Below are positions 1-64,000 of a DNA stretch of 64,000 nt, in pieces; within the stretch, counting starts at the first letter, position 1, and the number at the start of each line of letters is the position of its first letter. A program made the position numbers and the translations under genes. The stretch lies in the NCBI GenBank assembly GCA_011526105.1, contig WYAZ01000135.1, positions 83,190 to 147,189 on the forward strand, given 5' to 3'. The stretch comes from Deltaproteobacteria bacterium. Lineage in GTDB: Bacteria > Myxococcota > Kuafuiibacteriia > Kuafuiibacteriales > Kuafuiibacteriaceae. The notes under the pieces were generated by a model. That model was not told where the DNA came from. It was given only the letters and a program-made list of their open reading frames with translations, and ran no database searches.

Positions 1-273
1 TGGGATACCTCTTCCGGGCCAGCGGAAGGCGAGGGCATCTTCGAGCTGAGGCTCCGCGAAGCCGACGGGACCATCCTCCGCCGCATCTGGGTCGTAGGCG
101 GGGCCGACGGGGTGAGTCTTCCGCTCGGCGCGATGCTCCCGTCGCTTCAGCGGTTGAAGCTCGAGGTACGGGGTCACGTCTGCCCCGGTCTCGATGTCGA
201 CGACTTCCGATGGGCGGACTTCGAGCGAAACACCACACACGTCCTCTCTCGTGAGCTCGAGCTCGATCTCTGA
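1..273 (+). CDS. 3' end of a protein-coding gene truncated by the window edge (hypothetical protein, C-terminal 90 aa)
   Basis: Frame +1 is open from base 1 to TGA at 271-273. Third codon positions are strongly G/C, as in neighbouring genes. The translation (…GIFELRLREADGTILRRIWVVGG…DFERNTTHVLSRELELDL) is not R/P-rich like shadow frames. There is no start in the window, so it is absent from the ORF track. Confidence 0.35.
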   Translation, partial: WDTSSGPAEGEGIFELRLREADGTILRRIWVVGGADGVSLPLGAMLPSLQRLKLEVRGHVCPGLDVDDFRWADFERNTTHVLSRELELDL

Positions 274-308
274 ACCGGGTCCCGGGGCGCCCGGGGCGCC
301 CTGCCGTC

Positions 309-755
309 ATGCGCACCCTTCTCGTCGTCCTCCTGCACACCGTCGTGGCCGTCCTGGTCGTGGGGCCTGCCTTTCGTTCTCCCCCTCGAGACGACTTCCC
401 GCTCTCGAACTACCCGATGTTCTCCGAGAAGAAGGACCCTCGGGTGACCATCCAGCAGGTGGTGGCTCGCGGGGAAGGGGCGGCCGAGATCGTACTCGGA
501 CCGGCCTTTGTGGCGAACGAGGAGGTCATGCAGGCGGCGGCGACGATCCGGCGTGCGATGGGCGCGGGCGCGGCCGGGCTCGAGACGCTTTGCACCGACA
601 TCGCAGCTCGCGTGAGCGCATCGCGTGACTCGGAGCTCGCCGCGGTGCGTGAGGTGCTGATCCTGTCGCGGCAGTTTCACGCCGTGAAGTACTTCTCGGG
701 AGACACGATACCGGAGCACGAAGAGTCCCTCGTTCGATGCGAGGTTCTCCGATGA
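309..755 (+). CDS. hypothetical protein (148 aa), N-terminal hydrophobic helix
   Basis: ATG-initiated ORF with balanced, protein-like composition. The overlapping minus-strand ORF 174..719 is R-rich, typical of an antisense shadow. The 3' end overlaps the start of the next gene by 19 nt, suggesting translational coupling. Confidence 0.5.
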   Translation: MRTLLVVLLHTVVAVLVVGPAFRSPPRDDFPLSNYPMFSEKKDPRVTIQQVVARGEGAAEIVLGPAFVANEEVMQAAATIRRAMGAGAAGLETLCTDIAARVSASRDSELAAVREVLILSRQFHAVKYFSGDTIPEHEESLVRCEVLR

Positions 756-1645
756 GCGCGGTTTGGTCCTACCTAGACCGGCGCCTCGCGCCGGAGGTGC
801 CTGCGATCAGGCTGGCCACGCTGCGCGCGCTCGTCGGTCTCTTCTCGCTCGTCTACTTGTCCATCCGGTTCATTCACCTATTGCGCTACCGTGACTTTCC
901 CGCCGCTCAATTCGCGCCCATCGGGGTTGTCTCGTGGTTGGGGCTCGAGACGCCGCTCGCGCCCTGGGCGGTCGTAGCTCAGGTGACCGTCACGTGGCTG
1001 CTCTCGATCACGTTCATGCTCGGCTTCAAGCATCGTGTCTTGGCGCCGCTCTTTGCCTTCGCTCTTTTGTGGACACTCACCTATCGAAGCTCATGGGGGA
1101 TGATCTTTCACACCGAGAACCTCCTCGTCCTGCATGTGCTCGTGCTCGCAGCGGCGCCCGCCGCGGACACCCTCGCCCTCCGCGTTCCGCCTTCGGAGCG
1201 AAGTGCCCGAAGCTACGGCTTGGCGCTGCGCCTCATGGGCCTCATCACCGTGCTCGGGTACTTCGTGGCGGGGGTGGCCAAGCTACGAAACGCGGGCTGG
1301 GCCTGGTCGAGCGGAGATGTGCTCCAGGTGCAGGTCGCCTATGACAACCTCAGGAAGCTCGCGCTGGGCGACTTCTACTCGCCCCTGGGCGGACTGCTCG
1401 CTCGTTTCGACTTCATCTGGCCTCCGCTCGCCGCCACGAGTTTGATCATGGAGCTGGCCGCGCCGGTGGCGCTGCTGGGGGACCGTGTAGGCCGATGGTG
1501 GAGCTTCGCCGCGTTCTCGTTCCACCTGGGCGTACTGGCACTCATGGCCATCAACTTTCCGTATCCCCTCAGCTTCGTGGCCTATGCCTCGTTCTTTCAT
1601 GTCGAGCGGGTGCTCCGCTTCCTTCCGTCGAGGTTTAGGACTTAG
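737..1645 (+). CDS. polytopic integral membrane protein, possibly HTTM (vitamin-K gamma-carboxylase-like) family
   Basis: 302 aa with at least 6 hydrophobic helices (LVGLFSLVYLSIRFIHLL, LLSITFMLGF, LLVLHVLVLAAAPAA, LMGLITVLGYFVAGVA, LGVLALMAINFPYPL). The HTTM assignment is tentative and comes from overall architecture only. Confidence 0.55.
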   Translation: MRGSPMSAVWSYLDRRLAPEVPAIRLATLRALVGLFSLVYLSIRFIHLLRYRDFPAAQFAPIGVVSWLGLETPLAPWAVVAQVTVTWLLSITFMLGFKHRVLAPLFAFALLWTLTYRSSWGMIFHTENLLVLHVLVLAAAPAADTLALRVPPSERSARSYGLALRLMGLITVLGYFVAGVAKLRNAGWAWSSGDVLQVQVAYDNLRKLALGDFYSPLGGLLARFDFIWPPLAATSLIMELAAPVALLGDRVGRWWSFAAFSFHLGVLALMAINFPYPLSFVAYASFFHVERVLRFLPSRFRT

Positions 1646-1681
1646 TTTCCCAGTCATCGAAGCACGCTGTACGATGCGCCG

Positions 1682-2956
1682 GTGGGTCGCGCCAAAGACG
1701 AGGACGACGCCGTCGCCCTTCCGGGGTCGAAGCGCGCGGAGTCCGGGGCGGAGGTGATCGAACTCAGTCCTCGTCGCCTGCCGGACGCGGACTCGGATCC
1801 GGATGCACCCCCGTCGGATTTCGCAGTGCCCATCGACTCCGAGGTGGTCTACGCAGAGCCGCTGCCTCCCGAGCCGCCGCGGGCCTTGGTTCAAGCCCCA
1901 GTCCGTCGTCCCGTGCTGCGCGGGACCAGCGATCTGGGCATCGTCATCGAACCCCCGGTGTCGGCGTACCGCTCGCGGGGGCCGGTGCTCGTAGTGAGTC
2001 AGGACCCTTGGGCGGTCTCGATCCTCACCGGGCGAAAGGTCGATGTCATCGCGAGCACCGGGATCGATTCGGCGCTCGCCCTCGCAACCCAGATTGCGCC
2101 CAGCGTGATGGTCCTCTCGCTGCAGCTCTCGGATGGCAGCGCCTTCGATCTCCTCGATGTGCTCGCGGGACAACATGCACCCTTCGAGGCGGTCGTCATC
2201 CTTCGGCCCGACCAGTGGGATTATGCGCAGGCTTGTTTTGCCGCCGGTGCCGCCGAGGTCGTCGAGCACGGCGACACCGACCAACTCCTCGCGGTGCTCT
2301 CCGGACTGGCCGCGGTGGATCGAGGCACGGAGAATCGAGCCGAGCTCCAGGTCCCCATCAGTGTTCAGGTCTCGGGCTACTCCTGGAATCTCGAGACGCT
2401 GGATCTCCGCGCTACGGGCATCGCGGTCGCTGGGGTACCGCCGCTCGAGAAGGGCTCCACCGTTCGTCTCATTCTCAGCCTACTCGGCCGTCGCATGGAT
2501 CTGCGCGGTCAGCTCACCCGGAGCTGGGACGATCGAGGCACTTCCTGTGCGGCGTTTCGTTTCGTGGGGCTGGCCCCAGACCAGCGCGAGTTCATGCGCG
2601 CCGCAGTGGGCGAGTACGGTGGTCACAAGGTTGAGGACGCGCTCGTACACTCGTGGCGCCGCGAGATCCGCTCCATCGTAGGCACCTTCGACAGTCACCG
2701 GCACGACTCGAGTCGGCCTCAGGGGCCCTCCGTCGTTCACACACACACCTCGACCATTCACCGGCCCATCAAGGTCGTGGAGGATGGGGAACTCGAGAAG
2801 CATCCCGGGTGGTCGACCGGCACCATCGACTTCGAGGCCGACGACTGGGACGAGCGCATTCGGCGCACCATCCGAATCCTGCTCTTGGTGCTCTTTGTGG
2901 TCGCGGGTGGGCTCGGCGTTTTACACATACTCGAGTGGCTGTTGACTTCGAAGTAG
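1682..2956 (+). CDS. receiver-like domain plus PilZ domain protein with a C-terminal TM anchor
   Basis: The central region looks like a CheY-type receiver (VLVVSQDPW…MVLSLQLSDGSAFDLLDVL…AVVILRPDQWD…GAAEVVEHGDTDQL). It is followed by a PilZ-like segment (RAELQVPISVQVSG…LRATGIAVAGV…VRLILSLLGRRMDLRGQLTRS…AAFRFV) and a C-terminal hydrophobic helix. The start is probably GTG at 1682; the N-terminus is uncertain. Confidence 0.6.
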   Translation: MGRAKDEDDAVALPGSKRAESGAEVIELSPRRLPDADSDPDAPPSDFAVPIDSEVVYAEPLPPEPPRALVQAPVRRPVLRGTSDLGIVIEPPVSAYRSRGPVLVVSQDPWAVSILTGRKVDVIASTGIDSALALATQIAPSVMVLSLQLSDGSAFDLLDVLAGQHAPFEAVVILRPDQWDYAQACFAAGAAEVVEHGDTDQLLAVLSGLAAVDRGTENRAELQVPISVQVSGYSWNLETLDLRATGIAVAGVPPLEKGSTVRLILSLLGRRMDLRGQLTRSWDDRGTSCAAFRFVGLAPDQREFMRAAVGEYGGHKVEDALVHSWRREIRSIVGTFDSHRHDSSRPQGPSVVHTHTSTIHRPIKVVEDGELEKHPGWSTGTIDFEADDWDERIRRTIRILLLVLFVVAGGLGVLHILEWLLTSK

Positions 2957-2976
2957 GCGCACGCGAGGCCTCGAGG

Positions 2977-3627
2977 ATGTCCGGGGCGCTCGTTCCCTTC
3001 TACTTCGACCTCATCTCTCCCTACAGCTACCTCGCGATCTCGCTCATCGACCGTCGATCGGACCTGCCGGCCTCGATGTTTGAGCTTCGCCCGGTGGCGC
3101 TCGGCAGCGTCTTCTCCGCGCTCGAGGTCATGGGTCCCGGCGACGTGCCGTATCGGCGGCGCTACGGACTCGCCGATGTGCTGCTTCTAGCTCAGCACTA
3201 TGGGCTGCCGCTCGAGGGTCCGCCCAGACACCCGTTTAATAGCCTATACGGGCTGCGGGCCGTGAGTGCTGTGGACGCGCCGGAGCAGCGTTTTGATCTC
3301 GCGCTGCGCCTGTTTCAGGCCGCGTGGGGCGAAGGCTTGGATCTCGAGAAGGCGGACGTGCTGTCGAGATGCTTTGAAGAAGTTGGCCTCGACTTCGATC
3401 CGGAGGAGGTCGCGAGTCGGCGCGAGACCCGCCAAGCCATCAAGTCCCACACCCAGTCGCTCCTGGCCGCCGGCGGCTTTGGCGTGCCCACCTTCGACGT
3501 CGCCGGGCAGCTCCTGTTTGGACACGACCGCTTCGAGCTCCTCTTGGCGCTCGTGAGCGGAGCGGTGCGCCCGGAGCCGGAGAAGCTCGAGCGGCTCTTG
3601 GCCCGGCCCCGTCCAGGGGCTAGCTGA
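2977..3627 (+). CDS. DsbA-family 2-hydroxychromene-2-carboxylate isomerase-like thioredoxin-fold protein
   Basis: Start refined to ATG 2977 (MSGALVPFYFDLISPYSYLA…), the canonical N-terminus of HCCA-isomerase/DsbA-like proteins. The ORF-track extension upstream (from 2653) is R/H-rich and overlaps the previous gene. Confidence 0.7.
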   Translation: MSGALVPFYFDLISPYSYLAISLIDRRSDLPASMFELRPVALGSVFSALEVMGPGDVPYRRRYGLADVLLLAQHYGLPLEGPPRHPFNSLYGLRAVSAVDAPEQRFDLALRLFQAAWGEGLDLEKADVLSRCFEEVGLDFDPEEVASRRETRQAIKSHTQSLLAAGGFGVPTFDVAGQLLFGHDRFELLLALVSGAVRPEPEKLERLLARPRPGAS

Positions 3628-4369
3628 GCTTCCGGATCTCCTCCACCACCCAGTCTGGGTCGTCGAGCGGCAGCTCATGACCGGCGCTCGGATGCACGCG
3701 CACCGGGCTCCTATACCGTTCGGCCAGCCGATAGGTGCAGCTCGGATCGACGAAGCGATCGTGCGCGGAGACGAAGAACTCGAGCGGCGTCTCCACGCGC
3801 TCGGGGGTCTGAAACCGCATGGCGGCGACCACCTGCGCTCGCATGACCGAGAACGAGACCGGTGCGGATCTCGAGACCTCGCCGAACGCTCGAGCGAGGT
3901 CTTGCTCGTCGCCTCGGTGATTGGTGATCAGCTTCAGGAGACGACTCTCGCGGCGCATGGGATCCGGTTCACGCATCATCGCCATGAGGGGGCCGAGGTT
4001 CTGAAGCCGCAAGCGGTCTTGCGGCCGGCTCAGGTTGCCGGCGCTCGAGTTGACGATCACCGCGATCTCGAAGTCGCTCGGGTAGCGATGAACCCAGTCG
4101 AGGGCGATCATGCCCCCGAGGGAGACCGCGAAGATTCCGAAGCCTCCTTCGGTGGCGCGCAGGTCCGAGAAACGCAGCCGGAGATCGTCCGAGATGCCTT
4201 CGATCTTGCTGGGCGAGGGACGCGAGACCTCGGTGCCAACCCCCGGAAGATCCAGGCAGACCACCTTCGATCCGAGGGTTTGTCGGAGGCGCTCGGGGAG
4301 CTCGCCCCAATGCCTCTGCTCTCGGCTGAGGCCGCGCAGGAGGAGCCAGTTTCTCGCCGGTTCGCTCAC
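3620..4369 (-). CDS. alpha/beta-hydrolase fold protein
   Basis: 249 aa with a GxSxG nucleophile elbow (AVSLGGMIAL) and a C-terminal His (PSAGHELPLDDP), typical of an esterase/lipase-like alpha/beta hydrolase. Confidence 0.7.
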   Translation of the reverse strand: MSEPARNWLLLRGLSREQRHWGELPERLRQTLGSKVVCLDLPGVGTEVSRPSPSKIEGISDDLRLRFSDLRATEGGFGIFAVSLGGMIALDWVHRYPSDFEIAVIVNSSAGNLSRPQDRLRLQNLGPLMAMMREPDPMRRESRLLKLITNHRGDEQDLARAFGEVSRSAPVSFSVMRAQVVAAMRFQTPERVETPLEFFVSAHDRFVDPSCTYRLAERYRSPVRVHPSAGHELPLDDPDWVVEEIRKLS

Positions 4370-4481
4370 GACGTGTCTTAAAGAGGAGTGGGTGAGCTTT
4401 GACCACCGGGGGCTGCGTCCATCGCAGCGTCCATGTTATCGAAACCTCGGGGAAGCCCGAGAGGCGGTCTAGGACGAGCAT

Positions 4482-6143
4482 ATGAAGTTGGAGATCCGTC
4501 ATCGCGAGTCGCAGGCCACCTATGAGGTCGAAACCAGCGGTGCCATCATGGGCCGCGAGCCGGCTCGCAGCGACATCTCGGTCGCGGACAAGTCCGTCTC
4601 TAAACAGCACGCGCGCATCTTCTCCAAGGACGGGGCCTGGTACCTCGAAGACCTGGGCTCCTCGAACGGCACGTTCCTGAATGAGCAGCGCATCGAGGAG
4701 GCGGTTGTCCTCGTGCCTGGGGCTACGTTCTCGCTCTCAGACAACCACTTCGAGGTGATGCGAGTTATCCGTGACGAGGGATCGGTCTCGGAGGTGAGCC
4801 CCGCCTTCGTGGTGGGTCCAGGCATGGATACCAACAACGAGGAGGCCCGTGATCCTGGGCCCATGTTCATCGGCGATTCGGCCGACGACGAAAACGACCC
4901 CCTGCTTCGAGAGACCGAAGAGGAGGACCGGCCGGGTTTTGGTGCCGTGTTCACCGCCGCCCCGCGAGCGCTCGCGCACTATCTGGTCGCGGTCCCGCTC
5001 TTCGCGGTCAACCCCATGGGCTCGCTGCGCAAGAGCATCGAGGAGCAGAAGCATCCGCCGATGCAGACCTGGCAGCTCATGGGCTGGGCGCTTCCGGCGC
5101 TGCTCGCCACCGGACTCGTTTCATGGGTCACCGCGTCCATCGCCGCGCTGGTGCACGGAACCTTCTCGCTTGGGGACGCGCTTCCCATTGGCCCGTTGGT
5201 GGGCGCTGCCATCGGGGCGGTGGTGAGCGGATTTGCGCTCCACCCCATCCTGACATGGGTCATCGACAAACTCGGTGGCGAGAGCAACGAGAGCCAGCGG
5301 ACGAACTACTTCATCACGATGATGACGGTGTCGATCCTTCTCGCGGCCCCTGGGGCGCTGGGGTCGCTCCTCGCGCTCATCCCGCTGCCTTTCATCGGGA
5401 TCCTCCCGCTCGCGCTTCAGCTCGTGGCCACCCTGTTCAGCATCCTGGTGATGTATCGGTGGTTTCAGCACTTCGAGGTCGCGGCCTGGTTTCAGAAGGT
5501 GATCCTCGTGCTCGGGCTCTTGGCGTGCATCTCCACCGGTCTCGCGCTGGTGAACGTGATCCGCGTGACCATCGCTGGTGGAGGTGGAGGGGACATCGCC
5601 GCGGCGGTCGATCCCGAGAACCCGGACGCTGTCCCCAGCGACGCGGAGCTGCTCGCTGCCAAAGAGGCGGCTGAGCGCGAGCAGGCCGGCGCCGACACCG
5701 AACCCGGCACCGAGCCGAAGCCCGGCGCCGAGCCGAAGCCCGGCGCCGAGCCGAAGCCCGAGCCGAAGCCCGAGCCGAAGCCCGAGCCGAAGCCCGAGCC
5801 GAAGCCCGAGCCAAAGCCCGAGCCAAAGCCCGGACCAGAGCCGAAGTCCGAACCAGAGCCGAAGCCCTCGGGCGACTCGGGCTATCCGACGTACTACAAG
5901 AAGCTCGTGGCGATCGAAGCCGTGGTCGACGCCGACCCCACGCTCCTGCGCGACAAGAACGTGCAGCGACTCTACGCACGCATCAAAAAGGTGCAGTACG
6001 AGACCACCAAGAAGGCCGACGGGGGCAAGAAGAAGAAGAAAGACCCCTGGCAGGCCGAGATCGACCGAAAGCTCGCCGATGCGGAGGCCTTCGACGAGCT
6101 CAAGGGCACCGTCGAGGCTCTCCACGAGCGGCTCTTCGACTGA
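4482..6143 (+). CDS. FHA-domain protein with polytopic membrane domain and EPKP tandem-repeat linker
   Basis: N-terminal FHA signature ([48 protein letters not shown]…[10 protein letters not shown]). An acidic linker follows, then about 5 TM helices, then (EPKP)n low-complexity repeats and a Lys-rich C-terminal tail. Confidence 0.75.
5703..5867. repeat. coding tandem repeat: 3 x 18 nt (ggcgccgagccgaagccc) followed by about 9 x 12 nt (gagccgaagccc), encoding (GAEPKP)3(EPKP)9
   Basis: Perfect and near-perfect direct repeats read directly in the sequence, lying inside the FHA-protein CDS. Confidence 0.85.
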
Positions 6144-6161
6144 GTTGATCCGGACGGTCGT

Positions 6162-9100
6162 TCAGTCGAAGCGAATGTCCAAGAAGTATTGAGGCAGGAT
6201 GCGAGAGTCGATCCAGTGCCCGACCTCGAGATAGTACGTGCCCGGGGCCAGTGCGTTGACCCCTACCCCAGGCGTACTCGCCTCGCTGATCTCGGAGCAT
6301 ACGCTAGAGGTCGGGATCGAGGTGTCGTCGTTCGACGTGATCTCGGTCCCGGCGCTGTCGTACAACGCTAGCCGAGTGTCGATGCCAGTGCACGAGGTTG
6401 GATCGCCCACGTTGCTGTAGGTTCGCGCCACCAGCGCGCGGGTGGCCCCCGCGGGCACGGTGAAGGCGTAGAAGTCGACATCTGCGACGGGGTCGATGCT
6501 CCCGGCGATGGTGCGCGTGGTGGCCGTCACCGCCCCGCTCGCCTGGGCGCCCGCGATGTCTGAGTTGGGTTCGACCTCGAGGAGCACGTTGCCTTCGAAC
6601 TGGCAGGTGGACGAGCAACCGTCACCGTTGGCGGTGTTGCCATCGTCGCAAGCCTCATTGGCTCGAGACTCGATGCGGCCGTTGCCACACGCGGGATTCA
6701 AGATCGTCACCCGCAACGTCAGTGGTCCGGTTTGGCCGCCCTCGGGGCGAACGACCAGATAGTACGCCCCGGTCGGCAGGTTGCGCGCGAACGCGTCATC
6801 CACCGTGATCTCGGCGCAGTCATTGGCGGCACCAAACGTCTTCCTTCCGCGAAGGGTCACGAGGTCCGCCTCGTAGAGCTCGAGCGCGTTGTCGGAGTCG
6901 CAGCTCGCGCCGCTGGTGGTGGTGGCAGTGATGGTCTGACCGGCCTGAGTGACGTTCACGCGGACGGTTTGGTAGGCGATGTTTGACGGAAGGTTCAGGT
7001 TGGCCACCCCGCTCGGCGGGTTGATGGTCGCCGCGATCTCGAGCTGACAGGTGGCGGAGCAGCCATCGTTGGCATCGGTGTTGCCATCGTCGCACTGCTC
7101 GTTGGTCTCCGCGACACCGTTGCCGCAGATATCGACCGCACGCACCGTCACCCGGAGTTCGTATGGGAAGCTCTGGGTCTCGTCTCCTCGGAAGCCGGTG
7201 GCGACGAAGTACTGCCCCGGGGGGAGGCGAGGATCGGTCGCGAAGGCGGGCTGAGAATGAGCGCACAGCTCGGGGCCGGAGTCGTCGTCGAAGTCCATGG
7301 TGTTGAGGTCGGCGTCTGCCACGTAGATCACGGGGTCGGCGTTCGCAGTGCAGTTCGGGGCGGTGGGGGTGAAGACCGCGGCCTCGATGTAAGCCTCGGC
7401 GGTCAAGGTCACCTCGTAGAACTGAAGGCGTCCGCCCGGGGCGGTGCCGCTGAAGGTCTGGCTCGCGGGCGGGCCACTCAGCGTGCCGACGGGTTCGATG
7501 CGGCAAGTCGCGCTGCAGCCGTCGCCCGGCGTGGTGTTGCCGTCGTCGCACTGCTCGTTGTCCTCGAAGACACCGTTGCCGCAGATGTCGGCTTCGAGCA
7601 GCTTGATCTCGACTTGGTAGGGGAACGTCTGGCCGTCTGTGCCGTAGAAGCCGACGCCGAGGAAGTAGGTGCCTGCTTCGAGGAACGCGGCCGAATCCTC
7701 ATTGGGATCGACGTGCGGACACTCGCCGCTGCCCCCCGCTGCGAAGGTGACTTCAGCGCCGCTGGAGTTGAAGATCGCGATCTCGGCGTCGTCGGCTGGG
7801 CAGGTGGGCATGGACGGGGCAAACAGCTGGGCGTCCACGTACGCATCGGTGGTCACCTCGAGCACGTACAGGCTGTAGTTCAGCGCCTCCGCGGTGCCGG
7901 AGAAGACCTGGGTGCCGGGCGGGCCGGAGATCATGCCTTCGACCTCGAGTTCGCAGGTGGCGGAGCAGCCATCACCGTCGAGCAGGTTGCCGTCGTCACA
8001 CTGTTCGTTGCGCCCCGCTTCCCAGACGGTGTTGCCGCAGCCCGGCGCGATGAGCCGCACGAGCAGGTGGTAGGGACCCGCCTCGAAGCCGCTCACGCGG
8101 ATGTAGTAGGTCCCTGCGGCGAGCTCGGCCGCAGCGAGATCGGAAGCCGGATCGATGATGGAGCAGGCGCCGCTCCCCGAGGGGGCCTCCGCGCCGCTGT
8201 CGTCATCGCTCGTCAGCTCTTCTTCGGCGGCGTTGTAAAGCGTGAGGACGGTGTCCGTCGCGCAGCCGCCTTGACCGTCGCTGGTCTCCGCATAGAGCGA
8301 GTAGCCGGCCGGGACCGTGACGCTGTAGAAGTCGACGTCGCTCGAAGGTTCGAGCGCGCCCTCGACCCCGCCACCCGCGCCGAGGTTCACCGCCGAGGCG
8401 ATGTCGTCGTTGGGTTCCACTTCGGCGATGGTCTGCGCGACGGAGCGAGTCTGCTGGGCGGAACCGCCTCCGCTCGAGGCCGACAGCACGAAGACAGTGC
8501 TCTCGGTGACGTTCTGGGTCATGGTGCCGCTGGCTGCGGCGCTGAAGCCAGCGACCGCGGTTCCATTCGCGGTGAGGGTGAGGGTGGTGGCGTTCTGGGT
8601 GGCCCAAGTGATGGTGACCTCTGCGCTGGCGCCGGTGAAGAATGCGGGCGCGACGGTGAACGTGTCGATGACCGGGGCCGCCTCGGCGGTGACGGTCAGC
8701 GTGCGGGTGTCGACCGCGCTGTCGTTGCGCGCCTCGAGCGTATAGGTCGTGGAGGCCTGAGCGAGGGTGACATCGAAGGTTCCGCTCGCCACATTCGTGG
8801 TCTCTGTGGTGATGACCTCGCTCCCTCGAAGGATTCGCACCTGGTTCGCCCCGGCGGTGATCCACTGAAGAGTGCTGACGCCATTGAGACGTCCCGGATT
8901 CGGATTGGCGGTGAAGGAGATGACCGCGACCGCGTTCGCGTCGAGCGTCACACTCACTTCCTTTGTGGTCGAGCCGTTCGCGTTCTCCGCCTTCAGCGTG
9001 AAGGTCGTGCTCGCGTCGATCGCAGCGCTTTCGACGCTGCCGGTGAGCTCCGTCGAGGCTTCGAGCACGGTGCCGCCCGGCGCGGCGGTGATGGAGACCT

Positions 9101-9278
9101 TGGTGGCGTTCTGGACGCTCCAGCTCAAGGTCACGCGTTCGCCCCGGGCGACCGCGGCCTTCGAGGCCTGGAAGCTGCCGATGGTCGGCCCGTCCGTCGG
9201 ATCGGTGCTGTCCCCGCAGCCGTACAACGGCAACAGGGCGATGGCGGAGGAAGTGAGTAGGAATTGTGCGAGCTTCAA
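6162..9278 (-). CDS. large surface lipoprotein with Ig-like repeats, pre-peptidase C-terminal (PPC)-like domains and 6 Myxococcus cysteine-rich repeats
   Basis: Lipoprotein signal MKLAQFLLTSSAIALLPLYGC. Repeated units of the form CGNG(V/R)xExNEQCDDGN(T/L)xxGDGCSATC occur 6 times. PPC-like segments (DVDFYSVTVPAGYSLYAETSDG…; DVDFYAFTVPAGATRAL…) are interleaved. Codon usage is native. Confidence 0.8.
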   Translation of the reverse strand: MKLAQFLLTSSAIALLPLYGCGDSTDPTDGPTIGSFQASKAAVARGERVTLSWSVQNATKVSITAAPGGTVLEASTELTGSVESAAIDASTTFTLKAENANGSTTKEVSVTLDANAVAVISFTANPNPGRLNGVSTLQWITAGANQVRILRGSEVITTETTNVASGTFDVTLAQASTTYTLEARNDSAVDTRTLTVTAEAAPVIDTFTVAPAFFTGASAEVTITWATQNATTLTLTANGTAVAGFSAAASGTMTQNVTESTVFVLSASSGGGSAQQTRSVAQTIAEVEPNDDIASAVNLGAGGGVEGALEPSSDVDFYSVTVPAGYSLYAETSDGQGGCATDTVLTLYNAAEEELTSDDDSGAEAPSGSGACSIIDPASDLAAAELAAGTYYIRVSGFEAGPYHLLVRLIAPGCGNTVWEAGRNEQCDDGNLLDGDGCSATCELEVEGMISGPPGTQVFSGTAEALNYSLYVLEVTTDAYVDAQLFAPSMPTCPADDAEIAIFNSSGAEVTFAAGGSGECPHVDPNEDSAAFLEAGTYFLGVGFYGTDGQTFPYQVEIKLLEADICGNGVFEDNEQCDDGNTTPGDGCSATCRIEPVGTLSGPPASQTFSGTAPGGRLQFYEVTLTAEAYIEAAVFTPTAPNCTANADPVIYVADADLNTMDFDDDSGPELCAHSQPAFATDPRLPPGQYFVATGFRGDETQSFPYELRVTVRAVDICGNGVAETNEQCDDGNTDANDGCSATCQLEIAATINPPSGVANLNLPSNIAYQTVRVNVTQAGQTITATTTSGASCDSDNALELYEADLVTLRGRKTFGAANDCAEITVDDAFARNLPTGAYYLVVRPEGGQTGPLTLRVTILNPACGNGRIESRANEACDDGNTANGDGCSSTCQFEGNVLLEVEPNSDIAGAQASGAVTATTRTIAGSIDPVADVDFYAFTVPAGATRALVARTYSNVGDPTSCTGIDTRLALYDSAGTEITSNDDTSIPTSSVCSEISEASTPGVGVNALAPGTYYLEVGHWIDSRILPQYFLDIRFD

Positions 9279-9447
9279 GTTCTGGTCCCTCCCGACGGAG
9301 CTCCAATCTAGGGAGCTCTCGTACAGGGGCCGACATTTGCTCGATCGGCTAGAGCATCGTCAACCGAAGCTTGAGCTTCCGTTCTCGGCGTTCGAGCCGG
9401 CGGTCCAAGGAGGACTAAATCCGGTGTGATCACAGGCTATTGAACGA

Positions 9448-10131
9448 TTAAGTCCCCGTCGGGTCGAGAGGCTGCCGCTTGGGGGCGCCGAGGAGCTCGA
9501 GATTCCGGCCGCCGCGGCCCGCCACGGACGCTTCCACCATCGCTCGGTAGAGGGCTCGGAGTTGCTCGGCGTTCTCTCGCTCACCAAAGTGCACAAGACA
9601 TGCGGCCATCGCTTCGATGGTCGACAACCTCGTTGGGTCGACGCTTCGGCGAAGGGTGTGCGGCGCCCGCTGCACGTCCTCGAGCGAGAGGGGGTAGAGG
9701 CTTGGCGCTCGTGCGAGACGCCGCGCGAGCCGACCCGCCTGGCGCCAGTTCCCATCCGGCAGCACCACTCGGATGAATGACGACTCGGCATCATCGAGCG
9801 CGGAGGATCGACTTCGCGTGCGCGTGGGGTAGAGCAGGTGTGCGTTCACGGGAAGCTGCGACAGCTGAAGCGGCAACACATCGCGAAGGCCATAGTCGAG
9901 GATCTCGGTCCCGGGCAGGGCCAGCGCAGCGATGCGCGCGGTGTTGGTGCTTCGCCAGCGTTCTTTGGCGTGACGCAGCACGAGAAAGCGTACGCGGCTC
10001 TGGATCTGCGGGACCTGCGCGCAGATGCAGTGGGCGTCGAGTTGCCAGCAGCGCGGGCAGCGGCCCTCGAGATCCGACGGCGTCTTCGACCGCTGACTCA
10101 CGGGTGGACGGTAGCACGAACCGCGTGGCAT
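9448..10131 (-). CDS. DTW-domain protein (tRNA-uridine aminocarboxypropyltransferase family)
   Basis: Start refined to ATG at 10131 (MPRGSCYRPP…). It has a Cys cluster CPRCWQLDAHCIC near the N-terminus and a DGNW (DTW-variant) motif (RVVLPDGNWRQAGRLARR). The longer ORF-track version would overlap the SDR gene. Confidence 0.65.
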   Translation of the reverse strand: MPRGSCYRPPVSQRSKTPSDLEGRCPRCWQLDAHCICAQVPQIQSRVRFLVLRHAKERWRSTNTARIAALALPGTEILDYGLRDVLPLQLSQLPVNAHLLYPTRTRSRSSALDDAESSFIRVVLPDGNWRQAGRLARRLARAPSLYPLSLEDVQRAPHTLRRSVDPTRLSTIEAMAACLVHFGERENAEQLRALYRAMVEASVAGRGGRNLELLGAPKRQPLDPTGT

Positions 10132-10141
10132 AGAGCGACCG

Positions 10142-10966
10142 GTGACCGTCAGCCTGCACAACAAGACCATCTTCATCACCGGCTCGAGCCGCGGCATCGG
10201 CCTGGCCATGGGCCTGCGCTTTGCTCGCGCGGGCGCCAACGTGGTGATCACCGGCAAGACCACCGAGCCGCATGCCAAGCTCCCCGGCACGATCTTCACG
10301 GCGGCGGCGGAGATCGACAAAGCGGGTGGACGAGGCTTGGCCGTGAACATGGACGTGCGGAACGACGACGAGGTGAAGGCCGCGGTCGAGAAGGCGGTGT
10401 CCACCTTCGGCGGCATCGACGTGCTCGTGAACAACGCGAGCGCCATCTCCCTCACGGACACCCTCGGTACCTCGATGAAGCGCTACGACCTCATGCATCA
10501 GGTCAACGTACGGGGCACGTACCTGGTCTCGCAGGCCTGCTTGCCGCACCTATTGAAGGCTTCGAATCCGCACATCCTCAACAACTCTCCGCCGCTCAAC
10601 ATGGAGGCGAGGTGGTTCCAGAACCACGTCGCGTACACCATGACCAAGTACGGCATGAGCATGTGTGTGCTCGGTATGGCGGAGGAGTTCAGGGAGCGCG
10701 GCGTCGCGGTCAACGCGCTCTGGCCCAAGACCACGATCGCCACCGCCGCGATTGAGCACGTCGTCGGGGGCGAGGAGATGATGCGTTGCTCTCGCAAGCC
10801 CGAGATCGTGGCGGACGCCGCGTACCACATCATCACCAAGCCCAGCCGCGAGACGACCGGGCACTTCTTTCTGGACGAGGACGTCCTTCGCCGCGAGGGG
10901 GTCACCGACTTCTCGGGGTATGCCGTGGATCCGTCGCGGGACCTGTTTCCAGACTTCTTCATCTGA
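10142..10966 (+). CDS. SDR-family oxidoreductase (HSDL2-like short-chain dehydrogenase)
   Basis: Rossmann motif TGSSRGIGLAMG at the N-terminus, NNAS, and a catalytic YxxxK (YTMTKYG). Confidence 0.85.
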   Translation: MTVSLHNKTIFITGSSRGIGLAMGLRFARAGANVVITGKTTEPHAKLPGTIFTAAAEIDKAGGRGLAVNMDVRNDDEVKAAVEKAVSTFGGIDVLVNNASAISLTDTLGTSMKRYDLMHQVNVRGTYLVSQACLPHLLKASNPHILNNSPPLNMEARWFQNHVAYTMTKYGMSMCVLGMAEEFRERGVAVNALWPKTTIATAAIEHVVGGEEMMRCSRKPEIVADAAYHIITKPSRETTGHFFLDEDVLRREGVTDFSGYAVDPSRDLFPDFFI

Positions 10967-10984
10967 GCTTTCCCCCTGACGTGG

Positions 10985-11857
10985 ATGTCAGAGTTCGGCC
11001 TCCCGGGTCCCCGCGCTGAACCCCAGAAATATCCGGCGCGTCTCGTGCATTGGATCGGCGAGACCGTGGATCTGCGTAGCCCCATATCGGTGCCCCCGCC
11101 CTGGGTTCGACCCACTCAGGGATTCCTGCTCGGCTTGCTCCCCGCTCTGGGCTGGCTCGGGCTCGATCTCGTCCGAGGTGGCTCACCGGCCTCCGCCCTT
11201 CGCCAAGAATGGGACGTGCTGGTGTACCTGTTCGCTGTCGGTACCGCGCTGCTGTCGCTCTTTGGGGCGGCGGTGGGTCGGCTCGAACGACGCTGGCGGG
11301 CCGAGAGCCTGCGGCTGTCCGATCTGGCCCTCACCGATCCGATGACCGGTCTCAGGAACCGGCGCTACTTTCAGGCGCGATTCGAAGAGGCTCATCGCCT
11401 CGCGCGTCGGGAGCGCGAGCCTCTTTCGCTCGCGATCATCGATCTGGATCGCTTCAAGGAGGTCAACGACCACCATGGTCATTTGGCTGGAGACCAGGTT
11501 CTACGTGCAGTGGCGGCGGCGCTTCGGCGCGTCGTGCGCTCTGGAGAGACACTCGCTCGGGTGGGTGGCGAGGAGTTCGCGTTGCTCCTGCCCCGCACCG
11601 ATGAGTCCGAGGCTGAGCGGGTCGCGGAGCGCGTTCGTGCCGCGATCGAGAGCGCGAGCGTGCGCGTGCCAGGCTTGGGGCAGCCTCTGTCGGTCACCGC
11701 CTCCGTGGGGGTCGCCTCGAGCACGGGGCTTCAGAACGGGGATGGACGAGCCGCTCTATATCGGGCGGCAGACCAGGCTCTGCACGTGGCCAAGGCACAC
11801 GGTCGAAACCGGGTCGAAGTGACGGGACCGTTACCCTTTGTGCACGCCTGCGCCTGA
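10985..11857 (+). CDS. GGDEF-domain diguanylate cyclase with N-terminal membrane segment
   Basis: TGLRNRRYF, DLDRFKEVND, RVGGEEFALLLP (GGEEF active-site variant). Two N-terminal hydrophobic helices. Confidence 0.85.
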   Translation: MSEFGLPGPRAEPQKYPARLVHWIGETVDLRSPISVPPPWVRPTQGFLLGLLPALGWLGLDLVRGGSPASALRQEWDVLVYLFAVGTALLSLFGAAVGRLERRWRAESLRLSDLALTDPMTGLRNRRYFQARFEEAHRLARREREPLSLAIIDLDRFKEVNDHHGHLAGDQVLRAVAAALRRVVRSGETLARVGGEEFALLLPRTDESEAERVAERVRAAIESASVRVPGLGQPLSVTASVGVASSTGLQNGDGRAALYRAADQALHVAKAHGRNRVEVTGPLPFVHACA

Positions 11858-11913
11858 GTAGAGCTCATCTCAAAACCCCAAAAAACCTCTTTACGTGGAC
11901 CTCGTGCCCGAAG

Positions 11914-12810
11914 ATGGTCCCCTGCATGCTGGGCATCAACCTCTCGGGCAAGAACGCCTTCCTCACCGGGGTCGCCGACGATGGTGGCTTCGCCTGGGAC
12001 ATCGCCAAGACGCTGCAGGCCGCCGGGGCGAAGGTGTATCTCGCCAGCCATCCACGTACCGTCTCCATCGTCGAGCGTCTGCTCCGGCGTCCGCAGTCGG
12101 CGGAGTCCAGGCAGCTGCCGTATGGGGTCCAAGGCGAGCTCGCGCCGGCCGCGTTGTTTGGTTGCGACGTCGCCTACGATACTGCGGCCGAGATGCCGGA
12201 GGAGGTGAAGAGCCAAAAGGGCTACCGCGAAGAAGACGTCAGCATCCAGGGCGCCTTCGAGAAGTATCGTGCGCTCTCGGGCGGGGCGCCGGTCGACATC
12301 CTCGTTCACTCAGTCGCGTTTTCGCCCGAGATCCAGAAGAACCACCTCGAGACCAGCCGCGCCGCCTATCTCATGGCGCAGTCCATCAGCGCTTACAGCC
12401 TGGTCGCGCTGACGCGGGCCGCGCTGCCTTTCATGAAGGGTCGAGATGCCTCGGTGGTGGGGCTCACCTATTTGGCCTCCGAGCGCGTCGTGCCTGGCTA
12501 CGGCGGCGGCATGGCCTCGGCCAAGGCCGCATTGGAGTGTGATGCGCGCGCCTTGGCCTACTTTGCCGGTCGCGAAGCGGGGGCCCGCGTGAACCTCATC
12601 AGCGCCGGTCCTTACCCCTCGCGGGCCGCTCGCTCCATCGGTGATATCCAGGTCATGGTGGATCATGTGAAGGAACGCAGCGCCCTTCCACGGGCCATCA
12701 CCTCGCAGGAGGTCGCGGACACCGCGGCTTTTCTGCTCTCGCCCCTCGCTTCCGGCATTACCGGAGACGTCTTGTACGTGGACTGCGGCTACCACGTCAT
12801 GGCGCCTTGA
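11914..12810 (+). CDS. fabI: enoyl-[acyl-carrier-protein] reductase, FabI family (long form)
   Basis: N-terminal GKNAFLTGVADDGGFAWDIAK matches the FabI dinucleotide-binding region. It also has LVHSVAFSP and a Tyr/Lys catalytic region (YGGGMASAKAALE). The start could be 11914 or 11926. Confidence 0.75.
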   Translation: MVPCMLGINLSGKNAFLTGVADDGGFAWDIAKTLQAAGAKVYLASHPRTVSIVERLLRRPQSAESRQLPYGVQGELAPAALFGCDVAYDTAAEMPEEVKSQKGYREEDVSIQGAFEKYRALSGGAPVDILVHSVAFSPEIQKNHLETSRAAYLMAQSISAYSLVALTRAALPFMKGRDASVVGLTYLASERVVPGYGGGMASAKAALECDARALAYFAGREAGARVNLISAGPYPSRAARSIGDIQVMVDHVKERSALPRAITSQEVADTAAFLLSPLASGITGDVLYVDCGYHVMAP

Positions 12811-12857
12811 CCTGCGTCTACGCCTCTGGCCAATACCACCGCGATGAGGAGAACCGC

Positions 12858-13781
12858 ATGATTCGGGCAGACGGACTCACGAAGTTCTACGGCAGTCGCT
12901 GCGTCATCAAGGATCTCAGCTTCTCCATCGAGGATCGCGAGATCGTCGGATTCCTCGGGCTGAACGGCGCCGGCAAGACCACCGCCCTACGCATGCTCGC
13001 TGGCCTGCTGCAGCCCTCTTCGGGGCGCCTGCAGCTCGACGGTCAGGATGTACTCGCCGATCCAAAGTCCATCGGGTGGCGCATCGGCTTTCTGCCCGAG
13101 CGCCCGCCGGTCTACGAGGAGATGACCGTCAGCGATTACCTCGTCTTCGCGGCCGAGCTCCGCGGTTATCCCAAAGAGAAGAGCGCGCGCCGAGTGTCTG
13201 AGGTCATCGAGCGCACGGAGCTCGCCGAGTACCAAGACGAGCCCATCCTTCATCTCTCTCACGGGTTCAGGCAGCGCGTGGGTATCGCGCAGGCCATCGT
13301 GCACGAGCCCGACCTGGTTATCCTCGACGAGCCCATCAACGGCCTCGACCCCAAGCAGATCATCGAGATGCGCGGGCTCATCCGGAGCCTCGGAGATGAG
13401 CACATCATTCTGATCTCGTCGCACATCCTCCCGGAGATCTCCCAGACCTGCGACCGCCTCCTCGTGCTCTCGCGGGGTGAGCTGGTGGCCCAGGGCACCG
13501 AGAGCGAGCTCCGCGGCCAGTTCGGCGGCGGCAGTCGTCTCCGCGTCACGCTCGTGGGCACCCCAGAAGACATCGCCCCGGTGCTCGAGCGCTGTCCTCT
13601 GCTCGCGTCCTTCGAGACCGTGGCTCGAGCTGGCGATGCCACCGAGATCCGGGTCGAGCTCAAGGAGCAGCGTCCGGAGGCGCTCTCGCGTTTCGTCATC
13701 GAAGCCGGCCTCGGCCTTCGGCGCATCGAGCCGGAGAAGAGCGAGCTCGAAACCATGTTCATCCAACTGACTCGGGGTTGA
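12858..13781 (+). CDS. ABC transporter ATP-binding protein (GldA-like)
   Basis: Start refined to ATG 12858, preceded by GAGGAG. Walker A GLNGAGKTT, signature LSHGFRQR, Walker B LVILDEP. Confidence 0.85.
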   Translation: MIRADGLTKFYGSRCVIKDLSFSIEDREIVGFLGLNGAGKTTALRMLAGLLQPSSGRLQLDGQDVLADPKSIGWRIGFLPERPPVYEEMTVSDYLVFAAELRGYPKEKSARRVSEVIERTELAEYQDEPILHLSHGFRQRVGIAQAIVHEPDLVILDEPINGLDPKQIIEMRGLIRSLGDEHIILISSHILPEISQTCDRLLVLSRGELVAQGTESELRGQFGGGSRLRVTLVGTPEDIAPVLERCPLLASFETVARAGDATEIRVELKEQRPEALSRFVIEAGLGLRRIEPEKSELETMFIQLTRG

Positions 13782-13784
13782 GCC

Positions 13785-14555
13785 ATGACCACTGACCAAG
13801 CAAGAAAATACTCGAGACCCAGCGCGTTCTCCGGGATCTCGCTCATCGTGAAGCGGGAGCTGCTCTCGTACTTCGGAACGCGCTCCGGCTACGTGGTGGC
13901 CTCGGTGACGCTGCTCATCGCAGGCCTCTCCTTCAACACGCGCGCGGTGGGCAGCAGCGCTCGCTACTCGAGGGACGTGCTCTCCACGTTTCTGTATGAC
14001 ACCAGCGGCATCGTGATGGCGGCCGCGATTCTGATCTCGCTCCGGCTCATCGCTGAGGAGCGAAAGACTGGCACCATCCACCTGCTCATGAACTCGGCCC
14101 TCTCCGAGGGGCAGATCGTGCTCGCCAAGTTCCTGTCTGCGTACTTCTTTCTGGTGATTCTGATTCTGCTCACCGCGTACATGCCGGCGCTGATCTTTCT
14201 GCGCGGCCGTGTGTCGCTGGGGCACATCTTCACCGGCTATCTCGGGCTCCTCTTGCTCGGCGCGGCGGTGGTCGCCATCGGCACCTTTGCGTCTTCGCTC
14301 AGCCGCTCCCAGGTCATCGCAGCGGTGTTCACCACCGTGATCACTGCGCTGCTCGTGCTCATGTGGGTCCTCGCGAAGGTCGTCGACCCGCCGCTCAAGG
14401 AGGTGGTCACGAACATGGCTTTGCACAACATCCACTTCCGGACCTTTCAGCAAGGCACGCTCAGCCTGCGCGACGTGGCCTACTACCTGTCGATCACCGG
14501 GGTGTTCTTGTACATGGCTCGAAACGCAGTGGAGGCCCGACGATGGACGCTGTGA
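13785..14555 (+). CDS. ABC-2 family permease (GldF-like)
   Basis: 256 aa, 6 predicted TM helices, 3 nt downstream of the ATPase gene. Confidence 0.75.
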   Translation: MTTDQARKYSRPSAFSGISLIVKRELLSYFGTRSGYVVASVTLLIAGLSFNTRAVGSSARYSRDVLSTFLYDTSGIVMAAAILISLRLIAEERKTGTIHLLMNSALSEGQIVLAKFLSAYFFLVILILLTAYMPALIFLRGRVSLGHIFTGYLGLLLLGAAVVAIGTFASSLSRSQVIAAVFTTVITALLVLMWVLAKVVDPPLKEVVTNMALHNIHFRTFQQGTLSLRDVAYYLSITGVFLYMARNAVEARRWTL

Positions 14556-16363
14556 ACGCTGGGCACCGAAAGTGGCCGAGTTACTCGGTCTTCGTGGGCC
14601 TCATCCTGCTGTACGCCGGTGAGCGCATCGTCGTCGGTGCGGACTCGGTTCGGTATCTCTTCTCGGGTCTCGGGTTCCTCACCATCCTCGGCAGCGCGGT
14701 CTTTCGCGTCACCGAGATGGGTAAGGTGGGCGCGGACCGCAAGCCCATGCTCACGCTCTTCACAGGGGCGACCTTCGGGGTCATGGCCGCGGTGGTCCTG
14801 TATGGCGCCACCACCTTCTCCGAGGCGGGCGAGGGCCAGAACGTGCTGCGGGTGGCCATTCATGTGGCGTGGCTCCTCTTGCTCGCGGTCTCCTTGGGCG
14901 GGCTGGTCGCGCTCGAGATCGCGGTGTTCCCGGTGGCCGGCATCGACCGATACGAAGACCGCAAGCTCCGTCGCTTCTTCGAGCGCGGCGTGGGCACCGG
15001 CCTGCTCGTCGCCTCGGCGGTGGTCTTCAACTACATCACCACGCGCGAAGACAAGAAGATCGACTTCTCCTTTGGGCGCGAGGCCGTCGCCACCGACCAG
15101 ACCAAGGGCCTCATCAAAGAGATCTCCAAGCCGGTGCGAGTGGTCCTCTTCTTCCCTACGGACAGCGAAGTGGGGGATGCGGTCGATCAGTACATCCGAA
15201 GCCTCGATGGCCTCTCGTCCCAGCTCACCATCGAACGCACAGACCAGGCCTTGGCCGGCAAGCTCGCCAGCGAGACCGGCGTGTCCGAGAACGGATTCAT
15301 CGCGGTCTCACACGACAAGACCCACGAGAAGATCAAGGTCGGCACCGAGTGGGACGCCTCGCGCTCTCGCATGAAGAAGCTCGACTCCGACTTCGCCAAG
15401 GCTGTCGTCAAGGTGACGCAGTCCTCCAAGGTGGCCTACTTCACGGTGGGGCACAAAGAGCGAGCCACGGACCCCGCGAGCGACGACAGCCGTCCTCCGC
15501 TCAGGCAGCTCAAGAAGATCCTCGCGAACAACCAGTACGAGGTGAAGAGCCTGGGGCTGGGCGACGGACTCGGGCAGGAGCTGCCCAAAGATCACGCCAT
15601 CATCTTCATCATGGGCCCCGAAAAGCCCTTCTTGCCGGAGGAGATCGCCACCCTGAAGGCAGGTCTCGAGCGAGGGGCGCGACTTCTCATCGCGCTCGAG
15701 GGTGAGGGTGAAGGAGACAGCATGCCCGAGCTTCTGAGTGCGCTGGGCCTCTCCTTCGACAAGACCATCCTCGCGAACGAGAAGGCCCACGTTCGCGTGA
15801 CGCGGACCCCGGCGGATGCGGCGTACATCGTTTCGAACAAGTACTCCTCTCACAAGTCCGTCACCACGCTCACGCGGAACTCGAACCAGCTCTTCACCGC
15901 CTTCGGCAAGTCGGGGTCCATCGAGAAGCTCGAGAACGAGCCGCCGGGTGTTCACGCGGAGGTCGTCATCAGCGCGATGCCGGGAACCTTCGCCGACCAA
16001 GACGGCGACTACATCTTCGACAAAGCCACGGAGGCGCAAAAGACCTTCGGGCTGGCCGCGGTCGTCACGCGGACGGCTACAGCAGGTGCCGATCGCGAGG
16101 GACGAGCGTTTGTCGTCTCGGACGCCGACGTCTTCACCGACGACTTCCTGCGAAACGAGGGCAACGCGCTGCTCCTCGCCGACATCGCCTACTGGCTCGC
16201 GGACGTGAAAGAGCCGGTGATCCCCAAGGTCACCGAGGAAGACGTGCGTATTCAGCACCGCAAGGAAGACGACGTGGCGTGGTTCTACTCCACCACGCTG
16301 GGTGTACCGGCGCTGGTCCTGGCCCTCGGATTTTTTGTCGCCGGACGGAGGCGTAAGCGATGA
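14543..16363 (+). CDS. GldG-like ABC-transporter auxiliary component (N- and C-terminal TM anchors, large periplasmic domain)
   Basis: Start refined to ATG 14543, preceded by GGAGG and overlapping the permease stop by 13 nt. The protein has N-terminal helices, a ~500-aa soluble region, and a C-terminal helix plus basic tail (ALVLALGFFVAGRRRKR), matching GldG topology. Confidence 0.65.
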   Translation: MDAVNAGHRKWPSYSVFVGLILLYAGERIVVGADSVRYLFSGLGFLTILGSAVFRVTEMGKVGADRKPMLTLFTGATFGVMAAVVLYGATTFSEAGEGQNVLRVAIHVAWLLLLAVSLGGLVALEIAVFPVAGIDRYEDRKLRRFFERGVGTGLLVASAVVFNYITTREDKKIDFSFGREAVATDQTKGLIKEISKPVRVVLFFPTDSEVGDAVDQYIRSLDGLSSQLTIERTDQALAGKLASETGVSENGFIAVSHDKTHEKIKVGTEWDASRSRMKKLDSDFAKAVVKVTQSSKVAYFTVGHKERATDPASDDSRPPLRQLKKILANNQYEVKSLGLGDGLGQELPKDHAIIFIMGPEKPFLPEEIATLKAGLERGARLLIALEGEGEGDSMPELLSALGLSFDKTILANEKAHVRVTRTPADAAYIVSNKYSSHKSVTTLTRNSNQLFTAFGKSGSIEKLENEPPGVHAEVVISAMPGTFADQDGDYIFDKATEAQKTFGLAAVVTRTATAGADREGRAFVVSDADVFTDDFLRNEGNALLLADIAYWLADVKEPVIPKVTEEDVRIQHRKEDDVAWFYSTTLGVPALVLALGFFVAGRRRKR

Positions 16364-17319
16364 AAGAGAACCACCTGCTCCTGACGGTCCTCGTCGTTCT
16401 GCTCGGGACCGCCTACTGGTCTTGGACCAAGGAAGAGAAGAAGGTCACCACCGAGAAGGTGGTGATGGTCTCCGGTCAACCGGCGGACATCGAGCTCATT
16501 CGCTTCACCACCAAGACCCAAACCGTCTCGGTGTCGCGCCGTGACCTGAAGGGTGAGGCTTACGTCTGGTTCGAGATCGCCTCCAAGACCCGAACCCGCG
16601 GCTTCGTCGGCAACGACAAGGTCGATGATCTCTTGAAGTCCTTCGCGCCCTTCAGCGCGCTTCGCAGCCTCGGCCCGGTCGAGGCCGAGAAGCTCGAGGC
16701 CATCAAGCTGAAGAAGCCCGAGAAGAAGCTCACCTTGAAGATCAAGGGGGCGGAGAAGGTCTTTCAGATCGGCGATCGCACTTACGGCTCGCGCGACCAC
16801 TACGTAAAGCCGACCGCCGGCAAAGAGGTCTATCTGGTCGAGTCGAAGGTGCTCGGAGATCTCGAGTATCCCGAGAGTCGCTTCATGCAGCGAAACCTCC
16901 GCAAGGCCGACATGCAGGAGGTCAACGCGCTCGAGGTCACCGCCGGCGGCAAGACCCGTCGCTTTCTCCACCAGAACCGGCTCGCCAAAGCAGAGGCCTA
17001 CTGGGCGACGGACACCAGCCCCGAGCAGCAGAACGAGACGGTGGGCAACTGGGTGAGCAAGCTCGACACGCTCTCGGTGCGCACCTATCCCGAGGACGCC
17101 GACGTGCTCAAAGACGCGACGCTCGTGCTCGAGCTCGCCTGGATCGACCCCGGCGACAAGAAGGCCGAGACCATGGCGCTCTATCGGAAGAAGGCCGAGA
17201 AGGGCGACGCCCAGGACTACTTCGCGGTCGGGACCGCGACCAAGCTCCCGGTCGAGGTCACGCGTTCGGTCGCTGAGCAGCTCGAGCGCGACCTCGCAGT
17301 CCTTTACTCCGAGAAGTAG
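16360..17319 (+). CDS. DUF4340-like protein with N-terminal membrane anchor, co-transcribed with the Gld-like transporter
   Basis: ATGA start/stop overlap with the upstream gene. N-terminal helix LLLTVLVVLLGTAYW followed by a K/E-rich soluble domain. The position after a GldG-like gene is typical for DUF4340. Confidence 0.6.
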   Translation: MKENHLLLTVLVVLLGTAYWSWTKEEKKVTTEKVVMVSGQPADIELIRFTTKTQTVSVSRRDLKGEAYVWFEIASKTRTRGFVGNDKVDDLLKSFAPFSALRSLGPVEAEKLEAIKLKKPEKKLTLKIKGAEKVFQIGDRTYGSRDHYVKPTAGKEVYLVESKVLGDLEYPESRFMQRNLRKADMQEVNALEVTAGGKTRRFLHQNRLAKAEAYWATDTSPEQQNETVGNWVSKLDTLSVRTYPEDADVLKDATLVLELAWIDPGDKKAETMALYRKKAEKGDAQDYFAVGTATKLPVEVTRSVAEQLERDLAVLYSEK

Positions 17320-17422
17320 GGGTAGACCCTCTGTTTTACATCCTCCCGTCGTCGGAGTTGCGTGAAAGTGCCCCGCCGCCTGACCGAGCGCGCACTTAGG
17401 CCGCCTCCCGTAGACTGAATTC

Positions 17423-18274
17423 GTGCTCATCGAGACCTTTGGCGCGCTTGTCCTCTCCGCCACCCCGGCGATGAGCTTCGAGCAGCCCCCCGCCTCCACC
17501 GTGCTGGCCCTGGTGAGCCCCCGCGGCGAAGCACGACCCTTGCGACTCAATCTCCCGTCGATCGTCGAGACGGTCCGACTCGAATCCAATCGTCGCCTCC
17601 TTCTTTCTGCACGGCCCGCCGTACCCGCGAGCCTCGACCTCGCCGGCGAGCGCATCGCGGCGCAGGTTTCTCTCAGCGCGGCCTTGGGCAGCACGATCGA
17701 AGGTGGTCGTGTTCGCACCAGCCGCAGCTTCACCATCACCGCAGACGGGCTCGAACTCGTCTTGCTCGCGGACGTCGTGCTCGCACCCAACCCGGCTTCG
17801 CTCGGGGCGGGCGAGATGCTCGTCGAGAAGCTCGCCATCGTCTCTGTGTCCAAAGCCACCGGCCGCGTCGCTGACTTCGAGCTCGCGCGCCACGCTTTTC
17901 TCGCGCACCCGAAGGTGCCGATGCGTTGGACGCCTCCGGGTTCGGTCGCCAAGTGGAAGGCCGAGACCCGTGAAGGCTGGCTGGTGCTGGGCGCTGGTCT
18001 CTATCCCGAGGTCTTCGTGGACGGCCAAGAGGTCACCATCTCGATGGCCGAAGGCGAGAACGCGAAGCGCTGGCGCCTTCGGGTGGAAAACGGCGCGTGG
18101 ACGGACGGCGAGCGCGTCATCGAATGGACCGAAGAGCCAGGCCGATGGATTGGGCGCGTGCGCGGCTTCGACACTCACCCTCTGGACTCGATGCGGCTCG
18201 GTGACGCGAGCAGTCCGATGTCCGTGGACTTCGTCTCGTCGCTTGTCCCGGTCGGTGAGCGCGCGGGCCTCTGA
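17423..18274 (+). CDS. hypothetical protein
   Basis: 283-aa ORF with native codon bias and no recognised motif. Confidence 0.45.
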   Translation: MLIETFGALVLSATPAMSFEQPPASTVLALVSPRGEARPLRLNLPSIVETVRLESNRRLLLSARPAVPASLDLAGERIAAQVSLSAALGSTIEGGRVRTSRSFTITADGLELVLLADVVLAPNPASLGAGEMLVEKLAIVSVSKATGRVADFELARHAFLAHPKVPMRWTPPGSVAKWKAETREGWLVLGAGLYPEVFVDGQEVTISMAEGENAKRWRLRVENGAWTDGERVIEWTEEPGRWIGRVRGFDTHPLDSMRLGDASSPMSVDFVSSLVPVGERAGL

Positions 18275-18275
18275 G

Positions 18276-18887
18276 TCAGGCTCGAGCGCGAGGCTGCACG
18301 ATGCGCCGAATCGTTTCGAGCAGGCGACGCACCTCGGTCTTCATCTCGAGCGCTTGAGCCCACTGGCCGTGCGACAAGCCAGAGTTGAGCGCGAGTTCCT
18401 TGGTGAGCTGATCGAGGATTCCCTGGAGCTGATCGAGCCGGTCCATGGCGGGTTGCGGATCGCCCTTTGGCGGCGGTCGCACGCCGCTCTCCCCTCGGCT
18501 GCGGCTCTGTCCCTCGCGGACCAGGTCCATGATGACCCCCAGGTCGACCTCGTCGTCTCCTTGAGTATCGTCCGGTTCCTCGATCAAGATGTCCTGGGAT
18601 TCTTGACGGGTCTCATCCCCTCCGTTTGCTACTCGTCTTTCCTCGTAAGCCAGCTTGATGAACAGCGTCCTCACTCCGTTGGCGGTGAGGAACGCGAGGT
18701 TCGGGGCTTCGGTTCGGATGAGGCCGCGGTGCGCCAAGTCGTCGAGCAGATCCGGGAGATCGGTCACGCCGGCGGCGCTGGCGAGCGCGGGGGTCACGGG
18801 TACCGGTGACTTCGTATCTCCGCTCGTGAAACCGTAGAGCTCCTGAAGCAGGAGCAGCGCGGGGTCGGCCATCGCGAGCAAATACAC
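18276..18887 (-). CDS. hypothetical acidic protein
   Basis: 203-aa ORF with a D/E-rich central segment. The start could alternatively be the second Met (MADPALLL). Confidence 0.4.
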   Translation of the reverse strand: MYLLAMADPALLLLQELYGFTSGDTKSPVPVTPALASAAGVTDLPDLLDDLAHRGLIRTEAPNLAFLTANGVRTLFIKLAYEERRVANGGDETRQESQDILIEEPDDTQGDDEVDLGVIMDLVREGQSRSRGESGVRPPPKGDPQPAMDRLDQLQGILDQLTKELALNSGLSHGQWAQALEMKTEVRRLLETIRRIVQPRARA

Positions 18888-18911
18888 CGGCGGGGGCTCT
18901 GCGTACAGACC

Positions 18912-19685
18912 TCAGAGCTCCCAGTCGTATTCGATGGTGAGCGGCGCGTGATCCGAAAACTTTCGTCGCCGGTAGACCGAGACCGCGCGTGCTCGCCCTC
19001 CTAGGCGCGGACTGACGACCTGCAGATCGATGCGCCAGCCCACGTTCTTGGCCCATGCCTGACCGCGATTCGACCACCACGTGTACTCGCGTGGGGCCTG
19101 GCTCACCGCGCGGTGCGCGTCCACCCAGCCGAGCTCGTCGTAGATCTGATCGAGCCACGCACGCTCATCGGGGAGAAAGCCGGAGGTCTTCTGATTCGAG
19201 CGCCAGTTCTCGAGATCGATGTTGCGATGCGCGATGTTCCAGTCTCCGGCGATGAGGAACTCTCTGGACTCATCGCGGCGCCTCGCGAGGTGCTCCCGAA
19301 AGCGCCGCATGAAGCTGTACTTGTAGGCTTGGCGTTCCTCGGAGCTCGAGCCCGACGGCAGGTATAGAGAGATAACAGAAAGCGAACCGAAGTCGGCGCG
19401 TAGGTAGCGGCCTTCGCGGTCGATGTCGTCGATACCCAGGCCTTCGACCACGCGGTCGGGCTCTTTCTTGGTGTAGATGGCCACGCCGCTGTAGCCCTTC
19501 TTCTCCGCTTCGTGAAAGTACGCGAAGTAGCCCTTGGGCCGAAGCAGCCCAGGTCGAAGGTCGCTTTTCGAGGCTCGGGTCTCCTGGAGGCAGACGATGT
19601 CCGGGGACTCGCGCCGGAACCAGCGCATGAAGCCCTTCTCCGCCGCAGAACGCAGACCGTTGGCGTTGAAGGAGACAACTCGCAC
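18912..19685 (-). CDS. xthA: exodeoxyribonuclease III (EEP family AP endonuclease)
   Basis: MRVVSFNANGLRS…DIVCLQETR…WSNRG…RIDLQVVSP…SDHAPL, the hallmark motifs of the Xth/Ape1 family. Confidence 0.85.
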   Translation of the reverse strand: MRVVSFNANGLRSAAEKGFMRWFRRESPDIVCLQETRASKSDLRPGLLRPKGYFAYFHEAEKKGYSGVAIYTKKEPDRVVEGLGIDDIDREGRYLRADFGSLSVISLYLPSGSSSEERQAYKYSFMRRFREHLARRRDESREFLIAGDWNIAHRNIDLENWRSNQKTSGFLPDERAWLDQIYDELGWVDAHRAVSQAPREYTWWSNRGQAWAKNVGWRIDLQVVSPRLGGRARAVSVYRRRKFSDHAPLTIEYDWEL

Positions 19686-19745
19686 CCGGATCTACTAGCA
19701 AGCTTCGGGTCGACGGCAAAGCTTGCTCGTACTAGCATCGATCGT

Positions 19746-20828
19746 ATGTTCCGCGTGTACGGATGGGGCCTGGCTTGTTCCTTGGCTGCCTGCGCGAGCG
19801 CCCCCGAAGCTGGCCGGGAGGCCGGTGGGCATGAACACGAGCACGGCGCGCACGAGCTCACGCCGATGGTCCGCGGCGACGAACCTCACCTCGCGAACAT
19901 TCGCCAGCTCACCTTCGGCGGGGAGAACGCTGAGGCCTACTTCTCTGTCGACGGAACGGAGCTCAGCTTTCAGAGCACACGGGACGATCTCGAGTGTGAC
20001 CAGATCTTTCGTATGAACGCGGACGGCTCAAACCTGCGCATGGTCTCTACCGGCCGAGGCCGCACGACCTGCGCGTACATCCAAACCGACGGCAGCCTCA
20101 TCTACGCGTCCACACATGGTCATGGCGCCGGTTGCCTGTGGAAGGCGGATCACAGCATGGGCTACGTCTGGCCCCTGTATCCGGAGATGGACATCTGGGC
20201 TGCGGACGCCGACGGTTCCAACCCGCGCGTGCTCTTCGCTTCAGATGGCTACGACGCCGAAGCGACGGTCTGCGCCAAGGACGGGCGGGTTCTCTTCACC
20301 TCCACCAAAGACGGTGACCTCGATCTCTACATGATGGAGCGGGATGGCACGAACGTCCGTCAGCTCACGAACACGCCGGGGTACGACGGGGGCGCGTTCT
20401 TCTCTTCGGACTGCTCCAAGATCGTGTGGCGGGCCTCGAGACCCGAGGGAGACGCGCTGGTCGAGTACCGGGCGCTGCTCGAGAAGAACCTGGTGCGGCC
20501 CAGCAAGCTCGAGATCTTCGTCGCCGATGCGGACGGTCAGAACGTCGTGCAGGTGACCAAGAGCGGCGCGGCCAGCTTTGCCCCGTACCTGCACCCGGAC
20601 AACCAACGGCTGGTCTACGTCTCCAACAAGCACGACCCCAATGGACGCAACTTCGACATCTTTCTCATCCACGTCGACGGCACGAACGAGTCGCAGATCA
20701 CGCACAACCCCAGCTTCGACGGCTTCCCCATGTGGACCCATGACGGCGAGAAGCTGGTCTTTGCCTCGAACCGGACGAACCAGCGGCCGGGCGAGACCAA
20801 CGTGTTCATCGCGGATTGGGTGGAGTGA
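19746..20828 (+). CDS. TolB-like beta-propeller (PD40/WD40-like repeat) lipoprotein
   Basis: Start refined to ATG 19746, giving signal MFRVYGWGLACSLAAC (lipobox). Repeated DGxxLxF/SxxxDG…D(I/L)(Y/F)xM blades (DGTELSFQSTRDD, DGSNLRMVS, DGRVLFTSTKDGDLDLYMM, DGTNVRQLT, DGEKLVFASNRT). Confidence 0.75.
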   Translation: MFRVYGWGLACSLAACASAPEAGREAGGHEHEHGAHELTPMVRGDEPHLANIRQLTFGGENAEAYFSVDGTELSFQSTRDDLECDQIFRMNADGSNLRMVSTGRGRTTCAYIQTDGSLIYASTHGHGAGCLWKADHSMGYVWPLYPEMDIWAADADGSNPRVLFASDGYDAEATVCAKDGRVLFTSTKDGDLDLYMMERDGTNVRQLTNTPGYDGGAFFSSDCSKIVWRASRPEGDALVEYRALLEKNLVRPSKLEIFVADADGQNVVQVTKSGAASFAPYLHPDNQRLVYVSNKHDPNGRNFDIFLIHVDGTNESQITHNPSFDGFPMWTHDGEKLVFASNRTNQRPGETNVFIADWVE

Positions 20829-20833
20829 ACGCC

Positions 20834-22033
20834 ATGCCGTTCTCTCAGGTCCGCGAAGAGATCCGCGCCATCCAGAGCGAACTCGTCGCGCTTCGGCACG
20901 ACCTGCACAAACACCCAGAGCTCGGCTTCGAAGAGGTACGAACTCAGCAGGTCATTCGCGCGTGGCTCGAGTCGCGTGGCTACACACCCAAGGACTCCGC
21001 CGGCACCGGGCTCTACGCGGATCTTAAGCCCACACACGGCTCCGGACCGATGGTGGCCCTGCGGGCGGACATCGACTGCTTGCCGATGCACGAGCTCACC
21101 GATCTACCGTATCGCTCGGTGCACGCGGGCCGCGCTCACAAGTGCGGGCACGACGGGCACACCGCCATTCTGCTGGGCACCGCCGCGATCCTCGCTCGCC
21201 ACAAAGATGAACTCCCCGGCAACGTTCGGTTGCTCTTTCAGCCCGCCGAAGAAGGGGTGCGTGGCGGTGGGGCGCGCGTGATGGTCGCCGAGGGCGCTCT
21301 CGAAGGTGTCTCGGAGGTCTACGGTCTCCACAACTGGCCAGCGTGGCCCCTGGGGGACGTGCGGGTGAAGGCCGGCGCCATGATGGCGCAGGTTCATGCT
21401 TTCGAGATCGAACTCATCGGCAAGGGCGGGCATGGGAGCCAACCGCAGCTCTGTAGAGATCCGATCGTGGCGGCCTCTCATCTCGTGACCGCGCTGCAGA
21501 CCGTGGTTTCGCGCGGCTTTGGCTACGAGGGCGGCGCGGTGCTGAGCGTCTGCTCTTTTCAAGCCGGGACCACCAACAACGTGATTCCGGAGCGAGCCAA
21601 GCTCTCCGGCACCATCCGCAGCTTCGAGCCTAGGGCCACCGCGCGGGTGCTCGAGCGCTTTCGGCAAGTGCTGAGCGGGGTGTCGGCCAGCTTTGGGGTC
21701 GAGGTCAATGAGACCATCGAGGTCGGTTATCCGGTGCTCATGAACGACTCAGGCTGCGCGGAGGTCGTTCGGCGTGTCGCCATCGAGGCCTTCGGAGCCG
21801 AGCGTGTGAGCGAAGCGGATCTTCCGATGGCGGGCGGGGAAGACTTCGCCTACTTCGCGCAGGCGAGGCCGTCGGCGTACTTCTTTCTCGGCGCCAAACG
21901 CGGCGAGGAAGACACCCCGGTCTGCCATCATCCAGACTTCGACTTCGATGACCGCTTGATCCCGGTGGGCATCGAGCTGTTCTCGCGGATCGTATGGGAC
22001 CGCCTGTCCGGGCGTCCGTTGGTCGGCCCATGA
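20834..22033 (+). CDS. M20-family amidohydrolase (hippurate hydrolase / N-acyl-amino acid amidohydrolase-like)
   Basis: Start refined to ATG 20834 (MPFSQVREE…). LHKHPELGFEE, ALRADIDCLP, HKCGHDGHTA, LLFQPAEEG, the characteristic metal-binding motifs of the M20D family. Confidence 0.85.
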   Translation: MPFSQVREEIRAIQSELVALRHDLHKHPELGFEEVRTQQVIRAWLESRGYTPKDSAGTGLYADLKPTHGSGPMVALRADIDCLPMHELTDLPYRSVHAGRAHKCGHDGHTAILLGTAAILARHKDELPGNVRLLFQPAEEGVRGGGARVMVAEGALEGVSEVYGLHNWPAWPLGDVRVKAGAMMAQVHAFEIELIGKGGHGSQPQLCRDPIVAASHLVTALQTVVSRGFGYEGGAVLSVCSFQAGTTNNVIPERAKLSGTIRSFEPRATARVLERFRQVLSGVSASFGVEVNETIEVGYPVLMNDSGCAEVVRRVAIEAFGAERVSEADLPMAGGEDFAYFAQARPSAYFFLGAKRGEEDTPVCHHPDFDFDDRLIPVGIELFSRIVWDRLSGRPLVGP

Positions 22034-22101
22034 CTGCCGCGTCCTTCTAGGGCGCCGAATGGTGGCTTTACTCCATCCTCCAGCGGGCCTATGAACAGAC
22101 C

Positions 22102-22344
22102 ATGAGCGACGAAGAGATGAAGGCCGAACTCGAGCGCTTGCGGGCCGAGAACGAGGCGCTCAAGAAGCGCACCACGCGCGGAGTCTCGATGAAGGTGAGC
22201 GAGAAGGGCGGCCTCTCTGTCTACGGTCTGGGTCGCTTCCCCATCACGCTCTACAAGGAGCAGTGGACCAAGCTTCTCGACATGGCTGACGACATCCGAG
22301 CGTTCCTCGCGGAGAACGACGCCAAGCTCAAGACCAAGGAATGA
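22102..22344 (+). CDS. small conserved-looking hypothetical protein (80 aa) with N-terminal coiled coil
   Basis: MSDEEMKAELERLRAENEALKKR… followed by a compact segment GLSVYGLGRFPITLYKEQW. Native codon bias. Convergent with the 766-aa gene. Confidence 0.5.
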   Translation: MSDEEMKAELERLRAENEALKKRTTRGVSMKVSEKGGLSVYGLGRFPITLYKEQWTKLLDMADDIRAFLAENDAKLKTKE

Positions 22345-22364
22345 ACCCCGAGGCCCGCCTGGCC

Positions 22365-24665
22365 TCAGGCCACCGCCGGCGGGGCGCTCTGATAGCCGCG
22401 TCCCACCTGGTCATTGCCGAGCGCGGCGACCGTGGTCGCAGAGAGCTGCTCACGGTACTTCTTCACGATGGTCAGATTGCCCGAATAGTCGTGGTGCTCG
22501 GCATCGATGAGGCTCACCATCGGGCCGTACGGCAGATCCGCGGGCAAGTTCATGGCCTTCAGGAGCTGCGTCCAGATGCGCTGATCGTTGAAGCGGCTCT
22601 GATCATCGTTGCTCAGCGCGAAGGCCACCACCGCCAGACCCATGAGCTTTCGGTCGACCTCGTTCAGGCCGGAGATCTTCCCCTGGTCTGAGAACTCGAC
22701 CACCGCCGAGTACGCCGTGAGCGCCTCGAGCGCGGAGCGCGAGCTGTGGGCGAGGTTCGAGTTGTAGTCGACCTTGAACACTGGCTTGTTGTTGAAGGGG
22801 TTGGTCCCCTGCGTGAAGCGCAAGAGCGCGTTCGAGTCCTCGGCCTCGAAGAACCCGTTGGCCATGAACTTGTGTTCGACCTGCGAGTTGCTCGAGGTCT
22901 GGCTGTTGTAGTGGGTGGCGACGTTGAGGTCGAGCACCGCGTTCTTGAGGCTCGTGCCTTCGAGCTCATCGGCGTGATGGCCGGAGTCGATGAGCTGGAA
23001 CTCCTTGTCGGAGTTGGTCTGCGCCTTCTTGAGGCCGAACTGATAGAACACGTCGGCCGCGTCCATCACGCCGTCCGAGTCGCCGTCGAGGTGTAGCCAC
23101 CGCACGCTCTTGTGTGTGGCGAGGGTCGGGAAGACGTAGTTGAGATCCACGCCGCTGTGCTCCACCCAGTAGAACTGGTCCAGAGCCGAATCCACGCGCT
23201 TCTCCATGGCCTCGTAATCATCGCCGTGGATGAGGCCCTTCCAGACCGCCACCAAGGCTTCCATGTCTTCGGAGTTCTTGACCCCTTCGAACTGGTTGCC
23301 GTTCTCGTCGACCAGCGTGCCCTTCCAGAAGTACGACGAGTCGAAGGTCGTGATGATTTCGATGTTGCCGAGCGCTTTCAAATCCTCGTCGAGGTTGTCG
23401 AGGCCCGCGCACAACCCGAGCAGCGCGAGCTGCGGCTGATTCGCCTCGAGCCCCTTTAGGAGCGCGTCCTTGACCGAGTTCTCCTGGTTGTTGCCGATGT
23501 TCGAGTGGCCGCCGTAGGAGAAGCCTTTCTTCTTGCCGACGGCTCCGAACATGTCGTCACTGAAGTTGCGAAGGTCGAGACGGATGCCCTTGACCACCGT
23601 CCCGTCGCTTTGAACCTTCGGGGTGGGGAAGGTCAGCTCGAGCGAGGTCGAGTTCCAGGTGCTGCCGGTCTTTTTGAACTTGGCGCCCTCGATGGTTTTG
23701 TCCATCGCGTTCTTGATAAACGACTTGTAGAAGCCTTCGCCGTGACCGGCCACGTGCTCCCAGGAGATGTACCCATCCTGGTCGAGGATGTTCTTCGCAG
23801 GGAATTTGTCGCCGTACTTCTCGCCGAAGACCGCCTTCACATCCGCCTTGTCCGCCGCACCGAGCTTGGCCTGGTACGGTTCCCTGAGCATCTGCTTGAC
23901 CTGCGCGCGTCCGAAGAACTTGTTGGTCTCGTTCTCCGCCGTGCTGAGCAGTGTCTGGTGAATCTGCGAGGAGAGCTGGCTGCCGCTTGGGATGGTGGTG
24001 AACAGGTACCAAAGCGTGGTGAGCACGCTGGACTTGAGCTGGTTGGTCTTCTCCTCGCTCAGCGAAGGAAGTGAGCCGTTCGAGGCCGCGATGAGCTTCA
24101 GGGTGTCGATCCCGTTTTGCACGAGGTCGTTCTTGGACTGCAGGCTCAGCGAGGCAAGTGCCGGGACTCCCTGTTGCGACTGTTGGGCGCGCGAGATGGT
24201 GAGCGCAACACGATAGAAGCCTTCCTCGATCACGACGTTGGAGGGCTTGCCGGCGCTGACAGAGTCAATCACCGGCCAACCCGCGCCATTCAGCATGACC
24301 GGGCGTTTGGCGCCGGGCGGGCTGATGGGGGTGACGTCGCCGCCGGGACCCGGTCCAGGACCAGGCTCGTCGGTCGGGAGCAGTCGATTGGGCAGATCGG
24401 ACTTGAACTCGGTCCAGGCCTTGGCGCCCGCGCGCGAGAAGTTCGTGCTCGTCACTGGGAGTGCCAGGAGGGGCTGGAGTTCGGCGTATTCGGCGGCGGA
24501 GATGTTCCGCACCTTTCCGGTCGCGGGATCGACCTTGTCCGTGGCCTCCGGCTCGGTGGCCTGCCGAATGACCTCTTTGACCTCGGCCTTGTACAGCTTG
24601 GTTCCGCCACTTCCGATGGGGCTCAAACCCCTAAAAACCGCGTCCTTGACCCCTGATCCGCTCAT
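22365..24665 (-). CDS. large orphan cytoplasmic protein (766 aa), K/N/S-rich, possible protease-like His/Cys dyad
   Basis: Uninterrupted 2.3 kb ORF with native GC3-rich codons. No signal peptide. PGPGPGG linker near residue 95. The central segment has GFSYGGHSNIGNN followed ~35 aa later by QPQLALLGLCAGLDNL, a beta-strand-His … beta-strand-Cys pattern. DGDSDG is a Ca-binding-like motif. Confidence 0.7.
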   Translation of the reverse strand: MSGSGVKDAVFRGLSPIGSGGTKLYKAEVKEVIRQATEPEATDKVDPATGKVRNISAAEYAELQPLLALPVTSTNFSRAGAKAWTEFKSDLPNRLLPTDEPGPGPGPGGDVTPISPPGAKRPVMLNGAGWPVIDSVSAGKPSNVVIEEGFYRVALTISRAQQSQQGVPALASLSLQSKNDLVQNGIDTLKLIAASNGSLPSLSEEKTNQLKSSVLTTLWYLFTTIPSGSQLSSQIHQTLLSTAENETNKFFGRAQVKQMLREPYQAKLGAADKADVKAVFGEKYGDKFPAKNILDQDGYISWEHVAGHGEGFYKSFIKNAMDKTIEGAKFKKTGSTWNSTSLELTFPTPKVQSDGTVVKGIRLDLRNFSDDMFGAVGKKKGFSYGGHSNIGNNQENSVKDALLKGLEANQPQLALLGLCAGLDNLDEDLKALGNIEIITTFDSSYFWKGTLVDENGNQFEGVKNSEDMEALVAVWKGLIHGDDYEAMEKRVDSALDQFYWVEHSGVDLNYVFPTLATHKSVRWLHLDGDSDGVMDAADVFYQFGLKKAQTNSDKEFQLIDSGHHADELEGTSLKNAVLDLNVATHYNSQTSSNSQVEHKFMANGFFEAEDSNALLRFTQGTNPFNNKPVFKVDYNSNLAHSSRSALEALTAYSAVVEFSDQGKISGLNEVDRKLMGLAVVAFALSNDDQSRFNDQRIWTQLLKAMNLPADLPYGPMVSLIDAEHHDYSGNLTIVKKYREQLSATTVAALGNDQVGRGYQSAPPAVA

Positions 24666-24746
24666 ATCTCGGCATTATCGACAGGAGGTGGGACATGATG
24701 CGACAATCAACGGGCTCGCGGGTCGGGCTTACCGAGCGGTCTCCAA

Positions 24747-25556
24747 ATGTCTGAAATCGATATGGAATCCGTCCACGCCCTGCGTATTGCCCGGAGGCAG
24801 GCGCGCGCAGCTCGCAAGTTCGGGCGAACCAAGGAAGACCGCCGGAACTACCGTCTCGAGCTCGCCTACGATGGAAGCGGGTTCATCGGCTGGCAGCAGC
24901 AGCCGAACGGGCGCACGGTCGAAGGGGCCCTGGTCGAGGCGCTGCGACCTCTGGTCCCTGGCATCCGCGGGCTCATGGTGGGGGGCCGCACCGATCGAGG
25001 TGTGCACGCGAGCGGGCAGGTCGCATCGTTTTGGACCTATCAAACGCTGGACGCCCTCGACATCCGGGACGCCCTCAACGAAGCCGCACCAGGTGAGATC
25101 TACTGCGCGAGTGTTCGGCGTGTGCCCCGACGGTTTCATGCGCGCTTCTCCGCAAAGAGCCGAGCCTATGCCTATCTTCACGACGACGGTGGGGCGCTCG
25201 ATGTCGACCGTCTGAATCGGCTGCTCACCCCCCTCGTGGGTCTACACGACTTCTTCGCGTTTTCGCGCAGCACTCCGGTGGGGGCGTCCACCATTCGCCG
25301 CATCTACGCCGCCTGCGTGCGGCGCGTTCGGCTCGAAGAAGATCGTTCTGGACTGGCGTTCATCTTTTCGGGGAACGGTTTCATTCGGCATCAGATCCGC
25401 GTGATGGTCGCCACGCTTCTGAGAGAAGCCACCTCGAATCGCTCAGACGGCGTGATGCTCGAACTCTTGCTCGCGCGAGAACGCATGGAAACTGCAGAGC
25501 CGGCCTCACCCGGGGGCTTGATCCTCACCAAGATCGGGTACGATGCGGAGACATGA
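24747..25556 (+). CDS. truA: tRNA pseudouridine(38-40) synthase
   Basis: RLELAYDGSGFIGWQQQ and GGRTDRGVHASGQV (catalytic Asp in the RTDxGVH motif). Confidence 0.85.
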   Translation: MSEIDMESVHALRIARRQARAARKFGRTKEDRRNYRLELAYDGSGFIGWQQQPNGRTVEGALVEALRPLVPGIRGLMVGGRTDRGVHASGQVASFWTYQTLDALDIRDALNEAAPGEIYCASVRRVPRRFHARFSAKSRAYAYLHDDGGALDVDRLNRLLTPLVGLHDFFAFSRSTPVGASTIRRIYAACVRRVRLEEDRSGLAFIFSGNGFIRHQIRVMVATLLREATSNRSDGVMLELLLARERMETAEPASPGGLILTKIGYDAET

Positions 25557-26611
25557 CTCTCGGACGCCGGTGCCTCGCCTCGCTCATGCTCTATGGTCTC
25601 GTGGCGTCCTGCAGTGACTCCGTCGGTGCCGACGATCTCGGCACGACAAACAGCGATGCCACCCTGCGTCCGGATGCGGCGGGTCCGACAGACTCGGGCC
25701 TTCGGACGGACGCGACCCCGCGCTCTGATCTAGGTGCCGACGCCGGTGTCCCGACGGACGCGGAGCCAGCCGCGGACGCAGATCCAACCCGCGACGCAGA
25801 CCCGGCCGCGGACGCAGACCCGGCCGCGGACGCACAGCCCGCCGCCGACGTGGAGCCGGCTGCCGATGCAGCGCCCGGCGCCGATGTCGGTCCGACGGCC
25901 GATGCAGCGCCTGGCGCCGATGTTGATCCTGCTGCTGATGCCAGCGCCGATGCGGGTCCCGCTCCGGATGCCGGTTCCGCGTCGGACAGCGGTGTGGGCC
26001 CCTCGGCCTGCGCGGTGCCGCCCTCGGCGGCGATGAGCTTCTTCGTGACCGAGGACGGCCATCTGAGCGGCGACTTCGGTGGGCTCATCGGCGCCGATCT
26101 CCGCTGCAGCCAGATCGCGACGGCGGCCGGCATCACCGGCCGAACCTGGGTGGCGTACCTCTCTGCTCTCAGCGACGCCACCTACGGTCGCGTGGACGCG
26201 CGCGATCGAATCGGCGCCGGGCCATGGACCAACCATGACGGCGTCACGACCGGTGCGAATGCGGCCATCCACGGCGCCACCGGAATCCCACCGAGCGTGA
26301 TCCTCACCGAGTGTGGGCGGCTCGTGGAGTTCGATGCAAACGACTTCGGTGGCGACCCTGGAGCCCACGACGTCTTCACCGGCAGCACGCCTCAGGGCAC
26401 ACTTGAGTACATCTTCGGTGATCCGCAGTTCGGGCCGGGAACCTGCGGGGATTGGACCTCTGGGCTCGCAGCCGACAAGGCATACGTCGGTCACACCGAC
26501 TGGGGGGTCGGGGACACATGGAATGCGTCGCACATCACCTCCGGCTGCGACGAGGAAAGCTTACGCCTCACCGCGGCGAACGGACGTCTCTATTGCTTCG
26601 CGACCGACTGA
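25553..26611 (+). CDS. lipoprotein with Asp/Ala/Pro-rich repetitive linker and Cys-containing C-terminal domain
   Basis: ATGA overlap with truA. Signal MTLGRRCLASLMLYGLVASC. A ~90-aa (P-A-A-D-A-x)n linker precedes a C-terminal domain of ~200 aa with 6 Cys. Confidence 0.7.
   Translation: MTLGRRCLASLMLYGLVASCSDSVGADDLGTTNSDATLRPDAAGPTDSGLRTDATPRSDLGADAGVPTDAEPAADADPTRDADPAADADPAADAQPAADVEPAADAAPGADVGPTADAAPGADVDPAADASADAGPAPDAGSASDSGVGPSACAVPPSAAMSFFVTEDGHLSGDFGGLIGADLRCSQIATAAGITGRTWVAYLSALSDATYGRVDARDRIGAGPWTNHDGVTTGANAAIHGATGIPPSVILTECGRLVEFDANDFGGDPGAHDVFTGSTPQGTLEYIFGDPQFGPGTCGDWTSGLAADKAYVGHTDWGVGDTWNASHITSGCDEESLRLTAANGRLYCFATD
25750..25945. repeat. imperfect coding tandem repeats (18-nt units gccgcggacgcagacccg; 36-nt unit gccgatgcagcgccYggcgccgatgtYg x2)
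   Basis: Direct repeats visible in the sequence, encoding PAADADPAADA… within the lipoprotein linker. Confidence 0.7.
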
Positions 26612-28011
26612 GAGCCCGGGCGAGGCGCGGACTCGCTCCGAGCGCGCTCGGTGGGGCCAGCATCGCTCTTTTCGCGGCGTGTACGCCGGGCTCGGTGTTT
26701 GTGCCGCTGCCCAGCGAGCCCTTTGAGAGCATGGTCTTGGTGCTCGAGGCCCAAGCGGCATCTTCGTGGGCGACCGCGATCGCAGACGATCGCGCCGCCA
26801 TCTTCACACCCGAAACCGATCTCGACATGCAGGTGGCGCTCGAGGCCATCCTGCACCCTACGACCCTAGAATCGCTGGGGCTCGAGACGGGTCCCATCGA
26901 GCCGGACCCAGATGGCTTCTGCCTTCCCTTCGAGGGAGCGCGCGTTTACCGGACCGAGGTGCAAGCAGATCAGACATCGGCGTGGATGGAGGTCGCCGGT
27001 CCAAGCGCGGTCACGCGTGCTTTTCGCCGCTCGGCCATCGAAGAGCCTTGCGCCTTCGAGATCACCGGTTCGATCGCGATCCCCACGGGTGAAGCGGCCA
27101 CGCTGCTCGCGGCGAGCGCCGACGGTGAGCGTATCGTCGCCGGCACGAGTGTTGGCCTGTTTATTCTGAATCGCCGTGGGGATGTTCTCTTCGAGGAGTC
27201 TGGCGCCTGGTGTGCCGGTCAGAAGGTCCTCGATACGGAGCGGGTTGTCCTCGCCCGCTGCGACGGGCGCATCATGGAGCTCGGGCTCGAGTCACAGCCG
27301 CCCGTCCTGACGGAGCTCTTCCGGCTCAGCGCCGCGCAGAACGGCGGTCAAGGCGTGGGCGCGATCCTGTCCCAAGAGGTCTCCGGCGGCCTCGAGGTCT
27401 TCATGCTCACCATCGAGGGGCTCGTGCTCTGGCGCGCGCCTGGTTCGGAAGTGGCACAAGTACACGTCTTCGAGCGCTCCGACAGCTCCGCGCGATTCCT
27501 GGGTGGCCTCGCGATTGTGGGGCCGTCACACGCGCTCGTCGGCGTCGAGTCAAACGCGTCGATGCTCGAGTTCGAGGGCGGAGTGGGACGCCTCGTGGAT
27601 GTTGGATTGGACAGTGGCATCTCGACCATCAACCACTCCGAATGGGGGACGATGCTCGGGACCACGACCGGCGGCCTCTGGCATCGTGCGCCGGGCGCAT
27701 CCGAGTTTCGCGCGATCGAGAACTCCCCGAACCAAGCCTGGATGGTGGCGGTCGAACCCCTGACGAACGGTGACTACCTCTATGCGCTGACCTTCGGGTC
27801 GGTCGGACTCTATGAGGTGGGGCGCGGCTTCTGTGGGCCGGAGGTGTTGAGCGCTCAGAGCCACCGCCGCATGATCCGTTTCGGTGACGGGTTCGCGGTG
27901 AGTGGTCAGAACAGCGGCCTGGTCCGCACCCCGATCACGCTCTTCAACGTCAAGAGGAGCGGACGTCAGCTCACTCGGGACTGCGGCCCGGGTGTGGACG
28001 GCGGTCGCTGA
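26608..28011 (+). CDS. hypothetical lipoprotein (start codon unresolved)
   Basis: Long ORF with native codon bias whose first Met is at about 26723. Upstream in frame is a perfect lipoprotein signal (RRGLAPSALGGASIALFAACTPGS) with no ATG/GTG/TTG available. A CTG at 26608 overlapping the previous stop is the only candidate, so the 5' end is uncertain. Confidence 0.5.
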   Translation: MRARARRGLAPSALGGASIALFAACTPGSVFVPLPSEPFESMVLVLEAQAASSWATAIADDRAAIFTPETDLDMQVALEAILHPTTLESLGLETGPIEPDPDGFCLPFEGARVYRTEVQADQTSAWMEVAGPSAVTRAFRRSAIEEPCAFEITGSIAIPTGEAATLLAASADGERIVAGTSVGLFILNRRGDVLFEESGAWCAGQKVLDTERVVLARCDGRIMELGLESQPPVLTELFRLSAAQNGGQGVGAILSQEVSGGLEVFMLTIEGLVLWRAPGSEVAQVHVFERSDSSARFLGGLAIVGPSHALVGVESNASMLEFEGGVGRLVDVGLDSGISTINHSEWGTMLGTTTGGLWHRAPGASEFRAIENSPNQAWMVAVEPLTNGDYLYALTFGSVGLYEVGRGFCGPEVLSAQSHRRMIRFGDGFAVSGQNSGLVRTPITLFNVKRSGRQLTRDCGPGVDGGR

Positions 28012-29410
28012 GGCTCCCGAGGACGACGGCGGCGGCCGCGAGCGCAAACGAGACGACACGCACGGAGACGACCTCGTTCAGCGCGAGGTTCGACCAGATG
28101 ATCGTCGTGACCGCGCCAGTGAGCATCCCGAAGACCACCCCGCGGCCGGTGGTCTTCGGCCAATGTAAGGTCAAAATGAGCGCGGGCCCAAAGGCCGAAG
28201 CGAGGCCAGACCAGGCGTAGCTCACGAGCTCGAGAATCAGCTCCTGGCTGTTGATGGCGAGCCCAAACGCGATGGCACCCAGACCGACGGTCACCAAACG
28301 GCTGAGCTGAACCAGTTGTTTGGGGCTCAGCTCGATGTTCAAGGTTCGATGGAGCACGTCTTCCGCGAGCGCCGAGGTTCCAACGAGGAGTTGTGAGTCG
28401 GCCGTGGACATCATCGCCGCGATCGCGCCGGAGATGAAGATTCCGGCGAGCCAGGCTGGTAAGAGTTCGGTGGCGAGATGCGGCATGAGTTGCTCGCTGT
28501 CGGCGAGCTGCCCGCTGGAGACGAGCGCTACCCCGGTGAAGCCGATCATCAGCGCGCCGACAAACGCCGGGACGGCCCACGCGACCGCGATGCGCTGCCC
28601 GCGCCGCAGGCTCTCCTCGCTGTCGAGGGACATGAAGCGGGCCAGCGTGTGTGGCTGGCCAGAATAGCCGAAGCCCCAAGAGAGGCCCCCGAGGACGGCA
28701 GCCAACGCGGCGACGCCCGTCTTGCCCCCAGTGAAGGAGGCGAGGGTGCCGGTATTCTGGAGGAGCGGCACGAGCTCGATGTCGCGACTCGAAAGCTCCA
28801 CCATCGCCACGAGCGGCAGCACCACCAGAGTTCCGAGCATCAACATCGCCTGCACGAAGTCGGTGTAGGCCACCGCGAAGAACCCGCCCACCATGGTGTA
28901 GAGCACGATCACGCCGCCCCCGATGAGCATGCCGGTGACGGGGTTGATGCCGAAGGTTACGTTGAGGACCTTGCCCGCCCCGTTGAACTGCGCTGCCACG
29001 TAGAACGAGTAGAAGAAGAGCACGATGAGGCTCGCGAGCACGCGGATCGTCCGCGCCTCGCGCTCACCGAAGCGTCGCGCGAGCAGGTCGGGGATGGTGA
29101 TGGCACCGAGGCGCACGCTCTCTCGGCGAAGGCCAGGGGCTACGACCCACCACGCAAACGCGATCCCGAGCACGCTCCCGAGCGCCGTCCAGACCTCGAC
29201 CAGACCCATGGTCATCGCCGCCGCCGGTAGCCCCAGGAGCAACCAGGCAGATTCACCGCTGGCTCGTTCGGAGAATGTGGCGACAAACGGACCGAGTCGT
29301 CGACCAGCGAGCAGGAAGTCCTCCTGCGTCTGGTTCATTCGATAGGTGTAAGCGCCCACGAGCAGCACCACCACGAGATAGACCAAGAAACCCACGAGCA
29401 CCGCGCTCAT
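27971..29410 (-). CDS. sodium:solute symporter family (SSS, PutP/PanF-like) transporter
   Basis: 479 aa with about 13 TM helices. The N-terminus MSAVLVGFLVYLVVVLLVGAYTYRMNQTQEDFLLAGRRLGPF is typical of Na+/proline-type symporters. Confidence 0.85.
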   Translation of the reverse strand: MSAVLVGFLVYLVVVLLVGAYTYRMNQTQEDFLLAGRRLGPFVATFSERASGESAWLLLGLPAAAMTMGLVEVWTALGSVLGIAFAWWVVAPGLRRESVRLGAITIPDLLARRFGEREARTIRVLASLIVLFFYSFYVAAQFNGAGKVLNVTFGINPVTGMLIGGGVIVLYTMVGGFFAVAYTDFVQAMLMLGTLVVLPLVAMVELSSRDIELVPLLQNTGTLASFTGGKTGVAALAAVLGGLSWGFGYSGQPHTLARFMSLDSEESLRRGQRIAVAWAVPAFVGALMIGFTGVALVSSGQLADSEQLMPHLATELLPAWLAGIFISGAIAAMMSTADSQLLVGTSALAEDVLHRTLNIELSPKQLVQLSRLVTVGLGAIAFGLAINSQELILELVSYAWSGLASAFGPALILTLHWPKTTGRGVVFGMLTGAVTTIIWSNLALNEVVSVRVVSFALAAAAVVLGSLSDRRPHPGRSPE

Positions 29411-29441
29411 GGCGGCAGCCTAGCAGACTATCGACCGAAGC

Positions 29442-30980
29442 TCAGTTCTCGCAGTCGAAGAGCGGTTCGGGGCCCGAAGGGTAGAAGCCTCGGATGACCT
29501 CGGCGACCGAGTCCGGCGAGACGGGGCCGCTGGGTGTATCCTGCCAACACACGACCCGATCGGTCCCACAGACCGGCATCGAGAAGCACATCGGAGGCGT
29601 GCTCGCGTGACCTTCCACCAGCGCGGCGTCGCCGAAGCTGGGCATACCTCCGAGCAGCACGAGGCGGATGTCGCTAGGGCGGGCGTCGATCACGGCTTGG
29701 TACGGATCGGCCGCGCCGCCGCTCACGACCAAGATGTCGGCGTACTTTCCGGGGTCGAGTGTGCCCACGTACGCGTCCACCGCCATCTGTTCGGCCGCGA
29801 TCGAGGTCACCATGCCCACGTAGTCCGCGTTCGTGAACGTGCCCGGCCAACGCTCATCCGCGAGTGCCTTGGCGTAACGAAGCTCCGTGAGCGAGTCGTC
29901 TCTTCCTGATGGGGTCCAGTCCGGAGCGATGGAGATGGACACCCCCGCCGCCGCCGCCGCCCCGACGTTCGTGGTGTCTCCGTAGAGCACCATGTTCGAC
30001 GAGGGGGACCAAACGATCTTGGCGCCGGCCACCGCGACATCATCGAAGTCCGGAGGGGTCAGCGCGGTCCCGTGGATGATCACGGTCTCGGGTCGCAGCA
30101 GGCCGAGTCGAACGAGCTCGGTGTACTCTGCATACGCTCGCGCCGAAAGCCCTTCGGCCAGATGAATCATGTACGCGGTGACGTCGCCCGCCACCATGTC
30201 CGCGATGAGGTCTTGCGCCTCCATGTCGTTCACGGTGCCGATCCCGAGCGTGTTGCTCCGCATCTTGTCGCTTGTCCAGCCGTTGTAGCCCGAGGTGAGC
30301 TCGGCGTTTCGAACGAGCCATCGATAGCAGACGCGTGGCTGAGGGGTGCCAAAGATGGTGGTCACCCCGTTGACGAGCGCACGGACCTTGCCCCACTGCA
30401 CCATCGCGCAGAAGCTCGGGGCGACGCTGCTGTTGTCGCGGTACGGGGTGACGAAGGTGCTGTAGCCGGCCGAGCCTCTCCATTGCGTCGCGTCTTGCCA
30501 TAGCTGGCCCGATTCCCACTCCGAGAGCCAGTTGTACGCGACATGATTATGAGCGTCGACGAGGCCCGGAAGGATGACCCCATCGGTGTCGAGCACGGTG
30601 GCCGCACGTGCGAGGGGGGCGCAGGCATCGATGGGGCCCACACACACGATCTTGTCGCCCTCCACGTGAACCTCTCCCGGCATGTAGGGTGCCTGTCCGT
30701 TCATGGGCAGGACAGCACGCCCTCGGAGGAGGAGACCGTCGCCGTTCACGATGATGCCCGCGTCCGGCCGAGGCTCGCTTGCGTCGGCCGGGACCACGCT
30801 CGAGTCCGGCATATTCACGGTGGAGTCGGGGCCGGTCACTCCGGCGTCGAGCCGGGCCCTCGGCTCTCCATCGGGCAACTCGCCTCCATCGGGCGCGGAG
30901 TCTCCCCCGCAGGCCCAGAAGCTGACCGAACACGCCGCGATGAGAATCCCGCGTCGGAGCTCGGCAGGGGCTGGCACCAC
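29442..30980 (-). CDS. secreted amidohydrolase-family metallohydrolase (lipoprotein)
   Basis: Signal and lipobox (ILIAACSVSFWAC). HxH-type metal motif LPGLVDAHNHVAY, IHLAEG, and an internal VIIHGTAL region, characteristic of the amidohydrolase superfamily. Confidence 0.75.
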   Translation of the reverse strand: MVPAPAELRRGILIAACSVSFWACGGDSAPDGGELPDGEPRARLDAGVTGPDSTVNMPDSSVVPADASEPRPDAGIIVNGDGLLLRGRAVLPMNGQAPYMPGEVHVEGDKIVCVGPIDACAPLARAATVLDTDGVILPGLVDAHNHVAYNWLSEWESGQLWQDATQWRGSAGYSTFVTPYRDNSSVAPSFCAMVQWGKVRALVNGVTTIFGTPQPRVCYRWLVRNAELTSGYNGWTSDKMRSNTLGIGTVNDMEAQDLIADMVAGDVTAYMIHLAEGLSARAYAEYTELVRLGLLRPETVIIHGTALTPPDFDDVAVAGAKIVWSPSSNMVLYGDTTNVGAAAAAGVSISIAPDWTPSGRDDSLTELRYAKALADERWPGTFTNADYVGMVTSIAAEQMAVDAYVGTLDPGKYADILVVSGGAADPYQAVIDARPSDIRLVLLGGMPSFGDAALVEGHASTPPMCFSMPVCGTDRVVCWQDTPSGPVSPDSVAEVIRGFYPSGPEPLFDCEN

Positions 30981-31081
30981 ACGAGCATACGGAGTCCAGC
31001 CCTACGAAAACCAGTGCGGTCTGAAAGAAACCCTGAAGCCGCGCGTTTCCGCCCGTAGTCGCCTGTGGAACACTCCATGGC

Positions 31082-32680
31082 ATGACCGCACTCGAGCGAT
31101 CCCTGTGGGGATGGGGTCACGCACAACGCTTTCCCGACCTCGAAGCCCGGCGGGCTCAGGGAGAGCTATTTCAGGCTGCGTTGGGTTTTGCGATCGGTGA
31201 GCCCGCTGCGCCCGCCGCGTTGGACGAGATTCAGATCGCGAAGCCGAGGGTGCCAGTCCCGGCTGAACTCGAGGCGTTCACTCGGTCCGACCTCGAGGCG
31301 CGTGTCCTCCATGCGCAAGGGAAGAGCTACCGGGACCTCATCCGCGGCTTTCACGGTCGCTTCGACAACCCTCCCGACTTTGTGGTCTCTCCGCGGAGCG
31401 AAGCCGAGGTCGAGCGAACCTTCGACTGGGCCGCCGGGGCGAACGTCGCGGTGGTGCCATTTGGCGGCGGCACCAGTGTGGTGGGGGGGGTCGAGTGTCC
31501 TCTGCCGCCGGGACGACGGGGCGTCGTCACGCTGGAGCTCTCACGGCTCTCCAGAGTACTCGAGATCGATGATGTCTCGGAGGTGGCGCGTGTGCAGGCG
31601 GGGGCCCTCGGTCCCGTCTTCGAGGCTCAGTTGCAGTCCGCGGGCTTCACCTTCCGCCACTATCCGCAGTCCTATACTCACTCGACGGTCGGCGGATGGA
31701 TCGCCACTCGAGCGGGTGGCCACTTCGCCACCGGACGCACGCGGATCGACGCGTTCGTCGAGAGCGCTCGCATGCTCACCCCCATCGGGTGGTACGAATC
31801 GCAGCGCTTCCCCTCGAGCGGCGCGGGGCCGAGCCCCGACGCGAGCCTGGTCCTGGGCTCCGAGGGAACGCTGGGCGTCATCACGGAGGCCTGGCTTCGT
31901 GTTCAGCGACCGCCCAAGTTTCGGGCCCGGGCGTCCCTCGGGTTCTCGAGCTTCCACGAAGCGGCGCATGCGGTCCGTTCGATCGTGCAAGCGGGCCTGC
32001 AACCAGCGAACTGTCGCGTACTGGATCCCGTCGAGGCCCAGCTCAATCAAGTCACCCACACCGGCGATGCGGTCCTGCTCCTCGGCTTCGAGTCGACCGA
32101 CCATCCGATGAGCACAGAGGTGCAGCGCGCGGTGGAGCTCGCTCAGGCTGCGGGTGGGCGGCTCTCCGGCCCCGTGCGAGAGACCTCAACAGGACCGACG
32201 GAAGAAGCTGACCGCTGGAAACAGGCGTTCATCGATGCACCGTACCTTCAGAACGTACTCGTGAGCTGCGGGGTCATCGCCGACACCTTCGAGACGGCGT
32301 GCACGTGGTCGCGGTTCGAGGCGCTCGACCGCGGAATTCGGGCGCGAGTGGGCAAGGTTCTCGAGGAGGTCTGTGGTGCTGGTGTGCTCACCGGACGGAT
32401 CACCCATGCGTATTCGGACGGGGTCGCGCCGTACTACACCTTCCTCGCGCCCGGGCGTGGAGGCGCGGAGCTCGAGCAGTGGGAGGCCGTCAAGGAGGCG
32501 GCGAGCTCGACGCTCGCCGACCTCGGAGGGACGATCACCCACCATCATGCGGTGGGACGTGTCCACCAACGTCACTACTCGAAAGAGCGCCCGGTGGTCT
32601 ACGGAGAGGCCTTCCGAGCGTTGCGGGCTCGTCTCGACCCCTCGGGCCTTCTAAACCCCGGCGTCCTAGAAGCGCAGTAG
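31082..32680 (+). CDS. FAD-linked oxidase (FAD-binding PCMH-type; alkyl-DHAP synthase / D-lactate dehydrogenase-like)
   Basis: FAD-binding signature PRSEAEVERTFDWAAGANVAVVPFGGGTSVVGG. The C-terminal region (THHHAVGRVH) is typical of the FAD-oxidase C domain. Confidence 0.8.
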   Translation: MTALERSLWGWGHAQRFPDLEARRAQGELFQAALGFAIGEPAAPAALDEIQIAKPRVPVPAELEAFTRSDLEARVLHAQGKSYRDLIRGFHGRFDNPPDFVVSPRSEAEVERTFDWAAGANVAVVPFGGGTSVVGGVECPLPPGRRGVVTLELSRLSRVLEIDDVSEVARVQAGALGPVFEAQLQSAGFTFRHYPQSYTHSTVGGWIATRAGGHFATGRTRIDAFVESARMLTPIGWYESQRFPSSGAGPSPDASLVLGSEGTLGVITEAWLRVQRPPKFRARASLGFSSFHEAAHAVRSIVQAGLQPANCRVLDPVEAQLNQVTHTGDAVLLLGFESTDHPMSTEVQRAVELAQAAGGRLSGPVRETSTGPTEEADRWKQAFIDAPYLQNVLVSCGVIADTFETACTWSRFEALDRGIRARVGKVLEEVCGAGVLTGRITHAYSDGVAPYYTFLAPGRGGAELEQWEAVKEAASSTLADLGGTITHHHAVGRVHQRHYSKERPVVYGEAFRALRARLDPSGLLNPGVLEAQ

Positions 32681-32739
32681 ATCCAGCGACGAGTGCTCGA
32701 GTGAACTCGCCGTGCCGACACCGACATCCGGCAAGTGAG

Positions 32740-33723
32740 CTACTCCTTGGGGAGCGCGTCCAGGGTCAGCTTCGCGTTCTTTCGCGATGTCACGACCATG
32801 AAGTCGTAGACATCGATCAAGTCCTGGGGCTCCAGTCCTCGACGGAAGAGGCTTCGATCCACGAGCTGAACCATCTCGACGTAAGCCTCATAGAGCTTCC
32901 CGTGTGGACGAGCCTGATGCTCCAGAGTGGGGGCCGCCCACTGAGCCTGCTTCCTGAACACGGAAGGACGAACCACCACATGCTCCTTCGGCAGAGCGAG
33001 TGCACCAAAGACGGTGACGAGAGGCCAGCTTGGCGGGCTCGCTCCGAGTGGAGTCAGCGCAGTGATGAGTGCGTCGAAACGCCATGCGAGGCGGTCCTCA
33101 CCATAGAGCAGTCCGCGGATCGCGATGATGGCCTGCTTGCGCTCGAGTCCCGTCAAATCGACAAGTCGCGAGACCTCATCCTTCATTCGGACGAGGTCCG
33201 TTCTCTTCAGGACCTCGATGATTGCGTCCATGTGCTCCATGCAGAGGTCTGATGCGATCGCGCGGTCGAGGGCCTCTTTGCTGAGGACTTCGGCGGCCAT
33301 GGCCAGCACGGGATTACGCAGGCGCTTCAGCTTCCGAGTCACGTCCTGCCCACGCTTCTCTGTGAGCCACTTCTCCCCTTTGAAGCCGCCTGGGAACTCG
33401 TGGCTGAAGAGCAGGGTCTGATCCGCCAGCGACATCAGCTCGCGCCTGGCCTCGGGATCGATCTTCTCCAAACGTCGTCGAGCCCGCGCGGCGTCGAGGC
33501 CGACGCTCAGCTCAGCCACGACGGCGCGTGCGTTCTCGGGAGGTGCCTCGACCGGAACCATCTTATCGTAGTGTCCCTTGCCGATGGTACGCATCCGACC
33601 GTCTTGGAACTGATACCGTCGGCGCCTTGGGCCCTCCCAAGCCAGGATCCCCATGCCCCATTCTTTCATTGTGACGTGCCGATACAGCACGGGTCCGTTC
33701 TCATTGCTCTGTTCTGGATTCAT
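32740..33723 (-). CDS. hypothetical protein with N-terminal DUF3553-like small domain
   Basis: Start refined to ATG 33723 (MNPEQSNENGPVLYRHVTMKEWGMGILAWEG; G..V.H..WG.G pattern). The rest has no recognised motif. Confidence 0.5.
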   Translation of the reverse strand: MNPEQSNENGPVLYRHVTMKEWGMGILAWEGPRRRRYQFQDGRMRTIGKGHYDKMVPVEAPPENARAVVAELSVGLDAARARRRLEKIDPEARRELMSLADQTLLFSHEFPGGFKGEKWLTEKRGQDVTRKLKRLRNPVLAMAAEVLSKEALDRAIASDLCMEHMDAIIEVLKRTDLVRMKDEVSRLVDLTGLERKQAIIAIRGLLYGEDRLAWRFDALITALTPLGASPPSWPLVTVFGALALPKEHVVVRPSVFRKQAQWAAPTLEHQARPHGKLYEAYVEMVQLVDRSLFRRGLEPQDLIDVYDFMVVTSRKNAKLTLDALPKE

Positions 33724-34039
33724 CGCGACCTCCGTTCGGTAGACTGGATTGAGAACTCGAAGCTCGAGGGCACGGGCGGCTCGAGGCACTCCCTGGCTTC
33801 TGTATTCGAACGGGCCACTTTGACGATGAACAACATTTCCTCCTGGGTTGTGGGGCTTAACGCAAAGCGAAACGCCGTGACGTCGAGCGCAGACGAAAGT
33901 GATTTCAGGGCGATACGCGCGCCCTCGGTGTTAAGTTTCAGGTGGCGAGGAGCGGAGAATGGAAACGAACCACGTCACTGATGAATACATTAGCACACGG
34001 GCCCGTATATTGCAAACGCAACCTGGGTTGACGCGAGTG

Positions 34040-34057
34040 TGTCAACACAAGTTGACA
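34040..34057. promoter_or_regulatory. perfect 7-4-7 palindrome TGTCAAC-ACAA-GTTGACA (candidate operator) in a 370-bp intergenic region
   Basis: Read directly. It lies in the AT-richer non-coding stretch 33724..34093, upstream of the minus-strand gene starting at 33723. Each half-site contains TTGACA. Confidence 0.4.
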
Positions 34058-34093
34058 TCGCACCAAAGTGTCTTCAGCAATTCGTTGGGTGTC

Positions 34094-36571
34094 TCAGGGA
34101 AGGTCGAGCGCGAACTCGTTCTCGTAAATCTGTACGCGCTCGAGGCTGCTCAGGAGTCGTTCGAGTGTGTCCGACCAGTGGGCTCCAGTTTGGTTCCCGG
34201 AAAGGACCCCGGAGCGAAGAACGACAATGCCGCCCGGCGCAACGACCAAGCCCGCAGCCGCGGATCCCGAGACCCGAAAGCGCTCGATCTCGAGTTCTCC
34301 GTTCGTGTCCACACAGATCGCGCCGGTGCGTACCGCAAGCGTGCAGGTGTTGACGCTCTCGGTGAGCAGTCCGAGGTTTGAGACCTCGAGATCCACAACC
34401 CGGGCGCGAGTATCGCTGTCGACGTCCAGGCCCGCCCCTCGCGCCGAGTCGATCTGAACGCGTTCCGCCAACAGGTCGCTCGCGTCGACTTTGATGGCCG
34501 CTCGCTCCGAGCCACGGATCGTGAGGTCACGAAGGATTGCTGCTGAGCCCCGTCGCCGGAGGTTCGCACCCGTTTCGCCTCCCCGGATGAGTATCCGCTC
34601 TGCCGTCACGCGACCGGCATCGGTCGACCGGGACTCTCCGGCGTCGAGGACCAACCCCTCCCCGTCGATCGGCAGATGGACACTCAGATCGAAGAGGTCG
34701 AGCTCCGAGGCCCCGGAGGACGAGACTCCGTTGTCGCAGTTTTCGAGCCAAACACGGGTCAGGGTGGCGTGTGCATCCACCGACACGAGACAATCGACGT
34801 CCTTCCGCTCGAGCCCCTCCGAGCGCACGACGAGGTCCTGCACTTCGATCGAGCCGAGCTCGAGCTGCAGAGGTCGATGCAGCTCGAGACCGGACTTGCG
34901 ACACTCCCCGACCCGAGTTCGCGAGAGCCGTATTCGAGCCGGGCCACGCACGTGGATCCCCCGCCGGCTGTCCTCGCCATCGAGCACGACGAGGTCCGAG
35001 ACCGTGGCGCTGAGTGTCTCCGGGGCCTCTGCCCTAAATGCGAGCTGGGCCCCCGAGCTCCCCTCGAGCACGGCCCGTTCGAGGGTCAGGCGTGTGCCGA
35101 GGATGGCCGCGAGCCCCACGCCCAGCCGCTCGTCGTCCTCGCTCGTGTTCGGGGGCACGCTCCCGGACAGGATGTCCCGCACGAAGACGTCGGAGAGCTG
35201 AGCGTCACCGTTTCGGACCAGGATGCCCTGCTCGCGGTGGCTATCGATCTGGACCCGTCTCCCCACGAGCAGCGCCTCCCGGTTGACCTTGATCGCCTGC
35301 GCAAGCCCACGTCGGGACACAAATGACTCGACCTCGCCCTGCGTGCGCGCGCCAACGAGGGACACCGCGCCGCGTTCGGTGTCCTCGATGACCGCCCCGA
35401 TCAGTGTGAGGCTCGAGCCGCTCGAGGCTAGAGCACCGAGCTGTACCCCGCGGAGCAAGATGTCCGTGGCGGTGACCGAAGCTCCATCAACGACTTCGAG
35501 CCCGGTGATGCCTCCGCTCACAACGACTCCGCCGAGACTCGCCGACGCGCCAGGACCGATCGCAGACACGGCGACCGAAGCGCTCGCGATCTCGAGGTCT
35601 CGGATCTCGACCTGAGCTCCGGCCACTCTGAGAGTTCGCTCGTCGAGGCCCAAGACCCGCGTGCGCATGCTGCATGCCCCGACCACTCGAATCCCTGCCG
35701 GCAGATCCGCGCCCAGGTGATCGCCCTTGGAGAGCGCGATCGTAGCCCCGGGTGGAGCAGAGGGCAGGGCCTCGGCGAGGGTCGCGAAGGGATCATTGAT
35801 GGCGCCCGTTCCGCCGGCGGCACCTCCCGCGCGAACATAGCGCGTGGTGCCTACGGGCAGAGCATCGGCGTAGTCCCCGGCGGGGCAGGCCGATCCCACG
35901 ACGCGGCATTCGCTCGAGCCAAAGTGCTGAGCTGCGCCGGGGGCACACGCGATCGAGACGGGGTGAACGGGGGGAACACAGATATCCGGACTGTCTTCGC
36001 CCAGACGCTCCGTCGTCCACCCGGCGGGACAGGGGGTGAGGACCGGAAGCGCGGGCAGGGCGGGCGCAGCGGGCGCTTCGGGCTCACAGCTCAGACACAA
36101 GTAGGTGGATCCTTGGAGCACCGGACATCGGCGTGCGTCGAAGCACTGCTCAACGTCGAAGGATGGAATGCGGACCTCGTTGGGCCGGAAGTCCGGTTCG
36201 CTGAGCCAGGCTGCCAACCCAGCATCGAGACGAAGAGTCTCTACAGTCGGGGGAAGAAGACGGCCCGCGTCCTTGGCGATGGGGATGGGTCCTTCGGAGA
36301 GCTGGTGATCCTCCAGCTCACCCTCGAGGGCGAGGACGTAGAGCGTCTCCGACGCGAACAGCGTGAAGGTGGGCAGCGCACAGCCCCTCACCGCGAACAG
36401 CCGCGGCCGAAACGGATCTTGGCCGAACGCCGCGACGATCGTAGCCTTCGCGTCCAGCATCTCGCAGGGGGAGGGGATGGTGCTCGGGGCCACGCACCCA
36501 AACGCGGAGAGCACCGCGAGCGCAGCTCCATTCGGGGGCAGAGAGTGGCGAGCGAGACTCAACCGCCGCAT
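34094..36571 (-). CDS. right-handed parallel beta-helix repeat lipoprotein (pectate-lyase-fold surface protein)
   Basis: Start refined to ATG 36571 (MRRLSLARHSLPPNGAALAVLSAFGC lipobox). The long body has degenerate about 22-residue repeats rich in G/S/A/V/D/L (…VSGSAAAGLVV…, …ASASVAVSAIGPGASASLGGVVVSGG…) typical of beta-helix proteins. Confidence 0.7.
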   Translation of the reverse strand: MRRLSLARHSLPPNGAALAVLSAFGCVAPSTIPSPCEMLDAKATIVAAFGQDPFRPRLFAVRGCALPTFTLFASETLYVLALEGELEDHQLSEGPIPIAKDAGRLLPPTVETLRLDAGLAAWLSEPDFRPNEVRIPSFDVEQCFDARRCPVLQGSTYLCLSCEPEAPAAPALPALPVLTPCPAGWTTERLGEDSPDICVPPVHPVSIACAPGAAQHFGSSECRVVGSACPAGDYADALPVGTTRYVRAGGAAGGTGAINDPFATLAEALPSAPPGATIALSKGDHLGADLPAGIRVVGACSMRTRVLGLDERTLRVAGAQVEIRDLEIASASVAVSAIGPGASASLGGVVVSGGITGLEVVDGASVTATDILLRGVQLGALASSGSSLTLIGAVIEDTERGAVSLVGARTQGEVESFVSRRGLAQAIKVNREALLVGRRVQIDSHREQGILVRNGDAQLSDVFVRDILSGSVPPNTSEDDERLGVGLAAILGTRLTLERAVLEGSSGAQLAFRAEAPETLSATVSDLVVLDGEDSRRGIHVRGPARIRLSRTRVGECRKSGLELHRPLQLELGSIEVQDLVVRSEGLERKDVDCLVSVDAHATLTRVWLENCDNGVSSSGASELDLFDLSVHLPIDGEGLVLDAGESRSTDAGRVTAERILIRGGETGANLRRRGSAAILRDLTIRGSERAAIKVDASDLLAERVQIDSARGAGLDVDSDTRARVVDLEVSNLGLLTESVNTCTLAVRTGAICVDTNGELEIERFRVSGSAAAGLVVAPGGIVVLRSGVLSGNQTGAHWSDTLERLLSSLERVQIYENEFALDLP

Positions 36572-36669
36572 GATCGGGAAGACCCGCCTCCGGGTCAACG
36601 AGCGAGGCTCTTCGGCGCGTGAGGTCTCCTGAACTCGCCTCTGGCCACGTTCCGTGCTCGAGTTCGTCC

Positions 36670-37302
36670 ATGCGAGGTATGGCACCCAACCTGGTCGGCT
36701 TGGCCCTAGTGGCGGGATACGGTTGCGCGGGGCCCGAAGCGAGAGGCGTCGAGATGAACGCGCGAGATAGCCAACTCGGGCAGCAGGTGGAGATCGCGGG
36801 CGAGGCCCAGAATGCCAAGGGTGGCGCCGTGATCCTCACGGACGGGAACGAGCCCATCTACGTTCGGGGACTCGAGCGATGGCACACGGAGCTCGAGGGG
36901 CAACGCCTCGAAGTCGCAGGAACGCTCTACCGACGGGAAGGCCTTGCGTCACCCGCGGCGGAAGGGGGCCAAGAGGTCGCCTCTGGCATCGAAGGCGAGC
37001 AGCGGTACCTCGACGCGGCGCCGGCATGGAAGAAGACGCTGGGGCGCATTACGGTGGTGACCGGTACCGCGAGAAACGCAGGGGCCGGACCGGTCATCGT
37101 CACCCCCATCGGCCCCTTGTACGTCCACGAAGCCGGTGAACGATGGCCCAACGAAGTCGTGGGCAAGACCGTCACCGGGGTGGGGCGCCTCATGCGCAAC
37201 AAGCGACCCGTCACCCAAGAGAACGACGACTCGGAGTTCGGTGGTCGGCCGGAGCTCACGGAGGAGTGGGCGCTTCGACACTCGGCTTGGTTCGTCGAGT
37301 AG
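36670..37302 (+). CDS. hypothetical lipoprotein
   Basis: Start refined to ATG 36670 (MRGMAPNLVGLALVAGYGC lipobox). Its 3' end overlaps the convergent ComEA-like gene by 47 nt, which lowers confidence in the C-terminus. Confidence 0.45.
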   Translation: MRGMAPNLVGLALVAGYGCAGPEARGVEMNARDSQLGQQVEIAGEAQNAKGGAVILTDGNEPIYVRGLERWHTELEGQRLEVAGTLYRREGLASPAAEGGQEVASGIEGEQRYLDAAPAWKKTLGRITVVTGTARNAGAGPVIVTPIGPLYVHEAGERWPNEVVGKTVTGVGRLMRNKRPVTQENDDSEFGGRPELTEEWALRHSAWFVE

Positions 37303-37600
37303 GCTGAACGAAGATCCACGGCGCGAGGCGCCGATAGGTCTTGGCGCCGATGCCCTTCATTCGCAGAAGCTCACGAGGATGCTGAAACGCGCGTTTCGAG
37401 CGCCGATGGATGATCTCCTCCGCGCGCTTGGGGCCGATGCCAGGTAGACGCACGAGCTGTTGCACGGACGCTCGATTGAGATCGATGGCCGCAGTCGGCG
37501 TGCGTGTAAGCGGGGTCGCGCGAAGAGAAAAGCTAGCGAAGAACAGGACGAAGAAGAGGCAGAGGATCAAGGCGAGGTGAAGGATGCGAGTGCTGAGCAT
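37256..37600 (-). CDS. ComEA-family helix-hairpin-helix DNA-binding protein with N-terminal membrane anchor
   Basis: Start refined to ATG 37600 (MLSTRILHLALILCLFFVLFF anchor). HhH motifs IDLNRASVQQLVRLPGIGPKRAEEII and LLRMKGIGAKTYRRLAP. Confidence 0.75.
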   Translation of the reverse strand: MLSTRILHLALILCLFFVLFFASFSLRATPLTRTPTAAIDLNRASVQQLVRLPGIGPKRAEEIIHRRSKRAFQHPRELLRMKGIGAKTYRRLAPWIFVQPTRRTKPSVEAPTPP

Positions 37601-37719
37601 GCCGGCGTGGCTAGCGAGGCCCGTGCCAAGTCCAAATGCGCCTTGGCCCTTGGAGGAACGGGATCGGCGTGTTGTTGGTTCGTTCGGAATCCGGACGCTC
37701 TCCGGAATTCGAACCATCG

Positions 37720-38637
37720 CTAACGCAGCCGAACGCCTCGCAGATAGCGAATGAGAGCCTCGGGATCATCGGTAATGATTCCATCCACGCCTAGATCGAT
37801 GAGGCGCTTCCATTCCACCTCGTCGTTGGCGGTCCACGGAACGACGCGAAGGCCGGCCTTGTGCAGGTGCTCCACTGCATCCTTCGTCACCCAGGCCTTG
37901 TCCGGCGAGATGATCTCGGCCCCAATCGACTTACCCACCGCGACGTAGTCGATCCAGTTGTCGCTGGTGAGCGCCGCGAGCTTCAGCTTGGGACTCAGCT
38001 TCTTTGCCGCGAGCAGCGTGCGGTGGTCGAAGGACTGAAGGTTGCACCGGGGTCCAAAGCCGCTCTTCTCGATGGCGTCCACCACGAGCCTTGCGAAGTG
38101 TTCGGGCGACGGTGAGAGCTCTGGCGTCGCCGGCACGCTCTTGGTCTCGATGTTGAAACGCACCCGCTTCGCCGCCGGGTGCTTGGACGTGCGCACCAGC
38201 TCGAAGACCTCCTCGAGGGTGGGCATGACGGTCTTGGGCGCCGGTTTCTGGCGTGGGAACCGGGGGTGAATCAGAGACCCGCAGTCGTAGCTGCGCAGCT
38301 CGGCCAGAGTGAGGCTTCGGATGGCCGGTCCAGCACCGTCGAGCCGGGCGCCACCCGGGCCCAGGCAGATCTCCGGATTCACGTGCTGGTCGTGGACGAC
38401 GATGAGCTGGTCATCCTTGCTCACCGAAAGGTCGAGCTCGAGTACGTCGACCCCAACACGGAGGGCGTAGTCAAAGGCGGGGAGGGTGTTTTCGGGTCGC
38501 ACCGCGCGCGCACCTCGATGTCCTTGGACTTCGATCATCGTTCCAGCCTTGTCTTTCGCGCTCGCGACTTCGGGGAGATGGAGCATCGACGCGAATATGA
38601 TCGCGCTTCGTGCCAATCGGAGCGGGCGCGCACGCAT
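37720..38637 (-). CDS. glycerophosphodiester phosphodiesterase (GDPD family), secreted
   Basis: Signal peptide. EVQGHRGARAVRPENTLPAF…DVLELDLSVSKDDQLIVVHD, the canonical GDPD catalytic His/Arg/Glu motifs. Confidence 0.85.
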   Translation of the reverse strand: MRARPLRLARSAIIFASMLHLPEVASAKDKAGTMIEVQGHRGARAVRPENTLPAFDYALRVGVDVLELDLSVSKDDQLIVVHDQHVNPEICLGPGGARLDGAGPAIRSLTLAELRSYDCGSLIHPRFPRQKPAPKTVMPTLEEVFELVRTSKHPAAKRVRFNIETKSVPATPELSPSPEHFARLVVDAIEKSGFGPRCNLQSFDHRTLLAAKKLSPKLKLAALTSDNWIDYVAVGKSIGAEIISPDKAWVTKDAVEHLHKAGLRVVPWTANDEVEWKRLIDLGVDGIITDDPEALIRYLRGVRLR

Positions 38638-38688
38638 GTCAAGAGCAGCTTGCCTGGGGCCGGGCGTCGAAGCAACGCCGAAGGCGGC

Positions 38689-39966
38689 TCAGAAGTAGGC
38701 CCGAAGCTCGGCGTTGAGGGTGAAGGGGTACAAGCCAAACTCGCTCTCGATGGTGTCGGGGAGAATGAGCTCCCCCAGAGGCCCCACGCTGGGGTCGATC
38801 GACCCGCTTGGTCCTCGCCCGAGCGGCGCGGCCGCGCTCACGGCCAGCTCGACCTCGTCGAGCAACGAATAGGCGAAGTAGATCGTCGCGAACGCAGAGG
38901 GGTCCTGCATGTTCGCGAGGATCAGCACGTCGGCCACCAGAAGCGGCGAGAGCTCGTAGCTCGCGCCGACCGCAGCGTAGTGACGGCCAAAGTAGGGGAG
39001 CTCACTCGGCGTGGCCACGACCGCGGCCTGCAGGTAGCGGGTGGGGTCGGAGGCGCCGGCGCCGTGATGGAAGTACTCGGCGCGAAGGTGCAGGCTACTC
39101 TCGAAGCGGTGTTCGATGCCCAGCGAGAACTCGACCATCGGCTCGTTGCCGAACGTGACGTGGCCTTCGCCTCGAACCCCGAGCCACCCGAAGAGCTCGC
39201 CTTGGAAGCCACCGCCCACGAGCCAGAAGTCGGCGATGTAGCCGCCGAGGATCGAGACATCCACCACGTCGAAGAGGTTGGTGAACGCGCGAGCGAGCAG
39301 GCTCGAGTCTTTCAGCGAAACAGGGTCCGAGGCCCTGGACTCTGCCCCATGCGCGTAGCCGAGCACGCCGTACAGGCTCAGGCCCGTGAACTCCCCCAGC
39401 TCCATGTCGACGCGGGCCGCATCCACGCCCGGCTTGTAGAGCCGATAGAAGCTCTGCGCGAAGAAAGGAGCGAAGAAGTCGTTCGGAGTGAAGAGGTAGC
39501 TCGTCGCGAGGCTGATCGGCTGACGACCCACCGTGATGTCGAAGGGCCGAAGGCTCAGCCGCACGCTCAACCGGTCGACCTCCATGAAGGCCGCGCTGAA
39601 GAGCGACGTGGACTGCGTCCAGTGCAGGGCGTGGGTGCGGTTCCTCTCTCCGCCGCGGAAGGCGAGATTCAAGGCGGGAAGCGCGCTGGCGGAGGCGGTG
39701 GAGCCGGAGAGGAATTGCAGAAGATGGAACTCTGAGCTCAGCCCGTCCGAGGCTGTGAGATCTCCGATGGCCCGCAGGAACACCGCGTGATTCTCTGCGC
39801 CGCCGGGTAGGTCTTCGTCCGTTGACGCCGAGATGAAGCTGAGCCACCGCAGGTTGCCGCGAAGCTCGGCCTCCACCGGGCCGAAGCTCCCTTCGGCGAA
39901 CGCCAACGCGCTTGCGGGCCCGCCACACACGCCGCACAGCGCCACCAACAGGGTCCGTCGTATCAT
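38689..39966 (-). CDS. outer-membrane beta-barrel protein (porin-like), co-transcribed with the ABC transporter
   Basis: N-terminal signal (LLVALCGVCGGPASALA), an alternating amphipathic pattern, and a C-terminal aromatic terminus …NAELRAYF typical of OMPs. ATGA-style overlap with the ATPase gene. Confidence 0.6.
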   Translation of the reverse strand: MIRRTLLVALCGVCGGPASALAFAEGSFGPVEAELRGNLRWLSFISASTDEDLPGGAENHAVFLRAIGDLTASDGLSSEFHLLQFLSGSTASASALPALNLAFRGGERNRTHALHWTQSTSLFSAAFMEVDRLSVRLSLRPFDITVGRQPISLATSYLFTPNDFFAPFFAQSFYRLYKPGVDAARVDMELGEFTGLSLYGVLGYAHGAESRASDPVSLKDSSLLARAFTNLFDVVDVSILGGYIADFWLVGGGFQGELFGWLGVRGEGHVTFGNEPMVEFSLGIEHRFESSLHLRAEYFHHGAGASDPTRYLQAAVVATPSELPYFGRHYAAVGASYELSPLLVADVLILANMQDPSAFATIYFAYSLLDEVELAVSAAAPLGRGPSGSIDPSVGPLGELILPDTIESEFGLYPFTLNAELRAYF

Positions 39967-40694
39967 GCGGTATCGCCGCTCGAGCGAAGGTCCTCACCGG
40001 CGATCCGGCCGTCCATCATACGAACAATCCGTCGCGCTCGAGCCATGACCCGCTCATCGTGGGTGGAGAACAAGAAGGTGACGCCAAACTCCCGGTTGAG
40101 GTTCTCCATGATGTCGAGCAGCGTCTCCGCGGTGTGGCTGTCGACGTTGGCGGTGGGCTCATCCGCCAGAACGATCGCGGGCTTCGGAGCGATGGCCCGG
40201 GCGATGGCGACCCGCTGCTGCTGTCCGCCCGAGAGCTCGTCCGGTCGACGGTTCTCGCGGCCCTCGAGACCCACCGCGGCAAGAACCTCCAGGACCCGCT
40301 TCTTGCGAACCTCGAGCGGCACGCCTTGCAGGGCGAGCACGAACTCGGCGTTCTCATACGCGGTGAGCACGGGGATCAGGTTGTACGCTTGAAAGACAAA
40401 ACCGATGCGGTCGCGACGCAAGGTCGAGAGCTCGGTGGCGCTCAAGCGCGAAAGCTCCCGGCCCTCGACGAAGATCGAGCCCTCGTCCGCGACGTCCAAG
40501 GCACCTATCAGATTGAGTGTGGTGGTCTTTCCGGACCCAGAAGGGCCGACGAGCGCGGTAAACTCCCCTTTGTCGATCTTCAGGTCCACGCCATCGTTGG
40601 CGTGGATGACGACCTCGCCTTGCTCGTAGCGCTTCGTCACTCCGATCAACTCGACGATGCTGCGTTCCGCGGAAGACTGACTACTCGAGCTCAT
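39963..40694 (-). CDS. ABC transporter ATP-binding protein (LolD/MacB-type)
   Basis: Walker A GPSGSGKTT, signature LSGGQQQRVAIARA, Walker B IVLADEPT. Confidence 0.85.
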   Translation of the reverse strand: MSSSSQSSAERSIVELIGVTKRYEQGEVVIHANDGVDLKIDKGEFTALVGPSGSGKTTTLNLIGALDVADEGSIFVEGRELSRLSATELSTLRRDRIGFVFQAYNLIPVLTAYENAEFVLALQGVPLEVRKKRVLEVLAAVGLEGRENRRPDELSGGQQQRVAIARAIAPKPAIVLADEPTANVDSHTAETLLDIMENLNREFGVTFLFSTHDERVMARARRIVRMMDGRIAGEDLRSSGDTA

Positions 40695-40702
40695 AGGGAA
40701 CC

Positions 40703-41953
40703 TCAGGCAACCTTCTTGATGACGTCAATGGGCGGGATCCGGGCCGCGCTCACTGCCGGGTACAGCGCGGCCCCCATGCTCAGGACCAACAGGCCAACGA
40801 TCGTGATGAGAATGGTCTGCCAGTAGAGTTCGATGTGGAGGATGGGATCGATCAAGACCCCTCCGGCGCTGTAGTCGGTCCCCATCATCGAGGACATGTC
40901 GAGGCCGACCTCGAGCAGGTAGTAGATCCAAGGCGCACACAGGAGGCTGCCGATGCACAACCCAAGCGCGCCGATGAAGAATGACTCCGTGAGCACCATG
41001 CCCGCGAGCTGCGCCGGACGCATGCCCACCGCCAACATCATGCCAAACTCCTGCTTTCGCTCCAGGACGCTCATGAGGGACGTGTTCAGAATGCCTGCCG
41101 AGATGAGGACGCCGAGTAAGGCGAGAAACAAGACGTTCATCCCACGGTCCACATCCGAGAGGCTCGCGAGCTCGGACTGGGTCTCGCGCCAGGTGGCGAC
41201 TTCGGCCCCTTGCGGCGCCACCGAAGCTGAGATGAGATCGCGTACGCTTCGAGACTTTCGGTAGTCCTCGACGTAGGCCGAGATCATCGTGGCCTCGTCG
41301 GCGCCGTAGCCGAGCGTCTTTCGGATGCGGTCGATGGGGACGAGCAGGGTGGAGCTGTCCACCTCCGTGACGCTGGTCTTGAAGATGCCCTTGACCCGGA
41401 AGAGCTCACTGACGACCTCGCCGTTCTTGTCGACGGCAGTGAGGACGAGCTTCTTGCCCAGATCGAGGTTGAGCTTCTCCGCCATGAGGCTGCCAATCAC
41501 CGCTTCGCGTCCGGCGGTGCCGGAGAACATCTCGCCCCGCTTCAGCGCTCGAATGAAGAGGTTGACCTCGGGTGTCTCCAGGGACGGATCGACTGCGATG
41601 AAGGCTCCTCCCACCGTCTTGCTGGCGCTCGCGAGCATGGACTGACCGATGATCCTGACCACGCCGTGGTCGACGCCGTCGATCTCGAGCACCCGCGACA
41701 GTGTGTTGTTGGTGTCCGAGATCCGCTTCTCGAGCGACGGTGAGGCCTGATAGCCCTCCGGTTGAACGGTGACGTGCCCAAAACCCATCCGCGCGCTGTC
41801 GTTGATGGTGCGGAGGTAGGAGTAGTCGCCGAGGCCCACCGCGGTGATGGTGAGCCAGACCCCAAAGGCGACCGAGCCGAGATTGATGAAGGTCCGACGG
41901 CGATGTCGCCAGAGGTTTCGCCATGCCATCTTCCAGAGCATCGTCGTCCTCAC
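40703..41953 (-). CDS. ABC transporter permease, FtsX-like (LolC/E-type, 4 TM plus large periplasmic loop)
   Basis: N-terminal TM helix, a ~250-aa periplasmic domain, and a C-terminal 3-TM bundle, the FtsX/MacB-type topology. Confidence 0.8.
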   Translation of the reverse strand: MRTTMLWKMAWRNLWRHRRRTFINLGSVAFGVWLTITAVGLGDYSYLRTINDSARMGFGHVTVQPEGYQASPSLEKRISDTNNTLSRVLEIDGVDHGVVRIIGQSMLASASKTVGGAFIAVDPSLETPEVNLFIRALKRGEMFSGTAGREAVIGSLMAEKLNLDLGKKLVLTAVDKNGEVVSELFRVKGIFKTSVTEVDSSTLLVPIDRIRKTLGYGADEATMISAYVEDYRKSRSVRDLISASVAPQGAEVATWRETQSELASLSDVDRGMNVLFLALLGVLISAGILNTSLMSVLERKQEFGMMLAVGMRPAQLAGMVLTESFFIGALGLCIGSLLCAPWIYYLLEVGLDMSSMMGTDYSAGGVLIDPILHIELYWQTILITIVGLLVLSMGAALYPAVSAARIPPIDVIKKVA

Positions 41954-43164
41954 CGATGGTAGATCGCTTCGAGCGGTCGAATGATCGCGGCCTTGATGCC
42001 GGGGTAGAGGGAGGCCAGGGCCACGATGGCGAAGAGGGCGCCGATGGCCGTCGCGACGCCAGCGACGCTGACCTGTGCGTACCAGATGGGCTCCATCGCG
42101 ATGCCAGCGAAGCTCATGTCCCCGGCAAAGGAGCTGAGGTTCCAGCCGTGCCGCTGGAGGTAGAAGGCGAGGGGGAGCCCCGTCGCGAGTGCGATGGCGG
42201 AGGCCGCGAGCGCCTGCAGCATGACCTCGAGGAAGATCACGAAACCGACCTGAAACGGCGTGACCCCGATGGCCTTCATCACGCCGAACTCGCGGATGCG
42301 CTCGAAGACACTCATGAGCGTGGCATTCAGAATCACCATGGAGATCGCCCCATACATGATGAACATGAGGATGAAGCGGCCGGCGACGCTGGAGTCGAGC
42401 ATCTGGGCTACCGCGGGCTGAAGCTCGCGCCAGGTCATGACCTCCGCGCCCTTCGCCTCGGAGCTTGCGATCGACTTGGCGGCGTTGAGGTCGTGCTTGC
42501 CTCGAGCGAGCGCGAGCTCGTGATGGCCCTCCGGCAGGACCATGAGCTCTCGGAAGGCGGCCTCGGTGAGGAACAAGCCGGAGCGGTCGGCGCGCTCGCT
42601 GATGGTTTTGAGGACACCTCGCACCTGATAGAGGTCGTTCGCCATCGACCCATCCGCGGCTTGGCCGAGGAGCACCACCTCGGAGCCCACCTTGGCATTC
42701 ATTGAGCGAGCGAGCTTGGCTCCCAGCACGATGCCTCGGGGGTCGGTGGTGTCGAGCCAGCTTCCATGTCGAACGTGTTTGTGGATCTCGGAGACGCGGG
42801 CCTCGCGTTCGACGTCGATGCCGCGGAGCTCCGCCCCGGCTGAGCTCACGCCCGAGGCCGCGAGAGCGAACGTGTAGAGGCGCGGGGCTGACAAGAGACC
42901 GCGCTTCGAGAGCTCATCCGCCAGCTCTTCGCCTCTAGAAATCCGGAGGTAGAGATCGGGGTCGCGCCGGTAGCCTTCCGCGTGGATCTGCAGGTCGCCG
43001 AGTTCGAGTGAAACCACGGTCCTCTCCATGGTTCGGACCATGCCGTCGAGCAGCGCCGAATACACCAACATGATCCAGCCCGCGAGCGCAGTGGCCAAGG
43101 TGGTGATGACCATGCGGCGCTTGTTCCGGCCGAGACTTCGAACGGCGATGGTGAGGGTGTACAT
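41950..43164 (-). CDS. ABC transporter permease, FtsX-like (second subunit)
   Basis: Same architecture as its neighbour. 4-nt overlap with the downstream permease gene. Confidence 0.8.
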   Translation of the reverse strand: MYTLTIAVRSLGRNKRRMVITTLATALAGWIMLVYSALLDGMVRTMERTVVSLELGDLQIHAEGYRRDPDLYLRISRGEELADELSKRGLLSAPRLYTFALAASGVSSAGAELRGIDVEREARVSEIHKHVRHGSWLDTTDPRGIVLGAKLARSMNAKVGSEVVLLGQAADGSMANDLYQVRGVLKTISERADRSGLFLTEAAFRELMVLPEGHHELALARGKHDLNAAKSIASSEAKGAEVMTWRELQPAVAQMLDSSVAGRFILMFIMYGAISMVILNATLMSVFERIREFGVMKAIGVTPFQVGFVIFLEVMLQALAASAIALATGLPLAFYLQRHGWNLSSFAGDMSFAGIAMEPIWYAQVSVAGVATAIGALFAIVALASLYPGIKAAIIRPLEAIYHR

Positions 43165-43177
43165 GTGCAGCCTCGGT

Positions 43178-43945
43178 TCAGCGGGTTCGCTTGAGCCGGT
43201 TCACGGAGAAGAAGGCGTCGTCGAGCTTCACCCCTAGGTCCAGCTTCTCGTACTTGATGCGCGTAAACTCCTTCGGTTTGTCGCTTGGAATCATGGTCAT
43301 GACCGTCGGCACCTGCCGTCCGCCCAGGTTGCCGATATCCGTGAAGCGCGCGGTGCGGGCCACCGCCATGTCCTCGTCGTAGTAGAGGGTCTCGAGCGGC
43401 ATCAGGCTCCCGGCGTCGACGGTGGTGACGATCTTGCCCCACACGACGGCGGCGCCCTCTTTGGGGAGCAGGGTGATCTCGATCAGGTTCTGACCACCGC
43501 GCTCTCCCTGAAAGCTCAGCTTGGCGTCGTAGTCCTGGCGAAGCCGGGATTCTTTGACGAGGTCATCGTTGGTGAAGTGACTGCCCATCCAGGAACCGCC
43601 CATCATGCCCGATGTGAGCCGGATGGTTCGGTCGGTCTTGGGGAGATAGGTGTAGATGTTGTTCCCCGACTTGAGGGTAGCGCTGCCTTTCTCCTTCAAG
43701 GGCTCGATGATGCGGATCAGCGTGCGTTCTTCCCCGAGTGACCAAGCCTCCATCTTCATCGAGCGCTCGTAGTTGGCGGTCTTGACCGTCATTGAGACGA
43801 CCGCCTCTGACGCGTCTCCGCGCCACATGTCGTCGATGCGATCGAGCAGCGCGGCGACGTCCAACGGCTCGGGTGCGGCGACCGCCGGGTGCGGGGCAGA
43901 ACAGAGAAGGCTGAGCGCGAATGGCGGGAGGAGTGAGTTCTTCAC
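43178..43945 (-). CDS. LolA-like outer-membrane lipoprotein-sorting / carrier protein
   Basis: Start refined to GTG at 43945 (GGAG 5 nt upstream), giving signal peptide VKNSLLPPFALSLLCSAPHPAVAA. Size and position immediately upstream of the FtsX-like permeases fit the LolA-like (DUF4292/TIGR04-type) family; assignment is by context and composition. Confidence 0.6.
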   Translation of the reverse strand: MKNSLLPPFALSLLCSAPHPAVAAPEPLDVAALLDRIDDMWRGDASEAVVSMTVKTANYERSMKMEAWSLGEERTLIRIIEPLKEKGSATLKSGNNIYTYLPKTDRTIRLTSGMMGGSWMGSHFTNDDLVKESRLRQDYDAKLSFQGERGGQNLIEITLLPKEGAAVVWGKIVTTVDAGSLMPLETLYYDEDMAVARTARFTDIGNLGGRQVPTVMTMIPSDKPKEFTRIKYEKLDLGVKLDDAFFSVNRLKRTR

Positions 43946-44075
43946 GGAGGCTCCTGAGTACGAAAAGGTCTCAAAGCAGCTCGACCTCATTCCCCGTTTA
44001 GCAGTGCCGAGGTGTTTGGTCCACCCGGGTCTATCGCGCGTTGAACCCGAGCTTGGGGAGGGCTACGGTTTGTGG

Positions 44076-44645
44076 ATGAATCCCCAGCTGCTCGCGGCCG
44101 GCTCGGTCGACCCGGAGTCGCCGGCCACGTACTCGGTGGCGCTCGAGACCAACAAGGGTGCGATCATCGTCGACGTCAGGCGTGCACTCGCACCTCGCGG
44201 AGCGGACCGCTTTCACCGACTGGCGCACATTGGATTCCTAGAGGATGTGGCGTTCTTTAGGGTCATCGCCGGATTTATGGCGCAAGCTGGCCTGCATGGG
44301 GACCCAGCGGTCAGCAAGGTCTGGCGCAACGCTCGGTTCCCGGATGACCCGGTGCGAGAGACCAACGCCGCCGGGACGGTGAGCTTCGCGACCTCCGGCA
44401 AAGACTCGCGCACGACTCAGTTCTTCATCAACCTCGCCGACAACAAGCGGCTCGATGCGATGGGATTCTCGCCGTTTGGCCGAGTTCGTGATCTCGAGAT
44501 CGTCAGGGCGCTCCACGCTGGCTACGGGGAGGCCTTTCCACACGGCGCCGGCCCGCAGCAGGGCCGGATCCAGCGAGAAGGCAATGCGTATCTGCGCGCC
44601 GACTTCCCCGAACTCGACTACATACGGCGCGCAAGTCTGCTCTGA
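44076..44645 (+). CDS. cyclophilin-type peptidyl-prolyl cis-trans isomerase
   Basis: Start refined to ATG 44076. FHRLAHIGF…FFRVIAGFMAQAG…TVSFATSG…QFFINL, the canonical cyclophilin motifs. The ORF-track upstream extension overlaps the LolA-like gene on the opposite strand. Confidence 0.8.
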   Translation: MNPQLLAAGSVDPESPATYSVALETNKGAIIVDVRRALAPRGADRFHRLAHIGFLEDVAFFRVIAGFMAQAGLHGDPAVSKVWRNARFPDDPVRETNAAGTVSFATSGKDSRTTQFFINLADNKRLDAMGFSPFGRVRDLEIVRALHAGYGEAFPHGAGPQQGRIQREGNAYLRADFPELDYIRRASLL

Positions 44646-44741
44646 GCGCGCTACTGACAGGGGATGGTGAGGTCGAATCGGTTCGACGCCGCGGCGTCCG
44701 TGAACCTCGCGCAGGCAACGGGGTCGGGGCCCCCGTCAAAA

Positions 44742-45122
44742 TCAACATCGAGTCTGGTCGTTGTATCCGCCGATGTAGAGGTACACGCCCGCGCTCATGA
44801 CCATCTGTGACCCAGCTTCCAGCGTGAGGGTGGCTCCACTGCCCACGCTGATCCACCGGGTGACAAAGAGCCGGCAACCACGGCGCACGAGGAGATCGGA
44901 GACGATGTCGTCCGTCTGCGTGATATCGCAGGGCGGTTCGATCTCGCCGGCATCGGCTCGTAGGCCCGCGTCCAAGCCCGCGTCGGGAAGCGGGCTGGCG
45001 TCGGGCCGAGGAGTCGTGCCGGCGTCCGTACCGGCATCCGGGAGGATCGGGTCGCTCTTGTCACAGGCGGTCGCAAAGAGAGCGAGCACGGCGAGGATGA
45101 CGGTGGCGCTGAGGCTTTTCAT
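44742..45122 (-). CDS. small hypothetical lipoprotein
   Basis: Start refined to ATG 45122 (MKSLSATVILAVLALFATAC lipobox). A D/A/G/P-rich linker precedes a short C-terminal domain. The upstream ORF extension is R/P-rich. Confidence 0.45.
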   Translation of the reverse strand: MKSLSATVILAVLALFATACDKSDPILPDAGTDAGTTPRPDASPLPDAGLDAGLRADAGEIEPPCDITQTDDIVSDLLVRRGCRLFVTRWISVGSGATLTLEAGSQMVMSAGVYLYIGGYNDQTRC

Positions 45123-45229
45123 GGGGTGCGCGATTCTGCACATGCATGGCATGTGGGGCAAGCTTGCTCCTCGCGCGACTTGGGCACGAGGACTGTATAC
45201 TCTTGGGCGGGATGCCCGACCGACTACAA

Positions 45230-46615
45230 ATGCGAGCTGCGCCGGCCGGGAGTCTGCTGCTGGTCTCGGGCGCGTTGCTGCTTGGATGCGGTCCGTCGGA
45301 ACAAGTCCACTTCGTACCGATGCCCGAGGCCCCGGGCGCATCGAGCTATGTGGTGCGCATCGGATCAGAGCTCCGGGCAGGAAACATCGACGAGGCGATC
45401 CGGGCACCGCTCGAGGAGAACCTCCTCGTGGAGCTCGCTTTCTACTCTCGGGCGCTCGAGGCGCTAGGGCTATCGAGCGGTCCCCTCGAGGGCCAGCGGG
45501 CCTGCCTGTTGTCCTGCGAGACCCTCGAGACGCTCGCGGTCCTCACCGGCACGGTCCGCGACACCGAGCTCGAGTGGCGGTCGCTCGACGAGATGAGCGA
45601 AGGGATGAAGGACGCGCTCGTGCCCGACCGACTTCATCGGTGCTCCGCCTGTCCGGCCATCGAACGCGTCCTTCTGCCGCTTCCCGTGCCCAGGAACGTG
45701 AAGGTTAAGTTCACTGCTGCTTGTGACCGAGGTGTGTATCTCGGTTTGAGTGGCGGCGAGCTTCTGTACGTACGCGATGATGAGACCGTGCACCAGCTCT
45801 GCGCGGGCGGGGCGAGCCCCTCGCTGGGTCTGATCCAACACGGAGTTTGCCGAGACGGTGAGGTGTGGCTGATTGGGGGGGAGCAGATCGCACGACTCGA
45901 CGTGGCGGCTCTAAACCCAGCGCTCCCGTGCCTGGTCTCCACCTCGACCGGCCCCGGCGGGTTCGACCGTGCAGACGGAGGAGAGCGCGAAAGCTTTGTC
46001 CGAGCAGCCATCTCTGGGCCCAACGAGCCCTTCGAGATCTTCATCACGACGAATCAGGGTCGGGTCGTTCGCTACGATGATTCGGGGTGGAGCGAACACG
46101 GTCGACTGAGCGCCGCACCGAGCGAGCTGTTTCGGATCGCCTGGCTCGGTCCGAGGCGTGCCCTGGCGTCCGCAGGCGTCAGCGAGTTGGCGCTGATCGG
46201 TCCAGAGGGTTTGACGATTCGCGCGCTGCCCGAAGCCTTCCTGCGCATGCGCGCGTTCGCTCGGCTCTCGGATGGTTCCGTGTTGTTCGGCACGGATGCC
46301 CGAGGGCTCTATCGTTTACATGACTCGATCCGATGGGAGGTCGTTGGTGTGCAAGGCTGGCTTGATAACTTCGGGATGACCGCCCATCGAAACGGTGCCT
46401 TCTACACCGCGGAGGGCGGAGCCTTTGGCTACTACGACATGGACCGCGGCCCTTGTCCGATCGAGCTCGTCGGGTTCTCTACCGAGCGCGTGTATGAGCT
46501 TGCGCCTCTGGATGCGGCCCGAGTGATTCTAGGAGACATCGTCACGTCGGAGCCCCTGCGCGACAGCGCGGTCGGTCTGGTGCGGGCGGTGCCATCGAGT
46601 TGCTTGGCTCGGTGA
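45230..46615 (+). CDS. hypothetical lipoprotein
   Basis: Start refined to ATG 45230 (MRAAPAGSLLLVSGALLLGC lipobox). 461 aa with no recognised motif. Confidence 0.55.
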   Translation: MRAAPAGSLLLVSGALLLGCGPSEQVHFVPMPEAPGASSYVVRIGSELRAGNIDEAIRAPLEENLLVELAFYSRALEALGLSSGPLEGQRACLLSCETLETLAVLTGTVRDTELEWRSLDEMSEGMKDALVPDRLHRCSACPAIERVLLPLPVPRNVKVKFTAACDRGVYLGLSGGELLYVRDDETVHQLCAGGASPSLGLIQHGVCRDGEVWLIGGEQIARLDVAALNPALPCLVSTSTGPGGFDRADGGERESFVRAAISGPNEPFEIFITTNQGRVVRYDDSGWSEHGRLSAAPSELFRIAWLGPRRALASAGVSELALIGPEGLTIRALPEAFLRMRAFARLSDGSVLFGTDARGLYRLHDSIRWEVVGVQGWLDNFGMTAHRNGAFYTAEGGAFGYYDMDRGPCPIELVGFSTERVYELAPLDAARVILGDIVTSEPLRDSAVGLVRAVPSSCLAR

Positions 46616-46934
46616 ATCGGGAGCGGACCCCGATATTGCGCTCACGGGTTCGATCAAGGGTTCACTTTGATCTCGAGCCATCCCAGCATGTGCCTCGCGG
46701 ACTTCGACAGCGCAGCGAAGACGAAGCCGGTGCGCGGGCGGGCCAGTGCCTTGGGGGTCGACGAGCCCGAGAGCGGCTGCAGCGGACAGGTGTTTCCGTG
46801 GGCGAGCAGAACACCGACGTTTCCGAGGGCTCCGGGAACCTCGGGGGCTTCGAGATACGCGGACTCGGCGCCACATCCAGTGAGCAGAGCCAACGGGCAG
46901 AGCCAGGTGATGGGCCCGTGTGGAACGCGCGTGT

Positions 46935-48284
46935 TCACTCGGTCGCCAGGAACCAGAAGTTTGCGGTTCCGTGAGGAAGGTATGCAAAGCCCCTCAGCCT
47001 CGGCAGGTAGAGCCACCGAGTGTACACTCCGTTGACCGCATCCGGGGGCGCGGTCCCGCTCGTGGCGAGGGCGGTGGCCTCGAAGCTGACGGGGTCGATG
47101 CGTATGACCTCGCCTGCATCCGAGGACTTGAGCAGGAATGCGTCTTCACCGGGCAGGTACTCCATCCCGCTTTGCCCCGAGATCGCCGCCGCTGCTTCGG
47201 GGCCGGTGAAGGTTACGTCCGTGAGGGTGCCCGCGAAGCTGAGCAGCAGCCCCTGCAGCTGGCCGACGCGGTAGGCGTTGCGGGTGAACAGGACCTGCTG
47301 CCGAGTCGGATCCACGGCGGACGGAGAGCGAGAAACGATGTCATCGTTGGCGTAGCTGGGGCGCGCGGCCAGGGTGTTCCACGCGCCGGTGGATGCGGTC
47401 CATACGCGGAACGAGCCGACGGAGAACGTGTACGTGTCGTCGGTCGTGGGGTCCTGCGCGTAGGGCCGATCGATCGCGCCTCCGCCCGGGGCGGATGCGG
47501 CCCAGGTGCCCGCGGGGTCCCAGTCGTTGGTCGCGAGATCAAAAGCGTCCACGTTGTTGTTGTTCCCGTTGCCGCTGCCCCACACGGAGCCGGCCGACAT
47601 CTTGAAAATGCGGTCTCGCGAGCGCACGAAGTGAAGTGCGTAGTAGAGGTGAGTCGAGCTCGGCCGACCGTCGGTGTAGTACGCTTGATCCGTGACGATG
47701 AAGGCGCCGTCGGTGGGATCGCGTAAGATCCGCCACTCCGGCTGGTCTCGATCGAGATCGATTCCGTAGACCTCGTTTCCGGCCCAGTCCGCGTGTCCTC
47801 CCGCGCACGCGAGGTAGACGTCTCCGTTGTCTCGATTCGCGGACAGCCCGTTCCATGCGTCGATACGAGATCGGGGCGTGACCATGCCGCCGTTGATGGG
47901 GTCGATGACGGGCTGGTTCGAAAGAGAGGTGCCTTGGATCTCGGTCCACTCCCACTGTGCGAGGCCGAGTCTCCAGGTGGGCAAGCCCCCATCGCTGACG
48001 CCGACGTCCCGGCGGCCGAGATCGGGTGCGCCGCTGTCGAGAGCACCGGCATCATGGGCGTCGACTGGGCCGGCATCTGCTTCGGCGGCATCTGCTTCGG
48101 CAGCGTCGGGGTGCCCCGCGTCGAGGTGTCCCCCGTCGAAGCCAACATCCCGTGACGTGCCGACGTCGCCGAGGTCGCTCGCGCCACCGTCCTCCGCGAG
48201 GCTCCCCGCGCAGGCGGAGCTCATGAGGGCGAGTAAGCCGCAGACCGCGGATGCGGTGCTTCGTCCGGTCATAGCGGCGGGCAT
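46935..48284 (-). CDS. hypothetical secreted lipoprotein (possible beta-propeller), acidic DA-repeat N-terminal linker
   Basis: Start refined to ATG 48284 (MPAAMTGRSTASAVCGLLALMSSAC). DAAEADAAEADAG linker. The body is W/G/D/N-rich with a GSGNGNNNN loop. Confidence 0.55.
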   Translation of the reverse strand: MPAAMTGRSTASAVCGLLALMSSACAGSLAEDGGASDLGDVGTSRDVGFDGGHLDAGHPDAAEADAAEADAGPVDAHDAGALDSGAPDLGRRDVGVSDGGLPTWRLGLAQWEWTEIQGTSLSNQPVIDPINGGMVTPRSRIDAWNGLSANRDNGDVYLACAGGHADWAGNEVYGIDLDRDQPEWRILRDPTDGAFIVTDQAYYTDGRPSSTHLYYALHFVRSRDRIFKMSAGSVWGSGNGNNNNVDAFDLATNDWDPAGTWAASAPGGGAIDRPYAQDPTTDDTYTFSVGSFRVWTASTGAWNTLAARPSYANDDIVSRSPSAVDPTRQQVLFTRNAYRVGQLQGLLLSFAGTLTDVTFTGPEAAAAISGQSGMEYLPGEDAFLLKSSDAGEVIRIDPVSFEATALATSGTAPPDAVNGVYTRWLYLPRLRGFAYLPHGTANFWFLATE

Positions 48285-48361
48285 CCTACCGCCGTCTGTG
48301 GGTTGTTGCACCTCGGTGCGGGCGCCTCTGCTGAGGAGCTTGGAGCGCGGTCGCATTGGGG

Positions 48362-49168
48362 TCAGTCTGCGTTGAGCGCGGCATCCTGAGTGAGGCACGG
48401 GCGCCCCTGGGCCCAGGCGTCCAGCGTCGACTGAATCCGAATCCCCGCGGCCCCGTCCACGCGCCAGTAGTAGATGGTCTGGGTCTGTGCCCCGTTCTGA
48501 CAGAAGCCACCCACGCTGGTCGCGATCCCGACCACGTGTTGCTCGGCGCGGTCTACGTCTGGGTCGGTGTCGTAGAGAGGCGATCCGCTGTCGCCGCCCC
48601 ACACCGAAGCCTGGGCGCACATGATGGTCGACCGCACCCTCGTACTCGATACCGGCTGGAGCAGCACACTCGAGATCTTGCGGGCGCGTCCGTCGCGGGT
48701 GTTGTTCTCGTGCAGGAAGGTCGACAGGGTGTAGTGGTCATCGAATCCGTGTGGACTGGCGATCCGGGCGAAGCTCGACTTGCAGGTCGTGGTTCTCAGC
48801 AGCGCCAAGTCGAAGTCCGGGCTGAGCAGGTCGATCTCGATCACGTCTTGATATCGGACGTGCTTTCTCGTGTCGTCGCCCTGGCCGAAGCGGTAGTGAC
48901 CCGGGTCGGGATCGGTCACGCAGTGGGCCGCGGTCAGGATGGCGTTCGGCGCAATTCGGATCGCAGTGCAACCTCGGCCCTCCGGGGGCAGGCTTGGATG
49001 ATGGGCCACGAATCCGGTGGCAGGAAACTCCGAGAGTGAGCTCGCGTCTCCGCCGAGGATGTATCCTTCCGCCTCTGTGAGCTCACCCTCTTCCAGCCCG
49101 CAGGCGGCCAGCGTGAGCACGTACAGGATCCCAGGCCCCAGAGCGGCGTGATTGCGTGTGTATCTCAT
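48362..49168 (-). CDS. trypsin-like (S1 family) serine protease lipoprotein
   Basis: Lipobox LTLAAC. Catalytic His in ILTAAHC, Asp in DLALLRT, and Ser in GDSGSPL. Confidence 0.8.
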   Translation of the reverse strand: MRYTRNHAALGPGILYVLTLAACGLEEGELTEAEGYILGGDASSLSEFPATGFVAHHPSLPPEGRGCTAIRIAPNAILTAAHCVTDPDPGHYRFGQGDDTRKHVRYQDVIEIDLLSPDFDLALLRTTTCKSSFARIASPHGFDDHYTLSTFLHENNTRDGRARKISSVLLQPVSSTRVRSTIMCAQASVWGGDSGSPLYDTDPDVDRAEQHVVGIATSVGGFCQNGAQTQTIYYWRVDGAAGIRIQSTLDAWAQGRPCLTQDAALNAD

Positions 49169-49213
49169 GCCGAGCTTATCGGCGCGGGATGGGCGGATGG
49201 TCCTTACCGGTCC

Positions 49214-51202
49214 TTACCGAGGAGTCTGTCGGCGCAGAAGCTGATCCGCATAGAGCGAAGCCGGAACCAGGGCCGAACGTCGAGCGGAGCCTTCCAGGAA
49301 GTCCTCGGGTTCGGTGTGGAGGCTCGTATGACCGTTCGAGTTCAGCGCCCAGAACGGGTACCACTCCAGCTCCCACAGCGCGTCCGACGTGTCCGCGAGC
49401 TCCACGAACTGCACCTCTAGGTCGTTCCCAATCAGATACCCGTGGCCGTACTGCCAGGAGTAGAGGTCACCGCTCCCGTAGAGCCGCCAATACACGCTTT
49501 CGGTCACGGTGTGGCCGGCGCCGCTGCTCTCCGCGCGACGGTTGCCGCCCACCCAACCGTCGCTCAGCTCCGAGTTTTCGATCAGCACCGCCATCGCCAG
49601 TGAGTGGTGGAACTCGCTCCGGCAAGCCACCCAGGCTCCGTCGCACCGACTCCCTTCGCTGCTCGAGTCGCGGATGACGATGCCGCTGTTGCCGAAGTCC
49701 CAGTTGAAGCTGAAGTTGTGCCTCCCGCCGCGAAGCGTGGCTCTTTGGACCAACACCTCGTTGCTGCGCGAGATCTCGACGAGATAGCCGTTACCGCCCG
49801 ATCCTCGGTTTTGGGCCGGGCCCAGGGCGATGTCCTCGACCGTGATCTGCCGTGAGCCCACGACGGAGATCCCGTGGCTTTGAAGGTGCTGAGCCTCCGT
49901 GGGCGGGGACGAGAGTGGAGACGAGTACGTCCTCAGGCGTCGAACCCACCCGTCCTTGACTCCGCGGAAGGAGATGAGTGAGACGCGATTCTCGGATTGT
50001 GCCTGGCTGAGTTCGACCGCATTCGAGAGCGTGAGCGCTTCGACGCCGACCTCTCGAACCGTCCCCTCGATGCGCCTCAAGCTCGCTGAGTCGCGCACGC
50101 GCACCGGGTATCTCAAGGGCACGTCGAACGTGACTCGATATCCACCGGCACCCAAGGGGTGAATCGACATGACGGTGCGCCAAAAAATCGGGCGCCACTC
50201 TTCCGCCGCGAAGCCCCAGTAGGACTCCATGCCGTGTTCGGCGCGAAACGCGGCGCTGATGACGAAACCCACGGCCACCTCGTCGCCCTCGGACAGATCG
50301 CCCGCGTCTTCGATGTCGACCGAGAACTCTCGGCTGAGGCCATCCGCGCTCAACGCGATGGGCGCTCCAAAGATCGGCATACGTCCGAACTCGAGGTGAG
50401 CGTGATCGCTCATGCCGGCGGCGCTCGAGAAGTAGACGCGGGTCACATCCTGCCCGGCTCCTTTCAGGAGTACGTTCGACCCATTGACCTCCAGGCGACC
50501 ATCGACGCGGTATTCTCCGGCCGGCAGGTCGACCACCCCGCCCCCGGCGGAGATCGCGGCATCGATCGCGAGTTGGATGGCCGAGGTCCAGTCCGGACCC
50601 GAACCGTAGGCCGTGATGTCAAAGTGCGCGGTGGAGGGCTCAAAGATCTCGCGAAGGCCCCCGGCGTAGCCTGCGTAAGAGAAGTCATGAAGGAATCGGC
50701 CCTCGGCGTCCGTGGACCCCGGCGTCCAGTCGGCCGGATAGAGCGCGCTTCGCCAGCAAGAGTCCCCGTCACACGCTTCACAGCGCGAAGTGATTGGGTC
50801 GCAGCGCTCGGCGCCCGAGCAGTCGGAGTCCTCGCTGCACTCGGCGCACCGCTGGTTCGCGCATAGCGAGCCCGCCTCACACGGCTGCTGGCATTCACCC
50901 CCGCAACCGTCCGGTGCCCCGCCACAGGTTCCTTCGCAGCGCGGTACGCAGAGGTTGTTTCCTGCGTCTCGGGGAAGCTCGGGACCCGGAGGTTCGGACG
51001 CGTCCGATGGGGGTTCGATCTCGGCGTCTTTCAGCGGTCCGTGCGAGGCGTCGAAACTGGCGTCCGGCTGCCGATCCCTGCTGGCGGATAGGGCGTCGGC
51101 GGAGCAGGCCTCGAGGGCAAACAGGAGGCCCACCGCGACCGTCGCCGTATGCAGTCGCGGGCCCGCGGTCGAGGGGGGTCGCACCGGCATCACGATCATC
51201 AT
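49214..51202 (-). CDS. secreted pectate-lyase-superfamily / GH28-related beta-helix protein with Cys-rich N-terminal module
   Basis: Signal peptide. Cys-rich segment (CVPRCEGTCGG…CQQPCEAGSLCANQRCAECSEDSDC…). Then DFSYAGYAGG…ITAYGSGPDWTSAIQLAIDAAISAGGGVVDLPAGEYRV, the conserved N-terminus of Pectate_lyase_3-type beta-helix proteins. Confidence 0.7.
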   Translation of the reverse strand: MMIVMPVRPPSTAGPRLHTATVAVGLLFALEACSADALSASRDRQPDASFDASHGPLKDAEIEPPSDASEPPGPELPRDAGNNLCVPRCEGTCGGAPDGCGGECQQPCEAGSLCANQRCAECSEDSDCSGAERCDPITSRCEACDGDSCWRSALYPADWTPGSTDAEGRFLHDFSYAGYAGGLREIFEPSTAHFDITAYGSGPDWTSAIQLAIDAAISAGGGVVDLPAGEYRVDGRLEVNGSNVLLKGAGQDVTRVYFSSAAGMSDHAHLEFGRMPIFGAPIALSADGLSREFSVDIEDAGDLSEGDEVAVGFVISAAFRAEHGMESYWGFAAEEWRPIFWRTVMSIHPLGAGGYRVTFDVPLRYPVRVRDSASLRRIEGTVREVGVEALTLSNAVELSQAQSENRVSLISFRGVKDGWVRRLRTYSSPLSSPPTEAQHLQSHGISVVGSRQITVEDIALGPAQNRGSGGNGYLVEISRSNEVLVQRATLRGGRHNFSFNWDFGNSGIVIRDSSSEGSRCDGAWVACRSEFHHSLAMAVLIENSELSDGWVGGNRRAESSGAGHTVTESVYWRLYGSGDLYSWQYGHGYLIGNDLEVQFVELADTSDALWELEWYPFWALNSNGHTSLHTEPEDFLEGSARRSALVPASLYADQLLRRQTPR

Positions 51203-51390
51203 CGGGCGATCGTCCTGGCATGTGGCTTACAGCGGCTTACGCCCCGCCGAGGGGCCTTGACGGGGGAGACCCACGCTGCGGGTCTCATGGAGGCCGCTGC
51301 GCGCACGAGCAGAGCTGCCGAAGACGCGGTGAGGGCACTCGACTCCGTCGAGCAGTTGACCGCCGTTCTGCGGTCGCGTCAGATGCGTCC

Positions 51391-52980
51391 GTGCGGCGAC
51401 TCGGTTGGGCTGCGGCGCTCTGGCTGGCTCTGGCAGGCGGTTGCGGCGGTGGAGAGCAGTTCCTCGCTCTGCCGGAGCTGGGTCTGGACGTGCTGTTTGT
51501 GTTTGGGCTCGACGACGAGGGCCAAACCCTCGAGGTCGCGGGTCCACTCGTCTTGGACGAGTCCACGACCGGAGACCGCTCTGCCGTGCTGAGCGCGAGC
51601 GAGCTGCGCGTGGTCGGATGGTCGCACGACGCGCTGGGTGACTCGACCGTGCTCTACGATCGCGCGCGCGCGAGTCAGATCGAACTCGGCTTTGCTTCTG
51701 CCCCCTCGTGCCAGCCGGACGAGCTCGATGCGCAGTCCATGAGCATTCTCACCGCTGCTCCAGCCTCGACGGAGACTCATACGCTCACATTGGATGGTCT
51801 GCACAACCCGGTCGAGTCCTCCCCCGACCTCGTGCTCCGCCTGCCGGTCGATCTCGATGCCTGCGTTCCGGAGAGCCGTGGTCTCCTTCGACCCTTCGCG
51901 GATCGCGAGTTCCCGATCTCGGTGGGCTCGGAGCTTCTCGGACATCCGGTGAGCCAACCGGATCTCAGCTTTCGAGACGTCCATTTGCTCGACGACGGAC
52001 GATTGCTCGCGCTCAGCGCCAAGTGGCTGTTTCTGTTCGAGACGGGTCGCACCTTCCGCGCGGAGCCGTCGCACGCCCTCCTCGTGCCCGAAACCACGTT
52101 CCAAGCATTTGCCGTTGACGACGACACCTCGCGACACGGCGACCAACCCCTCGTGACGATCGCTGGCACGCGAGATCTGGAACCAGTCTCCGGTCTAGTC
52201 GTGGATGTCCGCGTCACCGCTTCTGGATTCGAGGTGCTCGGGACCAGCTCGATCAGTTCACGCATGGACGAGCTGGTAGTTCGTCAGCTCGACGGACGTC
52301 TCGTTGGTGTCGCCGTGGCGGGGTTCGTGCTCACGAGGGTCGGCCTGGGCGCCGAGGTCGAACTCCTACCAGCCCCATGGATGGACATCGACAGCTTTGC
52401 GCAGCTCGGTCTGACGGGCGACCCGGAGCATCCATACGTGGCTTCGGCTGGGAATCGGGGTGGCGTCCTCCTCGGGGACACGGACGCGAGGGTGTGGACG
52501 GCCGTGCCCGCTCGGGGCTTGGACATCAATGCCCGCGTTCGCGCGCTCTCCAAGGTCGAGGAAGGGGGGCGCGAGGTTTGGGCGGGGACCTCGAACGGGC
52601 AGGTCTTCCGCTGGGAGATGGATCGGGATGTCTGGGAACAGGTGAAGCTCCCAATTTCCCCCACGCTCGCCGCTTGTGCTCTGCCTGAGGGTTGCGGCTA
52701 CTTCAAGATACGCCCCACGGTTCGAGGCTTCGAGTTCTTCGAGCGCCGCGGGGTGCCGCGCGTTCTCATCAGCCTGTCCGAATGCGCGGGCCTCGTTGAT
52801 CTCCGTCTCGACGGAAAGTGCGCCGGGCCCATCCACATCGAAGGACGTCCGCTCGATGAGCTGACCTGGGTGCCCGAGCTCCAGAGCTTCCTTGATTTCC
52901 GGGCGACTCACTTCGCGAACGGTCAGCTCGTGGTTGCTTCTCAGGAAGGTGGTGTTTATGTCCTCGATGTCGAACCCTGA
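51391..52980 (+). CDS. hypothetical lipoprotein
   Basis: Start placed at in-frame GTG 51391, giving (M)RRLGWAAALWLALAGGC (Arg-rich n-region plus lipobox). The upstream part of the ORF (50794-51390) is R-rich and overlaps the opposite-strand gene. Confidence 0.55.
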   Translation: MRRLGWAAALWLALAGGCGGGEQFLALPELGLDVLFVFGLDDEGQTLEVAGPLVLDESTTGDRSAVLSASELRVVGWSHDALGDSTVLYDRARASQIELGFASAPSCQPDELDAQSMSILTAAPASTETHTLTLDGLHNPVESSPDLVLRLPVDLDACVPESRGLLRPFADREFPISVGSELLGHPVSQPDLSFRDVHLLDDGRLLALSAKWLFLFETGRTFRAEPSHALLVPETTFQAFAVDDDTSRHGDQPLVTIAGTRDLEPVSGLVVDVRVTASGFEVLGTSSISSRMDELVVRQLDGRLVGVAVAGFVLTRVGLGAEVELLPAPWMDIDSFAQLGLTGDPEHPYVASAGNRGGVLLGDTDARVWTAVPARGLDINARVRALSKVEEGGREVWAGTSNGQVFRWEMDRDVWEQVKLPISPTLAACALPEGCGYFKIRPTVRGFEFFERRGVPRVLISLSECAGLVDLRLDGKCAGPIHIEGRPLDELTWVPELQSFLDFRATHFANGQLVVASQEGGVYVLDVEP

Positions 52981-53410
52981 GCCTGGGTGTCGATGGGTTG
53001 TCTTCGGCGCTCTCGTGATGGGCTTCGTCGCCGCAGCCTGCGGCCGAACCGAGGTCTTCTCCTCCTCCGTGCCTCCCACCGATGCTGGCACCGAGCCTGT
53101 CTGTTTGGAACTCTGCTTGGAGGTCGAGCAAGAGCTGCGAGATATCTTCGGGGTGGCCGATCCCTGCACCGAACGAGCCTGGGCGAAGCGCGCCTTCGAC
53201 TGCGAAGCCTGCGCTCAGCTCTTCGTCGACTTCTATGGCGTAGCCCTCGAGACCTCGGCTTGTCGCGATTGTCATGACGAAGTCCCAAACGTCTACTGCG
53301 GTACTCCGCCACCAGCCTGTCCGCTCGGCTCGCGTCCCGGCACCAGCGGCCACTCAAAGTGCGGGCCCAGCTTCACCGGCGAGTGTGTGCCCTGTTCGAC
53401 CAAAGACTGA
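52958..53410 (+). CDS. small Cys-rich secreted lipoprotein (150 aa, about 14 Cys)
   Basis: Start refined to ATG 52958 with AGGAAGG 8 nt upstream (MSSMSNPEPGCRWVVFGALVMGFVAAAC). The mature part carries paired Cys (CLELC, CEAC, CRDC, CGTPPPAC, CGPSFTGECVPC). It overlaps the upstream gene end by 23 nt. Confidence 0.5.
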   Translation: MSSMSNPEPGCRWVVFGALVMGFVAAACGRTEVFSSSVPPTDAGTEPVCLELCLEVEQELRDIFGVADPCTERAWAKRAFDCEACAQLFVDFYGVALETSACRDCHDEVPNVYCGTPPPACPLGSRPGTSGHSKCGPSFTGECVPCSTKD

Positions 53411-53478
53411 GGGAACCCGCACTCGCGTCGCAGCCTCGGTCTTTGCCTAGGTAGTTCTCAGCCTCAGCCGCGGGCATA

Positions 53479-54294
53479 GTGCCGCCCGTGTCGCGGCCCG
53501 AGAGCACATCCGCGTGTCCGAGCTCCGGAGTCGGCCCGAGGCAGATCAGCACCCCCGAGAGCCTGGCGCGCATCGGCCTCGGGCTCTTCTGCACCGGGGT
53601 GCTGGTTCTGACCATGACGCCGCTGCTCATCATCCTCTTGCCGTTTCGGTCGGCGCGCGTTCGGGTCACCAACGTCTTTGGGGTGTGGATCGGCCGCTCG
53701 GTGATGGCCTGCGCGGGATGCCCAGTCACGGTCGAGGGTCGCGAGAACCTGAGTGCGGACCGACCTGCGATCTATGCGTGCAACCACACCTCCACGCTCG
53801 ATGCCTTCACCACCATCTGGCTCACGCCCATGGGAACCGTCGGCGTCGCCAAGAAGGAGGTTCTCTATTACCCCTTCTACGGACAGGCTTGGTGGCTCGC
53901 CGGGCACATCTTCCTCGATCGTGGTCAAAGCGCGCGCGCCAAGGCTTCCCTCACCCGGGCCGCGAAGGTCATCAAGCGACTTGGGCTGCATGTTTGCATT
54001 CTCCCCGAAGGAACCCGCTCCCGAGATGGACGTCTACTCCCATTCAAGAAGGGCATCGTGCATCTCGCGCTCGAGACCAGGCTGCCGATCGTTCCAATGG
54101 TGACCATCGGCGCGCAGGGAACGTGGGACCGAGATGGACTTCGGCTGCGTCCGTCGCCGATTCGCATTGTGTTTCTGCCGCCCATCTCCACGGAGGCCTG
54201 GACGCAGGAGGGGATGAGCGAGCAGATCGACGCGATCCGGCGCCCGTTTCTCGAGACGCTCCCTGCGGGTCAGCAACCTCAACCGTCGAGCTAG
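53479..54294 (+). CDS. plsC: 1-acyl-sn-glycerol-3-phosphate acyltransferase (LPLAT/PlsC family)
   Basis: N-terminal TM helix, HX4D motif (NHTSTLD), FLDRG, and the PEGTRS motif. Confidence 0.8.
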   Translation: MPPVSRPESTSACPSSGVGPRQISTPESLARIGLGLFCTGVLVLTMTPLLIILLPFRSARVRVTNVFGVWIGRSVMACAGCPVTVEGRENLSADRPAIYACNHTSTLDAFTTIWLTPMGTVGVAKKEVLYYPFYGQAWWLAGHIFLDRGQSARAKASLTRAAKVIKRLGLHVCILPEGTRSRDGRLLPFKKGIVHLALETRLPIVPMVTIGAQGTWDRDGLRLRPSPIRIVFLPPISTEAWTQEGMSEQIDAIRRPFLETLPAGQQPQPSS

Positions 54295-55268
54295 GCCGGA
54301 GCGGCCGCGAAGCTCGTCGTGAAGCTCTGGTCGTCGAAGCGATCGAGGCTCTGCTCCCAGCGGTACTGCGGCCACAGGAGGCTCACCGAGCGTTGCTTCG
54401 GCCGATACACCGCGGTGTAGAGCGTTCCGTAACCTTGCTCGTGGCGAGTGCCGAAGGCAGGCGCTTCGAGGAAGCGTTGCACGAACCGGGCTGCGGTCTC
54501 CGTGGGGTCGGAGAGGCGAAGGCTGAGCGTGGAGAGGCGCTCGGCGCTGCGCGTCGCCTTTGCGTACGCGCTCCACTCCACCGCTTCCTGATGGTTCGTG
54601 GCCACGAAGTTGCGCGTGACCTGCGCGCCCCGGTCCGGAGTCACGAACACCGTGGCGTGGTCGACCGAGGCGTCCAAAAGCGTGATGCTGTAGCTCATGT
54701 GCGAGGGAACGCGCTGCAGGACCTCGGTCGCCTCCCCGGTCGTGTCGCAGGTCTCCAGGACGTAACGCAGGATGAGCGGAATGCCGAAGCCGTCCCCCAC
54801 CTGCTTTCGGCCCCCGAACGACAGAGAGACACACAGCCCCGCGTCGTTGACGCCGTCGAGGAGGCCCCATAGACAGTCGCTCATGCCGAGCACCCGCCTT
54901 CTCCAGTGCGTTCGGACGAGCAGCTTCTCCCAAAGCCTCGGAGCGTAGTCGTAGTTTCGCACCAGCATGGGCTCGCTCCGCGTCCACGCTGCCTGTGAAC
55001 ACGCAGTGAGGTACGGAGGCGGGCAGTACAGAGCGAGCCCGCGCGCGGCGAGGTCGGAGCCACCGGCGAGCTCCATCAGCCGCCCATAGGTCTCCATGAG
55101 CTCGGGCATGTGCCTCTGCAACGCGCGCCTCGAAGCGAGGTATGTCGGCCGCGCCCGGTCCCCCTCTTGAAGAAACCACTCGCGGTACTCGGGCCAGGAC
55201 GCCTCGAAGAACCGAGCCCACTTCGGGCCCGGCTTTGGCTCATCGAGCGTGTCGACCACTACCTGCAC
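54291..55268 (-). CDS. Ntn-hydrolase, C45 / linear-amide C-N hydrolase-like (acyltransferase/amidase)
   Basis: A candidate N-terminal-nucleophile Cys sits at about residue 90 (…YCPPPYLTACSQAAW). DGVNDAGLCVSLSF resembles the DG(M/L)NE.GL motif of the C45/choloylglycine-hydrolase families. The family call is moderate. Confidence 0.6.
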   Translation of the reverse strand: MQVVVDTLDEPKPGPKWARFFEASWPEYREWFLQEGDRARPTYLASRRALQRHMPELMETYGRLMELAGGSDLAARGLALYCPPPYLTACSQAAWTRSEPMLVRNYDYAPRLWEKLLVRTHWRRRVLGMSDCLWGLLDGVNDAGLCVSLSFGGRKQVGDGFGIPLILRYVLETCDTTGEATEVLQRVPSHMSYSITLLDASVDHATVFVTPDRGAQVTRNFVATNHQEAVEWSAYAKATRSAERLSTLSLRLSDPTETAARFVQRFLEAPAFGTRHEQGYGTLYTAVYRPKQRSVSLLWPQYRWEQSLDRFDDQSFTTSFAAAPA

Positions 55269-55278
55269 GGGCTTGGTC

Positions 55279-56766
55279 CTAAAGGAGCTTGAAGTTCCCG
55301 GCTTCGGCCACTCGGGTGGCCACGGCGGCTTGCTCTTTGCCGATGGGGGACCACTCGTACTGTGAACGAATGGCCTGCGTCCATTTGCGGGCGCGGTCGG
55401 TCAGCTGGAAGTCGTCCGTCATCAGCCGGCCCGGCGTAATCAAGATCCCGAGGTCAGCCCCCTCGTAGAAGTAGTCTCCGACCTTGCTGATCCGCAGAAA
55501 GAACGCCTCGTCCTCGCTCTCGACCGTGCGTCGGTGGGTCTGCACGCGCACGAAGTCCGCGCCGCCATCCGGCCGCATGCGCCAGACCCCAGAGGGGGGC
55601 GCCTTGGTGATGAGGCCCACCTGATCGGTGACGTGCTTGATGACGAGCTGACCCCAACCGTCGATATACTCCGGTTGTGACCAGCGCTCGTTGAGTTCCT
55701 CCACGTCGAGCTCGAAGTCCACGTCCGAGAACTCGAGCAGGTGAAACAGGAACAAGGGAGCGTCCGCGTGCGCGAAGGCCGCCAGGTTCGTCATGGCGCT
55801 CGCGCCGGTGATCCGCGGGTTCACCTCGCCCAGATAGAGCGTGTTGGTGTCGAGGTCGCGCAAAAAATCGAGCTCGAAGTAGCCGCGGTAGCCGAGCTTG
55901 CGCAGCGACTCGCCGAAGGCCGCGGTCATCTGCCTCGCCTTCTTGCGGACCGCCGCCGGGAAGGACTCCGGAAGGACCTCGTTGCCGCACCAGCCCCCCT
56001 TGTACGGGGTCAGCTCCTTGAAGCCGACCAACTCGGTCATGAGCGGGCCCACGATCGTGCCCTGACGGGTGACGCAGGCCTCGAGCGCGGCGCCACGGCA
56101 CCTTATGCGCTTCATGATCTTTAGCTCGGGGGCCTCGATGATGTCTTTCGAGTGCCGGTCGAAGTCCGCTTCGTTGGAGATGAAGAAGGTGGTGTGTCCG
56201 GAGTCGCCGAACGCAGTTTGGATCACGAGATCGTTGCCGAGTTTGGAGGCGACCTTTCGCAGCTCGTTGTAGTCCTTTACGCGGCCGAGCACGTTGGGGA
56301 CCGAGGCGATGCCGGCTTCATCGCCCAGCCGAGTGGCGGAGATCTTGTTGTCCACCTTGGCCCGCAGCGAGGCGGGCGGAAAGCAAATCTCCAGATCGAG
56401 TTCCTTCGCGATCTCCTCGGTCTTCTCATCGAAGAACAGGAAGACCGATCGGGGCCTCTTGCCCCCCTTCTTGCTCCCTTCGATGAGATCCACCACCGCT
56501 TTGTGCTGAAGGAGGTAGTTGTTGATGTCCTCGATGCTGGTGAAGGGCTCGTGTGTCACCTCGGGCGGCGAGAAGACGTTGGGATGATGTCCATCGAAGC
56601 AGTCGATGTAGTTGATGTATCGAAAGTTACGGACCCACTCATCGATGCCCATCAAGTTGAAGCTGGTCGCGCTCACGAAGAACGTGGGCGTCTCGTTTCG
56701 GTGGAAGTACCGCCGGATGTCCGAGATGCCGTGCAGCTTCTCTCGCTTTTTGGTGTTCTTGCTCAT
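55279..56766 (-). CDS. ATP-grasp superfamily ligase with pre-ATP-grasp N-terminal domain; substrate unknown
   Basis: ATP-grasp Mg/ATP motif …YFELDFLRDLDTNTLYLGEVNPRITGAS… (E-x-N-P-R). The central region has VIQTAFGDSGHTTFFISNEADF. Composition is K/N/F/Y-rich with native GC3-rich codons. Confidence 0.75.
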   Translation of the reverse strand: MSKNTKKREKLHGISDIRRYFHRNETPTFFVSATSFNLMGIDEWVRNFRYINYIDCFDGHHPNVFSPPEVTHEPFTSIEDINNYLLQHKAVVDLIEGSKKGGKRPRSVFLFFDEKTEEIAKELDLEICFPPASLRAKVDNKISATRLGDEAGIASVPNVLGRVKDYNELRKVASKLGNDLVIQTAFGDSGHTTFFISNEADFDRHSKDIIEAPELKIMKRIRCRGAALEACVTRQGTIVGPLMTELVGFKELTPYKGGWCGNEVLPESFPAAVRKKARQMTAAFGESLRKLGYRGYFELDFLRDLDTNTLYLGEVNPRITGASAMTNLAAFAHADAPLFLFHLLEFSDVDFELDVEELNERWSQPEYIDGWGQLVIKHVTDQVGLITKAPPSGVWRMRPDGGADFVRVQTHRRTVESEDEAFFLRISKVGDYFYEGADLGILITPGRLMTDDFQLTDRARKWTQAIRSQYEWSPIGKEQAAVATRVAEAGNFKLL

Positions 56767-56777
56767 CTGTTCTCCTT

Positions 56778-59612
56778 TTATGATGGTCGTTCCGCTTCGA
56801 GTCCTACCGGGGCCTTGAGCCTCGCCAGTGCGCCGAGCACGGAGTCTTTGAAGATTCGAATACCGAGCCCCGGCTTCATGCCGTGGATCTCTTTGACGTC
56901 CAGCGCCAACAGGAAGCTCACGATCTCTTTCGTGATCACCTGGCCCGGGACCAGCACCGGGAAGCCGGGCGGATAGGGCGTGATGAATGAGGCGGAGACG
57001 AGTTCCCGGCGCTCTGCGACGCGGGCCAAGAGCGAAGCATCGAACGGGATGAACTCGCAGGATTCCTCGTCGTAGGCCTGGAAATAGGCGCGGCGGATGT
57101 CTCCTTCGGGGGTGGTGCTCTTGGGGTCAGGCAAGAAGATCCGGTGGAAGCGGCTGAAGTTCGGCAGCGGTGGGAGTTCCTCCGTGAGTGATGCGACCTT
57201 GCGGTCGAAGGCTGCGTGCTCGGCCGCGCTGGCATGCTCGAGTGTGCGCGCGAGGTCGGTCGCGATGTCCGTCAGCACCTTGACGAGGTGAGCGATTGTT
57301 CCTCGGGTCATGCCGATGTGAATCAGGAACAGCACGGTGTTGCGCGACGTCTTGTTAATGTGGATGTCGTACTTGTTCATGAGCAACCCCTTGAAGGAGT
57401 CGCCGTCGTAGCCTGAGCGGCCGACGTGAAGTGTGACGCGGGTGGGGTCGAGCACGAATTCGTCACCCGTCCAAGCATGTTCGACTGGGCCGTGCCGGGT
57501 GATGGGATCCCAATAGCGATGGATGCCCGACGGTCGATGTTCTTCGGGGATCATGTCTTTGGGACCCAGCACTCGGAAGAACCTTTCGAGCAGCGGGTCT
57601 TCGCTGATGCGCTCCCGCAAGGTCATGGCGAGCTCGAAGGACTCGCCGACGAGGTCGAGACCCTCGAGTTCTACTTGGCGGCGACCCACGTCGAGCGAGG
57701 CGAGGATCTGGTAGTTCGGCGACGTCGACGTGTGGGTCATATACGCCTCGTGAAATGGCTCCTCGGCCCGGCGTTCGAACTCGGAGTCGCGCACATGGAT
57801 CATGGAGCCCTGGCGCAGCGAGGTCAGGGTCTTGTGCGTGGACTGCGTGGCGTAGACGCGAACTCGGGCGTGTTCGGGGTCCGGCAGGAGCTGCGCCATC
57901 CATCGCGGGTCGCTCGGCTCGGGCGTGCCAAATGCAGCCCGCCACGCGTCATACGTGGCGCGATAGGCGTCGCTGCGCAGTTCACGCTCCAACCTGCGCG
58001 CCGCGTGCATGGCGGTCCGCTGACGGAGCACCGGCGTGAAGCGGCCGTAGGCGAACCAGGCCTCGTCCCAGAGGAACAAGATGTCGGGCTTGATGGCCAG
58101 GATCTCCTTCATCACCCGGTAGGGGTCGTAGGTGATGCCGTCGAAGGTCACGTTCGTGAGCAGCAACAAGCGGACGCGGTCCAGCTTGCCTGCGGCTTTG
58201 AGTTCGAGGAGTTGACGTTTGATCTCATCGAGCGCGACGCCCCCATACATGGAGTATTCGGGCAGCGGATACGGATCGAGGTAGATGGGTGACGCGCCGG
58301 CCAGGATCACCGCGTAGGGGTGAGACTTGTGACAGTCGTGGGAGAGCAGGACGATGTCGCCCGGCTGGATCAAAGCCTGCATCACGATCTTGTTCGCAGT
58401 GGACGTTCCGTTCGTGACGAAGAAGGTTCGCTCCGAGCCAAAGGCTCGCGCGGCCAACTCCTGCGCTCGCTTGAGTGACCCGGTGGGCTGCAACAAGGAG
58501 TCGAGGCCCCCGGTGGTCGCGGAGGTTTCTGCAAAGAACAGCTGCGATCCGTAGAAGTCGCCGAAGTCACGAATCCACTTGGACTTTGCGATTGTGCGTC
58601 CGCGGGAGACGGGAAGCGCGTGAAACATCCCCGTCGGCTTTTCGCTGTAGCGCCGGAGCGCGTCGAAGAACGGAGTCTCGAAGCGGTCATGCACGCCCTT
58701 CAAGAAGCTCACGTGCTGATCCTGAAGGTCCTCGGCTTGATAGAAGAGCCGACGAAACGGGCTCTCTCCGCGGCCGATCACACTCTCGATGGGGGCGTCG
58801 GTCACGCGGTAGAGGTCGATCTCGGGGCGAAGGTCTTTGAGCAGACGGCCGAGCTCCGCGGTGCGGGCGCCGGGCATCAGAGCGGCGAGTCGATCGCGAT
58901 CTTCACCCAGGAGGTGATACAGGGGCTCGAGCAGGTCCGCGTCCGCATTGCCGGAGAACGGAAAGCTGTAGCGCGTGACGACGGCTGCGATGCCGGGATT
59001 GGCGAGCACCGCGAGGACGGCGTCCTCGAAGCTGCGTGCGACCACCAGTTCATAGATGAAGCGATCGTTGTCGCGCCGGAAGCCTCGGAGCTGCTGGCGG
59101 AGCTCCCGCTCTTCCTTGATCGAGATGTCATCCACGACCAGCAGTTCGAAGTAGAGACGGTCAGCTTCCTCGACCGGCTCGTCCATGGCCGTTTCCCTGA
59201 TGCCCACGCCGTCCCCAGTGAGGAAGTCGAGGTAGTCGTGGGCTCGGACCGAGGCCAGGTCGAGGCGCCGATACGCACCTGAGCTGCGCAGACGCGCGAC
59301 GCGTATGGAGATGGTGGCCAGGTCCTCGAACTCGCCTTCGTCCAGGAGACGCCCGAGGTGCGCGAGGATCCGCATGCCGGGGAAGGAGAAGTACCCCTCG
59401 AGCTGCTCGAGGAATCCGATGGCCTCCCGGATGCCCGTCTGAAGTAGGTTCGCCGACGCATCCTCGCGCTGGGTGCGCCGAAGCCGGCGGGCCAGGTCGC
59501 GGAGCCGGTTCCAGGTGTCAGCGCGAAGCCGGGCGATGTTGTGCAGGGTGAGCGGGATGGCTGGTGCTCCGCTCGCGTCCAGGGCGCTCAGGGGTGTGCT
59601 TGGTCTCTTCAC
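56778..59612 (-). CDS. large (biodegradative-type) Orn/Lys/Arg decarboxylase, PLP-dependent fold-type I, with N-terminal wing domain
   Basis: 944 aa. PLP-lysine motif YATQSTHKTLTSLRQG (S-x-HK). Length and domain order resemble AdiA/LdcI/SpeF-type decarboxylases. Confidence 0.85.
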   Translation of the reverse strand: MKRPSTPLSALDASGAPAIPLTLHNIARLRADTWNRLRDLARRLRRTQREDASANLLQTGIREAIGFLEQLEGYFSFPGMRILAHLGRLLDEGEFEDLATISIRVARLRSSGAYRRLDLASVRAHDYLDFLTGDGVGIRETAMDEPVEEADRLYFELLVVDDISIKEERELRQQLRGFRRDNDRFIYELVVARSFEDAVLAVLANPGIAAVVTRYSFPFSGNADADLLEPLYHLLGEDRDRLAALMPGARTAELGRLLKDLRPEIDLYRVTDAPIESVIGRGESPFRRLFYQAEDLQDQHVSFLKGVHDRFETPFFDALRRYSEKPTGMFHALPVSRGRTIAKSKWIRDFGDFYGSQLFFAETSATTGGLDSLLQPTGSLKRAQELAARAFGSERTFFVTNGTSTANKIVMQALIQPGDIVLLSHDCHKSHPYAVILAGASPIYLDPYPLPEYSMYGGVALDEIKRQLLELKAAGKLDRVRLLLLTNVTFDGITYDPYRVMKEILAIKPDILFLWDEAWFAYGRFTPVLRQRTAMHAARRLERELRSDAYRATYDAWRAAFGTPEPSDPRWMAQLLPDPEHARVRVYATQSTHKTLTSLRQGSMIHVRDSEFERRAEEPFHEAYMTHTSTSPNYQILASLDVGRRQVELEGLDLVGESFELAMTLRERISEDPLLERFFRVLGPKDMIPEEHRPSGIHRYWDPITRHGPVEHAWTGDEFVLDPTRVTLHVGRSGYDGDSFKGLLMNKYDIHINKTSRNTVLFLIHIGMTRGTIAHLVKVLTDIATDLARTLEHASAAEHAAFDRKVASLTEELPPLPNFSRFHRIFLPDPKSTTPEGDIRRAYFQAYDEESCEFIPFDASLLARVAERRELVSASFITPYPPGFPVLVPGQVITKEIVSFLLALDVKEIHGMKPGLGIRIFKDSVLGALARLKAPVGLEAERPS

Positions 59613-59733
59613 GTGGTCTTCCTTTCGAAGCCGGCGTTCCCTCCGCGCGAGCGAGCCTTCTCAGCGGCCCCAGTGTGGCCAGGAACGTTCACTTGGGAGA
59701 TGTGGTGTCGTCGATGTCGAATGCCGTCGCGCC

Positions 59734-61062
59734 TCACGGAGCGCTCCCGAGGATCTCTTCCCCGATGATGTCGAGTCCGCGGTCGAGGTCCTCGTCGCTG
59801 ATGACCAGCGGTGAGAGGACTCGGATGACGTTCCCGTGCACCCCGGCGGAGATGACGACCAATCCTCGCGCGAGCGCTTGGGATAAGACCCTCGTCGTCA
59901 GCAGCGTGGCCGGCCTCTTCGGATCGCGATCCTCGACGAGCTCCATGCCCACCATGGCGCCGAGCCCGCGAACATCACCCACCGAGGAGCACTTCGATTG
60001 CAGCGCGCGAAATCGCTCGAACACCTTCGCCCCGATTCGTTGGGCTCGCGCGTTGAGCTTTTGCTTCTCCATCAGATCGATGGTGGCGAGGGCAGCGGCG
60101 CAGGCGACCGGATTGCCGCCAAAGGTGCTACCGATGGTGCCGGAGACCGCTGCGTCCATGATCTCTGCGCGCCCGATCACCGCGGAGATGGGCAGTCCGC
60201 CACCCAGAGCCTTGGCCCAAGTGGAGATGTCGGGGGTGACGCCGTAGTGCTGGTAGGCGCCCCAGTGTCCGGTGCGACCAAAACCCGTCTGCACTTCGTC
60301 GAAGATGAGCATGGTGCCGTGTGTATCGCAGATGCGCCGGAGACCTTCGAGGTAGGCCTTGGGTGCAGGGATGAAGCCGCCTTCTCCGAGCACGGGTTCG
60401 ATGATCACCGCGGCGAGGTCTCGAGGCGACACGTGGGTCAACAACGCGGTCTCGAAGCGCGCGAGCTCCCGGTCGACGAAGCTCTGGAGGTCGAGACCGT
60501 CCCCGTCGTGATAGTGATCAGGGAAGGGCAGGCGGTAAATTTCGGGGGCGAAGGGCCCGCACCCCCGCTTGTAGCCAACCTTTGAGGTGAGCGTCATGCC
60601 GAGCAGCGTTCGTCCGTGGAATGCGCCGGAGAAGCAGATGACGCCCGAACGTCCGGTCGCCTGCCTCGCGATCTTGATCGCGTTCTCGACCGCTTCCGCG
60701 CCCGAGTTGAGGAGCATCGCCTTCGTTGCATCACCGTGCGGCAGAAGCTCCACCAAGCGCTCGCAGAGCGCGATGTAAGGCTCGTAAGTGACGACGTGAA
60801 AGCTGGCATGGAGCACCCGCTGCGCCTGCGCGGAGATCGCCTCGATGACTTCGCGCGGCGCGTGACCCGCGTTGGCCACCCCGATGCCGCCGGCAAAGTC
60901 GATCAGTCGCTCGCCCTCGAGGTCGAACAGGTGGGCGCCGGCGCCTCGAGCGACCGTTCGATCCGTGGCCCTCGGAATGCCCACAGGAACCACCCGGTCT
61001 CGTCGCGCGAGCAGGCTGGCCGAGCCCGCAGGGGTCTCCGGGTTTACACCTATGCCGTTCAT
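59734..61062 (-). CDS. class-III aminotransferase (GABA / omega-amine : 2-oxoglutarate transaminase-like)
   Basis: ICFSGAFHGRT, LIFDEVQTGFGRTG, and the PLP-Lys region DISTWAKALGGG. Confidence 0.85.
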   Translation of the reverse strand: MNGIGVNPETPAGSASLLARRDRVVPVGIPRATDRTVARGAGAHLFDLEGERLIDFAGGIGVANAGHAPREVIEAISAQAQRVLHASFHVVTYEPYIALCERLVELLPHGDATKAMLLNSGAEAVENAIKIARQATGRSGVICFSGAFHGRTLLGMTLTSKVGYKRGCGPFAPEIYRLPFPDHYHDGDGLDLQSFVDRELARFETALLTHVSPRDLAAVIIEPVLGEGGFIPAPKAYLEGLRRICDTHGTMLIFDEVQTGFGRTGHWGAYQHYGVTPDISTWAKALGGGLPISAVIGRAEIMDAAVSGTIGSTFGGNPVACAAALATIDLMEKQKLNARAQRIGAKVFERFRALQSKCSSVGDVRGLGAMVGMELVEDRDPKRPATLLTTRVLSQALARGLVVISAGVHGNVIRVLSPLVISDEDLDRGLDIIGEEILGSAP

Positions 61063-61159
61063 GCCGCTATCCTAAAGTGTATCGGTTCGATAAACAAGAC
61101 AAACTGTTCACGACGAATCAGTCCTTGAAATCACCGTTATATTCGAGCATGGTCCCTTT

Positions 61160-61756
61160 GTGAGTGTGCACTCTGCTAAACAGTCGGTCGAACCCCAATC
61201 CGACCTGTTCGAGGCCGAGGTCGGACCTCGCCTGAAGGCCATCCGGGAGCGTTTTGGGCTCTCTCAGCGGGAGCTAGCGCGCCGGGCCGGGGTGACCAAC
61301 GGCACCGTCTCGCAGATCGAACAGGGCCAAGTGAGTCCCTCGATCGCCTCCATGAAGAAGCTGGTCGCAGCTTTGTCCCTGAGTCTCGCCGACTTCTTCA
61401 CCCTCGACCTCGAGCGGATCCGTACCCCATTTCATGCAGCCAGCGAGCTCGTCGAGATTGGGAGTGGAGCGCTCTCGCTGAGACTCGTCGCGGGTCGTGT
61501 TCCCAACCGACATCTTCAGGTCCTGCACGAGCGCTACGCGCCGGGCGCCGACACGGGGTCGGAACTCTTGTCGCATCCGGGTGAAGAGTCGGGCGTCGTG
61601 GTGCGGGGCAACATCAAACTCAGCGTCGGCAACGAAGAGCGGACACTCGGCCCCGGAGACGCCTTCTACTTTGACAGTCGCATTCCACACAGGTTTCGAA
61701 ACGAAGGGGAGGTCGAGTGCGAGATCGTCAGCGCATCGACCCCACCCAGTTTCTAA
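61160..61756 (+). CDS. XRE-family HTH plus C-terminal cupin transcriptional regulator (PuuR-like)
   Basis: HTH LKAIRERFGLSQRELARRAGVTNGTVSQIEQG. The C-terminal cupin segment GEESGVVVRGNIKLSVGNEERTLGPGDAFYFDSRIPHRFRN. Confidence 0.8.
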   Translation: MSVHSAKQSVEPQSDLFEAEVGPRLKAIRERFGLSQRELARRAGVTNGTVSQIEQGQVSPSIASMKKLVAALSLSLADFFTLDLERIRTPFHAASELVEIGSGALSLRLVAGRVPNRHLQVLHERYAPGADTGSELLSHPGEESGVVVRGNIKLSVGNEERTLGPGDAFYFDSRIPHRFRNEGEVECEIVSASTPPSF

Positions 61757-63225
61757 GAGATTGGAGCAGTCCCTTGGCCAAGTTCAACTCAGCGCTCATC
61801 GAGCATTACACAGGATATGCGGGAGGGCGTTTTCTCCCGTCCGCCGGGAAGTCGACCTTCAAGGTGATCGACCCAGCGAGCCAGGAGATCCTGGCCGAAC
61901 TGCCGAGCTTTGGTGGGAGCGAGACCTCGGCCGCGGTCGAGTCCGCGGTCCCTGTCCTCGAGGATCCCGCACCCCTCGAGACTCGAGCTCGCTGGCTCAC
62001 CGAGATCGCCCGCGCGCACGTGGACAACCGCGACGAACTCGGCCGGATCGTCACGCTCGAAAACGGAAAGCCGCTGGCCGAGGCCAAAGGGGAGATCGAC
62101 TACGCCGCTGCCTTCTATCGAGACGCTGCCCAGCGCCTCGACGTCTTGCGCCCTCGCAAGCTCAAAGAGCGACCCAAGGGCTTGGACTGGACGGTGTACT
62201 CGCGGCCGGCTGGCGTCGCCGGGCTGATTACGCCCTGGAACTTCCCGGTGGCGATGCTGGCGAAGAAGCTCTCGGGTGCGATCGCGGCGGGCGCGCCGGC
62301 GGTGGTCAAGCCGGCGGAGAAGACCCCGCTGTCATGCATCGCCTTGTTTCATCTCCTACACCGCTTGGGCCTCCCGCCCGGCATGGTGAACCTCGTGTTT
62401 GGAGACGCACCCGCGATCGGACGTGTGCTGTGTGAACATCCGGCGGTCAGGGTGTTGAGCTTCACCGGTTCCACCGCGGTCGGGAAGCTGCTGTCCGCCC
62501 AGGCCGCGCCCCATCTGAAGCGCATGTCGCTCGAGCTCGGCGGCAACGCGCCGTTCATCGTGTTCGACGACGCGGACTTGGATCTCGCGGCGGACCAGCT
62601 GATGACCAGCAAGTTTCGAGCGACCGGGCAGACCTGCGTCTGCGCGAACCGAGTGTTCGTGCAGGATTCAATCGCGGCGGCGTTCACGGACCGGGTGGTG
62701 GAGCGGGTGCGTGCGCTCCAGGTTGGGCACGGCCTCGAAGAAGGAGTCACGGTCGGTCCGCTCATCGATCTCGCGGCCTTTCAGAAGGTTTCCAGCCTCG
62801 TCGACGATGCACTCGGGGCCGGAGCCCAGGCCCTGACGGGCGGCCGCACGCCTCCGCCGGCGCCGGACAAGGGGTGCTTCTTTCCGCCCACCGTGCTCAC
62901 CGGCGTTCGAAAGGGCATGCGTATCCTCGGCGAGGAGGCCTTTGGGCCGACCGTGCCGATCGCTCGCTTTACCGAGGAGTCAGAGATCGTGCGAATCGCC
63001 AACGACACCGAGTACGGCCTCGCGGCCTATGTGTTCACCCGCGATCCCGCGCGCGCGGAGCGGGTGATTTCGCGCCTGCGTTTTGGGCACGTCGGCCTCA
63101 ACAGCGGTACTGGTCCCACCCCCGAGGCTCCGTTTGGTGGGATGAAGCACTCGGGCCTCGGCCGGGAAGGTGGAGAAGAGGGCCTGCTCGAGTACGTCGA
63201 GCTTCAGACCGTTCCGCATCCGTAG
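61717..63225 (+). CDS. NAD(P)-dependent aldehyde dehydrogenase (succinate-semialdehyde / aminoaldehyde dehydrogenase-like)
   Basis: ITPWNFPVAM, ELGGNAPFIVFDDADL (catalytic Glu), and GQTCVCANRVFV (catalytic Cys). The start is uncertain; it overlaps the regulator gene by about 40 nt. Confidence 0.85.
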   Translation: MRDRQRIDPTQFLRDWSSPLAKFNSALIEHYTGYAGGRFLPSAGKSTFKVIDPASQEILAELPSFGGSETSAAVESAVPVLEDPAPLETRARWLTEIARAHVDNRDELGRIVTLENGKPLAEAKGEIDYAAAFYRDAAQRLDVLRPRKLKERPKGLDWTVYSRPAGVAGLITPWNFPVAMLAKKLSGAIAAGAPAVVKPAEKTPLSCIALFHLLHRLGLPPGMVNLVFGDAPAIGRVLCEHPAVRVLSFTGSTAVGKLLSAQAAPHLKRMSLELGGNAPFIVFDDADLDLAADQLMTSKFRATGQTCVCANRVFVQDSIAAAFTDRVVERVRALQVGHGLEEGVTVGPLIDLAAFQKVSSLVDDALGAGAQALTGGRTPPPAPDKGCFFPPTVLTGVRKGMRILGEEAFGPTVPIARFTEESEIVRIANDTEYGLAAYVFTRDPARAERVISRLRFGHVGLNSGTGPTPEAPFGGMKHSGLGREGGEEGLLEYVELQTVPHP

Positions 63226-63282
63226 TCGGGCTCTGGTCGCACGACGTGTGAAGGCTGCGAGGAAAAGGTGCCTGTCCCCATT

Positions 63283-63963
63283 TTATCGGCTGCCCAAGTA
63301 GAGTCCGTCGACGATGCCCTCGAGCAAGGGACCCAACACGGCGCGGGACTCGGAGCTCATGAACACTGGCCAAGCCCCGACAAAAACGTCGGTCCAGGTG
63401 CTCGAACTCGCGAACCAGGGTGGGTTCGGCTCGCAGCGCCCCTCGAGGCATGAGTAGCCGAGCGAACAGCCGATCGCGTCCTGGCACGGGATGAACTCAC
63501 GGGCTGGTTCATCCCACAAGCCGACCAGCCACTCGACGCCTTCGATCATGCCGTCGAGCTGAAAGGTGATTCCGGGGTTCCGATCGGGCGCGAAAGCCGA
63601 CTCCGGATCGCCTTCCTGGAGTCGGATCAAGCTCGGCACGGCCAGGCGTCGAGCCAGCTCGGCTCGGTCCCACGCTGCCTGAAAGAAGGTGGCGAGGTGG
63701 ATGAAGTAGCCTGGGGCCAGGGGCACCGGCTGCGCGGACTCTGCGTCGATGGACACCGCTGTCGAGCGCAGGAGCCCGGCCAGATCATTGGCCAGGCCGC
63801 GCGATCCGGACACCTGGAAATCGAAGATCCCCATGCCGCCCGCATCGTGGCGAAGGGACAACTCCAGACCGAGCAGGCCCTTTCGAAGTCGGTTTTCGAC
63901 CTCCAAAAAGGACGCTCCGTCCTTCTTTCGGAGAAAGGCCTCGGCGAGGTTGCCGACGACCAC
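63283..63963 (-). CDS. hypothetical protein, probably 5'-truncated by the window end
   Basis: Open frame with native codon bias running to the window edge. C-terminal Cys-rich segment (CQDAIGCSLGYSCLEGRC). Confidence 0.4.
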   Translation of the reverse strand: MVVGNLAEAFLRKKDGASFLEVENRLRKGLLGLELSLRHDAGGMGIFDFQVSGSRGLANDLAGLLRSTAVSIDAESAQPVPLAPGYFIHLATFFQAAWDRAELARRLAVPSLIRLQEGDPESAFAPDRNPGITFQLDGMIEGVEWLVGLWDEPAREFIPCQDAIGCSLGYSCLEGRCEPNPPWFASSSTWTDVFVGAWPVFMSSESRAVLGPLLEGIVDGLYLGSR

Positions 63964-64000
63964 GCTGGGCTCGAAGCCCCAGATCCGTTCCTGAACGGGC

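Follow-up and report, generated by a model that had tools for sequence, protein, structure and literature searches.

A myxobacterial inner-membrane protein with an FHA domain, five predicted transmembrane helices, a proline-rich spacer and a helical end domain

The gene and its surroundings

The stretch of DNA analysed here (the window) comprises 64,000 nucleotides of contig WYAZ01000135.1 from a Deltaproteobacteria bacterium of the phylum Myxococcota (assembly GCA_011526105.1, positions 83,190 to 147,189 of the forward strand). At 4482..6143 on the plus strand, the window carries a genuine gene, which begins with ATG, encodes 553 amino acids followed by a stop and has a GC3 of 0.85, as seen from the ORF list and codon composition. 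Residue 1 of its product aligns with residue 1 of the homologues. The product is an undescribed myxobacterial inner-membrane protein with an FHA domain, five transmembrane (TM) helices, a proline-rich spacer and a helical end domain; its closest relative in any collection searched is only 44% identical. The features of the gene are as follows.

4482..6143, plus strand: whole gene, 553 codons plus stop; the flanking genes lie on the minus strand
4482..4766, plus strand: FHA domain (residues 1-95; Pfam envelope 23-85), with the predicted phosphothreonine (pThr)-binding residues R25, S40, H43 and N62
4767..4937, plus strand: acidic, disordered linker from the FHA domain to the membrane (residues 96-152)
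4938..5045, plus strand: conserved juxtamembrane segment (residues 153-188), a predicted amphipathic helix (PKAxAYYLxxVP) and then an NPxGxVR motif
5067..5576, plus strand: predicted five-helix TM core (residues 196-365), from hydropathy, AF2 and positive-inside counts; TM1 196-225, TM2 236-263, TM3 270-297, TM4 307-330 and TM5 335-365, with AF2 pLDDT about 97
5577..5687, plus strand: Gly5 hinge, acidic stretch and short helix (residues 366-402), opening the predicted periplasmic spacer
5686..5867, plus strand: Pro/Glu/Lys tandem array, from TRF, the sequence itself and low pLDDT
5877..6140, plus strand: conserved C-terminal (CT) domain (residues 466-553, 88 aa), from AF2, a CT HMM and conservation

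Upstream lies a gene for an alpha/beta hydrolase (3620-4369) and downstream one for a secreted PPC/cysteine-repeat protein (6162-9278), one neighbour being divergent and the other convergent. Since both are on the minus strand, the FHA gene is monocistronic. A plus-strand ORF at 3677-4381 was considered as the upstream gene and rejected as a shadow of the minus-strand hydrolase; it is not homologous to the genes upstream of the relatives. Rfam and tRNA searches of the window gave no match.

A preliminary description of this DNA, made from the sequence alone, had placed the gene in a signalling neighbourhood on account of a receiver-PilZ hybrid at 1682 and a GGDEF protein at 10985. Pfam confirms the GGDEF protein and the PilZ domain, while no receiver domain was detected at E<=0.1. 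The signalling neighbourhood itself does not hold up: the gene stands alone between opposite-strand genes, its context is not conserved across lineages, and no kinase or phosphatase family occurs among the best 25 of the 36 Pfam families matched by the 42 window ORFs.

A family with a fixed modular plan

An exhaustive profile search of 1.84 billion proteins with the TM domain alone, counted as clusters at 50% identity, returned 170 representatives at E<=1e-3, of which 155 remain at the stricter E<=1e-10. The membrane domain is found in every relative, the order FHA-TM-CT in 108 of the 149 listed members (most of the others being short fragments), and a match to the CT HMM in about 130 of the 149. 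The window protein itself has the three modules in this order and a spacer of low complexity after TM5 and before CT; HMMs made from its relatives give it 117.8 (FHA), 296.2 (TM) and 94.9 (CT) bits. Every named member traces to Myxococcota or "Deltaproteobacteria" MAGs, and the names given are generic only. The family is undescribed and apparently restricted to Myxococcota, and its modular plan is fixed. The architecture, called unusual in the preliminary description, is so in the sense of being undescribed; it is no oddity of one genome, since FHA, five TM helices, spacer and CT make up the usual plan in a family that numbers at least 170 clusters.

Pfam, NCBIfam and the PDB contain neither the membrane nor the CT domain. 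No solved fold relative was found for either domain, and a family profile run against PDB sequences matched FHA domains only. When CT and TM alignments were compared with a collection of 5.8 billion clusters, none scored; this result is uninformative on occurrence elsewhere, because the same profiles recover 133 (CT) and 152 (TM) known members locally.

Gene context differs in every lineage examined. Comparison of the window ORFs with 22 related loci and with the annotated contexts of five diverse relatives revealed no shared neighbour genes, and a conserved operon is absent among the loci compared. No genomic association that would link the family to a process was found in these lineages.

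The FHA domain and its linker

The FHA domain named in the preliminary description is confirmed. PF00498 matches residues 23-85 with E=1.3e-18 and 67.6 bits (cut-off 20.7) and is found in all 81 family members compared. In an alignment with GarA, 1uht and 3gqs, the motifs G24-R25, S40-K-Q-H43 and N62-G63-T64 are present and in register. Among 81-84 family members G24 and R25 never vary, and conservation of S40, H43, N62, G63 and T64 is 90% or higher. Judged by this alignment, the domain appears canonical and keeps every residue needed for binding of a phosphothreonine peptide. With these residues kept and the membrane domain found in every relative, neither of the counter-observations named in the preliminary description was made, and a membrane protein that reads a phosphothreonine mark may reasonably be inferred. 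In one large clade of 'Archangium' MAG loci (L004-L021), however, the FHA His and Asn have been lost together with five loop residues; thus, pThr binding may not be family-wide. A shallow-alignment AF2 model gives the FHA domain eight strands, but with pLDDT below 50 at residues 25-42 and 60-62; the deep-alignment AF2 model excluded this domain.

The best NCBIfam match of the FHA region is FhaB_Rv0019c (E=9.8e-17, 61 bits vs a cut-off of 125), and Pfam also matches Yop-YscD_cpl. The window protein resembles FhaB/FipA (Rv0019c), the ABC exporter Rv1747 and the T3SS proteins YscD/EscD in that a cytoplasmic FHA or FHA-like module is fused to a membrane segment. In such fusions, the envelope becomes the site at which Ser/Thr-kinase signalling or cues for assembly take effect. 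The likeness ends with the FHA domain: no match to these systems extends beyond it or reaches the family cut-off, and the membrane and CT parts are unrelated. The region between the FHA domain and the membrane is acidic (15 D+E vs 3 K+R at residues 100-160) and has a pLDDT of 26-37; its length and composition vary among relatives.

Membrane core and topology

Hydropathy and a deep-alignment AF2 model (109 sequences) both give five helices, in agreement with the roughly five-helix domain proposed earlier. The most conserved core motifs, GFxxHP (250-255), LKGxSDxxSRTNY (264-276) and YxWxxxF (325-331), are all predicted to be cytoplasmic. Over the 109 sequences, the cytoplasmic loops as proposed have K+R counts of 2.82, 2.83 and 1.01, and the outer loops and flank as proposed have counts of 0.28, 0.32 and 0.83; the flank after TM5 is acidic family-wide (K+R 0.83, D+E 1.83). 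This charge distribution supports a predicted topology with the N-terminus inside, five TM helices and the C-terminus outside. Given the odd number of crossings, everything after TM5 is predicted to be periplasmic.

The prediction depends on the helix at residues 153-176 which, if it crossed the membrane, would leave the C-terminus in the cytoplasm. It has a mean hydropathy of 1.19 and a helical moment of 0.81, compared with 1.5-1.9 and 0.36-0.56 for the TM helices. Position 162 is charged in 75% of members, P172 and P178 are kept in 94-96%, and the segment as a whole conserves this mid-helix charge and three prolines. The juxtamembrane segment has a pLDDT of about 97 in the deep-alignment AF2 model, and the helix is predicted to be amphipathic and to lie on the cytoplasmic face of the membrane without crossing it. 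In the window protein itself, a hand calculation puts the helix at about 1.4 on the Kyte-Doolittle scale, a moderately hydrophobic value.

A protein with both ends in the cytoplasm is an unlikely alternative. Helix 153-176 would then be a sixth TM or re-entrant segment of a membrane-anchored cytoplasmic scaffold, in which the FHA and CT domains both recruit cytoplasmic partners and the EPKP array acts as an entropic spacer inside the cell. This would suit the Kyte-Doolittle value of about 1.4, as well as the 18% of members in which the helix reaches 1.6. It would also suit the CT domain, which is cysteine-free and very rich in Lys/Arg and Glu/Asp, being highly charged and Lys-rich like many cytoplasmic helical bundles, although such a composition appears equally typical of cytoplasmic and periplasmic helical domains. 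Against this arrangement, the three Lys/Arg-rich loops (2.82, 2.83 and 1.01) would come to lie outside and the charge-poor loops inside, which over the 109 sequences strongly contradicts the positive-inside rule. In addition, the helix has a moment twice that of the TM helices, and its mid-helix charge and three prolines are conserved.

The relation of the core to known membrane families bears on a second alternative. Here the five helices would be the working part and form a small channel, a transporter or an accessory subunit of one, possibly a far Yip1 relative, switched through the FHA domain by Ser/Thr phosphorylation as in Rv1747, with spacer and CT domain as accessories; this is judged improbable. 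Yip1 and DUF1129 are the sole membrane families touched in Pfam, and both are assigned to clan CL0112, for whose members a transporter role has been suggested but not proven (PMC6682643). Yip1 (PF04893; YohC/DUF1282) shares with the core five predicted TM helices and an inside N-terminus, and its recurrent sub-threshold matches keep one register and cover nearly the full profile (positions 22-171 of 173). Six of 81 members match Yip1 at E<=0.01, the best with 3.6e-6 and 27.4 bits (cut-off 28.6), and the family consensus matches DUF1129 with E=0.0014 (18.7 bits) and Yip1 with E=0.0027 (18.1 bits). Further, the polar residues H254, R273, N275 and W327 are conserved in or beside the helices. The window protein itself scores 15.5 bits (E=0.016) against the same Yip1 cut-off, however, and no member reaches the gathering score. 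All matches to the Yip1 clan thus lie below threshold and do not demonstrate membership; the preliminary description had called the domain Yip1-like in hydropathy. The hhalign probability was 0.2% for a 30-sequence TM alignment against E. coli YohC and 0.1-0.8% against a six-species YohC alignment built from plasmid-collection matches, the latter being a weak negative because the template is shallow (Neff 2.7). When metagenomes were scanned for relatives of YohC, every match was an E. coli copy with 100% identity. With a length of about 200 aa, the Yip1 proteins of bacteria lack FHA domain, spacer and CT domain, and they have no known function (PMC6682643). Other observations also speak against transport: conserved residues gather on the cytoplasmic loops and do not line the helices, the strictly conserved presence of spacer and CT is left unexplained by pure transport, and no partner transporter gene is conserved nearby in the relatives' loci examined.

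The spacer and its EPKP array

A spacer separates TM5 from the CT domain in every case, with a length of 56-211 aa and a median of about 110. In the window protein it opens with the hinge and acidic stretch and a short helix (residues 387-401 in the deep-alignment AF2 model). The array begins with three copies of (G-A/T)EPKP, continues with seven perfect EPKP copies (residues 423-450, nt 5748-5831), as the perfect array of the preliminary description leads one to expect, and ends in degenerate copies. At the DNA level, the 12-nt unit GAGCCGAAGCCC occurs in 11 copies at 5712-5867, eight exact and three with one mismatch. Allowing one mismatch, GAGCCGAAGCCC has 13 matches in the whole window against 1.26 expected, and none of 100 shuffles reaches 13. 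The near identity of the DNA copies suggests that the expansion is recent, and the spacer was probably enlarged here by replication slippage.

The composition of the array is that of a polyproline-II rod, to judge from its residues. Across the family, the first half of the spacer is rich in Ala, Glu and Lys, with a proline fraction of 0.07 there vs 0.17 in the last 40 aa, and 20 of 130 members have their own, different exact tandem repeats. This pattern is as expected if length and extension were selected and not sequence. The EPKP array is the form that a spacer of variable composition takes in one lineage.

Such spacers recall the energy transducers TonB and TolA, in which a charged Pro-Glu/Pro-Lys or Ala/Glu/Lys helical spacer lies between an anchor and a small C-terminal domain; the family has both styles, some members carrying a TonB-like and others a TolA-like spacer at the equivalent position. 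A transducer of the TonB/TolA/GltG type, pulled by an ExbB/TolQ/AglR-like proton motor and carrying force to the outer membrane along the rigid EPKP rod, is nonetheless very improbable. In its favour, the layout is GltG-like, the array matches the Pro-rich segment of a TonB model (E=1.8e-7, profile positions 60-112), and on one relative's contig an ExbB gene and two ExbD genes lie about 8 kb away. The TonB match, however, is compositional: NF008084 gives 31.3 bits vs 315 over Pro-rich residues 407-458 only, and PF03544 gives no match. Matches to TonB, PARP, SslE and E2-linker sequences were all dismissed as compositional likeness to the Pro/Glu/Lys array. Unlike TonB and TolA, the family lacks TonB_C, TolA_C and a single N-terminal anchor with a stator-binding motif, having five helices in place of one, and the spacers of most relatives are Ala/Glu/Lys-rich or otherwise different. 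The ExbBD genes are non-adjacent and not conserved at the other loci examined, and no MotA_ExbB or ExbD is found among the best 25 of 36 Pfam families matched by the 42 window ORFs.

The C-terminal domain and the likeness to GltG

The preliminary description ended the protein in a basic, Lys-rich tail. The region is indeed Lys-rich, but residues 466-553 form a conserved domain, predicted to fold as three helices, in which the run of five lysines (K516-K520) is only a loop between helices. The deep-alignment AF2 model places helices at 468-484, 486-490, 492-514 and 522-552 with a pLDDT of about 97, and the conserved motifs are Y468, E479, DPTLL (485-489) and Y498.

In overall layout the window protein resembles GltG (MXAN_4867, PglI), a component of the Agl-Glt gliding machinery of Myxococcus xanthus. 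There a cytosolic FHA domain is followed by a TM helix, then by a TonB-like stretch rich in proline and finally by a C-terminal domain in the periplasm (PMC3169522, PMC11761067). The two share phylum and module order. GltG, however, crosses the membrane with one TM helix only, carries TonB_C as well as a further FHA-like domain and lies in a conserved glt gene cluster, whereas the window protein has five predicted TM helices, an unrelated all-helical CT domain and no conserved neighbours. The GltG equivalog NF033760 matches the FHA region only, with 16.3 bits vs 650, which likewise speaks against a GltG-type transducer.

Proposed function and significance

The explanation favoured here, tentatively and at slightly less than even confidence, is a pThr-dependent inner-membrane adaptor that holds a small domain in the periplasm on a variable spacer, in a GltG-like layout. 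The FHA head would lie in the cytoplasm, tied by the disordered acidic linker to the amphipathic helix on the inner face of the membrane. A Ser/Thr kinase would phosphorylate a cytoplasmic partner, or the kinase itself would bear the mark, and the FHA head would capture this phospho-mark at the membrane. The membrane core and the tethered periplasmic domain could then couple capture to a putative partner on the envelope side, with information presumably flowing in that direction. A more far-reaching version, which is possible but rather doubtful, is a new class of Myxococcota trans-envelope adaptors, in which the pThr mark would be relayed through a new five-helix fold and a periplasm-spanning spacer tunable in length, here an EPKP rod able to expand, to a new periplasmic three-helix domain engaging the cell wall or outer membrane. 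If true, Ser/Thr-kinase signalling would cross the inner membrane without a conventional receptor.

Current understanding is not overturned under either topology, and the family is moderately interesting, not exceptional. Myxobacteria possess some of the largest bacterial Ser/Thr-kinase repertoires, and few FHA 'readers' with known outputs. The gene provides a clean entry point to a conserved family of FHA readers that comprises 170 or more clusters at 50% identity. Should the predicted topology be wrong, this would still be an unannotated family deserving domain definition. If it is right, the family would represent a second, GltG-like solution for joining cytoplasmic phospho-signalling to the envelope, and the in-frame 12-nt repeat would be a natural experiment on spacer length.

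Gene call and genomic neighbourhood

The ORF at 4482-6143 on the forward strand starts with ATG and encodes 553 amino acids. It is a real gene, and its high third-position GC content (GC3) of 0.85 is that of genuine genes in this window of 65% GC. The beginning of the encoded protein aligns with the first residues of its homologues, and the start codon is therefore correct. The genes nearest to the argument are as follows:

1682-2956 (+), PilZ protein, with the PilZ domain at residues 216-307
3620-4369 (-), alpha/beta-hydrolase gene (Pfam Abhydrolase_6, E=4.3e-14; GC3 0.82), divergent from the FHA gene
4482-6143 (+), FHA gene
6162-9278 (-), secreted-protein gene (1038 aa), convergent with the FHA gene

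Since it is flanked by a divergent and a convergent gene, the FHA gene is monocistronic; its stop codon and that of the secreted-protein gene are just 18 bases apart. An ORF at 3677-4381 (+) (234 aa, GC3 0.68), which gave no match in a Pfam search, was rejected as an upstream operon partner and is a shadow of the hydrolase gene. The secreted protein contains two PPC pre-peptidase domains, four myxobacterial cysteine-rich acidic repeats (TIGR02232/DUF4215) and a DVUA0089-family C-terminal region. With its TIGR02232 repeats it serves as a marker for the window and fits an origin in the Myxococcota.

A preliminary description had suggested a signalling neighbourhood for the FHA gene, citing a receiver-PilZ hybrid at 1682 and a GGDEF protein at 10985. 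The GGDEF protein was confirmed by Pfam, as was the PilZ domain, but the PilZ protein gave no receiver match at E<=0.1. Pfam matched 36 families in 42 window ORFs, and the 25 of these that were listed include no kinase or phosphatase family. The signalling neighbourhood does not hold, because the FHA gene is monocistronic, unrelated genes on both strands separate it from the PilZ and GGDEF genes, and the neighbours of its relatives' genes differ in each lineage compared. Guilt by association yields no functional clue for this gene.

Two listed starts nearby are doubtful. A DSBA-like ORF at 2653-3627 (+), with its domain at residues 114-298, is listed with some 300 nt in common with the PilZ ORF; the actual start of the DSBA-like ORF therefore probably lies further downstream. 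Similarly, a DTW-domain ORF at 9448-10461 (-) overlaps a short-chain dehydrogenase ORF at 10142-10966 (+) by about 320 nt; its listed start is probably too far upstream, since the DTW domain begins only at residue 134.

The FHA domain and the extent of the family

The Pfam FHA match covers residues 23-85 (E=1.3e-18; 67.6 bits against a cut-off of 20.7), and the signature motifs G24-R25, S40-K-Q-H43 and N62-G63-T64 align in register with those of GarA and two other solved FHA domains, which bears out the domain as first described. No signal peptide precedes the domain, which must function in the cytoplasm.

Only three full-length relatives (35-44% identity) were found in a first search, and these share every part of it, down to the last 88 residues. 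An exhaustive search of 1.84 billion representatives, using a profile of the membrane domain alone and no word index, gave 170 matches at E<=1e-3, 155 at E<=1e-10 and 116 at E<=1e-30; this sharp fall-off in score indicates a discrete family. HMMs for the FHA, membrane (TM) and C-terminal (CT) modules were scored on 149 listed proteins of the 170 matches.

Module content of the 149 listed family proteins
FHA-TM-CT: 108
TM-CT: 22
TM only: 12
FHA-TM: 7

Proteins with missing modules are mostly short fragments. In hmmsearch, the CT and membrane-domain profiles recovered 133 and 152 known members, respectively. The architecture described as unusual is that of a family and no one-off. When 185,579 species genomes were scanned, one per species, 21 full-length loci were found, all 21 in Myxococcota metagenome-assembled genomes (MAGs), with at most 35% identity to the window protein; the top partial match reached 40%. 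Among 5.8 billion protein clusters, the nearest relative shares 44% identity over its best aligned segment. As nothing in any collection exceeds this value, the source lineage is poorly sampled and seems to be all but absent from the collections. Named members are annotated 'FHA domain-containing protein' or 'hypothetical protein' and come from Myxococcota, Myxococcales or 'Deltaproteobacteria' MAGs. The family is sizeable, entirely uncharacterised and belongs to the Myxococcota.

The FHA head is canonical and conserved in the family, the full residue set being kept in the window protein and in the relatives P0001, L003, L022 and L023. In a large clade of 'Archangium' MAG loci (L004-L021; e.g. 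L004, 2491-4269), SRRQ replaces SKxH and VPQG replaces SSNGT, followed by a five-residue deletion; the His and Asn are thereby replaced and five loop residues lost, while Arg and Ser are kept. In this clade, phosphothreonine recognition may have been changed or lost within one family.

Membrane core and topology

Hydrophobic peaks lie within residues 200-365. An AlphaFold model built with four sequences was mediocre, whereas an alignment of 109 sequences over residues 150-553 gave a pLDDT of about 97 for the membrane domain and CT, and 50-68 for the spacer between them.

Segments of the AlphaFold model (full-length numbering)
153-176 and 178-188, juxtamembrane helices
196-225, TM1
236-263, TM2
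270-297, TM3
307-330, TM4
335-365, TM5
366-370, Gly5 hinge
387-401, short helix
to about 465, disordered Pro-rich stretch
468-484, 486-490, 492-514 and 522-552, CT helices (pLDDT about 97)

Hydropathy and the model thus agree with the five-helix membrane domain proposed earlier. Outside the FHA domain, conservation is strongest in three places, each on the predicted cytoplasmic side: a juxtamembrane segment (PKAxAYYLxxVPxLxxNPxGxVR), the TM2-TM3 loop (GFxxHP...LKGxSDxxSRTNY) and the TM4-TM5 loop (YxWxxxFxV). A core acting as an FHA-regulated channel or transporter is considered improbable.

Positive-inside counts (mean K+R per segment over 109 sequences) were 2.82 before TM1, 2.83 in the TM2-TM3 loop and 1.01 in the TM4-TM5 loop, all proposed as cytoplasmic, against 0.28 in the TM1-TM2 loop, 0.32 in the TM3-TM4 loop and 0.83 in the acidic flank after TM5, proposed as outer. 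A sixth crossing by helix 153-176 is conceivable. Against this, its family mean hydropathy is lower than that of the TM helices (1.19 vs 1.53-1.91) and its helical moment higher (0.81 vs 0.36-0.56), 75% of members carry a charge at position 162, and 67-96% have prolines at 161, 172 and 178. A cytoplasmic scaffold with both ends inside is, on these figures, unlikely. The K+R distribution and the traits of helix 153-176 favour N-in, five crossings and C-out, which is the best-supported prediction.

The resemblance to Yip1 noted earlier shows up in Pfam matches below threshold. Yip1 (PF04893) is the one membrane family that keeps recurring, and each match spans almost the entire profile (positions 22-171 of 173): E=0.016 for the window protein, E=3.6e-6 for the relative P0002 (27.4 bits against a cut-off of 28.6) and E<=0.01 in 6 of 81 members. 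The family consensus matched DUF1129 (E=0.0014) and Yip1 (E=0.0027), both of clan CL0112 (PMC6682643). However, no family member reached the Yip1 gathering score, and hhalign gave a probability of 0.2% against E. coli YohC, a genuine Yip1 protein (123 bits), and 0.1-0.8% against a six-species YohC alignment. The five-helix domain is therefore left unclassified, with the Yip1 clan as a possible distant relation. No solved structure resembling it or CT was found. An annotated Yip1-family protein of 425 aa on a Croceibacterium atlanticum plasmid (L114; NZ_CP011453.2, 57752-59029) has some 40 extra residues at its N-terminus, and its match is followed by more than 200 further residues; fusion to additional regions thus also occurs at times among bacterial Yip1 domains.

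Spacer and C-terminal domain

The perfect EPKP array is exactly as first described: three (G-A/T)EPKP units precede seven perfect copies (residues 423-450; nt 5748-5831, +), and degenerate copies follow. Of the DNA unit GAGCCGAAGCCC there are 11 copies between 5712 and 5867, eight of them exact and three with one mismatch. In the entire window there are 13 matches where 1.26 are expected, and 0 of 100 shuffles reach 13. Such near-identical copies point to recent expansion by slippage.

Every family member has a spacer, of 56-211 residues (median about 110), while its composition varies widely (proline 1-29%, alanine 4-42%). The recurring layout is a hinge, an Ala/Glu/Lys-rich helix-prone part and a proline-enriched part leading into CT; proline makes up a fraction of 0.17 of the last 40 residues and 0.07 of the first half. 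Of 130 members, 20 carry some unit in three or more exact copies, every unit being different (DGDKVDAK, KPADT, EPAKV and others). The spacer thus appears conserved in length and extension, not in sequence, and the EPKP array is one lineage's recent expansion of it. On general structural grounds, a 60-residue stretch of EPKP type would, if it formed a polyproline-II helix, have a length of the order of 150-200 Å. Matches to TonB, trypanosome PARP, SslE and 2-oxoglutarate dehydrogenase E2 linkers were rejected as compositional, and a force transducer of the TonB/TolA type is very improbable.

What had been taken for a Lys-rich tail is instead a conserved, folded helical domain (conserved at Y468, E479, D485-P-T-L-L, Y498 and V544), the five-lysine run at 516-520 being just the loop joining its last two helices.

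Proposed function

The protein combines an obligatory but sequence-free spacer, a core with a conserved cytoplasm-facing surface and a small conserved helical end domain. We tentatively propose, at somewhat short of even odds, a phosphothreonine-docking membrane adaptor with a periplasmic end domain. The FHA head would dock on a phosphothreonine mark, set perhaps by some member of the large myxobacterial repertoire of Ser/Thr kinases; the five-helix core would anchor the complex, and possibly oligomerise or gate it; and the spacer would span part of the periplasm and so bring the end domain to a partner in the envelope. Among documented proteins GltG comes closest, with a cytosolic FHA domain, a TM helix, a TonB-like stretch rich in proline and, in the periplasm, a C-terminal domain (PMC3169522; PMC11761067). 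However, the window protein scores 16 bits against the GltG model cut-off of 650 and is not GltG.

Overall, the earlier interpretation is partly supported, its observation being confirmed with the tail and the neighbourhood corrected. The window protein is a putative FHA-bearing envelope adaptor with two domains modelled by no database. It points to no surprising mechanism, and its family is a good candidate for domain definition.

Follow-up and report, generated by a model that had tools for sequence, protein, structure and literature searches.

Within the window, by which we mean the whole 64,000-nucleotide stretch of DNA that was analysed, a set of six genes is probably best explained as a GABA-shunt operon organised around a long-form glutamate decarboxylase, with an ATP-grasp enzyme and a C45-family hydrolase as an accessory pair that would provide a conjugate side-branch. 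Judging from the encoded proteins, the core route most likely runs from glutamate via GABA and succinate semialdehyde to succinate, a reading that is well supported, rather than through polyamine breakdown. The 944-residue PLP enzyme would convert L-glutamate into GABA and CO2, a GabT-type transaminase would pass the amino group of GABA to 2-oxoglutarate, yielding succinate semialdehyde, and a divergently encoded succinate-semialdehyde dehydrogenase (SSADH) would turn the latter into succinate, while an XRE-cupin protein presumably controls both transcription units, probably in response to a metabolite of the pathway.

The two remaining enzymes would form a side-branch of glutamate/GABA metabolism, in which the ATP-grasp protein would use ATP to couple a common metabolite, through its amino group, to the gamma-carboxyl of glutamate or the carboxyl of GABA, and the C45 Cys-Ntn enzyme would cleave or transfer the resulting omega-linked acyl group. 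Our best guess is thus that the pair makes and cleaves a gamma-glutamyl or gamma-aminobutyryl amide. Against this it can be argued that a ligase and a hydrolase acting on the same bond in one operon amount to a futile cycle, unless the conjugate is altered in between. We found no characterised homologue of the pair and no literature on it.

Organization of the locus

The six genes described by the original prediction (Table 1) were all recovered as open reading frames, their family assignments held in profile searches, and gene prediction carried out independently on identical public contigs gave the same genes. Their tight linkage was likewise borne out, with gaps of 10 nt between the ATP-grasp and C45 genes (55269-55278) and of 11 nt between the decarboxylase and ATP-grasp genes (56767-56777); the latter gap reads AAGGAGAACAG and places an AAGGAG ribosome-binding site directly 5' of the ATP-grasp ATG. 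Such short gaps suggest translational coupling of these three genes, and the genes of the operon are probably co-transcribed. The divergent start codons are separated by 97 nt, a spacer in which we found no Rfam match and no convincing promoter or operator palindrome.

Table 1. Features of the locus, with positions counted from the first letter of the window
Feature	Position	Strand	Length	Family or model
PlsC-type acyltransferase gene, convergent, marks the operon end	53479-54294	+		
C45-family Ntn (N-terminal-Cys) amidohydrolase/acyltransferase proenzyme	54291-55268	-	325 aa	PF03417, NF040521
ATP-grasp enzyme of an uncharacterised family, presumed carboxylate-amine ligase	55279-56766	-	495 aa	NCBIfam NF005096
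Long-form (four-domain) PLP decarboxylase, Rv2531c subfamily; predicted L-glutamate decarboxylase forming GABA	56778-59612	-	944 aa	PF01276 OKR_DC_1
GabT-type 4-aminobutyrate:2-oxoglutarate aminotransferase	59734-61062	-	442 aa	PF00202 Aminotran_3
Intergenic region shared by the divergent gabT-led operon and regulator/SSADH pair; putative control region, from its position	61063-61159	.		
XRE-HTH + cupin transcription regulator	61160-61756	+	198 aa	HTH_3 + Cupin_2
Succinate-semialdehyde dehydrogenase, GabD-type	61717-63225	+	502 aa	PF00171 Aldedh

The overlap of the regulator and dehydrogenase genes that had also been pointed out is present in the list of open reading frames (40 nt), but may stem from the choice of the longest frame. 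With an in-frame TTG at 61774 as its start, which has GGAG before it, the dehydrogenase would begin 17 nt past the regulator stop. Solved SSADHs are homologous to the listed protein from residue 23 onwards, and this TTG may be the true start.

The decarboxylase

The decarboxylase had been taken for an AdiA/LdcI/SpeF-type enzyme of lysine, ornithine or arginine. It belongs instead to the long-form subfamily of Mycobacterium tuberculosis Rv2531c, an enzyme that decarboxylates L-glutamate but none of these three amino acids. The two proteins share a four-domain architecture of about 940 residues and full-length homology (residues 25-934 match PDB 9n0n/9n0o, E 2e-232) at approximately 44% identity, and the window enzyme keeps the His/Lys pair H428/K429, the PLP-binding K594, R600, T630 and N753, which correspond to H405/K406, K570, R576, T606 and N731 of the mycobacterial enzyme. 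They differ at Mtb R718, which is replaced by a lysine (K741), and in that the window gene lies in an operon with gabT, ATP-grasp and C45 genes. In an alignment of 65 sequences, i.e. the window enzyme and 64 ATP-grasp-linked homologues, the histidine, the PLP-lysine and the equivalents of R576 and N731 are invariant, and the T606 equivalent is a threonine in all but two (63/65).

In 2026 Rv2531c was established as an L-glutamate decarboxylase that supplies the GABA shunt and is inactive on Lys, Orn and Arg, and its deletion abolishes the labelling of GABA from glutamate (PMC13506015); its structures are available as 9N0N, 9N0O and 9N0P (PMC12329521). Operons and gene neighbourhoods are mentioned in neither publication (PMC13506015, PMC12329521). 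The downstream logic of the M. tuberculosis shunt, from glutamate through GABA to succinate, is the one that we propose here, and we predict that the window enzyme, too, makes GABA from L-glutamate. Stand-alone homologues on plasmids of Ensifer and Rhodobacter lie next to genes for antiporters of the AspT family, whose substrates are acidic amino acids. For free glutamate, however, Rv2531c has a reported K0.5 of 509 mM, with hysteresis (PMC13506015), which leaves room for another physiological substrate. Linked and stand-alone decarboxylases also differ at a few positions beside the active-site loops (window Y634 versus Q, D738 versus Y/T), so that the substrate of the window enzyme could be subtly different from that of Rv2531c.

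Transaminase, dehydrogenase and regulator

The best solved relatives of the aminotransferase are E. coli GabT (1sf2, E 1e-109) and PuuE (9e-107), and all of the GabT substrate and cofactor residues that we compared (I50, R141, E211, D239, Q242, K268, T297 and R398) are kept in the alignment. For the dehydrogenase, all but one of the nine solved relatives at E <= 1e-100 are named SSADH; 3rh9 (1e-170) and, at 9e-121, E. coli GabD (3jz4) are among them. The regulator does have the XRE-cupin architecture of PuuR, as proposed, although it is no PuuR equivalog; it is kept in the same position in three related loci (L001-L003) and a homologue follows the C45 gene in another (L067). The GABA-shunt reading has to accommodate the fact that all three proteins score under the curated equivalog cutoffs: 484.6 bits for the aminotransferase against TIGR00700 (just below 506.65), 491 bits for the dehydrogenase against TIGR01780 (cutoff 646) and 152 bits for the regulator against NF007408 (PuuR, cutoff 211). 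Compared with E. coli gabDT and puuE/puuR, the window thus has the same three kinds of protein, yet it would make GABA in situ through a decarboxylase unrelated to GadA/B, and it possesses two extra enzymes and lacks a GabP permease.

These findings bear on the idea that the locus mirrors the E. coli Puu pathway, whereby a Lys/Orn/Arg decarboxylase would supply a diamine, the ATP-grasp enzyme would conjugate it, the transaminase and dehydrogenase would oxidise the conjugate and the C45 enzyme would free the product. The OKR_DC_1 superfamily of the decarboxylase, the architecture of the regulator and the mapping of the enzyme classes onto Puu steps all speak for it, and both systems share the notion of an ATP-dependent amide ligase and an amide hydrolase flanking transaminase/dehydrogenase chemistry that leads to GABA and succinate. 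Nevertheless, we consider it very unlikely. No Puu-specific enzyme family occurs at the locus, which is devoid of PuuA (GS-like), PuuB (oxidase) and PuuD (class-I GATase). The orthologous Rv2531c is inactive on the three diamine precursors, the residues proposed for glutamate recognition are conserved, and the genomic contexts given below point to glutamate rather than putrescine or other polyamines as the source of the amine. Nor do the transaminase and dehydrogenase look like replacements for PuuB and PuuC that work on a conjugate: they are of ordinary GabT and SSADH type, and free GABA and succinate semialdehyde appear to be their specific substrates, R141 and R398 being the GabT residues that bind the carboxylate of a free omega-amino acid. 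What survives of the Puu-like logic is the plausible combination of amide ligase and amide hydrolase, with an amine that, given the decarboxylase subfamily, would not be a di- or polyamine.

Conservation of the gene cluster

In hundreds of bacterial species, spread over roughly a dozen phyla, the ATP-grasp/C45 pair is found together with genes of glutamate/GABA metabolism. We counted synteny in the 80 closest related loci, which span at least 11 phyla. Of these, 74 contain the decarboxylase, with its gene directly 5' of the ATP-grasp gene in 61, and 72 contain the C45 gene, which lies directly 3' of the ATP-grasp gene in 71; a GabT-like aminotransferase was found in 42 and a Nit2-like CN-hydrolase in 63. 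In most loci the decarboxylase, ATP-grasp and C45 genes are adjacent and make up one conserved unit, as had been proposed, and the recurrence of this arrangement in at least 11 phyla far exceeds what chance would produce. An SSADH-like gene lies between the ATP-grasp and C45 genes in Bacteroidota. Many carriers of the pair are marine or halophilic.

Some loci with the decarboxylase also contain hut genes (Bradyrhizobium), glutamate dehydrogenase (GDH; Rhizobium) or a GltP/DctA-type symporter, in C. basilensis together with a MocR regulator. Where the decarboxylase is missing, the pair keeps a link to glutamate/GABA: it then neighbours other routes that yield glutamate or GABA, namely Arg/Orn→GABA genes (Shinella, Roseateles, Sinorhizobium sp. 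RAC02) or PutA (Aquisalimonas), whereas its neighbours in Polaromonas are an ABC transporter of peptide type and a MocR regulator with GabR-type architecture. Conversely, the decarboxylase of Ensifer has no adjacent pair, and the Rv2531c gene of M. tuberculosis is not known to have gabT, ATP-grasp or C45 neighbours.

One may also consider that decarboxylation is carrier-linked, i.e. that the ATP-grasp enzyme makes gamma-Glu-X as the true decarboxylase substrate and that the C45 enzyme, with or without the CN-hydrolase, frees GABA or succinate and regenerates X. The extremely conserved order and tight spacing of the three genes, the unphysiological K0.5 of Rv2531c, the differences beside the active-site loops, the presence of BesA, a gamma-glutamyl-dipeptide ligase, among the best ATP-grasp fold matches and the cleavage of an omega-linked acidic aminoacyl amide by isopenicillin-N acyltransferase (IAT), the C45 archetype, would all fit. 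Still, we regard this scenario as possible but unlikely: the arginine equivalent to R576, a proposed ligand of the free gamma-carboxylate, does not vary among the linked decarboxylases and is shared with the partner-less mycobacterial enzyme, decarboxylase and pair each occur apart from the other, and one ATP would be spent per GABA for no evident gain.

The CN-hydrolase of related loci, which was not found in the window or its myxobacterial relatives, resembles Nit1/Nit2 (deaminated-glutathione amidase/omega-amidase) in that its best solved relative is mouse Nit2 (2w1v, E 1e-21), but it falls far below every curated cutoff. In most other lineages this enzyme joins the ATP-grasp/C45 pair. That it usually lies beside the transaminase gene points to a 2-oxoglutaryl or succinyl amide as its substrate.

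The ATP-grasp enzyme

The ATP-grasp protein scores 753 bits against NF005096 (cutoff 684), a family with no characterised member that databases automatically name "biotin carboxylase". It groups with neither RimK, Ddl nor any other housekeeping clade. NF005096 is separate from PylC, BesA, PGM1, PurK and biotin-carboxylase domains, to which the protein is only 11-14% identical, and a beta-rich C-terminal region (approximately residues 350-475) is unique to it. A genuine biotin carboxylase is scarcely credible: apart from the family name there are weak matches to the corresponding domains of pyruvate and propionyl-CoA carboxylases, but AccC and pyruvate-carboxylase models give 21-32 bits where cutoffs are about 600-1100, identity to biotin-carboxylase structures is 12-13%, and no biotin-carrier or carboxyltransferase gene recurs among the conserved families of the 80 loci.

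Fold matches to amide ligases and to PurK-like carboxylases are equally good, and the comparison does not tell the two apart. It is conceivable, albeit quite unlikely, that the pair, together with the CN-hydrolase where present, is a self-contained system for ATP-driven amide or lactam opening or repair of side products derived from glutamate or GABA (such as 5-oxoproline, 2-pyrrolidone or the lactam of 2-oxoglutaramate), in which the ATP-grasp protein would activate the substrate by PurK-like phosphorylation or carboxylation and the Ntn and nitrilase-type enzymes would hydrolyse it. An ATP-grasp lactamase would be without precedent, the matches to amide ligases are just as good, and the window and its myxobacterial relatives would have to manage with no CN-hydrolase.

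A biosynthetic branch, in which the ATP-grasp enzyme ligates GABA to an amino acid or amine and the C45 enzyme serves as turnover hydrolase, would yield a dipeptide-like osmolyte, buffer or signal analogous to homocarnosine. The pair does follow two unrelated GABA-producing routes, the habitats of many carriers would suit such a product, and GABA is also accepted by animal carnosine synthase, itself an ATP-grasp enzyme. The C45 enzyme Tan, moreover, hydrolyses beta-alanyl amines (PMC1285064). We nonetheless judge this branch decidedly improbable: its precursor would be consumed by the GabT and SSADH of the same operon, the conserved families of the 80 related loci include neither an exporter nor another tailoring enzyme, and such a compound is not known from these bacteria.

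The C45 hydrolase

The choice between C45, C59 and DmpA families fell on C45 in both profile search and fold comparison: NF040521 is matched at 163 bits (cutoff 85) and PF03417 at E 1.9e-32. Sequence search found no solved relative, and the AF2 model (pLDDT 92) has isopenicillin-N acyltransferase 2x1c as its best fold match (E 4e-14, TM 0.69), ahead of C59 bile-salt hydrolases. As in Penicillium IAT and Drosophila Tan, an N-terminal pro-segment (predicted residues 1-89) precedes an invariant cysteine; Cys90, the predicted nucleophile, is kept in every sequence of two alignments (53 and 30 sequences, counting the window protein). Identity to IAT is about 14%, and, unlike in that system, no acyl-CoA-forming enzyme is encoded nearby. 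IAT cleaves a delta-(alpha-aminoadipoyl) amide. The two characterised C45 enzymes act on omega-linked aminoacyl amides, the substrates of Tan being beta-alanyl-dopamine and carcinine (PMC1285064), which are chemically near the gamma-aminobutyryl and gamma-glutamyl amides proposed here.

Decarboxylase and probable GABA-shunt core

The six open reading frames of the original prediction were recovered with exact coordinates (see table), and Pfam and NCBIfam bear out its family calls for all six proteins: C45 proenzyme, ATP-grasp, OKR_DC_1 (944 aa), class-III aminotransferase, HTH_3 with cupin, and aldehyde dehydrogenase (ALDH). The polyamine pathway that it read into them, modelled on the Puu route of E. 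coli, is not supported. None of the six matches PuuA (a GS-like ligase), PuuB (an FAD oxidase) or PuuD (a class-I GATase hydrolase), and E. coli PuuC is only a distant ALDH match (257 bits, cutoff 850).

The decarboxylase had been taken for an enzyme of lysine, ornithine or arginine, a view that we abandon. In a PDB sequence search (phmmer) it matched Mycobacterium tuberculosis Rv2531c (9n0n) with an E-value of 2.3e-232, over query residues 25-934 and chain residues 21-906 (9N0O, also Rv2531c, was matched as well), whereas structures of the LdcI, AdiA and SpeF types matched the core domain only (E 1e-28 to 1e-55). It has the four-domain architecture, the length of about 940 aa, the extra N-terminal domain and the whole-length homology of the Rv2531c form. 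Membership in the biodegradative Lys/Orn/Arg decarboxylases (LdcI/LdcC, AdiA, SpeF/SpeC) was rejected, as all curated HMM scores fall far under their cutoffs (LdcC, the best, 211 bits against 968; AdiA 174 against 1167; SpeF 150 against 1310), and Rv2531c itself has no action on Lys, Orn or Arg (PMC13506015, PNAS 2026). What Rv2531c does decarboxylate in vitro is L-glutamate, in a Mg2+-dependent reaction with a K0.5 of 509 mM and a Hill coefficient of 4, and cells that lack the gene lose 84% of their GABA and all labelling of GABA from glutamate (PMC13506015). Recognition of this long-form glutamate decarboxylase family, which belongs to the KOR-decarboxylase superfamily (IPR000310), dates only from 2026; the Rv2531c sequence cluster takes in Myxococcus and Enhygromyxa (PMC13506015).

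By pairwise alignment, K594 of the window enzyme corresponds to the PLP-lysine K570 of Rv2531c, and H428/K429 to H405/K406, the conservation of K429 being read from this alignment. Among the residues proposed to select glutamate, whose roles come from modelling and mutagenesis (PMC13506015), R576, T606 and N731 are kept as R600, T630 and N753, and R718 is represented by a lysine, K741. When the window decarboxylase was aligned with 64 ATP-grasp-linked homologues, H428, K594 and the equivalents of R576 and N731 were invariant (65/65), and the R718 position was Lys in 52 of the 65 sequences and Arg in 13. On these sequence grounds the window enzyme is a predicted L-glutamate decarboxylase of the Rv2531c long-form type.

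The aminotransferase has E. coli GabT (1e-109) and PuuE as its closest solved relatives, and in an alignment to 1sf2 it is identical at all eight positions that we take, from the E. coli GabT structures, to form the active site (I50, R141, E211, D239, Q242, K268, T297 and R398). Since the carboxylate-binding R141 and R398 are among them, we argue that it would act on GABA in free form and not on a GABA amide. For the ALDH, nine solved relatives reach E <= 1e-100, and all but one of them bear the name succinate-semialdehyde dehydrogenase (SSADH; best 3rh9 at 1e-170, with E. coli GabD at 9e-121). Both results speak against the earlier idea of Puu-type enzymes acting on a conjugate. The aminotransferase falls narrowly short of TIGR00700 (484.6 bits, cutoff 506.65) and scores 493.7 bits against the NF005376 equivalog (cutoff 676), the ALDH is under the 646-bit cutoff of TIGR01780 (491 bits), and the regulator is under the 211-bit cutoff of PuuR (NF007408, 152 bits). 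Because the GabT cutoff is missed narrowly and the SSADH and PuuR cutoffs clearly, these assignments are family-level ones, backed by residues and context, and at that level the two enzymes are predicted to be ordinary members of the GABA shunt. For the regulator, the proposed likeness to PuuR holds for the shared XRE-HTH and cupin architecture and fails at the equivalog cutoff.

The core would thus lead from glutamate to GABA, succinate semialdehyde and succinate, with an XRE-cupin regulator of PuuR architecture, a reading that, taken on its own, we consider highly probable. It is a known type of pathway, now with a very recently recognised enzyme family.

Conservation of the gene unit

When the ATP-grasp protein was scanned against GTDB, with each species represented by a single genome, at least 570 stretches encoding it were confirmed, and we compared the 80 best of these (57-72% ATP-grasp identity across phyla; loci are cited by L numbers). 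They come from Myxococcota, Planctomycetota, Acidobacteriota, Bacteroidota and relatives, Alpha-, Beta- and Gammaproteobacteria, Chloroflexota, Verrucomicrobiota, Deinococcota, Sumerlaeota, Melainabacteria and others. In tblastn searches with the window proteins, most of these loci contained the decarboxylase and C45 genes, mostly adjacent to the ATP-grasp gene. The ATP-grasp and C45 genes (hereafter the pair) are therefore part of a conserved unit, as had been proposed.

Features of the window and of compared loci, with occurrence among the 80 best loci (tblastn)
Feature	Sequence	Coordinates (strand)	Loci	Remark
PlsC-type acyltransferase (PF01553)	window	53479-54294 (+)		3' end overlaps that of C45 by 4 nt
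C45 hydrolase	window	54291-55268 (-)	72/80	directly downstream of ATP-grasp in 71; 11 loci end too soon to test
ATP-grasp	window	55279-56766 (-)		
Decarboxylase	window	56778-59612 (-)	74/80	directly upstream of ATP-grasp in 61
GabT-like aminotransferase	window	59734-61062 (-)	42/80	
XRE-cupin regulator	window	61160-61756 (+)		
ALDH/SSADH	window	61717-63225 (+)	23/80	count is of SSADHs close to the window's
CN-hydrolase	L002 (example locus)	6168-7058	63/80	
Shinella-type cluster	L087, NZ_CP132312.1 plasmid	3403-15930		also L088, L092
Stand-alone decarboxylase with AspT genes	L094, Ensifer adhaerens plasmid	4945-11408		AspT gene on each side
Stand-alone decarboxylase with AspT genes	L096, Rhodobacter sp. 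CZR27 plasmid	6857-13173		both AspT genes downstream

When the ORFs of the 80 loci were clustered, a single additional gene recurred. It encodes a CN-hydrolase (PF00795) that has the mouse omega-amidase Nit2 as its best solved relative, and its usual place is between the aminotransferase and the decarboxylase; this Nit2/omega-amidase-like protein is a fourth conserved member of the module. The window has no tblastn match to it, and none lies between aminotransferase and decarboxylase in the closest Polyangiaceae locus. In the canonical arrangement the genes run [SSADH] – gabT – CN-hydrolase – decarboxylase – ATP-grasp – C45 – [SSADH], and Bacteroidota have a second SSADH-like gene between ATP-grasp and C45. 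No other conserved enzyme or dedicated exporter was found among the ORF clusters of the 80 loci, and a search for gene fusions returned homologues of 565-775 aa, without a recognisable extra Pfam domain. In ten loci, mostly of Bacteroidota (L034, L045, L048, L054, L058, L060, L062, L072, L076 and L077), the decarboxylase gene is closely preceded by one for a protein of about 139 aa that has only a faint glyoxalase/bleomycin-resistance-like match (E 8e-4); at several of them the C45 protein is extended at its C-terminus by about 80-100 aa.

Wider neighbourhoods point repeatedly to glutamate. In Shinella, Roseateles and Sinorhizobium sp. RAC02 the pair is plasmid-borne and lies inside a different cluster, without the long-form decarboxylase, together with an amino-acid permease, a USP, an agmatinase-family ureohydrolase, a D-amino-acid dehydrogenase, an Orr-like racemase, RidA, an AruI-like ThDP 5-guanidino-2-oxopentanoate decarboxylase (737 bits, cutoff 500) and an aminobutyraldehyde-type ALDH, with a CN-hydrolase divergent and upstream. 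This cluster is an arginine/ornithine-to-GABA route, and its three instances, more than 90% identical, count as one evolutionary observation. The trio of CN-hydrolase, ATP-grasp and C45 is retained at loci that lack the decarboxylase: in Aquisalimonas it adjoins PutA (proline to glutamate), and in Polaromonas a peptide-type ABC transporter and a MocR regulator of GabR-type architecture. Where the decarboxylase is present, hut genes (histidine to glutamate) lie nearby in Bradyrhizobium and a glutamate-type dehydrogenase in Rhizobium, and in Chondrinema an APC permease is inserted between decarboxylase and ATP-grasp. In Cupriavidus basilensis (locus L098), Burkholderia sp. NLJ2 (L100) and bacterium YEK0313 (L102), CN-hydrolase, decarboxylase, ATP-grasp and C45 are followed by an SDF-family symporter (GltP/DctA family) and an SBP_bac_3 amino-acid-binding protein. 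At L098 and L102 a dCache sensor histidine kinase and a sigma-54 activator lie close by, an arrangement that recalls the uptake regulons for acidic amino acids, and C. basilensis further has a MocR regulator. All three strains are in culture and suited to genetics. Given these glutamate-linked contexts and the lack of any other conserved enzyme or exporter, the substrates of the pair would be common metabolites of the glutamate family within the cell.

Two plasmids carry a stand-alone long-form decarboxylase with two AspT-family transporter genes. AspT transporters are of the aspartate:alanine-antiporter type, used in decarboxylation/antiport systems for acidic amino acids. The Ensifer and Rhodobacter arrangements look like such a system, possibly a glutamate:GABA one, which appears to be undescribed. 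The linkage to gabT and SSADH, together with the glutamate transporters and the AspT-type antiporters, makes the locus and its relatives an independent genomic support for the long-form glutamate decarboxylase assignment.

Decarboxylase residues 323, 634, 643, 738 and 815 are S, Y, G, D and P in at least 95% of the ATP-grasp-linked enzymes; M. tuberculosis, Ensifer and Rhodobacter, with their stand-alone enzymes, have A, Q, A, Y/T and H/D there. Two of the five, 634 and 738, adjoin the T606 and R718 active-site loops. At every one of these positions but S323, an unlinked Roseateles decarboxylase has the residue of the linked enzymes (four of five), and the pair is present in the same genome.

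ATP-grasp and C45 proteins

The ATP-grasp protein scores 753.3 bits (cutoff 684) over residues 4-488 of 495 against NF005096 (PRK06524), a family named "biotin carboxylase". That function was rejected: the AccC model TIGR00514 gives 23.5 bits against a cutoff of 626.5, and no BCCP or CT family occurs among the conserved neighbours at the 80 loci. The family has thousands of members, wrongly labelled in this way everywhere. The protein also stands outside the RimK, Ddl and GshB housekeeping clades, as the original prediction implied, and a fold search with its model returned no close relative and did not separate amide ligase from carboxylase. A literature search on the PRK06524 family, or on the combination of ATP-grasp, C45, decarboxylase and CN-hydrolase, found nothing relevant; one on S. 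meliloti SMa0680/0682 found only expression notes on "Orn/Lys/Arg decarboxylases", and the two Rv2531c papers (PMC13506015, PMC12329521) make no mention of operons or gene neighbourhoods.

The assignment of the other partner to C45 rather than C59 was borne out, with 163 bits against NF040521 (cutoff 85) and, in a Foldseek search with its model (pLDDT 92), isopenicillin-N acyltransferase (IAT, 2x1c) as best match ahead of C59 hydrolases. Cys90, behind a pro-segment of about 89 residues, is invariant among the aligned C45 proteins. From sequence and model it is a member of peptidase family C45 (Cys-Ntn), with self-cleavage predicted at Ala89-Cys90; in IAT the residue before the nucleophile is Gly instead of Ala. 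IAT cleaves a delta-(alpha-aminoadipoyl) side chain. Drosophila Tan, also of C45, cleaves beta-alanyl-dopamine and carcinine (PMC1285064). Both characterised members thus cleave omega-linked aminoacyl amides, of which gamma-aminobutyryl and gamma-glutamyl amides would be close analogues.

Possible role of the pair

We propose, at not quite an even chance, that the pair comprises an ATP-dependent amide ligase and a Cys-Ntn amidohydrolase or transferase working on a gamma-glutamyl or gamma-aminobutyryl conjugate. The ligase/hydrolase branch originally predicted would in this way keep its general idea and lose its polyamine version. One may also consider that the pair feeds the decarboxylase, the real substrate of which would be a gamma-Glu-X conjugate. 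In line with this are the K0.5 of Rv2531c, which is very high, the order decarboxylase – ATP-grasp – C45, which is extremely conserved, and the handful of positions by the active-site loops that separate linked from stand-alone enzymes (Y634 vs Q, D738 vs Y/T). Nevertheless, the linked decarboxylases without exception have, like the partner-less M. tuberculosis enzyme, the Arg for which binding of the gamma-carboxylate is proposed, and the pair adjoins a GABA-forming route that has no long-form decarboxylase. Feeding of the decarboxylase is thus unlikely, and for the same two reasons we favour a pair that acts beside or after free glutamate and GABA. That the pair instead drives, with ATP, the opening or repair of an amide or lactam is improbable, and a biosynthetic role, yielding a GABA-dipeptide, is slightly less credible still.

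What is new here is a conserved, uncharacterised ATP-grasp/C45(/CN-hydrolase) module attached to the GABA-shunt core. Outside mycobacteria, the decarboxylase is in most bacteria accompanied by two or three uncharacterised enzymes, apparently unstudied. It is a doubtful thought that the pair, usually with the Nit2-like amidase, forms an unrecognised glutamate/GABA module of many phyla that makes and processes a gamma-glutamyl or gamma-aminobutyryl amide, in the strongest form with decarboxylases that work on or with the conjugate; if true, this form would explain why the isolated M. tuberculosis enzyme needs about 0.5 M free glutamate. Solving the function of the pair would correct the "biotin carboxylase" annotation, could reveal a new glutamate or GABA conjugate, and might explain the odd kinetics of the decarboxylase.

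Gene layout and control regions

The 11-nt gap between decarboxylase and ATP-grasp, AAGGAGAACAG, contains a ribosome-binding site, with the ATG directly after it, and the gap between ATP-grasp and C45 is 10 nt. Public contigs identical to the window have concurring gene calls, and by these the convergent PlsC-type acyltransferase closes the operon. There is no sign that this gene belongs to the module; a lysophospholipid acyltransferase lies close by in the Shinella/Roseateles clusters as well. A LysW-like small carrier ORF was sought, and the gaps of 10, 11 and 121 nt are too short for one.

The overlap claimed between regulator and ALDH (40 nt) is doubtful. An in-frame TTG at 61774 has GGAG six bases upstream, a start there would leave a 17-nt gap in place of the overlap, and the similarity of the ALDH to solved SSADHs begins only at residue 23; the overlap may be an artefact of ORF calling. 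An Rfam scan gave nothing above noise, promoter and terminator scans gave background level only, and no operator-like palindrome was found in the divergent spacer, the sole inverted repeat seen lying within the regulator ORF. At window positions 56000-57500 the G+C content falls locally to about 0.59 from a surrounding level of about 0.65, and the GC skew has positive values where the decarboxylase gene (3' part) gives way to the beginning of the ATP-grasp gene.

Follow-up and report, generated by a model that had tools for sequence, protein, structure and literature searches.

An ATP-grasp protein conserved between a predicted long-form glutamate decarboxylase and a C45-family amidohydrolase: a candidate carboxylate-amine ligase

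The locus at 55279..56766 (minus strand) raises the question of what a 495-aa ATP-grasp protein does when it is encoded between a decarboxylase and an amidase-type enzyme. The window analysed is the whole 64-kb stretch of DNA that holds this gene. The ORF is a genuine gene, and the ATP-grasp core with an EVNPR Mg motif described in the initial annotation was confirmed, both by the three-domain ATP-grasp fold of the protein and by the invariance of E314, N316 and R318. The same annotation had placed the protein in an unclear clade. This stands in so far as no characterised member was found, but the family itself is catalogued: the NF005096 profile gave 753.3 bits against a curated cut-off of 684, with residues 4–488 on profile positions 9–492 of 493, i.e. 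a full-length match. As judged from this match, the protein is an ordinary member of an existing family rather than an unclassified ligase. NF005096 (CDD PRK06524) is an equivalog model with the title ‘biotin carboxylase’; a literature search returned no publication on the NF005096/PRK06524 family and no experiment behind this name. The nearest homologues were from the Myxococcota (Polyangiaceae and Kofleriaceae), and identity across phyla was 57–74%.

The active site was compared with that of biotin carboxylases by alignment to Rhizobium etli pyruvate carboxylase (2qf7) and among 20 homologues. The EVNPR Mg/phosphate-binding motif of the ATP-grasp C-domain (E314-V-N316-P-R318; 55813..55827, minus strand) was invariant among the homologues, as were K141 and E298, and these two residues together with E314, N316 and R318 align with pyruvate carboxylase residues. 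On this alignment the predicted Mg/ATP site is intact. The glycine-rich nucleotide loop (Q183-T-A-F-G-D-S-G-H-T-T-F-F; 56182..56220, minus strand) was recognised from the alignment and the same 20 homologues. Its invariant Gln183 takes the position of the usual second ATP-binding lysine, presumably K159 of biotin carboxylase, and the same glutamine was present in the distant relatives P0132, P0136, P0173, P0195 and P0236; nucleotide handling may therefore be atypical.

At two carboxylation positions the residues were replaced. An invariant Ala322 stands at the glutamate of the biotin-carboxylase N-x-R-I-Q-V-E-H motif, which we take to be E. coli E296, the proposed catalytic base, so that EVNPR is followed by I-T-G-A-S here and by I-Q-V-E-H in biotin carboxylases. 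The lysine of the biotin-carboxylase R-N-Q-K-V-V-E motif, presumably E. coli K238, aligns with Val264 in an invariant G-G-W-C-G-N-E-V. The accC and pyruvate-carboxylase models scored 21–32 bits against cut-offs of 597–1114, a domain search found no biotinyl domain in the protein, and no biotin carrier or carboxyltransferase gene was among the recurrent neighbours in 80 genome and 13 metagenome loci. With two carboxylation residues replaced and these partner genes missing nearby, the name ‘biotin carboxylase’ is unsupported, and this identity was rejected. It is extremely improbable that the protein is nevertheless a biotin carboxylase or another bicarbonate-activating carboxylase, as its database title says: among proteins of known function, its best matches by sequence are indeed the biotin-carboxylase domains of pyruvate, propionyl-CoA and 2-oxoglutarate carboxylases, and PurK was second among the fold matches, but the similarity to biotin carboxylases is weak (E 1e-7 to 1e-3) and lies mainly in the ATP-binding half, while the replaced residues and the recurrent neighbours argue against carboxylation.

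Structural comparison placed PylC first among the fold neighbours, which also included PurK, BesA, PGM1, PurT and L-amino-acid ligases, all at 9–14% identity and none standing out. Since these neighbours are all equally distant, the acyl donor and acceptor are not readable from the fold. This agrees with the initial view that specificity could not be read from sequence, the closest relatives of known function reaching E~1e-7 at best. The reported lack of a RimK/Ddl/GshB-type signature was likewise borne out, as RimK/LysX/GshB/Ddl-type ligases had no specific sequence or closest-fold tie to the protein, and glutathionylspermidine synthetase (GspS) was not among its fold or sequence matches. Because the family name is backed by neither residues nor partners, comparison with known ATP-grasp enzymes gave no clear assignment to a characterised housekeeping enzyme. 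No additional domain was recognisable in N-terminally extended distant relatives (P0262, P0122, P0126 and others). Gene fusion was considered as a clue and discarded, the 1,636-aa ORF in locus L023 being an out-of-frame ORF-caller artefact; in L020, a relative of L019 (1,427-aa ORF), the genes are separate. PADLOC returned zero anti-phage defence matches for the ATP-grasp protein and its two neighbours.

The gene upstream (56778..59612, minus strand) encodes a long-form, four-domain PLP decarboxylase of 944 aa, previously taken for a basic-amino-acid decarboxylase. Its match to Rv2531c of Mycobacterium tuberculosis (947 aa; PDB 9n0n/o/p) scored 776 bits to 9n0n/9n0o, at 43–48% identity. Rv2531c was reported in 2026 to decarboxylate L-glutamate in vitro and in vivo and to be inactive on lysine, ornithine and arginine; H405, K406, R576, T606, R718 and N731 were implicated in its function, and an arginine was proposed to bind the gamma-carboxylate (PMC13506015). 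H405, K406, K570, R576, T606 and N731 are identical in the neighbouring decarboxylase and R718 is replaced by lysine; by residue mapping, its PLP lysine is K594 (nt 57831–57833, minus strand) and its R600 (nt 57813–57815, minus strand) corresponds to R576. Among 71 decarboxylases adjoining members of the ATP-grasp family, the implicated residues were invariant with single conservative exceptions at K406 and T606, and the R718 position was K or R throughout. On the best current evidence, the neighbour is therefore predicted to be an L-glutamate decarboxylase (GAD), and the basic-amino-acid identity was set aside in view of the 776-bit match, the conserved residues and the Rv2531c biochemistry. 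With a decarboxylase of this glutamate type, the amine at hand would be GABA, not a polyamine. Of the earlier suggestion that an amino acid is ligated to an amine, the ligation is kept, a carboxylate-amine ligase being the most reasonable chemistry.

The surrounding genes are consistent with this substrate. The first gene of the minus-strand operon (59734..61062) encodes a class-III aminotransferase resembling GabT and PuuE, i.e. a GABA:2-oxoglutarate transaminase, with best PDB matches to E. coli GabT (1sf2, 371 bits) and PuuE (6wj8) and 485–494 bits to the NCBIfam GABA-transaminase models, slightly below their cut-offs. It is separated from the decarboxylase by merely 121 nt, and the spacers further down are 11 nt (decarboxylase to ATP-grasp) and 10 nt (ATP-grasp to the C45 gene). 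Divergently transcribed are a PuuR-like XRE-HTH and cupin regulator (61160..61756, plus strand; HTH_3 and Cupin_2), with 152 bits to the PuuR model (below its cut-off of 211), and a succinate-semialdehyde-dehydrogenase (SSADH)-like aldehyde dehydrogenase (61717..63225, plus strand; Aldedh 499 bits), whose best NCBIfam model was SSADH TIGR01780 (491 bits, below the cut-off of 646). The regulator occupies the same position in related loci of the Myxococcota and Planctomycetota. Taken with the glutamate-type decarboxylase, these GabT-, SSADH- and PuuR-like genes indicate that the locus is, by predicted gene functions, a GABA-shunt operon. No tRNA or Rfam family was found in the 64-kb window, and a promoter and terminator scan of 53.4–63.4 kb gave a result no better than shuffles.

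Downstream of the ATP-grasp gene lies a C45-family autoproteolytic Ntn amidohydrolase/acyltransferase of 325 aa (54291..55268, minus strand), in accordance with the amidase first proposed there (NCBIfam C45_proenzyme 163 bits, cut-off 85; Pfam AAT 113 bits). Its nucleophile is predicted from conservation to be Cys90 (nt 54999–55001, minus strand), with autoprocessing expected at Ala89|Cys90, and C90, R104, N105 and D107 were each conserved at at least 95% in 65 orthologues, a residue set that we take to be of the penicillin-V acylase/bile-salt hydrolase type and not of the class-II glutamine amidotransferase type. Among characterised relatives, isopenicillin-N acyltransferase cleaves a delta-(alpha-aminoadipoyl) amide. 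Drosophila Tan, which is homologous to isopenicillin-N acyltransferase, cleaves beta-alanyl-dopamine and beta-alanyl-histamine (PMC1285064). By analogy, this shared cleavage of omega-linked aminoacyl amides would count for an amide-cleaving role here. A second amidase, a CN-hydrolase with an intact E-K-C triad, was found within 8 kb in 63 of 69 loci, its place in the module being upstream of the decarboxylase. It was closest to Nit2 omega-amidase (2w1v, E 2e-23), with weaker similarity to N-carbamoylputrescine amidase (AguB); the substrates of Nit2 and Nit1 are omega-amides of 2-oxoglutarate or succinate. A tblastn search of the whole window for this gene gave no match, and several other loci likewise lack it.

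These neighbours bear on two alternatives. One is a route like the E. coli Puu pathway, in which the decarboxylase would make a diamine from ornithine, lysine or arginine, the ATP-grasp protein would attach an acyl group to one of its amino groups (gamma-glutamylation, the PuuA reaction, being an example), oxidation of the other end would fall to the transaminase and aldehyde dehydrogenase, and the C45 enzyme, in the role of PuuD, would free GABA or 5-aminovalerate on the way to succinate or glutarate. The gene classes at the locus match the E. coli puu cluster nearly one to one (ligase, amidase, GabT/PuuE-like transaminase, aldehyde dehydrogenase, PuuR-like regulator), the source databases call the decarboxylase an ‘arginine decarboxylase’, and the weak resemblance of the CN-hydrolase to AguB points the same way. 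Against it, the sole characterised long-form decarboxylase of the group is active on glutamate and inactive on the three basic amino acids, its implicated residues, including the proposed gamma-carboxylate arginine, are invariant in the triad decarboxylases, the CN-hydrolase is nearer to Nit2, and neither agmatine deiminase nor a polyamine transporter recurs among the conserved neighbours; we regard this route as clearly unlikely. The other alternative is an amidoligase that receives its ammonia from a dedicated donor, on the model of carbamoyl-phosphate synthetase or of NAD synthetase in its glutamine-dependent form: the CN-hydrolase, the C45 enzyme or both would act as glutaminase, the ATP-grasp protein would amidate a carboxylate, and by-product glutamate would be removed by the decarboxylase and the GABA shunt. 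CN-hydrolase domains do serve as glutaminases in NAD synthetase, the gene is close by in most loci, and this arrangement would account for an attached glutamate-consuming enzyme. It is nonetheless improbable, given that the present locus and several others have no CN-hydrolase at all, that the conserved C45 residues are presumably not those of a class-II amidotransferase, and that no candidate acid for amidation is evident.

To determine how far the arrangement is conserved, 80 genomes from the Myxococcota, Planctomycetota, Gemmatimonadota, Alpha- and Gammaproteobacteria, Bacteroidota, Acidobacteriota, Chloroflexota and Verrucomicrobiota were surveyed. The decarboxylase was directly upstream of the ATP-grasp gene in 65 of 72 loci and the C45 gene directly downstream in 65 of 73; both were present in 57 of 67 genomes, spanning more than eight phyla, with usual spacers of 0–40 nt. 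Cultured carriers of the ligase gene include Novipirellula, Sulfitobacter litoralis and Paracoccus onchidii. The present locus has the same triad, with an Rv2531c-type gene upstream and a C45 gene downstream on the same strand. In a sister clade (40–49% identical; 13 metagenome loci), the triad was kept in genomes of 32–63% GC with different other neighbours, which suggests functional coupling rather than inherited synteny. The three genes form an inseparable set, even where the pathway genes around them differ. Relative to the window proteins, median identity was 63% for the ATP-grasp protein and 52% for both the decarboxylase and the C45 enzyme, and conserved ATP-grasp positions were distributed over the full length in the 20 homologues. 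A secondary-metabolite L-amino-acid or peptide ligase of the RizA, BacD or PGM1 type making a specialised dipeptide has very little probability. The family has a very wide distribution and high conservation between phyla, its genes have primary metabolism around them, and further biosynthetic or export genes do not recur beside them, which is not the pattern of a natural-product cluster.

With the fold, Mg/ATP site, family membership, neighbour classes and conserved gene order established, we infer a common pathway for the three proteins, together with its acid, acceptor amine and physiological purpose. The reading that we tentatively prefer, at somewhat less than an even chance, is that the NF005096 protein is a carboxylate-amine ligase and the fixed partner of the long-form GAD and the C45 enzyme inside a GABA-shunt operon. 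The ligase, with Mg-ATP, would phosphorylate the omega-carboxylate of a glutamate-derived acid, the candidates being glutamate (at its gamma-carboxyl) and GABA (at its sole carboxyl), and an amine would capture the acyl-phosphate to give a gamma-glutamyl or 4-aminobutanoyl amide. The C45 enzyme would then hydrolyse or transfer this amide, and the Nit2-like omega-amidase, in most genomes, would clear deaminated or oxidised forms of such amides. The main flow would run from GAD through the GabT-like transaminase to the SSADH-like dehydrogenase, with the PuuR-like regulator in control, and the ligase and C45 pair would form an ATP-driven conjugation and deconjugation branch that feeds, buffers or diverts the flow from glutamate through GABA to succinate. 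In the E. coli Puu pathway, which passes through gamma-Glu-GABA, a ligase and an amidase are placed around GABA, and in animals a decarboxylase is followed by the ATP-grasp carnosine/homocarnosine synthase and a hydrolase. For one catabolic operon to encode both a ligase and an amidase for the same bond seems futile, unless there is a purpose to the conjugate.

The C-terminal tail of the ATP-grasp protein allows a different interpretation. It ends in A-E-A-G-N-F-K-L-L (55282..55308, minus strand), and the conserved motif [G/A]-x-[F/Y]-K-hydrophobic-hydrophobic-COOH was found in 78 of 80 genome loci, carried by a variable linker rich in Pro and Ala, in a region with pLDDT below 50 in the structure model. 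A similar F-K tail occurs in most sister-clade members, in which the lysine is mostly kept and is replaced by threonine or serine in two. The tail may be a docking motif or may carry an acceptor lysine, and the extreme conservation with a flexible tail is no less compatible with a protein-protein or protein-substrate role than with one on small molecules. A protein-level role, which is unlikely but carries an appreciable share of the probability, would have the ATP-grasp protein either dock by its F-K tail on the decarboxylase or the C45 enzyme and modify or regulate it, or acylate its own tail lysine and use it as a swinging-arm carrier; erasure or release would be the part of the C45 enzyme. 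It draws on the terminal motif, on the possible acyl-acceptor nature of the Thr and Ser replacements as well, on the inseparable triad with the ATP-grasp protein as its most conserved member, conserved over its whole length, on ligation onto a lysine epsilon-amine by the top fold match PylC, and on LysX/LysW as a precedent for ATP-grasp carrier systems. The hysteresis, Hill number of 4, K0.5 of 509 mM and unusual Mg2+ requirement of Rv2531c (PMC13506015) could also be explained by a missing partner. Weighing against it, the C45 enzymes with an established function have small-molecule substrates, an exergonic decarboxylation would gain nothing evident from having its substrate tethered at the cost of ATP, the K-to-T/S replacement is known from two related metagenome contigs, and the mycobacterial decarboxylase makes GABA in vivo without either partner. 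The Rv2531c gene stands alone, with no ATP-grasp or C45 neighbour, so that the ligase is dispensable for glutamate decarboxylation as such; the Rv2531c papers do not discuss gene neighbours, including an ATP-grasp/C45 context.

In the most specific form of this idea, to which we give little credence, the ATP-grasp protein would be its own carrier: the gamma-carboxyl of glutamate would be ligated to tail lysine K493, the tethered substrate decarboxylated by the long-form enzyme, and GABA released by the C45 enzyme, so that glutamate decarboxylation would be ATP-driven and protein-tethered. If true, this would explain the free-glutamate K0.5 of about 0.5 M and the long lag of this decarboxylase type, as well as the inseparable three genes and the strong conservation of the ligase.

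The long-form ‘cloaked’ glutamate decarboxylase was not recognised until 2026 and was described as a stand-alone enzyme with puzzling kinetics. In bacteria other than mycobacteria, the ATP-grasp and C45 genes almost always accompany its gene, and a Nit2-like amidase usually joins them. This points to what seems to be an undescribed branch of glutamate/GABA metabolism, widely distributed among soil and marine bacteria. The three-protein system is a concrete target for reconstitution, and it may account for the unusual properties of the decarboxylase. A systematic annotation error is also apparent, the ATP-grasp ligase being misnamed ‘biotin carboxylase’ in thousands of public genomes.

Among known systems, biotin-carboxylase domains such as 2qf7 have in common with the ATP-grasp protein its core, a lysine of the K141 type and the Mg-phosphate residues E/E/N/R. 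The ATP-grasp protein differs by an extra conserved N-terminal region, a C-terminal tail and the replaced bicarbonate/base residues (Q-V-E-H to T-G-A-S; the R-N-Q-K lysine to V264). PylC, PurK, BesA, PGM1, PurT and the L-amino-acid ligases are about 130 residues shorter and have other gene contexts. Whereas the mycobacterial Rv2531c gene is solitary, its orthologues in most other phyla are tied to the two partner genes. The LysW/LysX amino-group carrier has a logic similar to that of the self-carrier reading, with the carrier here built into the ligase. The E. coli Puu system (PuuA, PuuD, PuuC, PuuE and PuuR) likewise has a ligase and an amidase flanking GABA formation, a transaminase, an aldehyde dehydrogenase and a PuuR-type regulator, but PuuA is a glutamine-synthetase-type and PuuD a class-I amidotransferase-type enzyme, neither homologous to the proteins here, and Puu begins at putrescine whereas a glutamate-type decarboxylase would give GABA directly. 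The glutathionylspermidine synthetase/amidase Gss also joins an ATP-dependent amide synthetase to a cysteine amidase acting on the same bond, with a regulated conjugate pool, but it is one bifunctional protein whose amidase domain is of the CHAP type and whose synthetase comes from a different lineage, without sequence or fold prominence here. In the carnosine/homocarnosine system, a decarboxylase makes an omega-amino acid that the ATP-grasp carnosine synthase ligates to an amine or amino acid and a hydrolase sets free again, a likeness of pathway logic. Of the Drosophila pair Ebony and Tan, the former is NRPS-like, and the latter is a C45 enzyme that shares its Pfam family with the amidase of this locus (PMC1285064).

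The ATP-grasp open reading frame was confirmed at 55279–56766 on the reverse strand. It runs for 495 codons from an ATG, an AAGGAG ribosome-binding site lies 11 nt past the stop of the upstream gene, and the E-V-N-P-R motif of the initial annotation was located at residues 314–318. The K/N/F/Y-rich composition with native GC3 described there was also borne out: K, N, F, Y and I made up 24 % of the protein, against 12–18 % in eight neighbouring genes, and the GC3 of 0.86 matched the high GC3 of these neighbours. The bias therefore does not mark foreign DNA; it represents residues kept constant against genome GC pressure.

Pfam gave weak generic ATP-grasp matches only, and the dedicated full-length NCBIfam model NF005096 (PRK06524, ‘biotin carboxylase’) matched at 753 bits (cut-off 684). 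The search recovered over 6,600 homologues; those from the Myxococcota, Planctomycetota, Gemmatimonadota, Alpha- and Gammaproteobacteria, Bacteroidota, Acidobacteriota, Chloroflexota and Verrucomicrobiota were 57–74 % identical to the window protein, and cultured Rhodobacteraceae were among the proteobacterial carriers. Conservation is unusually high throughout this large family, with a mean column identity of 71 % in a cross-phylum alignment of 20 sequences. The window gene is a typical member of this catalogued family and hence not a new protein family. Literature searches on NF005096/PRK06524 found no paper, and the family, whose function is uncharacterised, carries a wrong name. A role for its members as natural-product ligases is highly improbable.

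Similarity to genuine biotin-carboxylase domains was weak (best E 1e-7) and lay mostly in the nucleotide-binding half. The carboxylase N-x-R-I-Q-V-E-H is replaced by an invariant N-P-R-I-T-G-A-S, in which Ala322 occupies the position of the Q-V-E-H glutamate, the proposed catalytic base of the carboxylase, and the lysine of the carboxylase R-N-Q-K-V-V-E aligns with Val264, within the invariant G-G-W-C-G-N-E-V. No biotin-carrier or carboxyltransferase gene recurred near the ATP-grasp gene in 93 loci. The weak similarity, swapped residues and absence of these neighbours leave the name unsupported, and a true carboxylase is scarcely credible. The Mg/phosphate residues E298, E314, N316 and R318, together with K141, were intact, so an active ATP-dependent enzyme would be expected from the sequence. 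In place of the second canonical ATP-binding lysine the family has an invariant glutamine, Gln183 (V-I-Q-T-x-x-G-D-S-G-H-T-T-F-F; nt 56182–56220, reverse strand), with an equivalent also in distant relatives, down to 30 % identity; its position, before the glycine-rich ATP loop, is presumably that of BC K159.

The upstream gene (56778–59612, reverse strand) encodes a long-form decarboxylase of 944 aa with an Orn/Lys/Arg-decarboxylase Pfam domain, labelled arginine decarboxylase in the source databases and initially read as a basic-amino-acid decarboxylase. By far its closest solved relative was Mycobacterium tuberculosis Rv2531c (PDB 9n0n/9n0o/9n0p; 776 bits, residues 25–934), a ‘long form’ with an additional N-terminal domain (PMC12329521). 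According to a 2026 PNAS study (PMC13506015), Lys, Orn and Arg are not substrates of Rv2531c, which decarboxylates L-glutamate in vitro, is the source of most GABA in vivo and behaves peculiarly: it requires Mg2+, lags for at least 10 min, and has a Hill number of 4 and a K0.5 of 509 mM. The Rv2531c residues implicated by that study, H405, K406, R576, T606 and N731, and the PLP lysine are identical in the window decarboxylase, with R718 replaced by Lys, and they varied little or not at all among 71 decarboxylases adjoining NF005096 ATP-grasp genes; the partner decarboxylases of the family were 43–48 % identical to Rv2531c. This biochemistry and these conserved residues argue against a basic-amino-acid substrate. 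They are likewise at odds with a Puu-like polyamine route, which matches the set of gene classes at the locus but is unlikely.

The first operon gene (59734–61062) encodes a GabT-like transaminase (371 bits to E. coli GabT, with PuuE next-best), and a PuuR-like regulator and an SSADH-like aldehyde dehydrogenase are divergently transcribed from the operon. The amidase-type gene initially noted downstream was upheld as a C45 autoproteolytic Ntn hydrolase/acyltransferase (54291–55268; C45_proenzyme 163 bits, cut-off 85), whose Cys90, Arg104, Asn105 and Asp107 showed at least 95 % conservation in 65 orthologues. From these identities, the locus is a GABA-shunt operon with two additional enzymes, not a polyamine locus. 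The 3′ end of the C45 gene overlaps a convergent PlsC-type 1-acylglycerol-3-phosphate acyltransferase gene (53479–54294, forward strand) by 4 nt (54291–54294), and no terminator-like structure was found between the two. Beside the operon, 46935–53410 holds a run of apparently secreted or low-complexity protein genes with little or no family assignment, including a trypsin-like protease (48362–49168) and a 662-aa Cys-rich protein (49214–51202), both on the reverse strand; genes of this run also occur on other contigs bearing the exact ATP-grasp sequence of the window.

Neighbours were mapped in 80 fetched genome loci, each count being limited to loci with sufficient flanking sequence. The decarboxylase lay directly upstream of the ATP-grasp gene on the same strand in 65 of 72 loci and the C45 gene directly downstream in 65 of 73, both being present in 57/67; ATP-grasp/C45 spacers were mostly 0–40 nt. 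A fourth module gene, beyond those initially annotated, encodes a carbon-nitrogen (CN) hydrolase of ~300 aa whose E-K-C triad is intact and whose best solved relative is the omega-amidase Nit2 (2w1v, E 2e-23). In 63 of 69 loci it was found no more than 8 kb away, in most cases as the gene just before the decarboxylase. The GabT-like transaminase occurred within 8 kb in half (33/66), mainly in Myxococcota, Planctomycetota, Gemmatimonadota and Bacteroidota. No CN-hydrolase copy was detected by tblastn in the entire 64-kb window, where its usual site in related loci, between transaminase and decarboxylase, is a gap of only 121 nt (59613–59733). One other locus, of a Myxococcota MAG with an otherwise full gene set likewise had no CN-hydrolase. 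Loci of this kind, the window included, weaken the reading of the ATP-grasp protein as a glutamine-dependent amidoligase, which is very unlikely.

In Rhodobacteraceae a TAXI-TRAP transporter was often upstream, as in L073 (5–3704), where a binding protein and fused permease precede the module; ORFs of equal size and position were seen in L050 (Oceanibacterium hippocampi; 38–3947) and L078 (14–3865). A Thiothrix MAG (L049, 2206–4068) carried an MscS-type mechanosensitive channel there. These proteobacterial transport genes may hint at solute import or osmotic shifts.

The order decarboxylase, ATP-grasp, C45 was retained in a sister clade from metagenomes of 32–63 % GC, whose ATP-grasp proteins were 40–49 % identical and scored 494 bits, below the NF005096 cut-off. 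Its other neighbours differed (L085 1625–4353; L089 353–3249; L091 131–2861; L094 3607–4218 and 9510–11711; L086 506–2683), comprising small TPR proteins and a ~700-aa fusion of a urea-transporter (UT) membrane domain with an M23 peptidase domain, and CN-hydrolase and GabT genes were absent from these loci. On a Mycobacterium avium contig (L099) the orthologous decarboxylase gene (8001–10853) has pepQ, efp and nusB as neighbours, and none of the ATP-grasp, C45 and CN-hydrolase genes lies within 8 kb of it. Its retention among other neighbours marks the triad as an old unit with tight coupling. As the solitary mycobacterial gene shows, the decarboxylase can work without its two partners, which are either dispensable or lost in the mycobacterial lineage.

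In 78 of the 80 loci the ATP-grasp protein ended in a Pro/Ala-rich linker, itself variable, and a final [G/A]-x-[F/Y]-K motif with two hydrophobic residues at the carboxyl terminus, the window version being AEAGNFKLL (55282–55308, reverse strand); pLDDT was below 50 in the predicted structure of this tail. Most sister-clade members had [A/G]-[S/N]-[L/I/V]-K, with Thr or Ser for Lys in two. This tail, the exceptional conservation across the entire protein and the unusual kinetics seen in the decarboxylase that stands alone leave some room for a protein-level role in docking, regulation or as a built-in carrier lysine. Such a role is nevertheless rather doubtful, and its carrier version quite improbable.

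The obligatory association of the ATP-grasp protein with the recently recognised long-form glutamate decarboxylase and a C45 hydrolase, joined in most cases by a Nit2-like amidase, appears to be undescribed, and is not mentioned in the 2026 decarboxylase paper (PMC13506015). The module is a concrete, testable addition to the just-opened question of this decarboxylase, and exposes a widespread annotation error in the naming of NF005096 proteins.

Our tentative preference, held at somewhat below even chances, is that the ATP-grasp and C45 enzymes act as a pair in a conjugation/deconjugation branch on the glutamate to GABA to succinate route. The fold and intact site indicate acyl-phosphate chemistry with an amine as nucleophile. 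The constant partners of the ligase, a glutamate-type decarboxylase and an amide hydrolase, suggest that the bond is a glutamate or GABA amide; the ligase would form a gamma-glutamyl or 4-aminobutanoyl amide, for the C45 hydrolase to cleave. Omega-linked amides are the type of bond suggested by the known reactions of enzymes related to the neighbours. Isopenicillin-N acyltransferase splits a delta-(alpha-aminoadipoyl) amide, and the substrates of the hydrolases Nit2 and Nit1 are omega-amides of 2-oxoglutarate. BesA, a maker of gamma-glutamyl dipeptides, was among the top fold matches of the ATP-grasp protein. The C45 enzyme Tan, a homologue of isopenicillin-N acyltransferase, splits beta-alanyl amines (PMC1285064). 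Conservation of the Arg proposed for gamma-carboxylate binding in Rv2531c, a role that rests on modelling only (PMC13506015), mildly suggests that the decarboxylase sees free glutamate; the ligase would then act either before it, forming a reservoir, or after it, on GABA. The logic of the proposed branch is shared with the E. coli Puu pathway and with the carnosine/homocarnosine system of animals.
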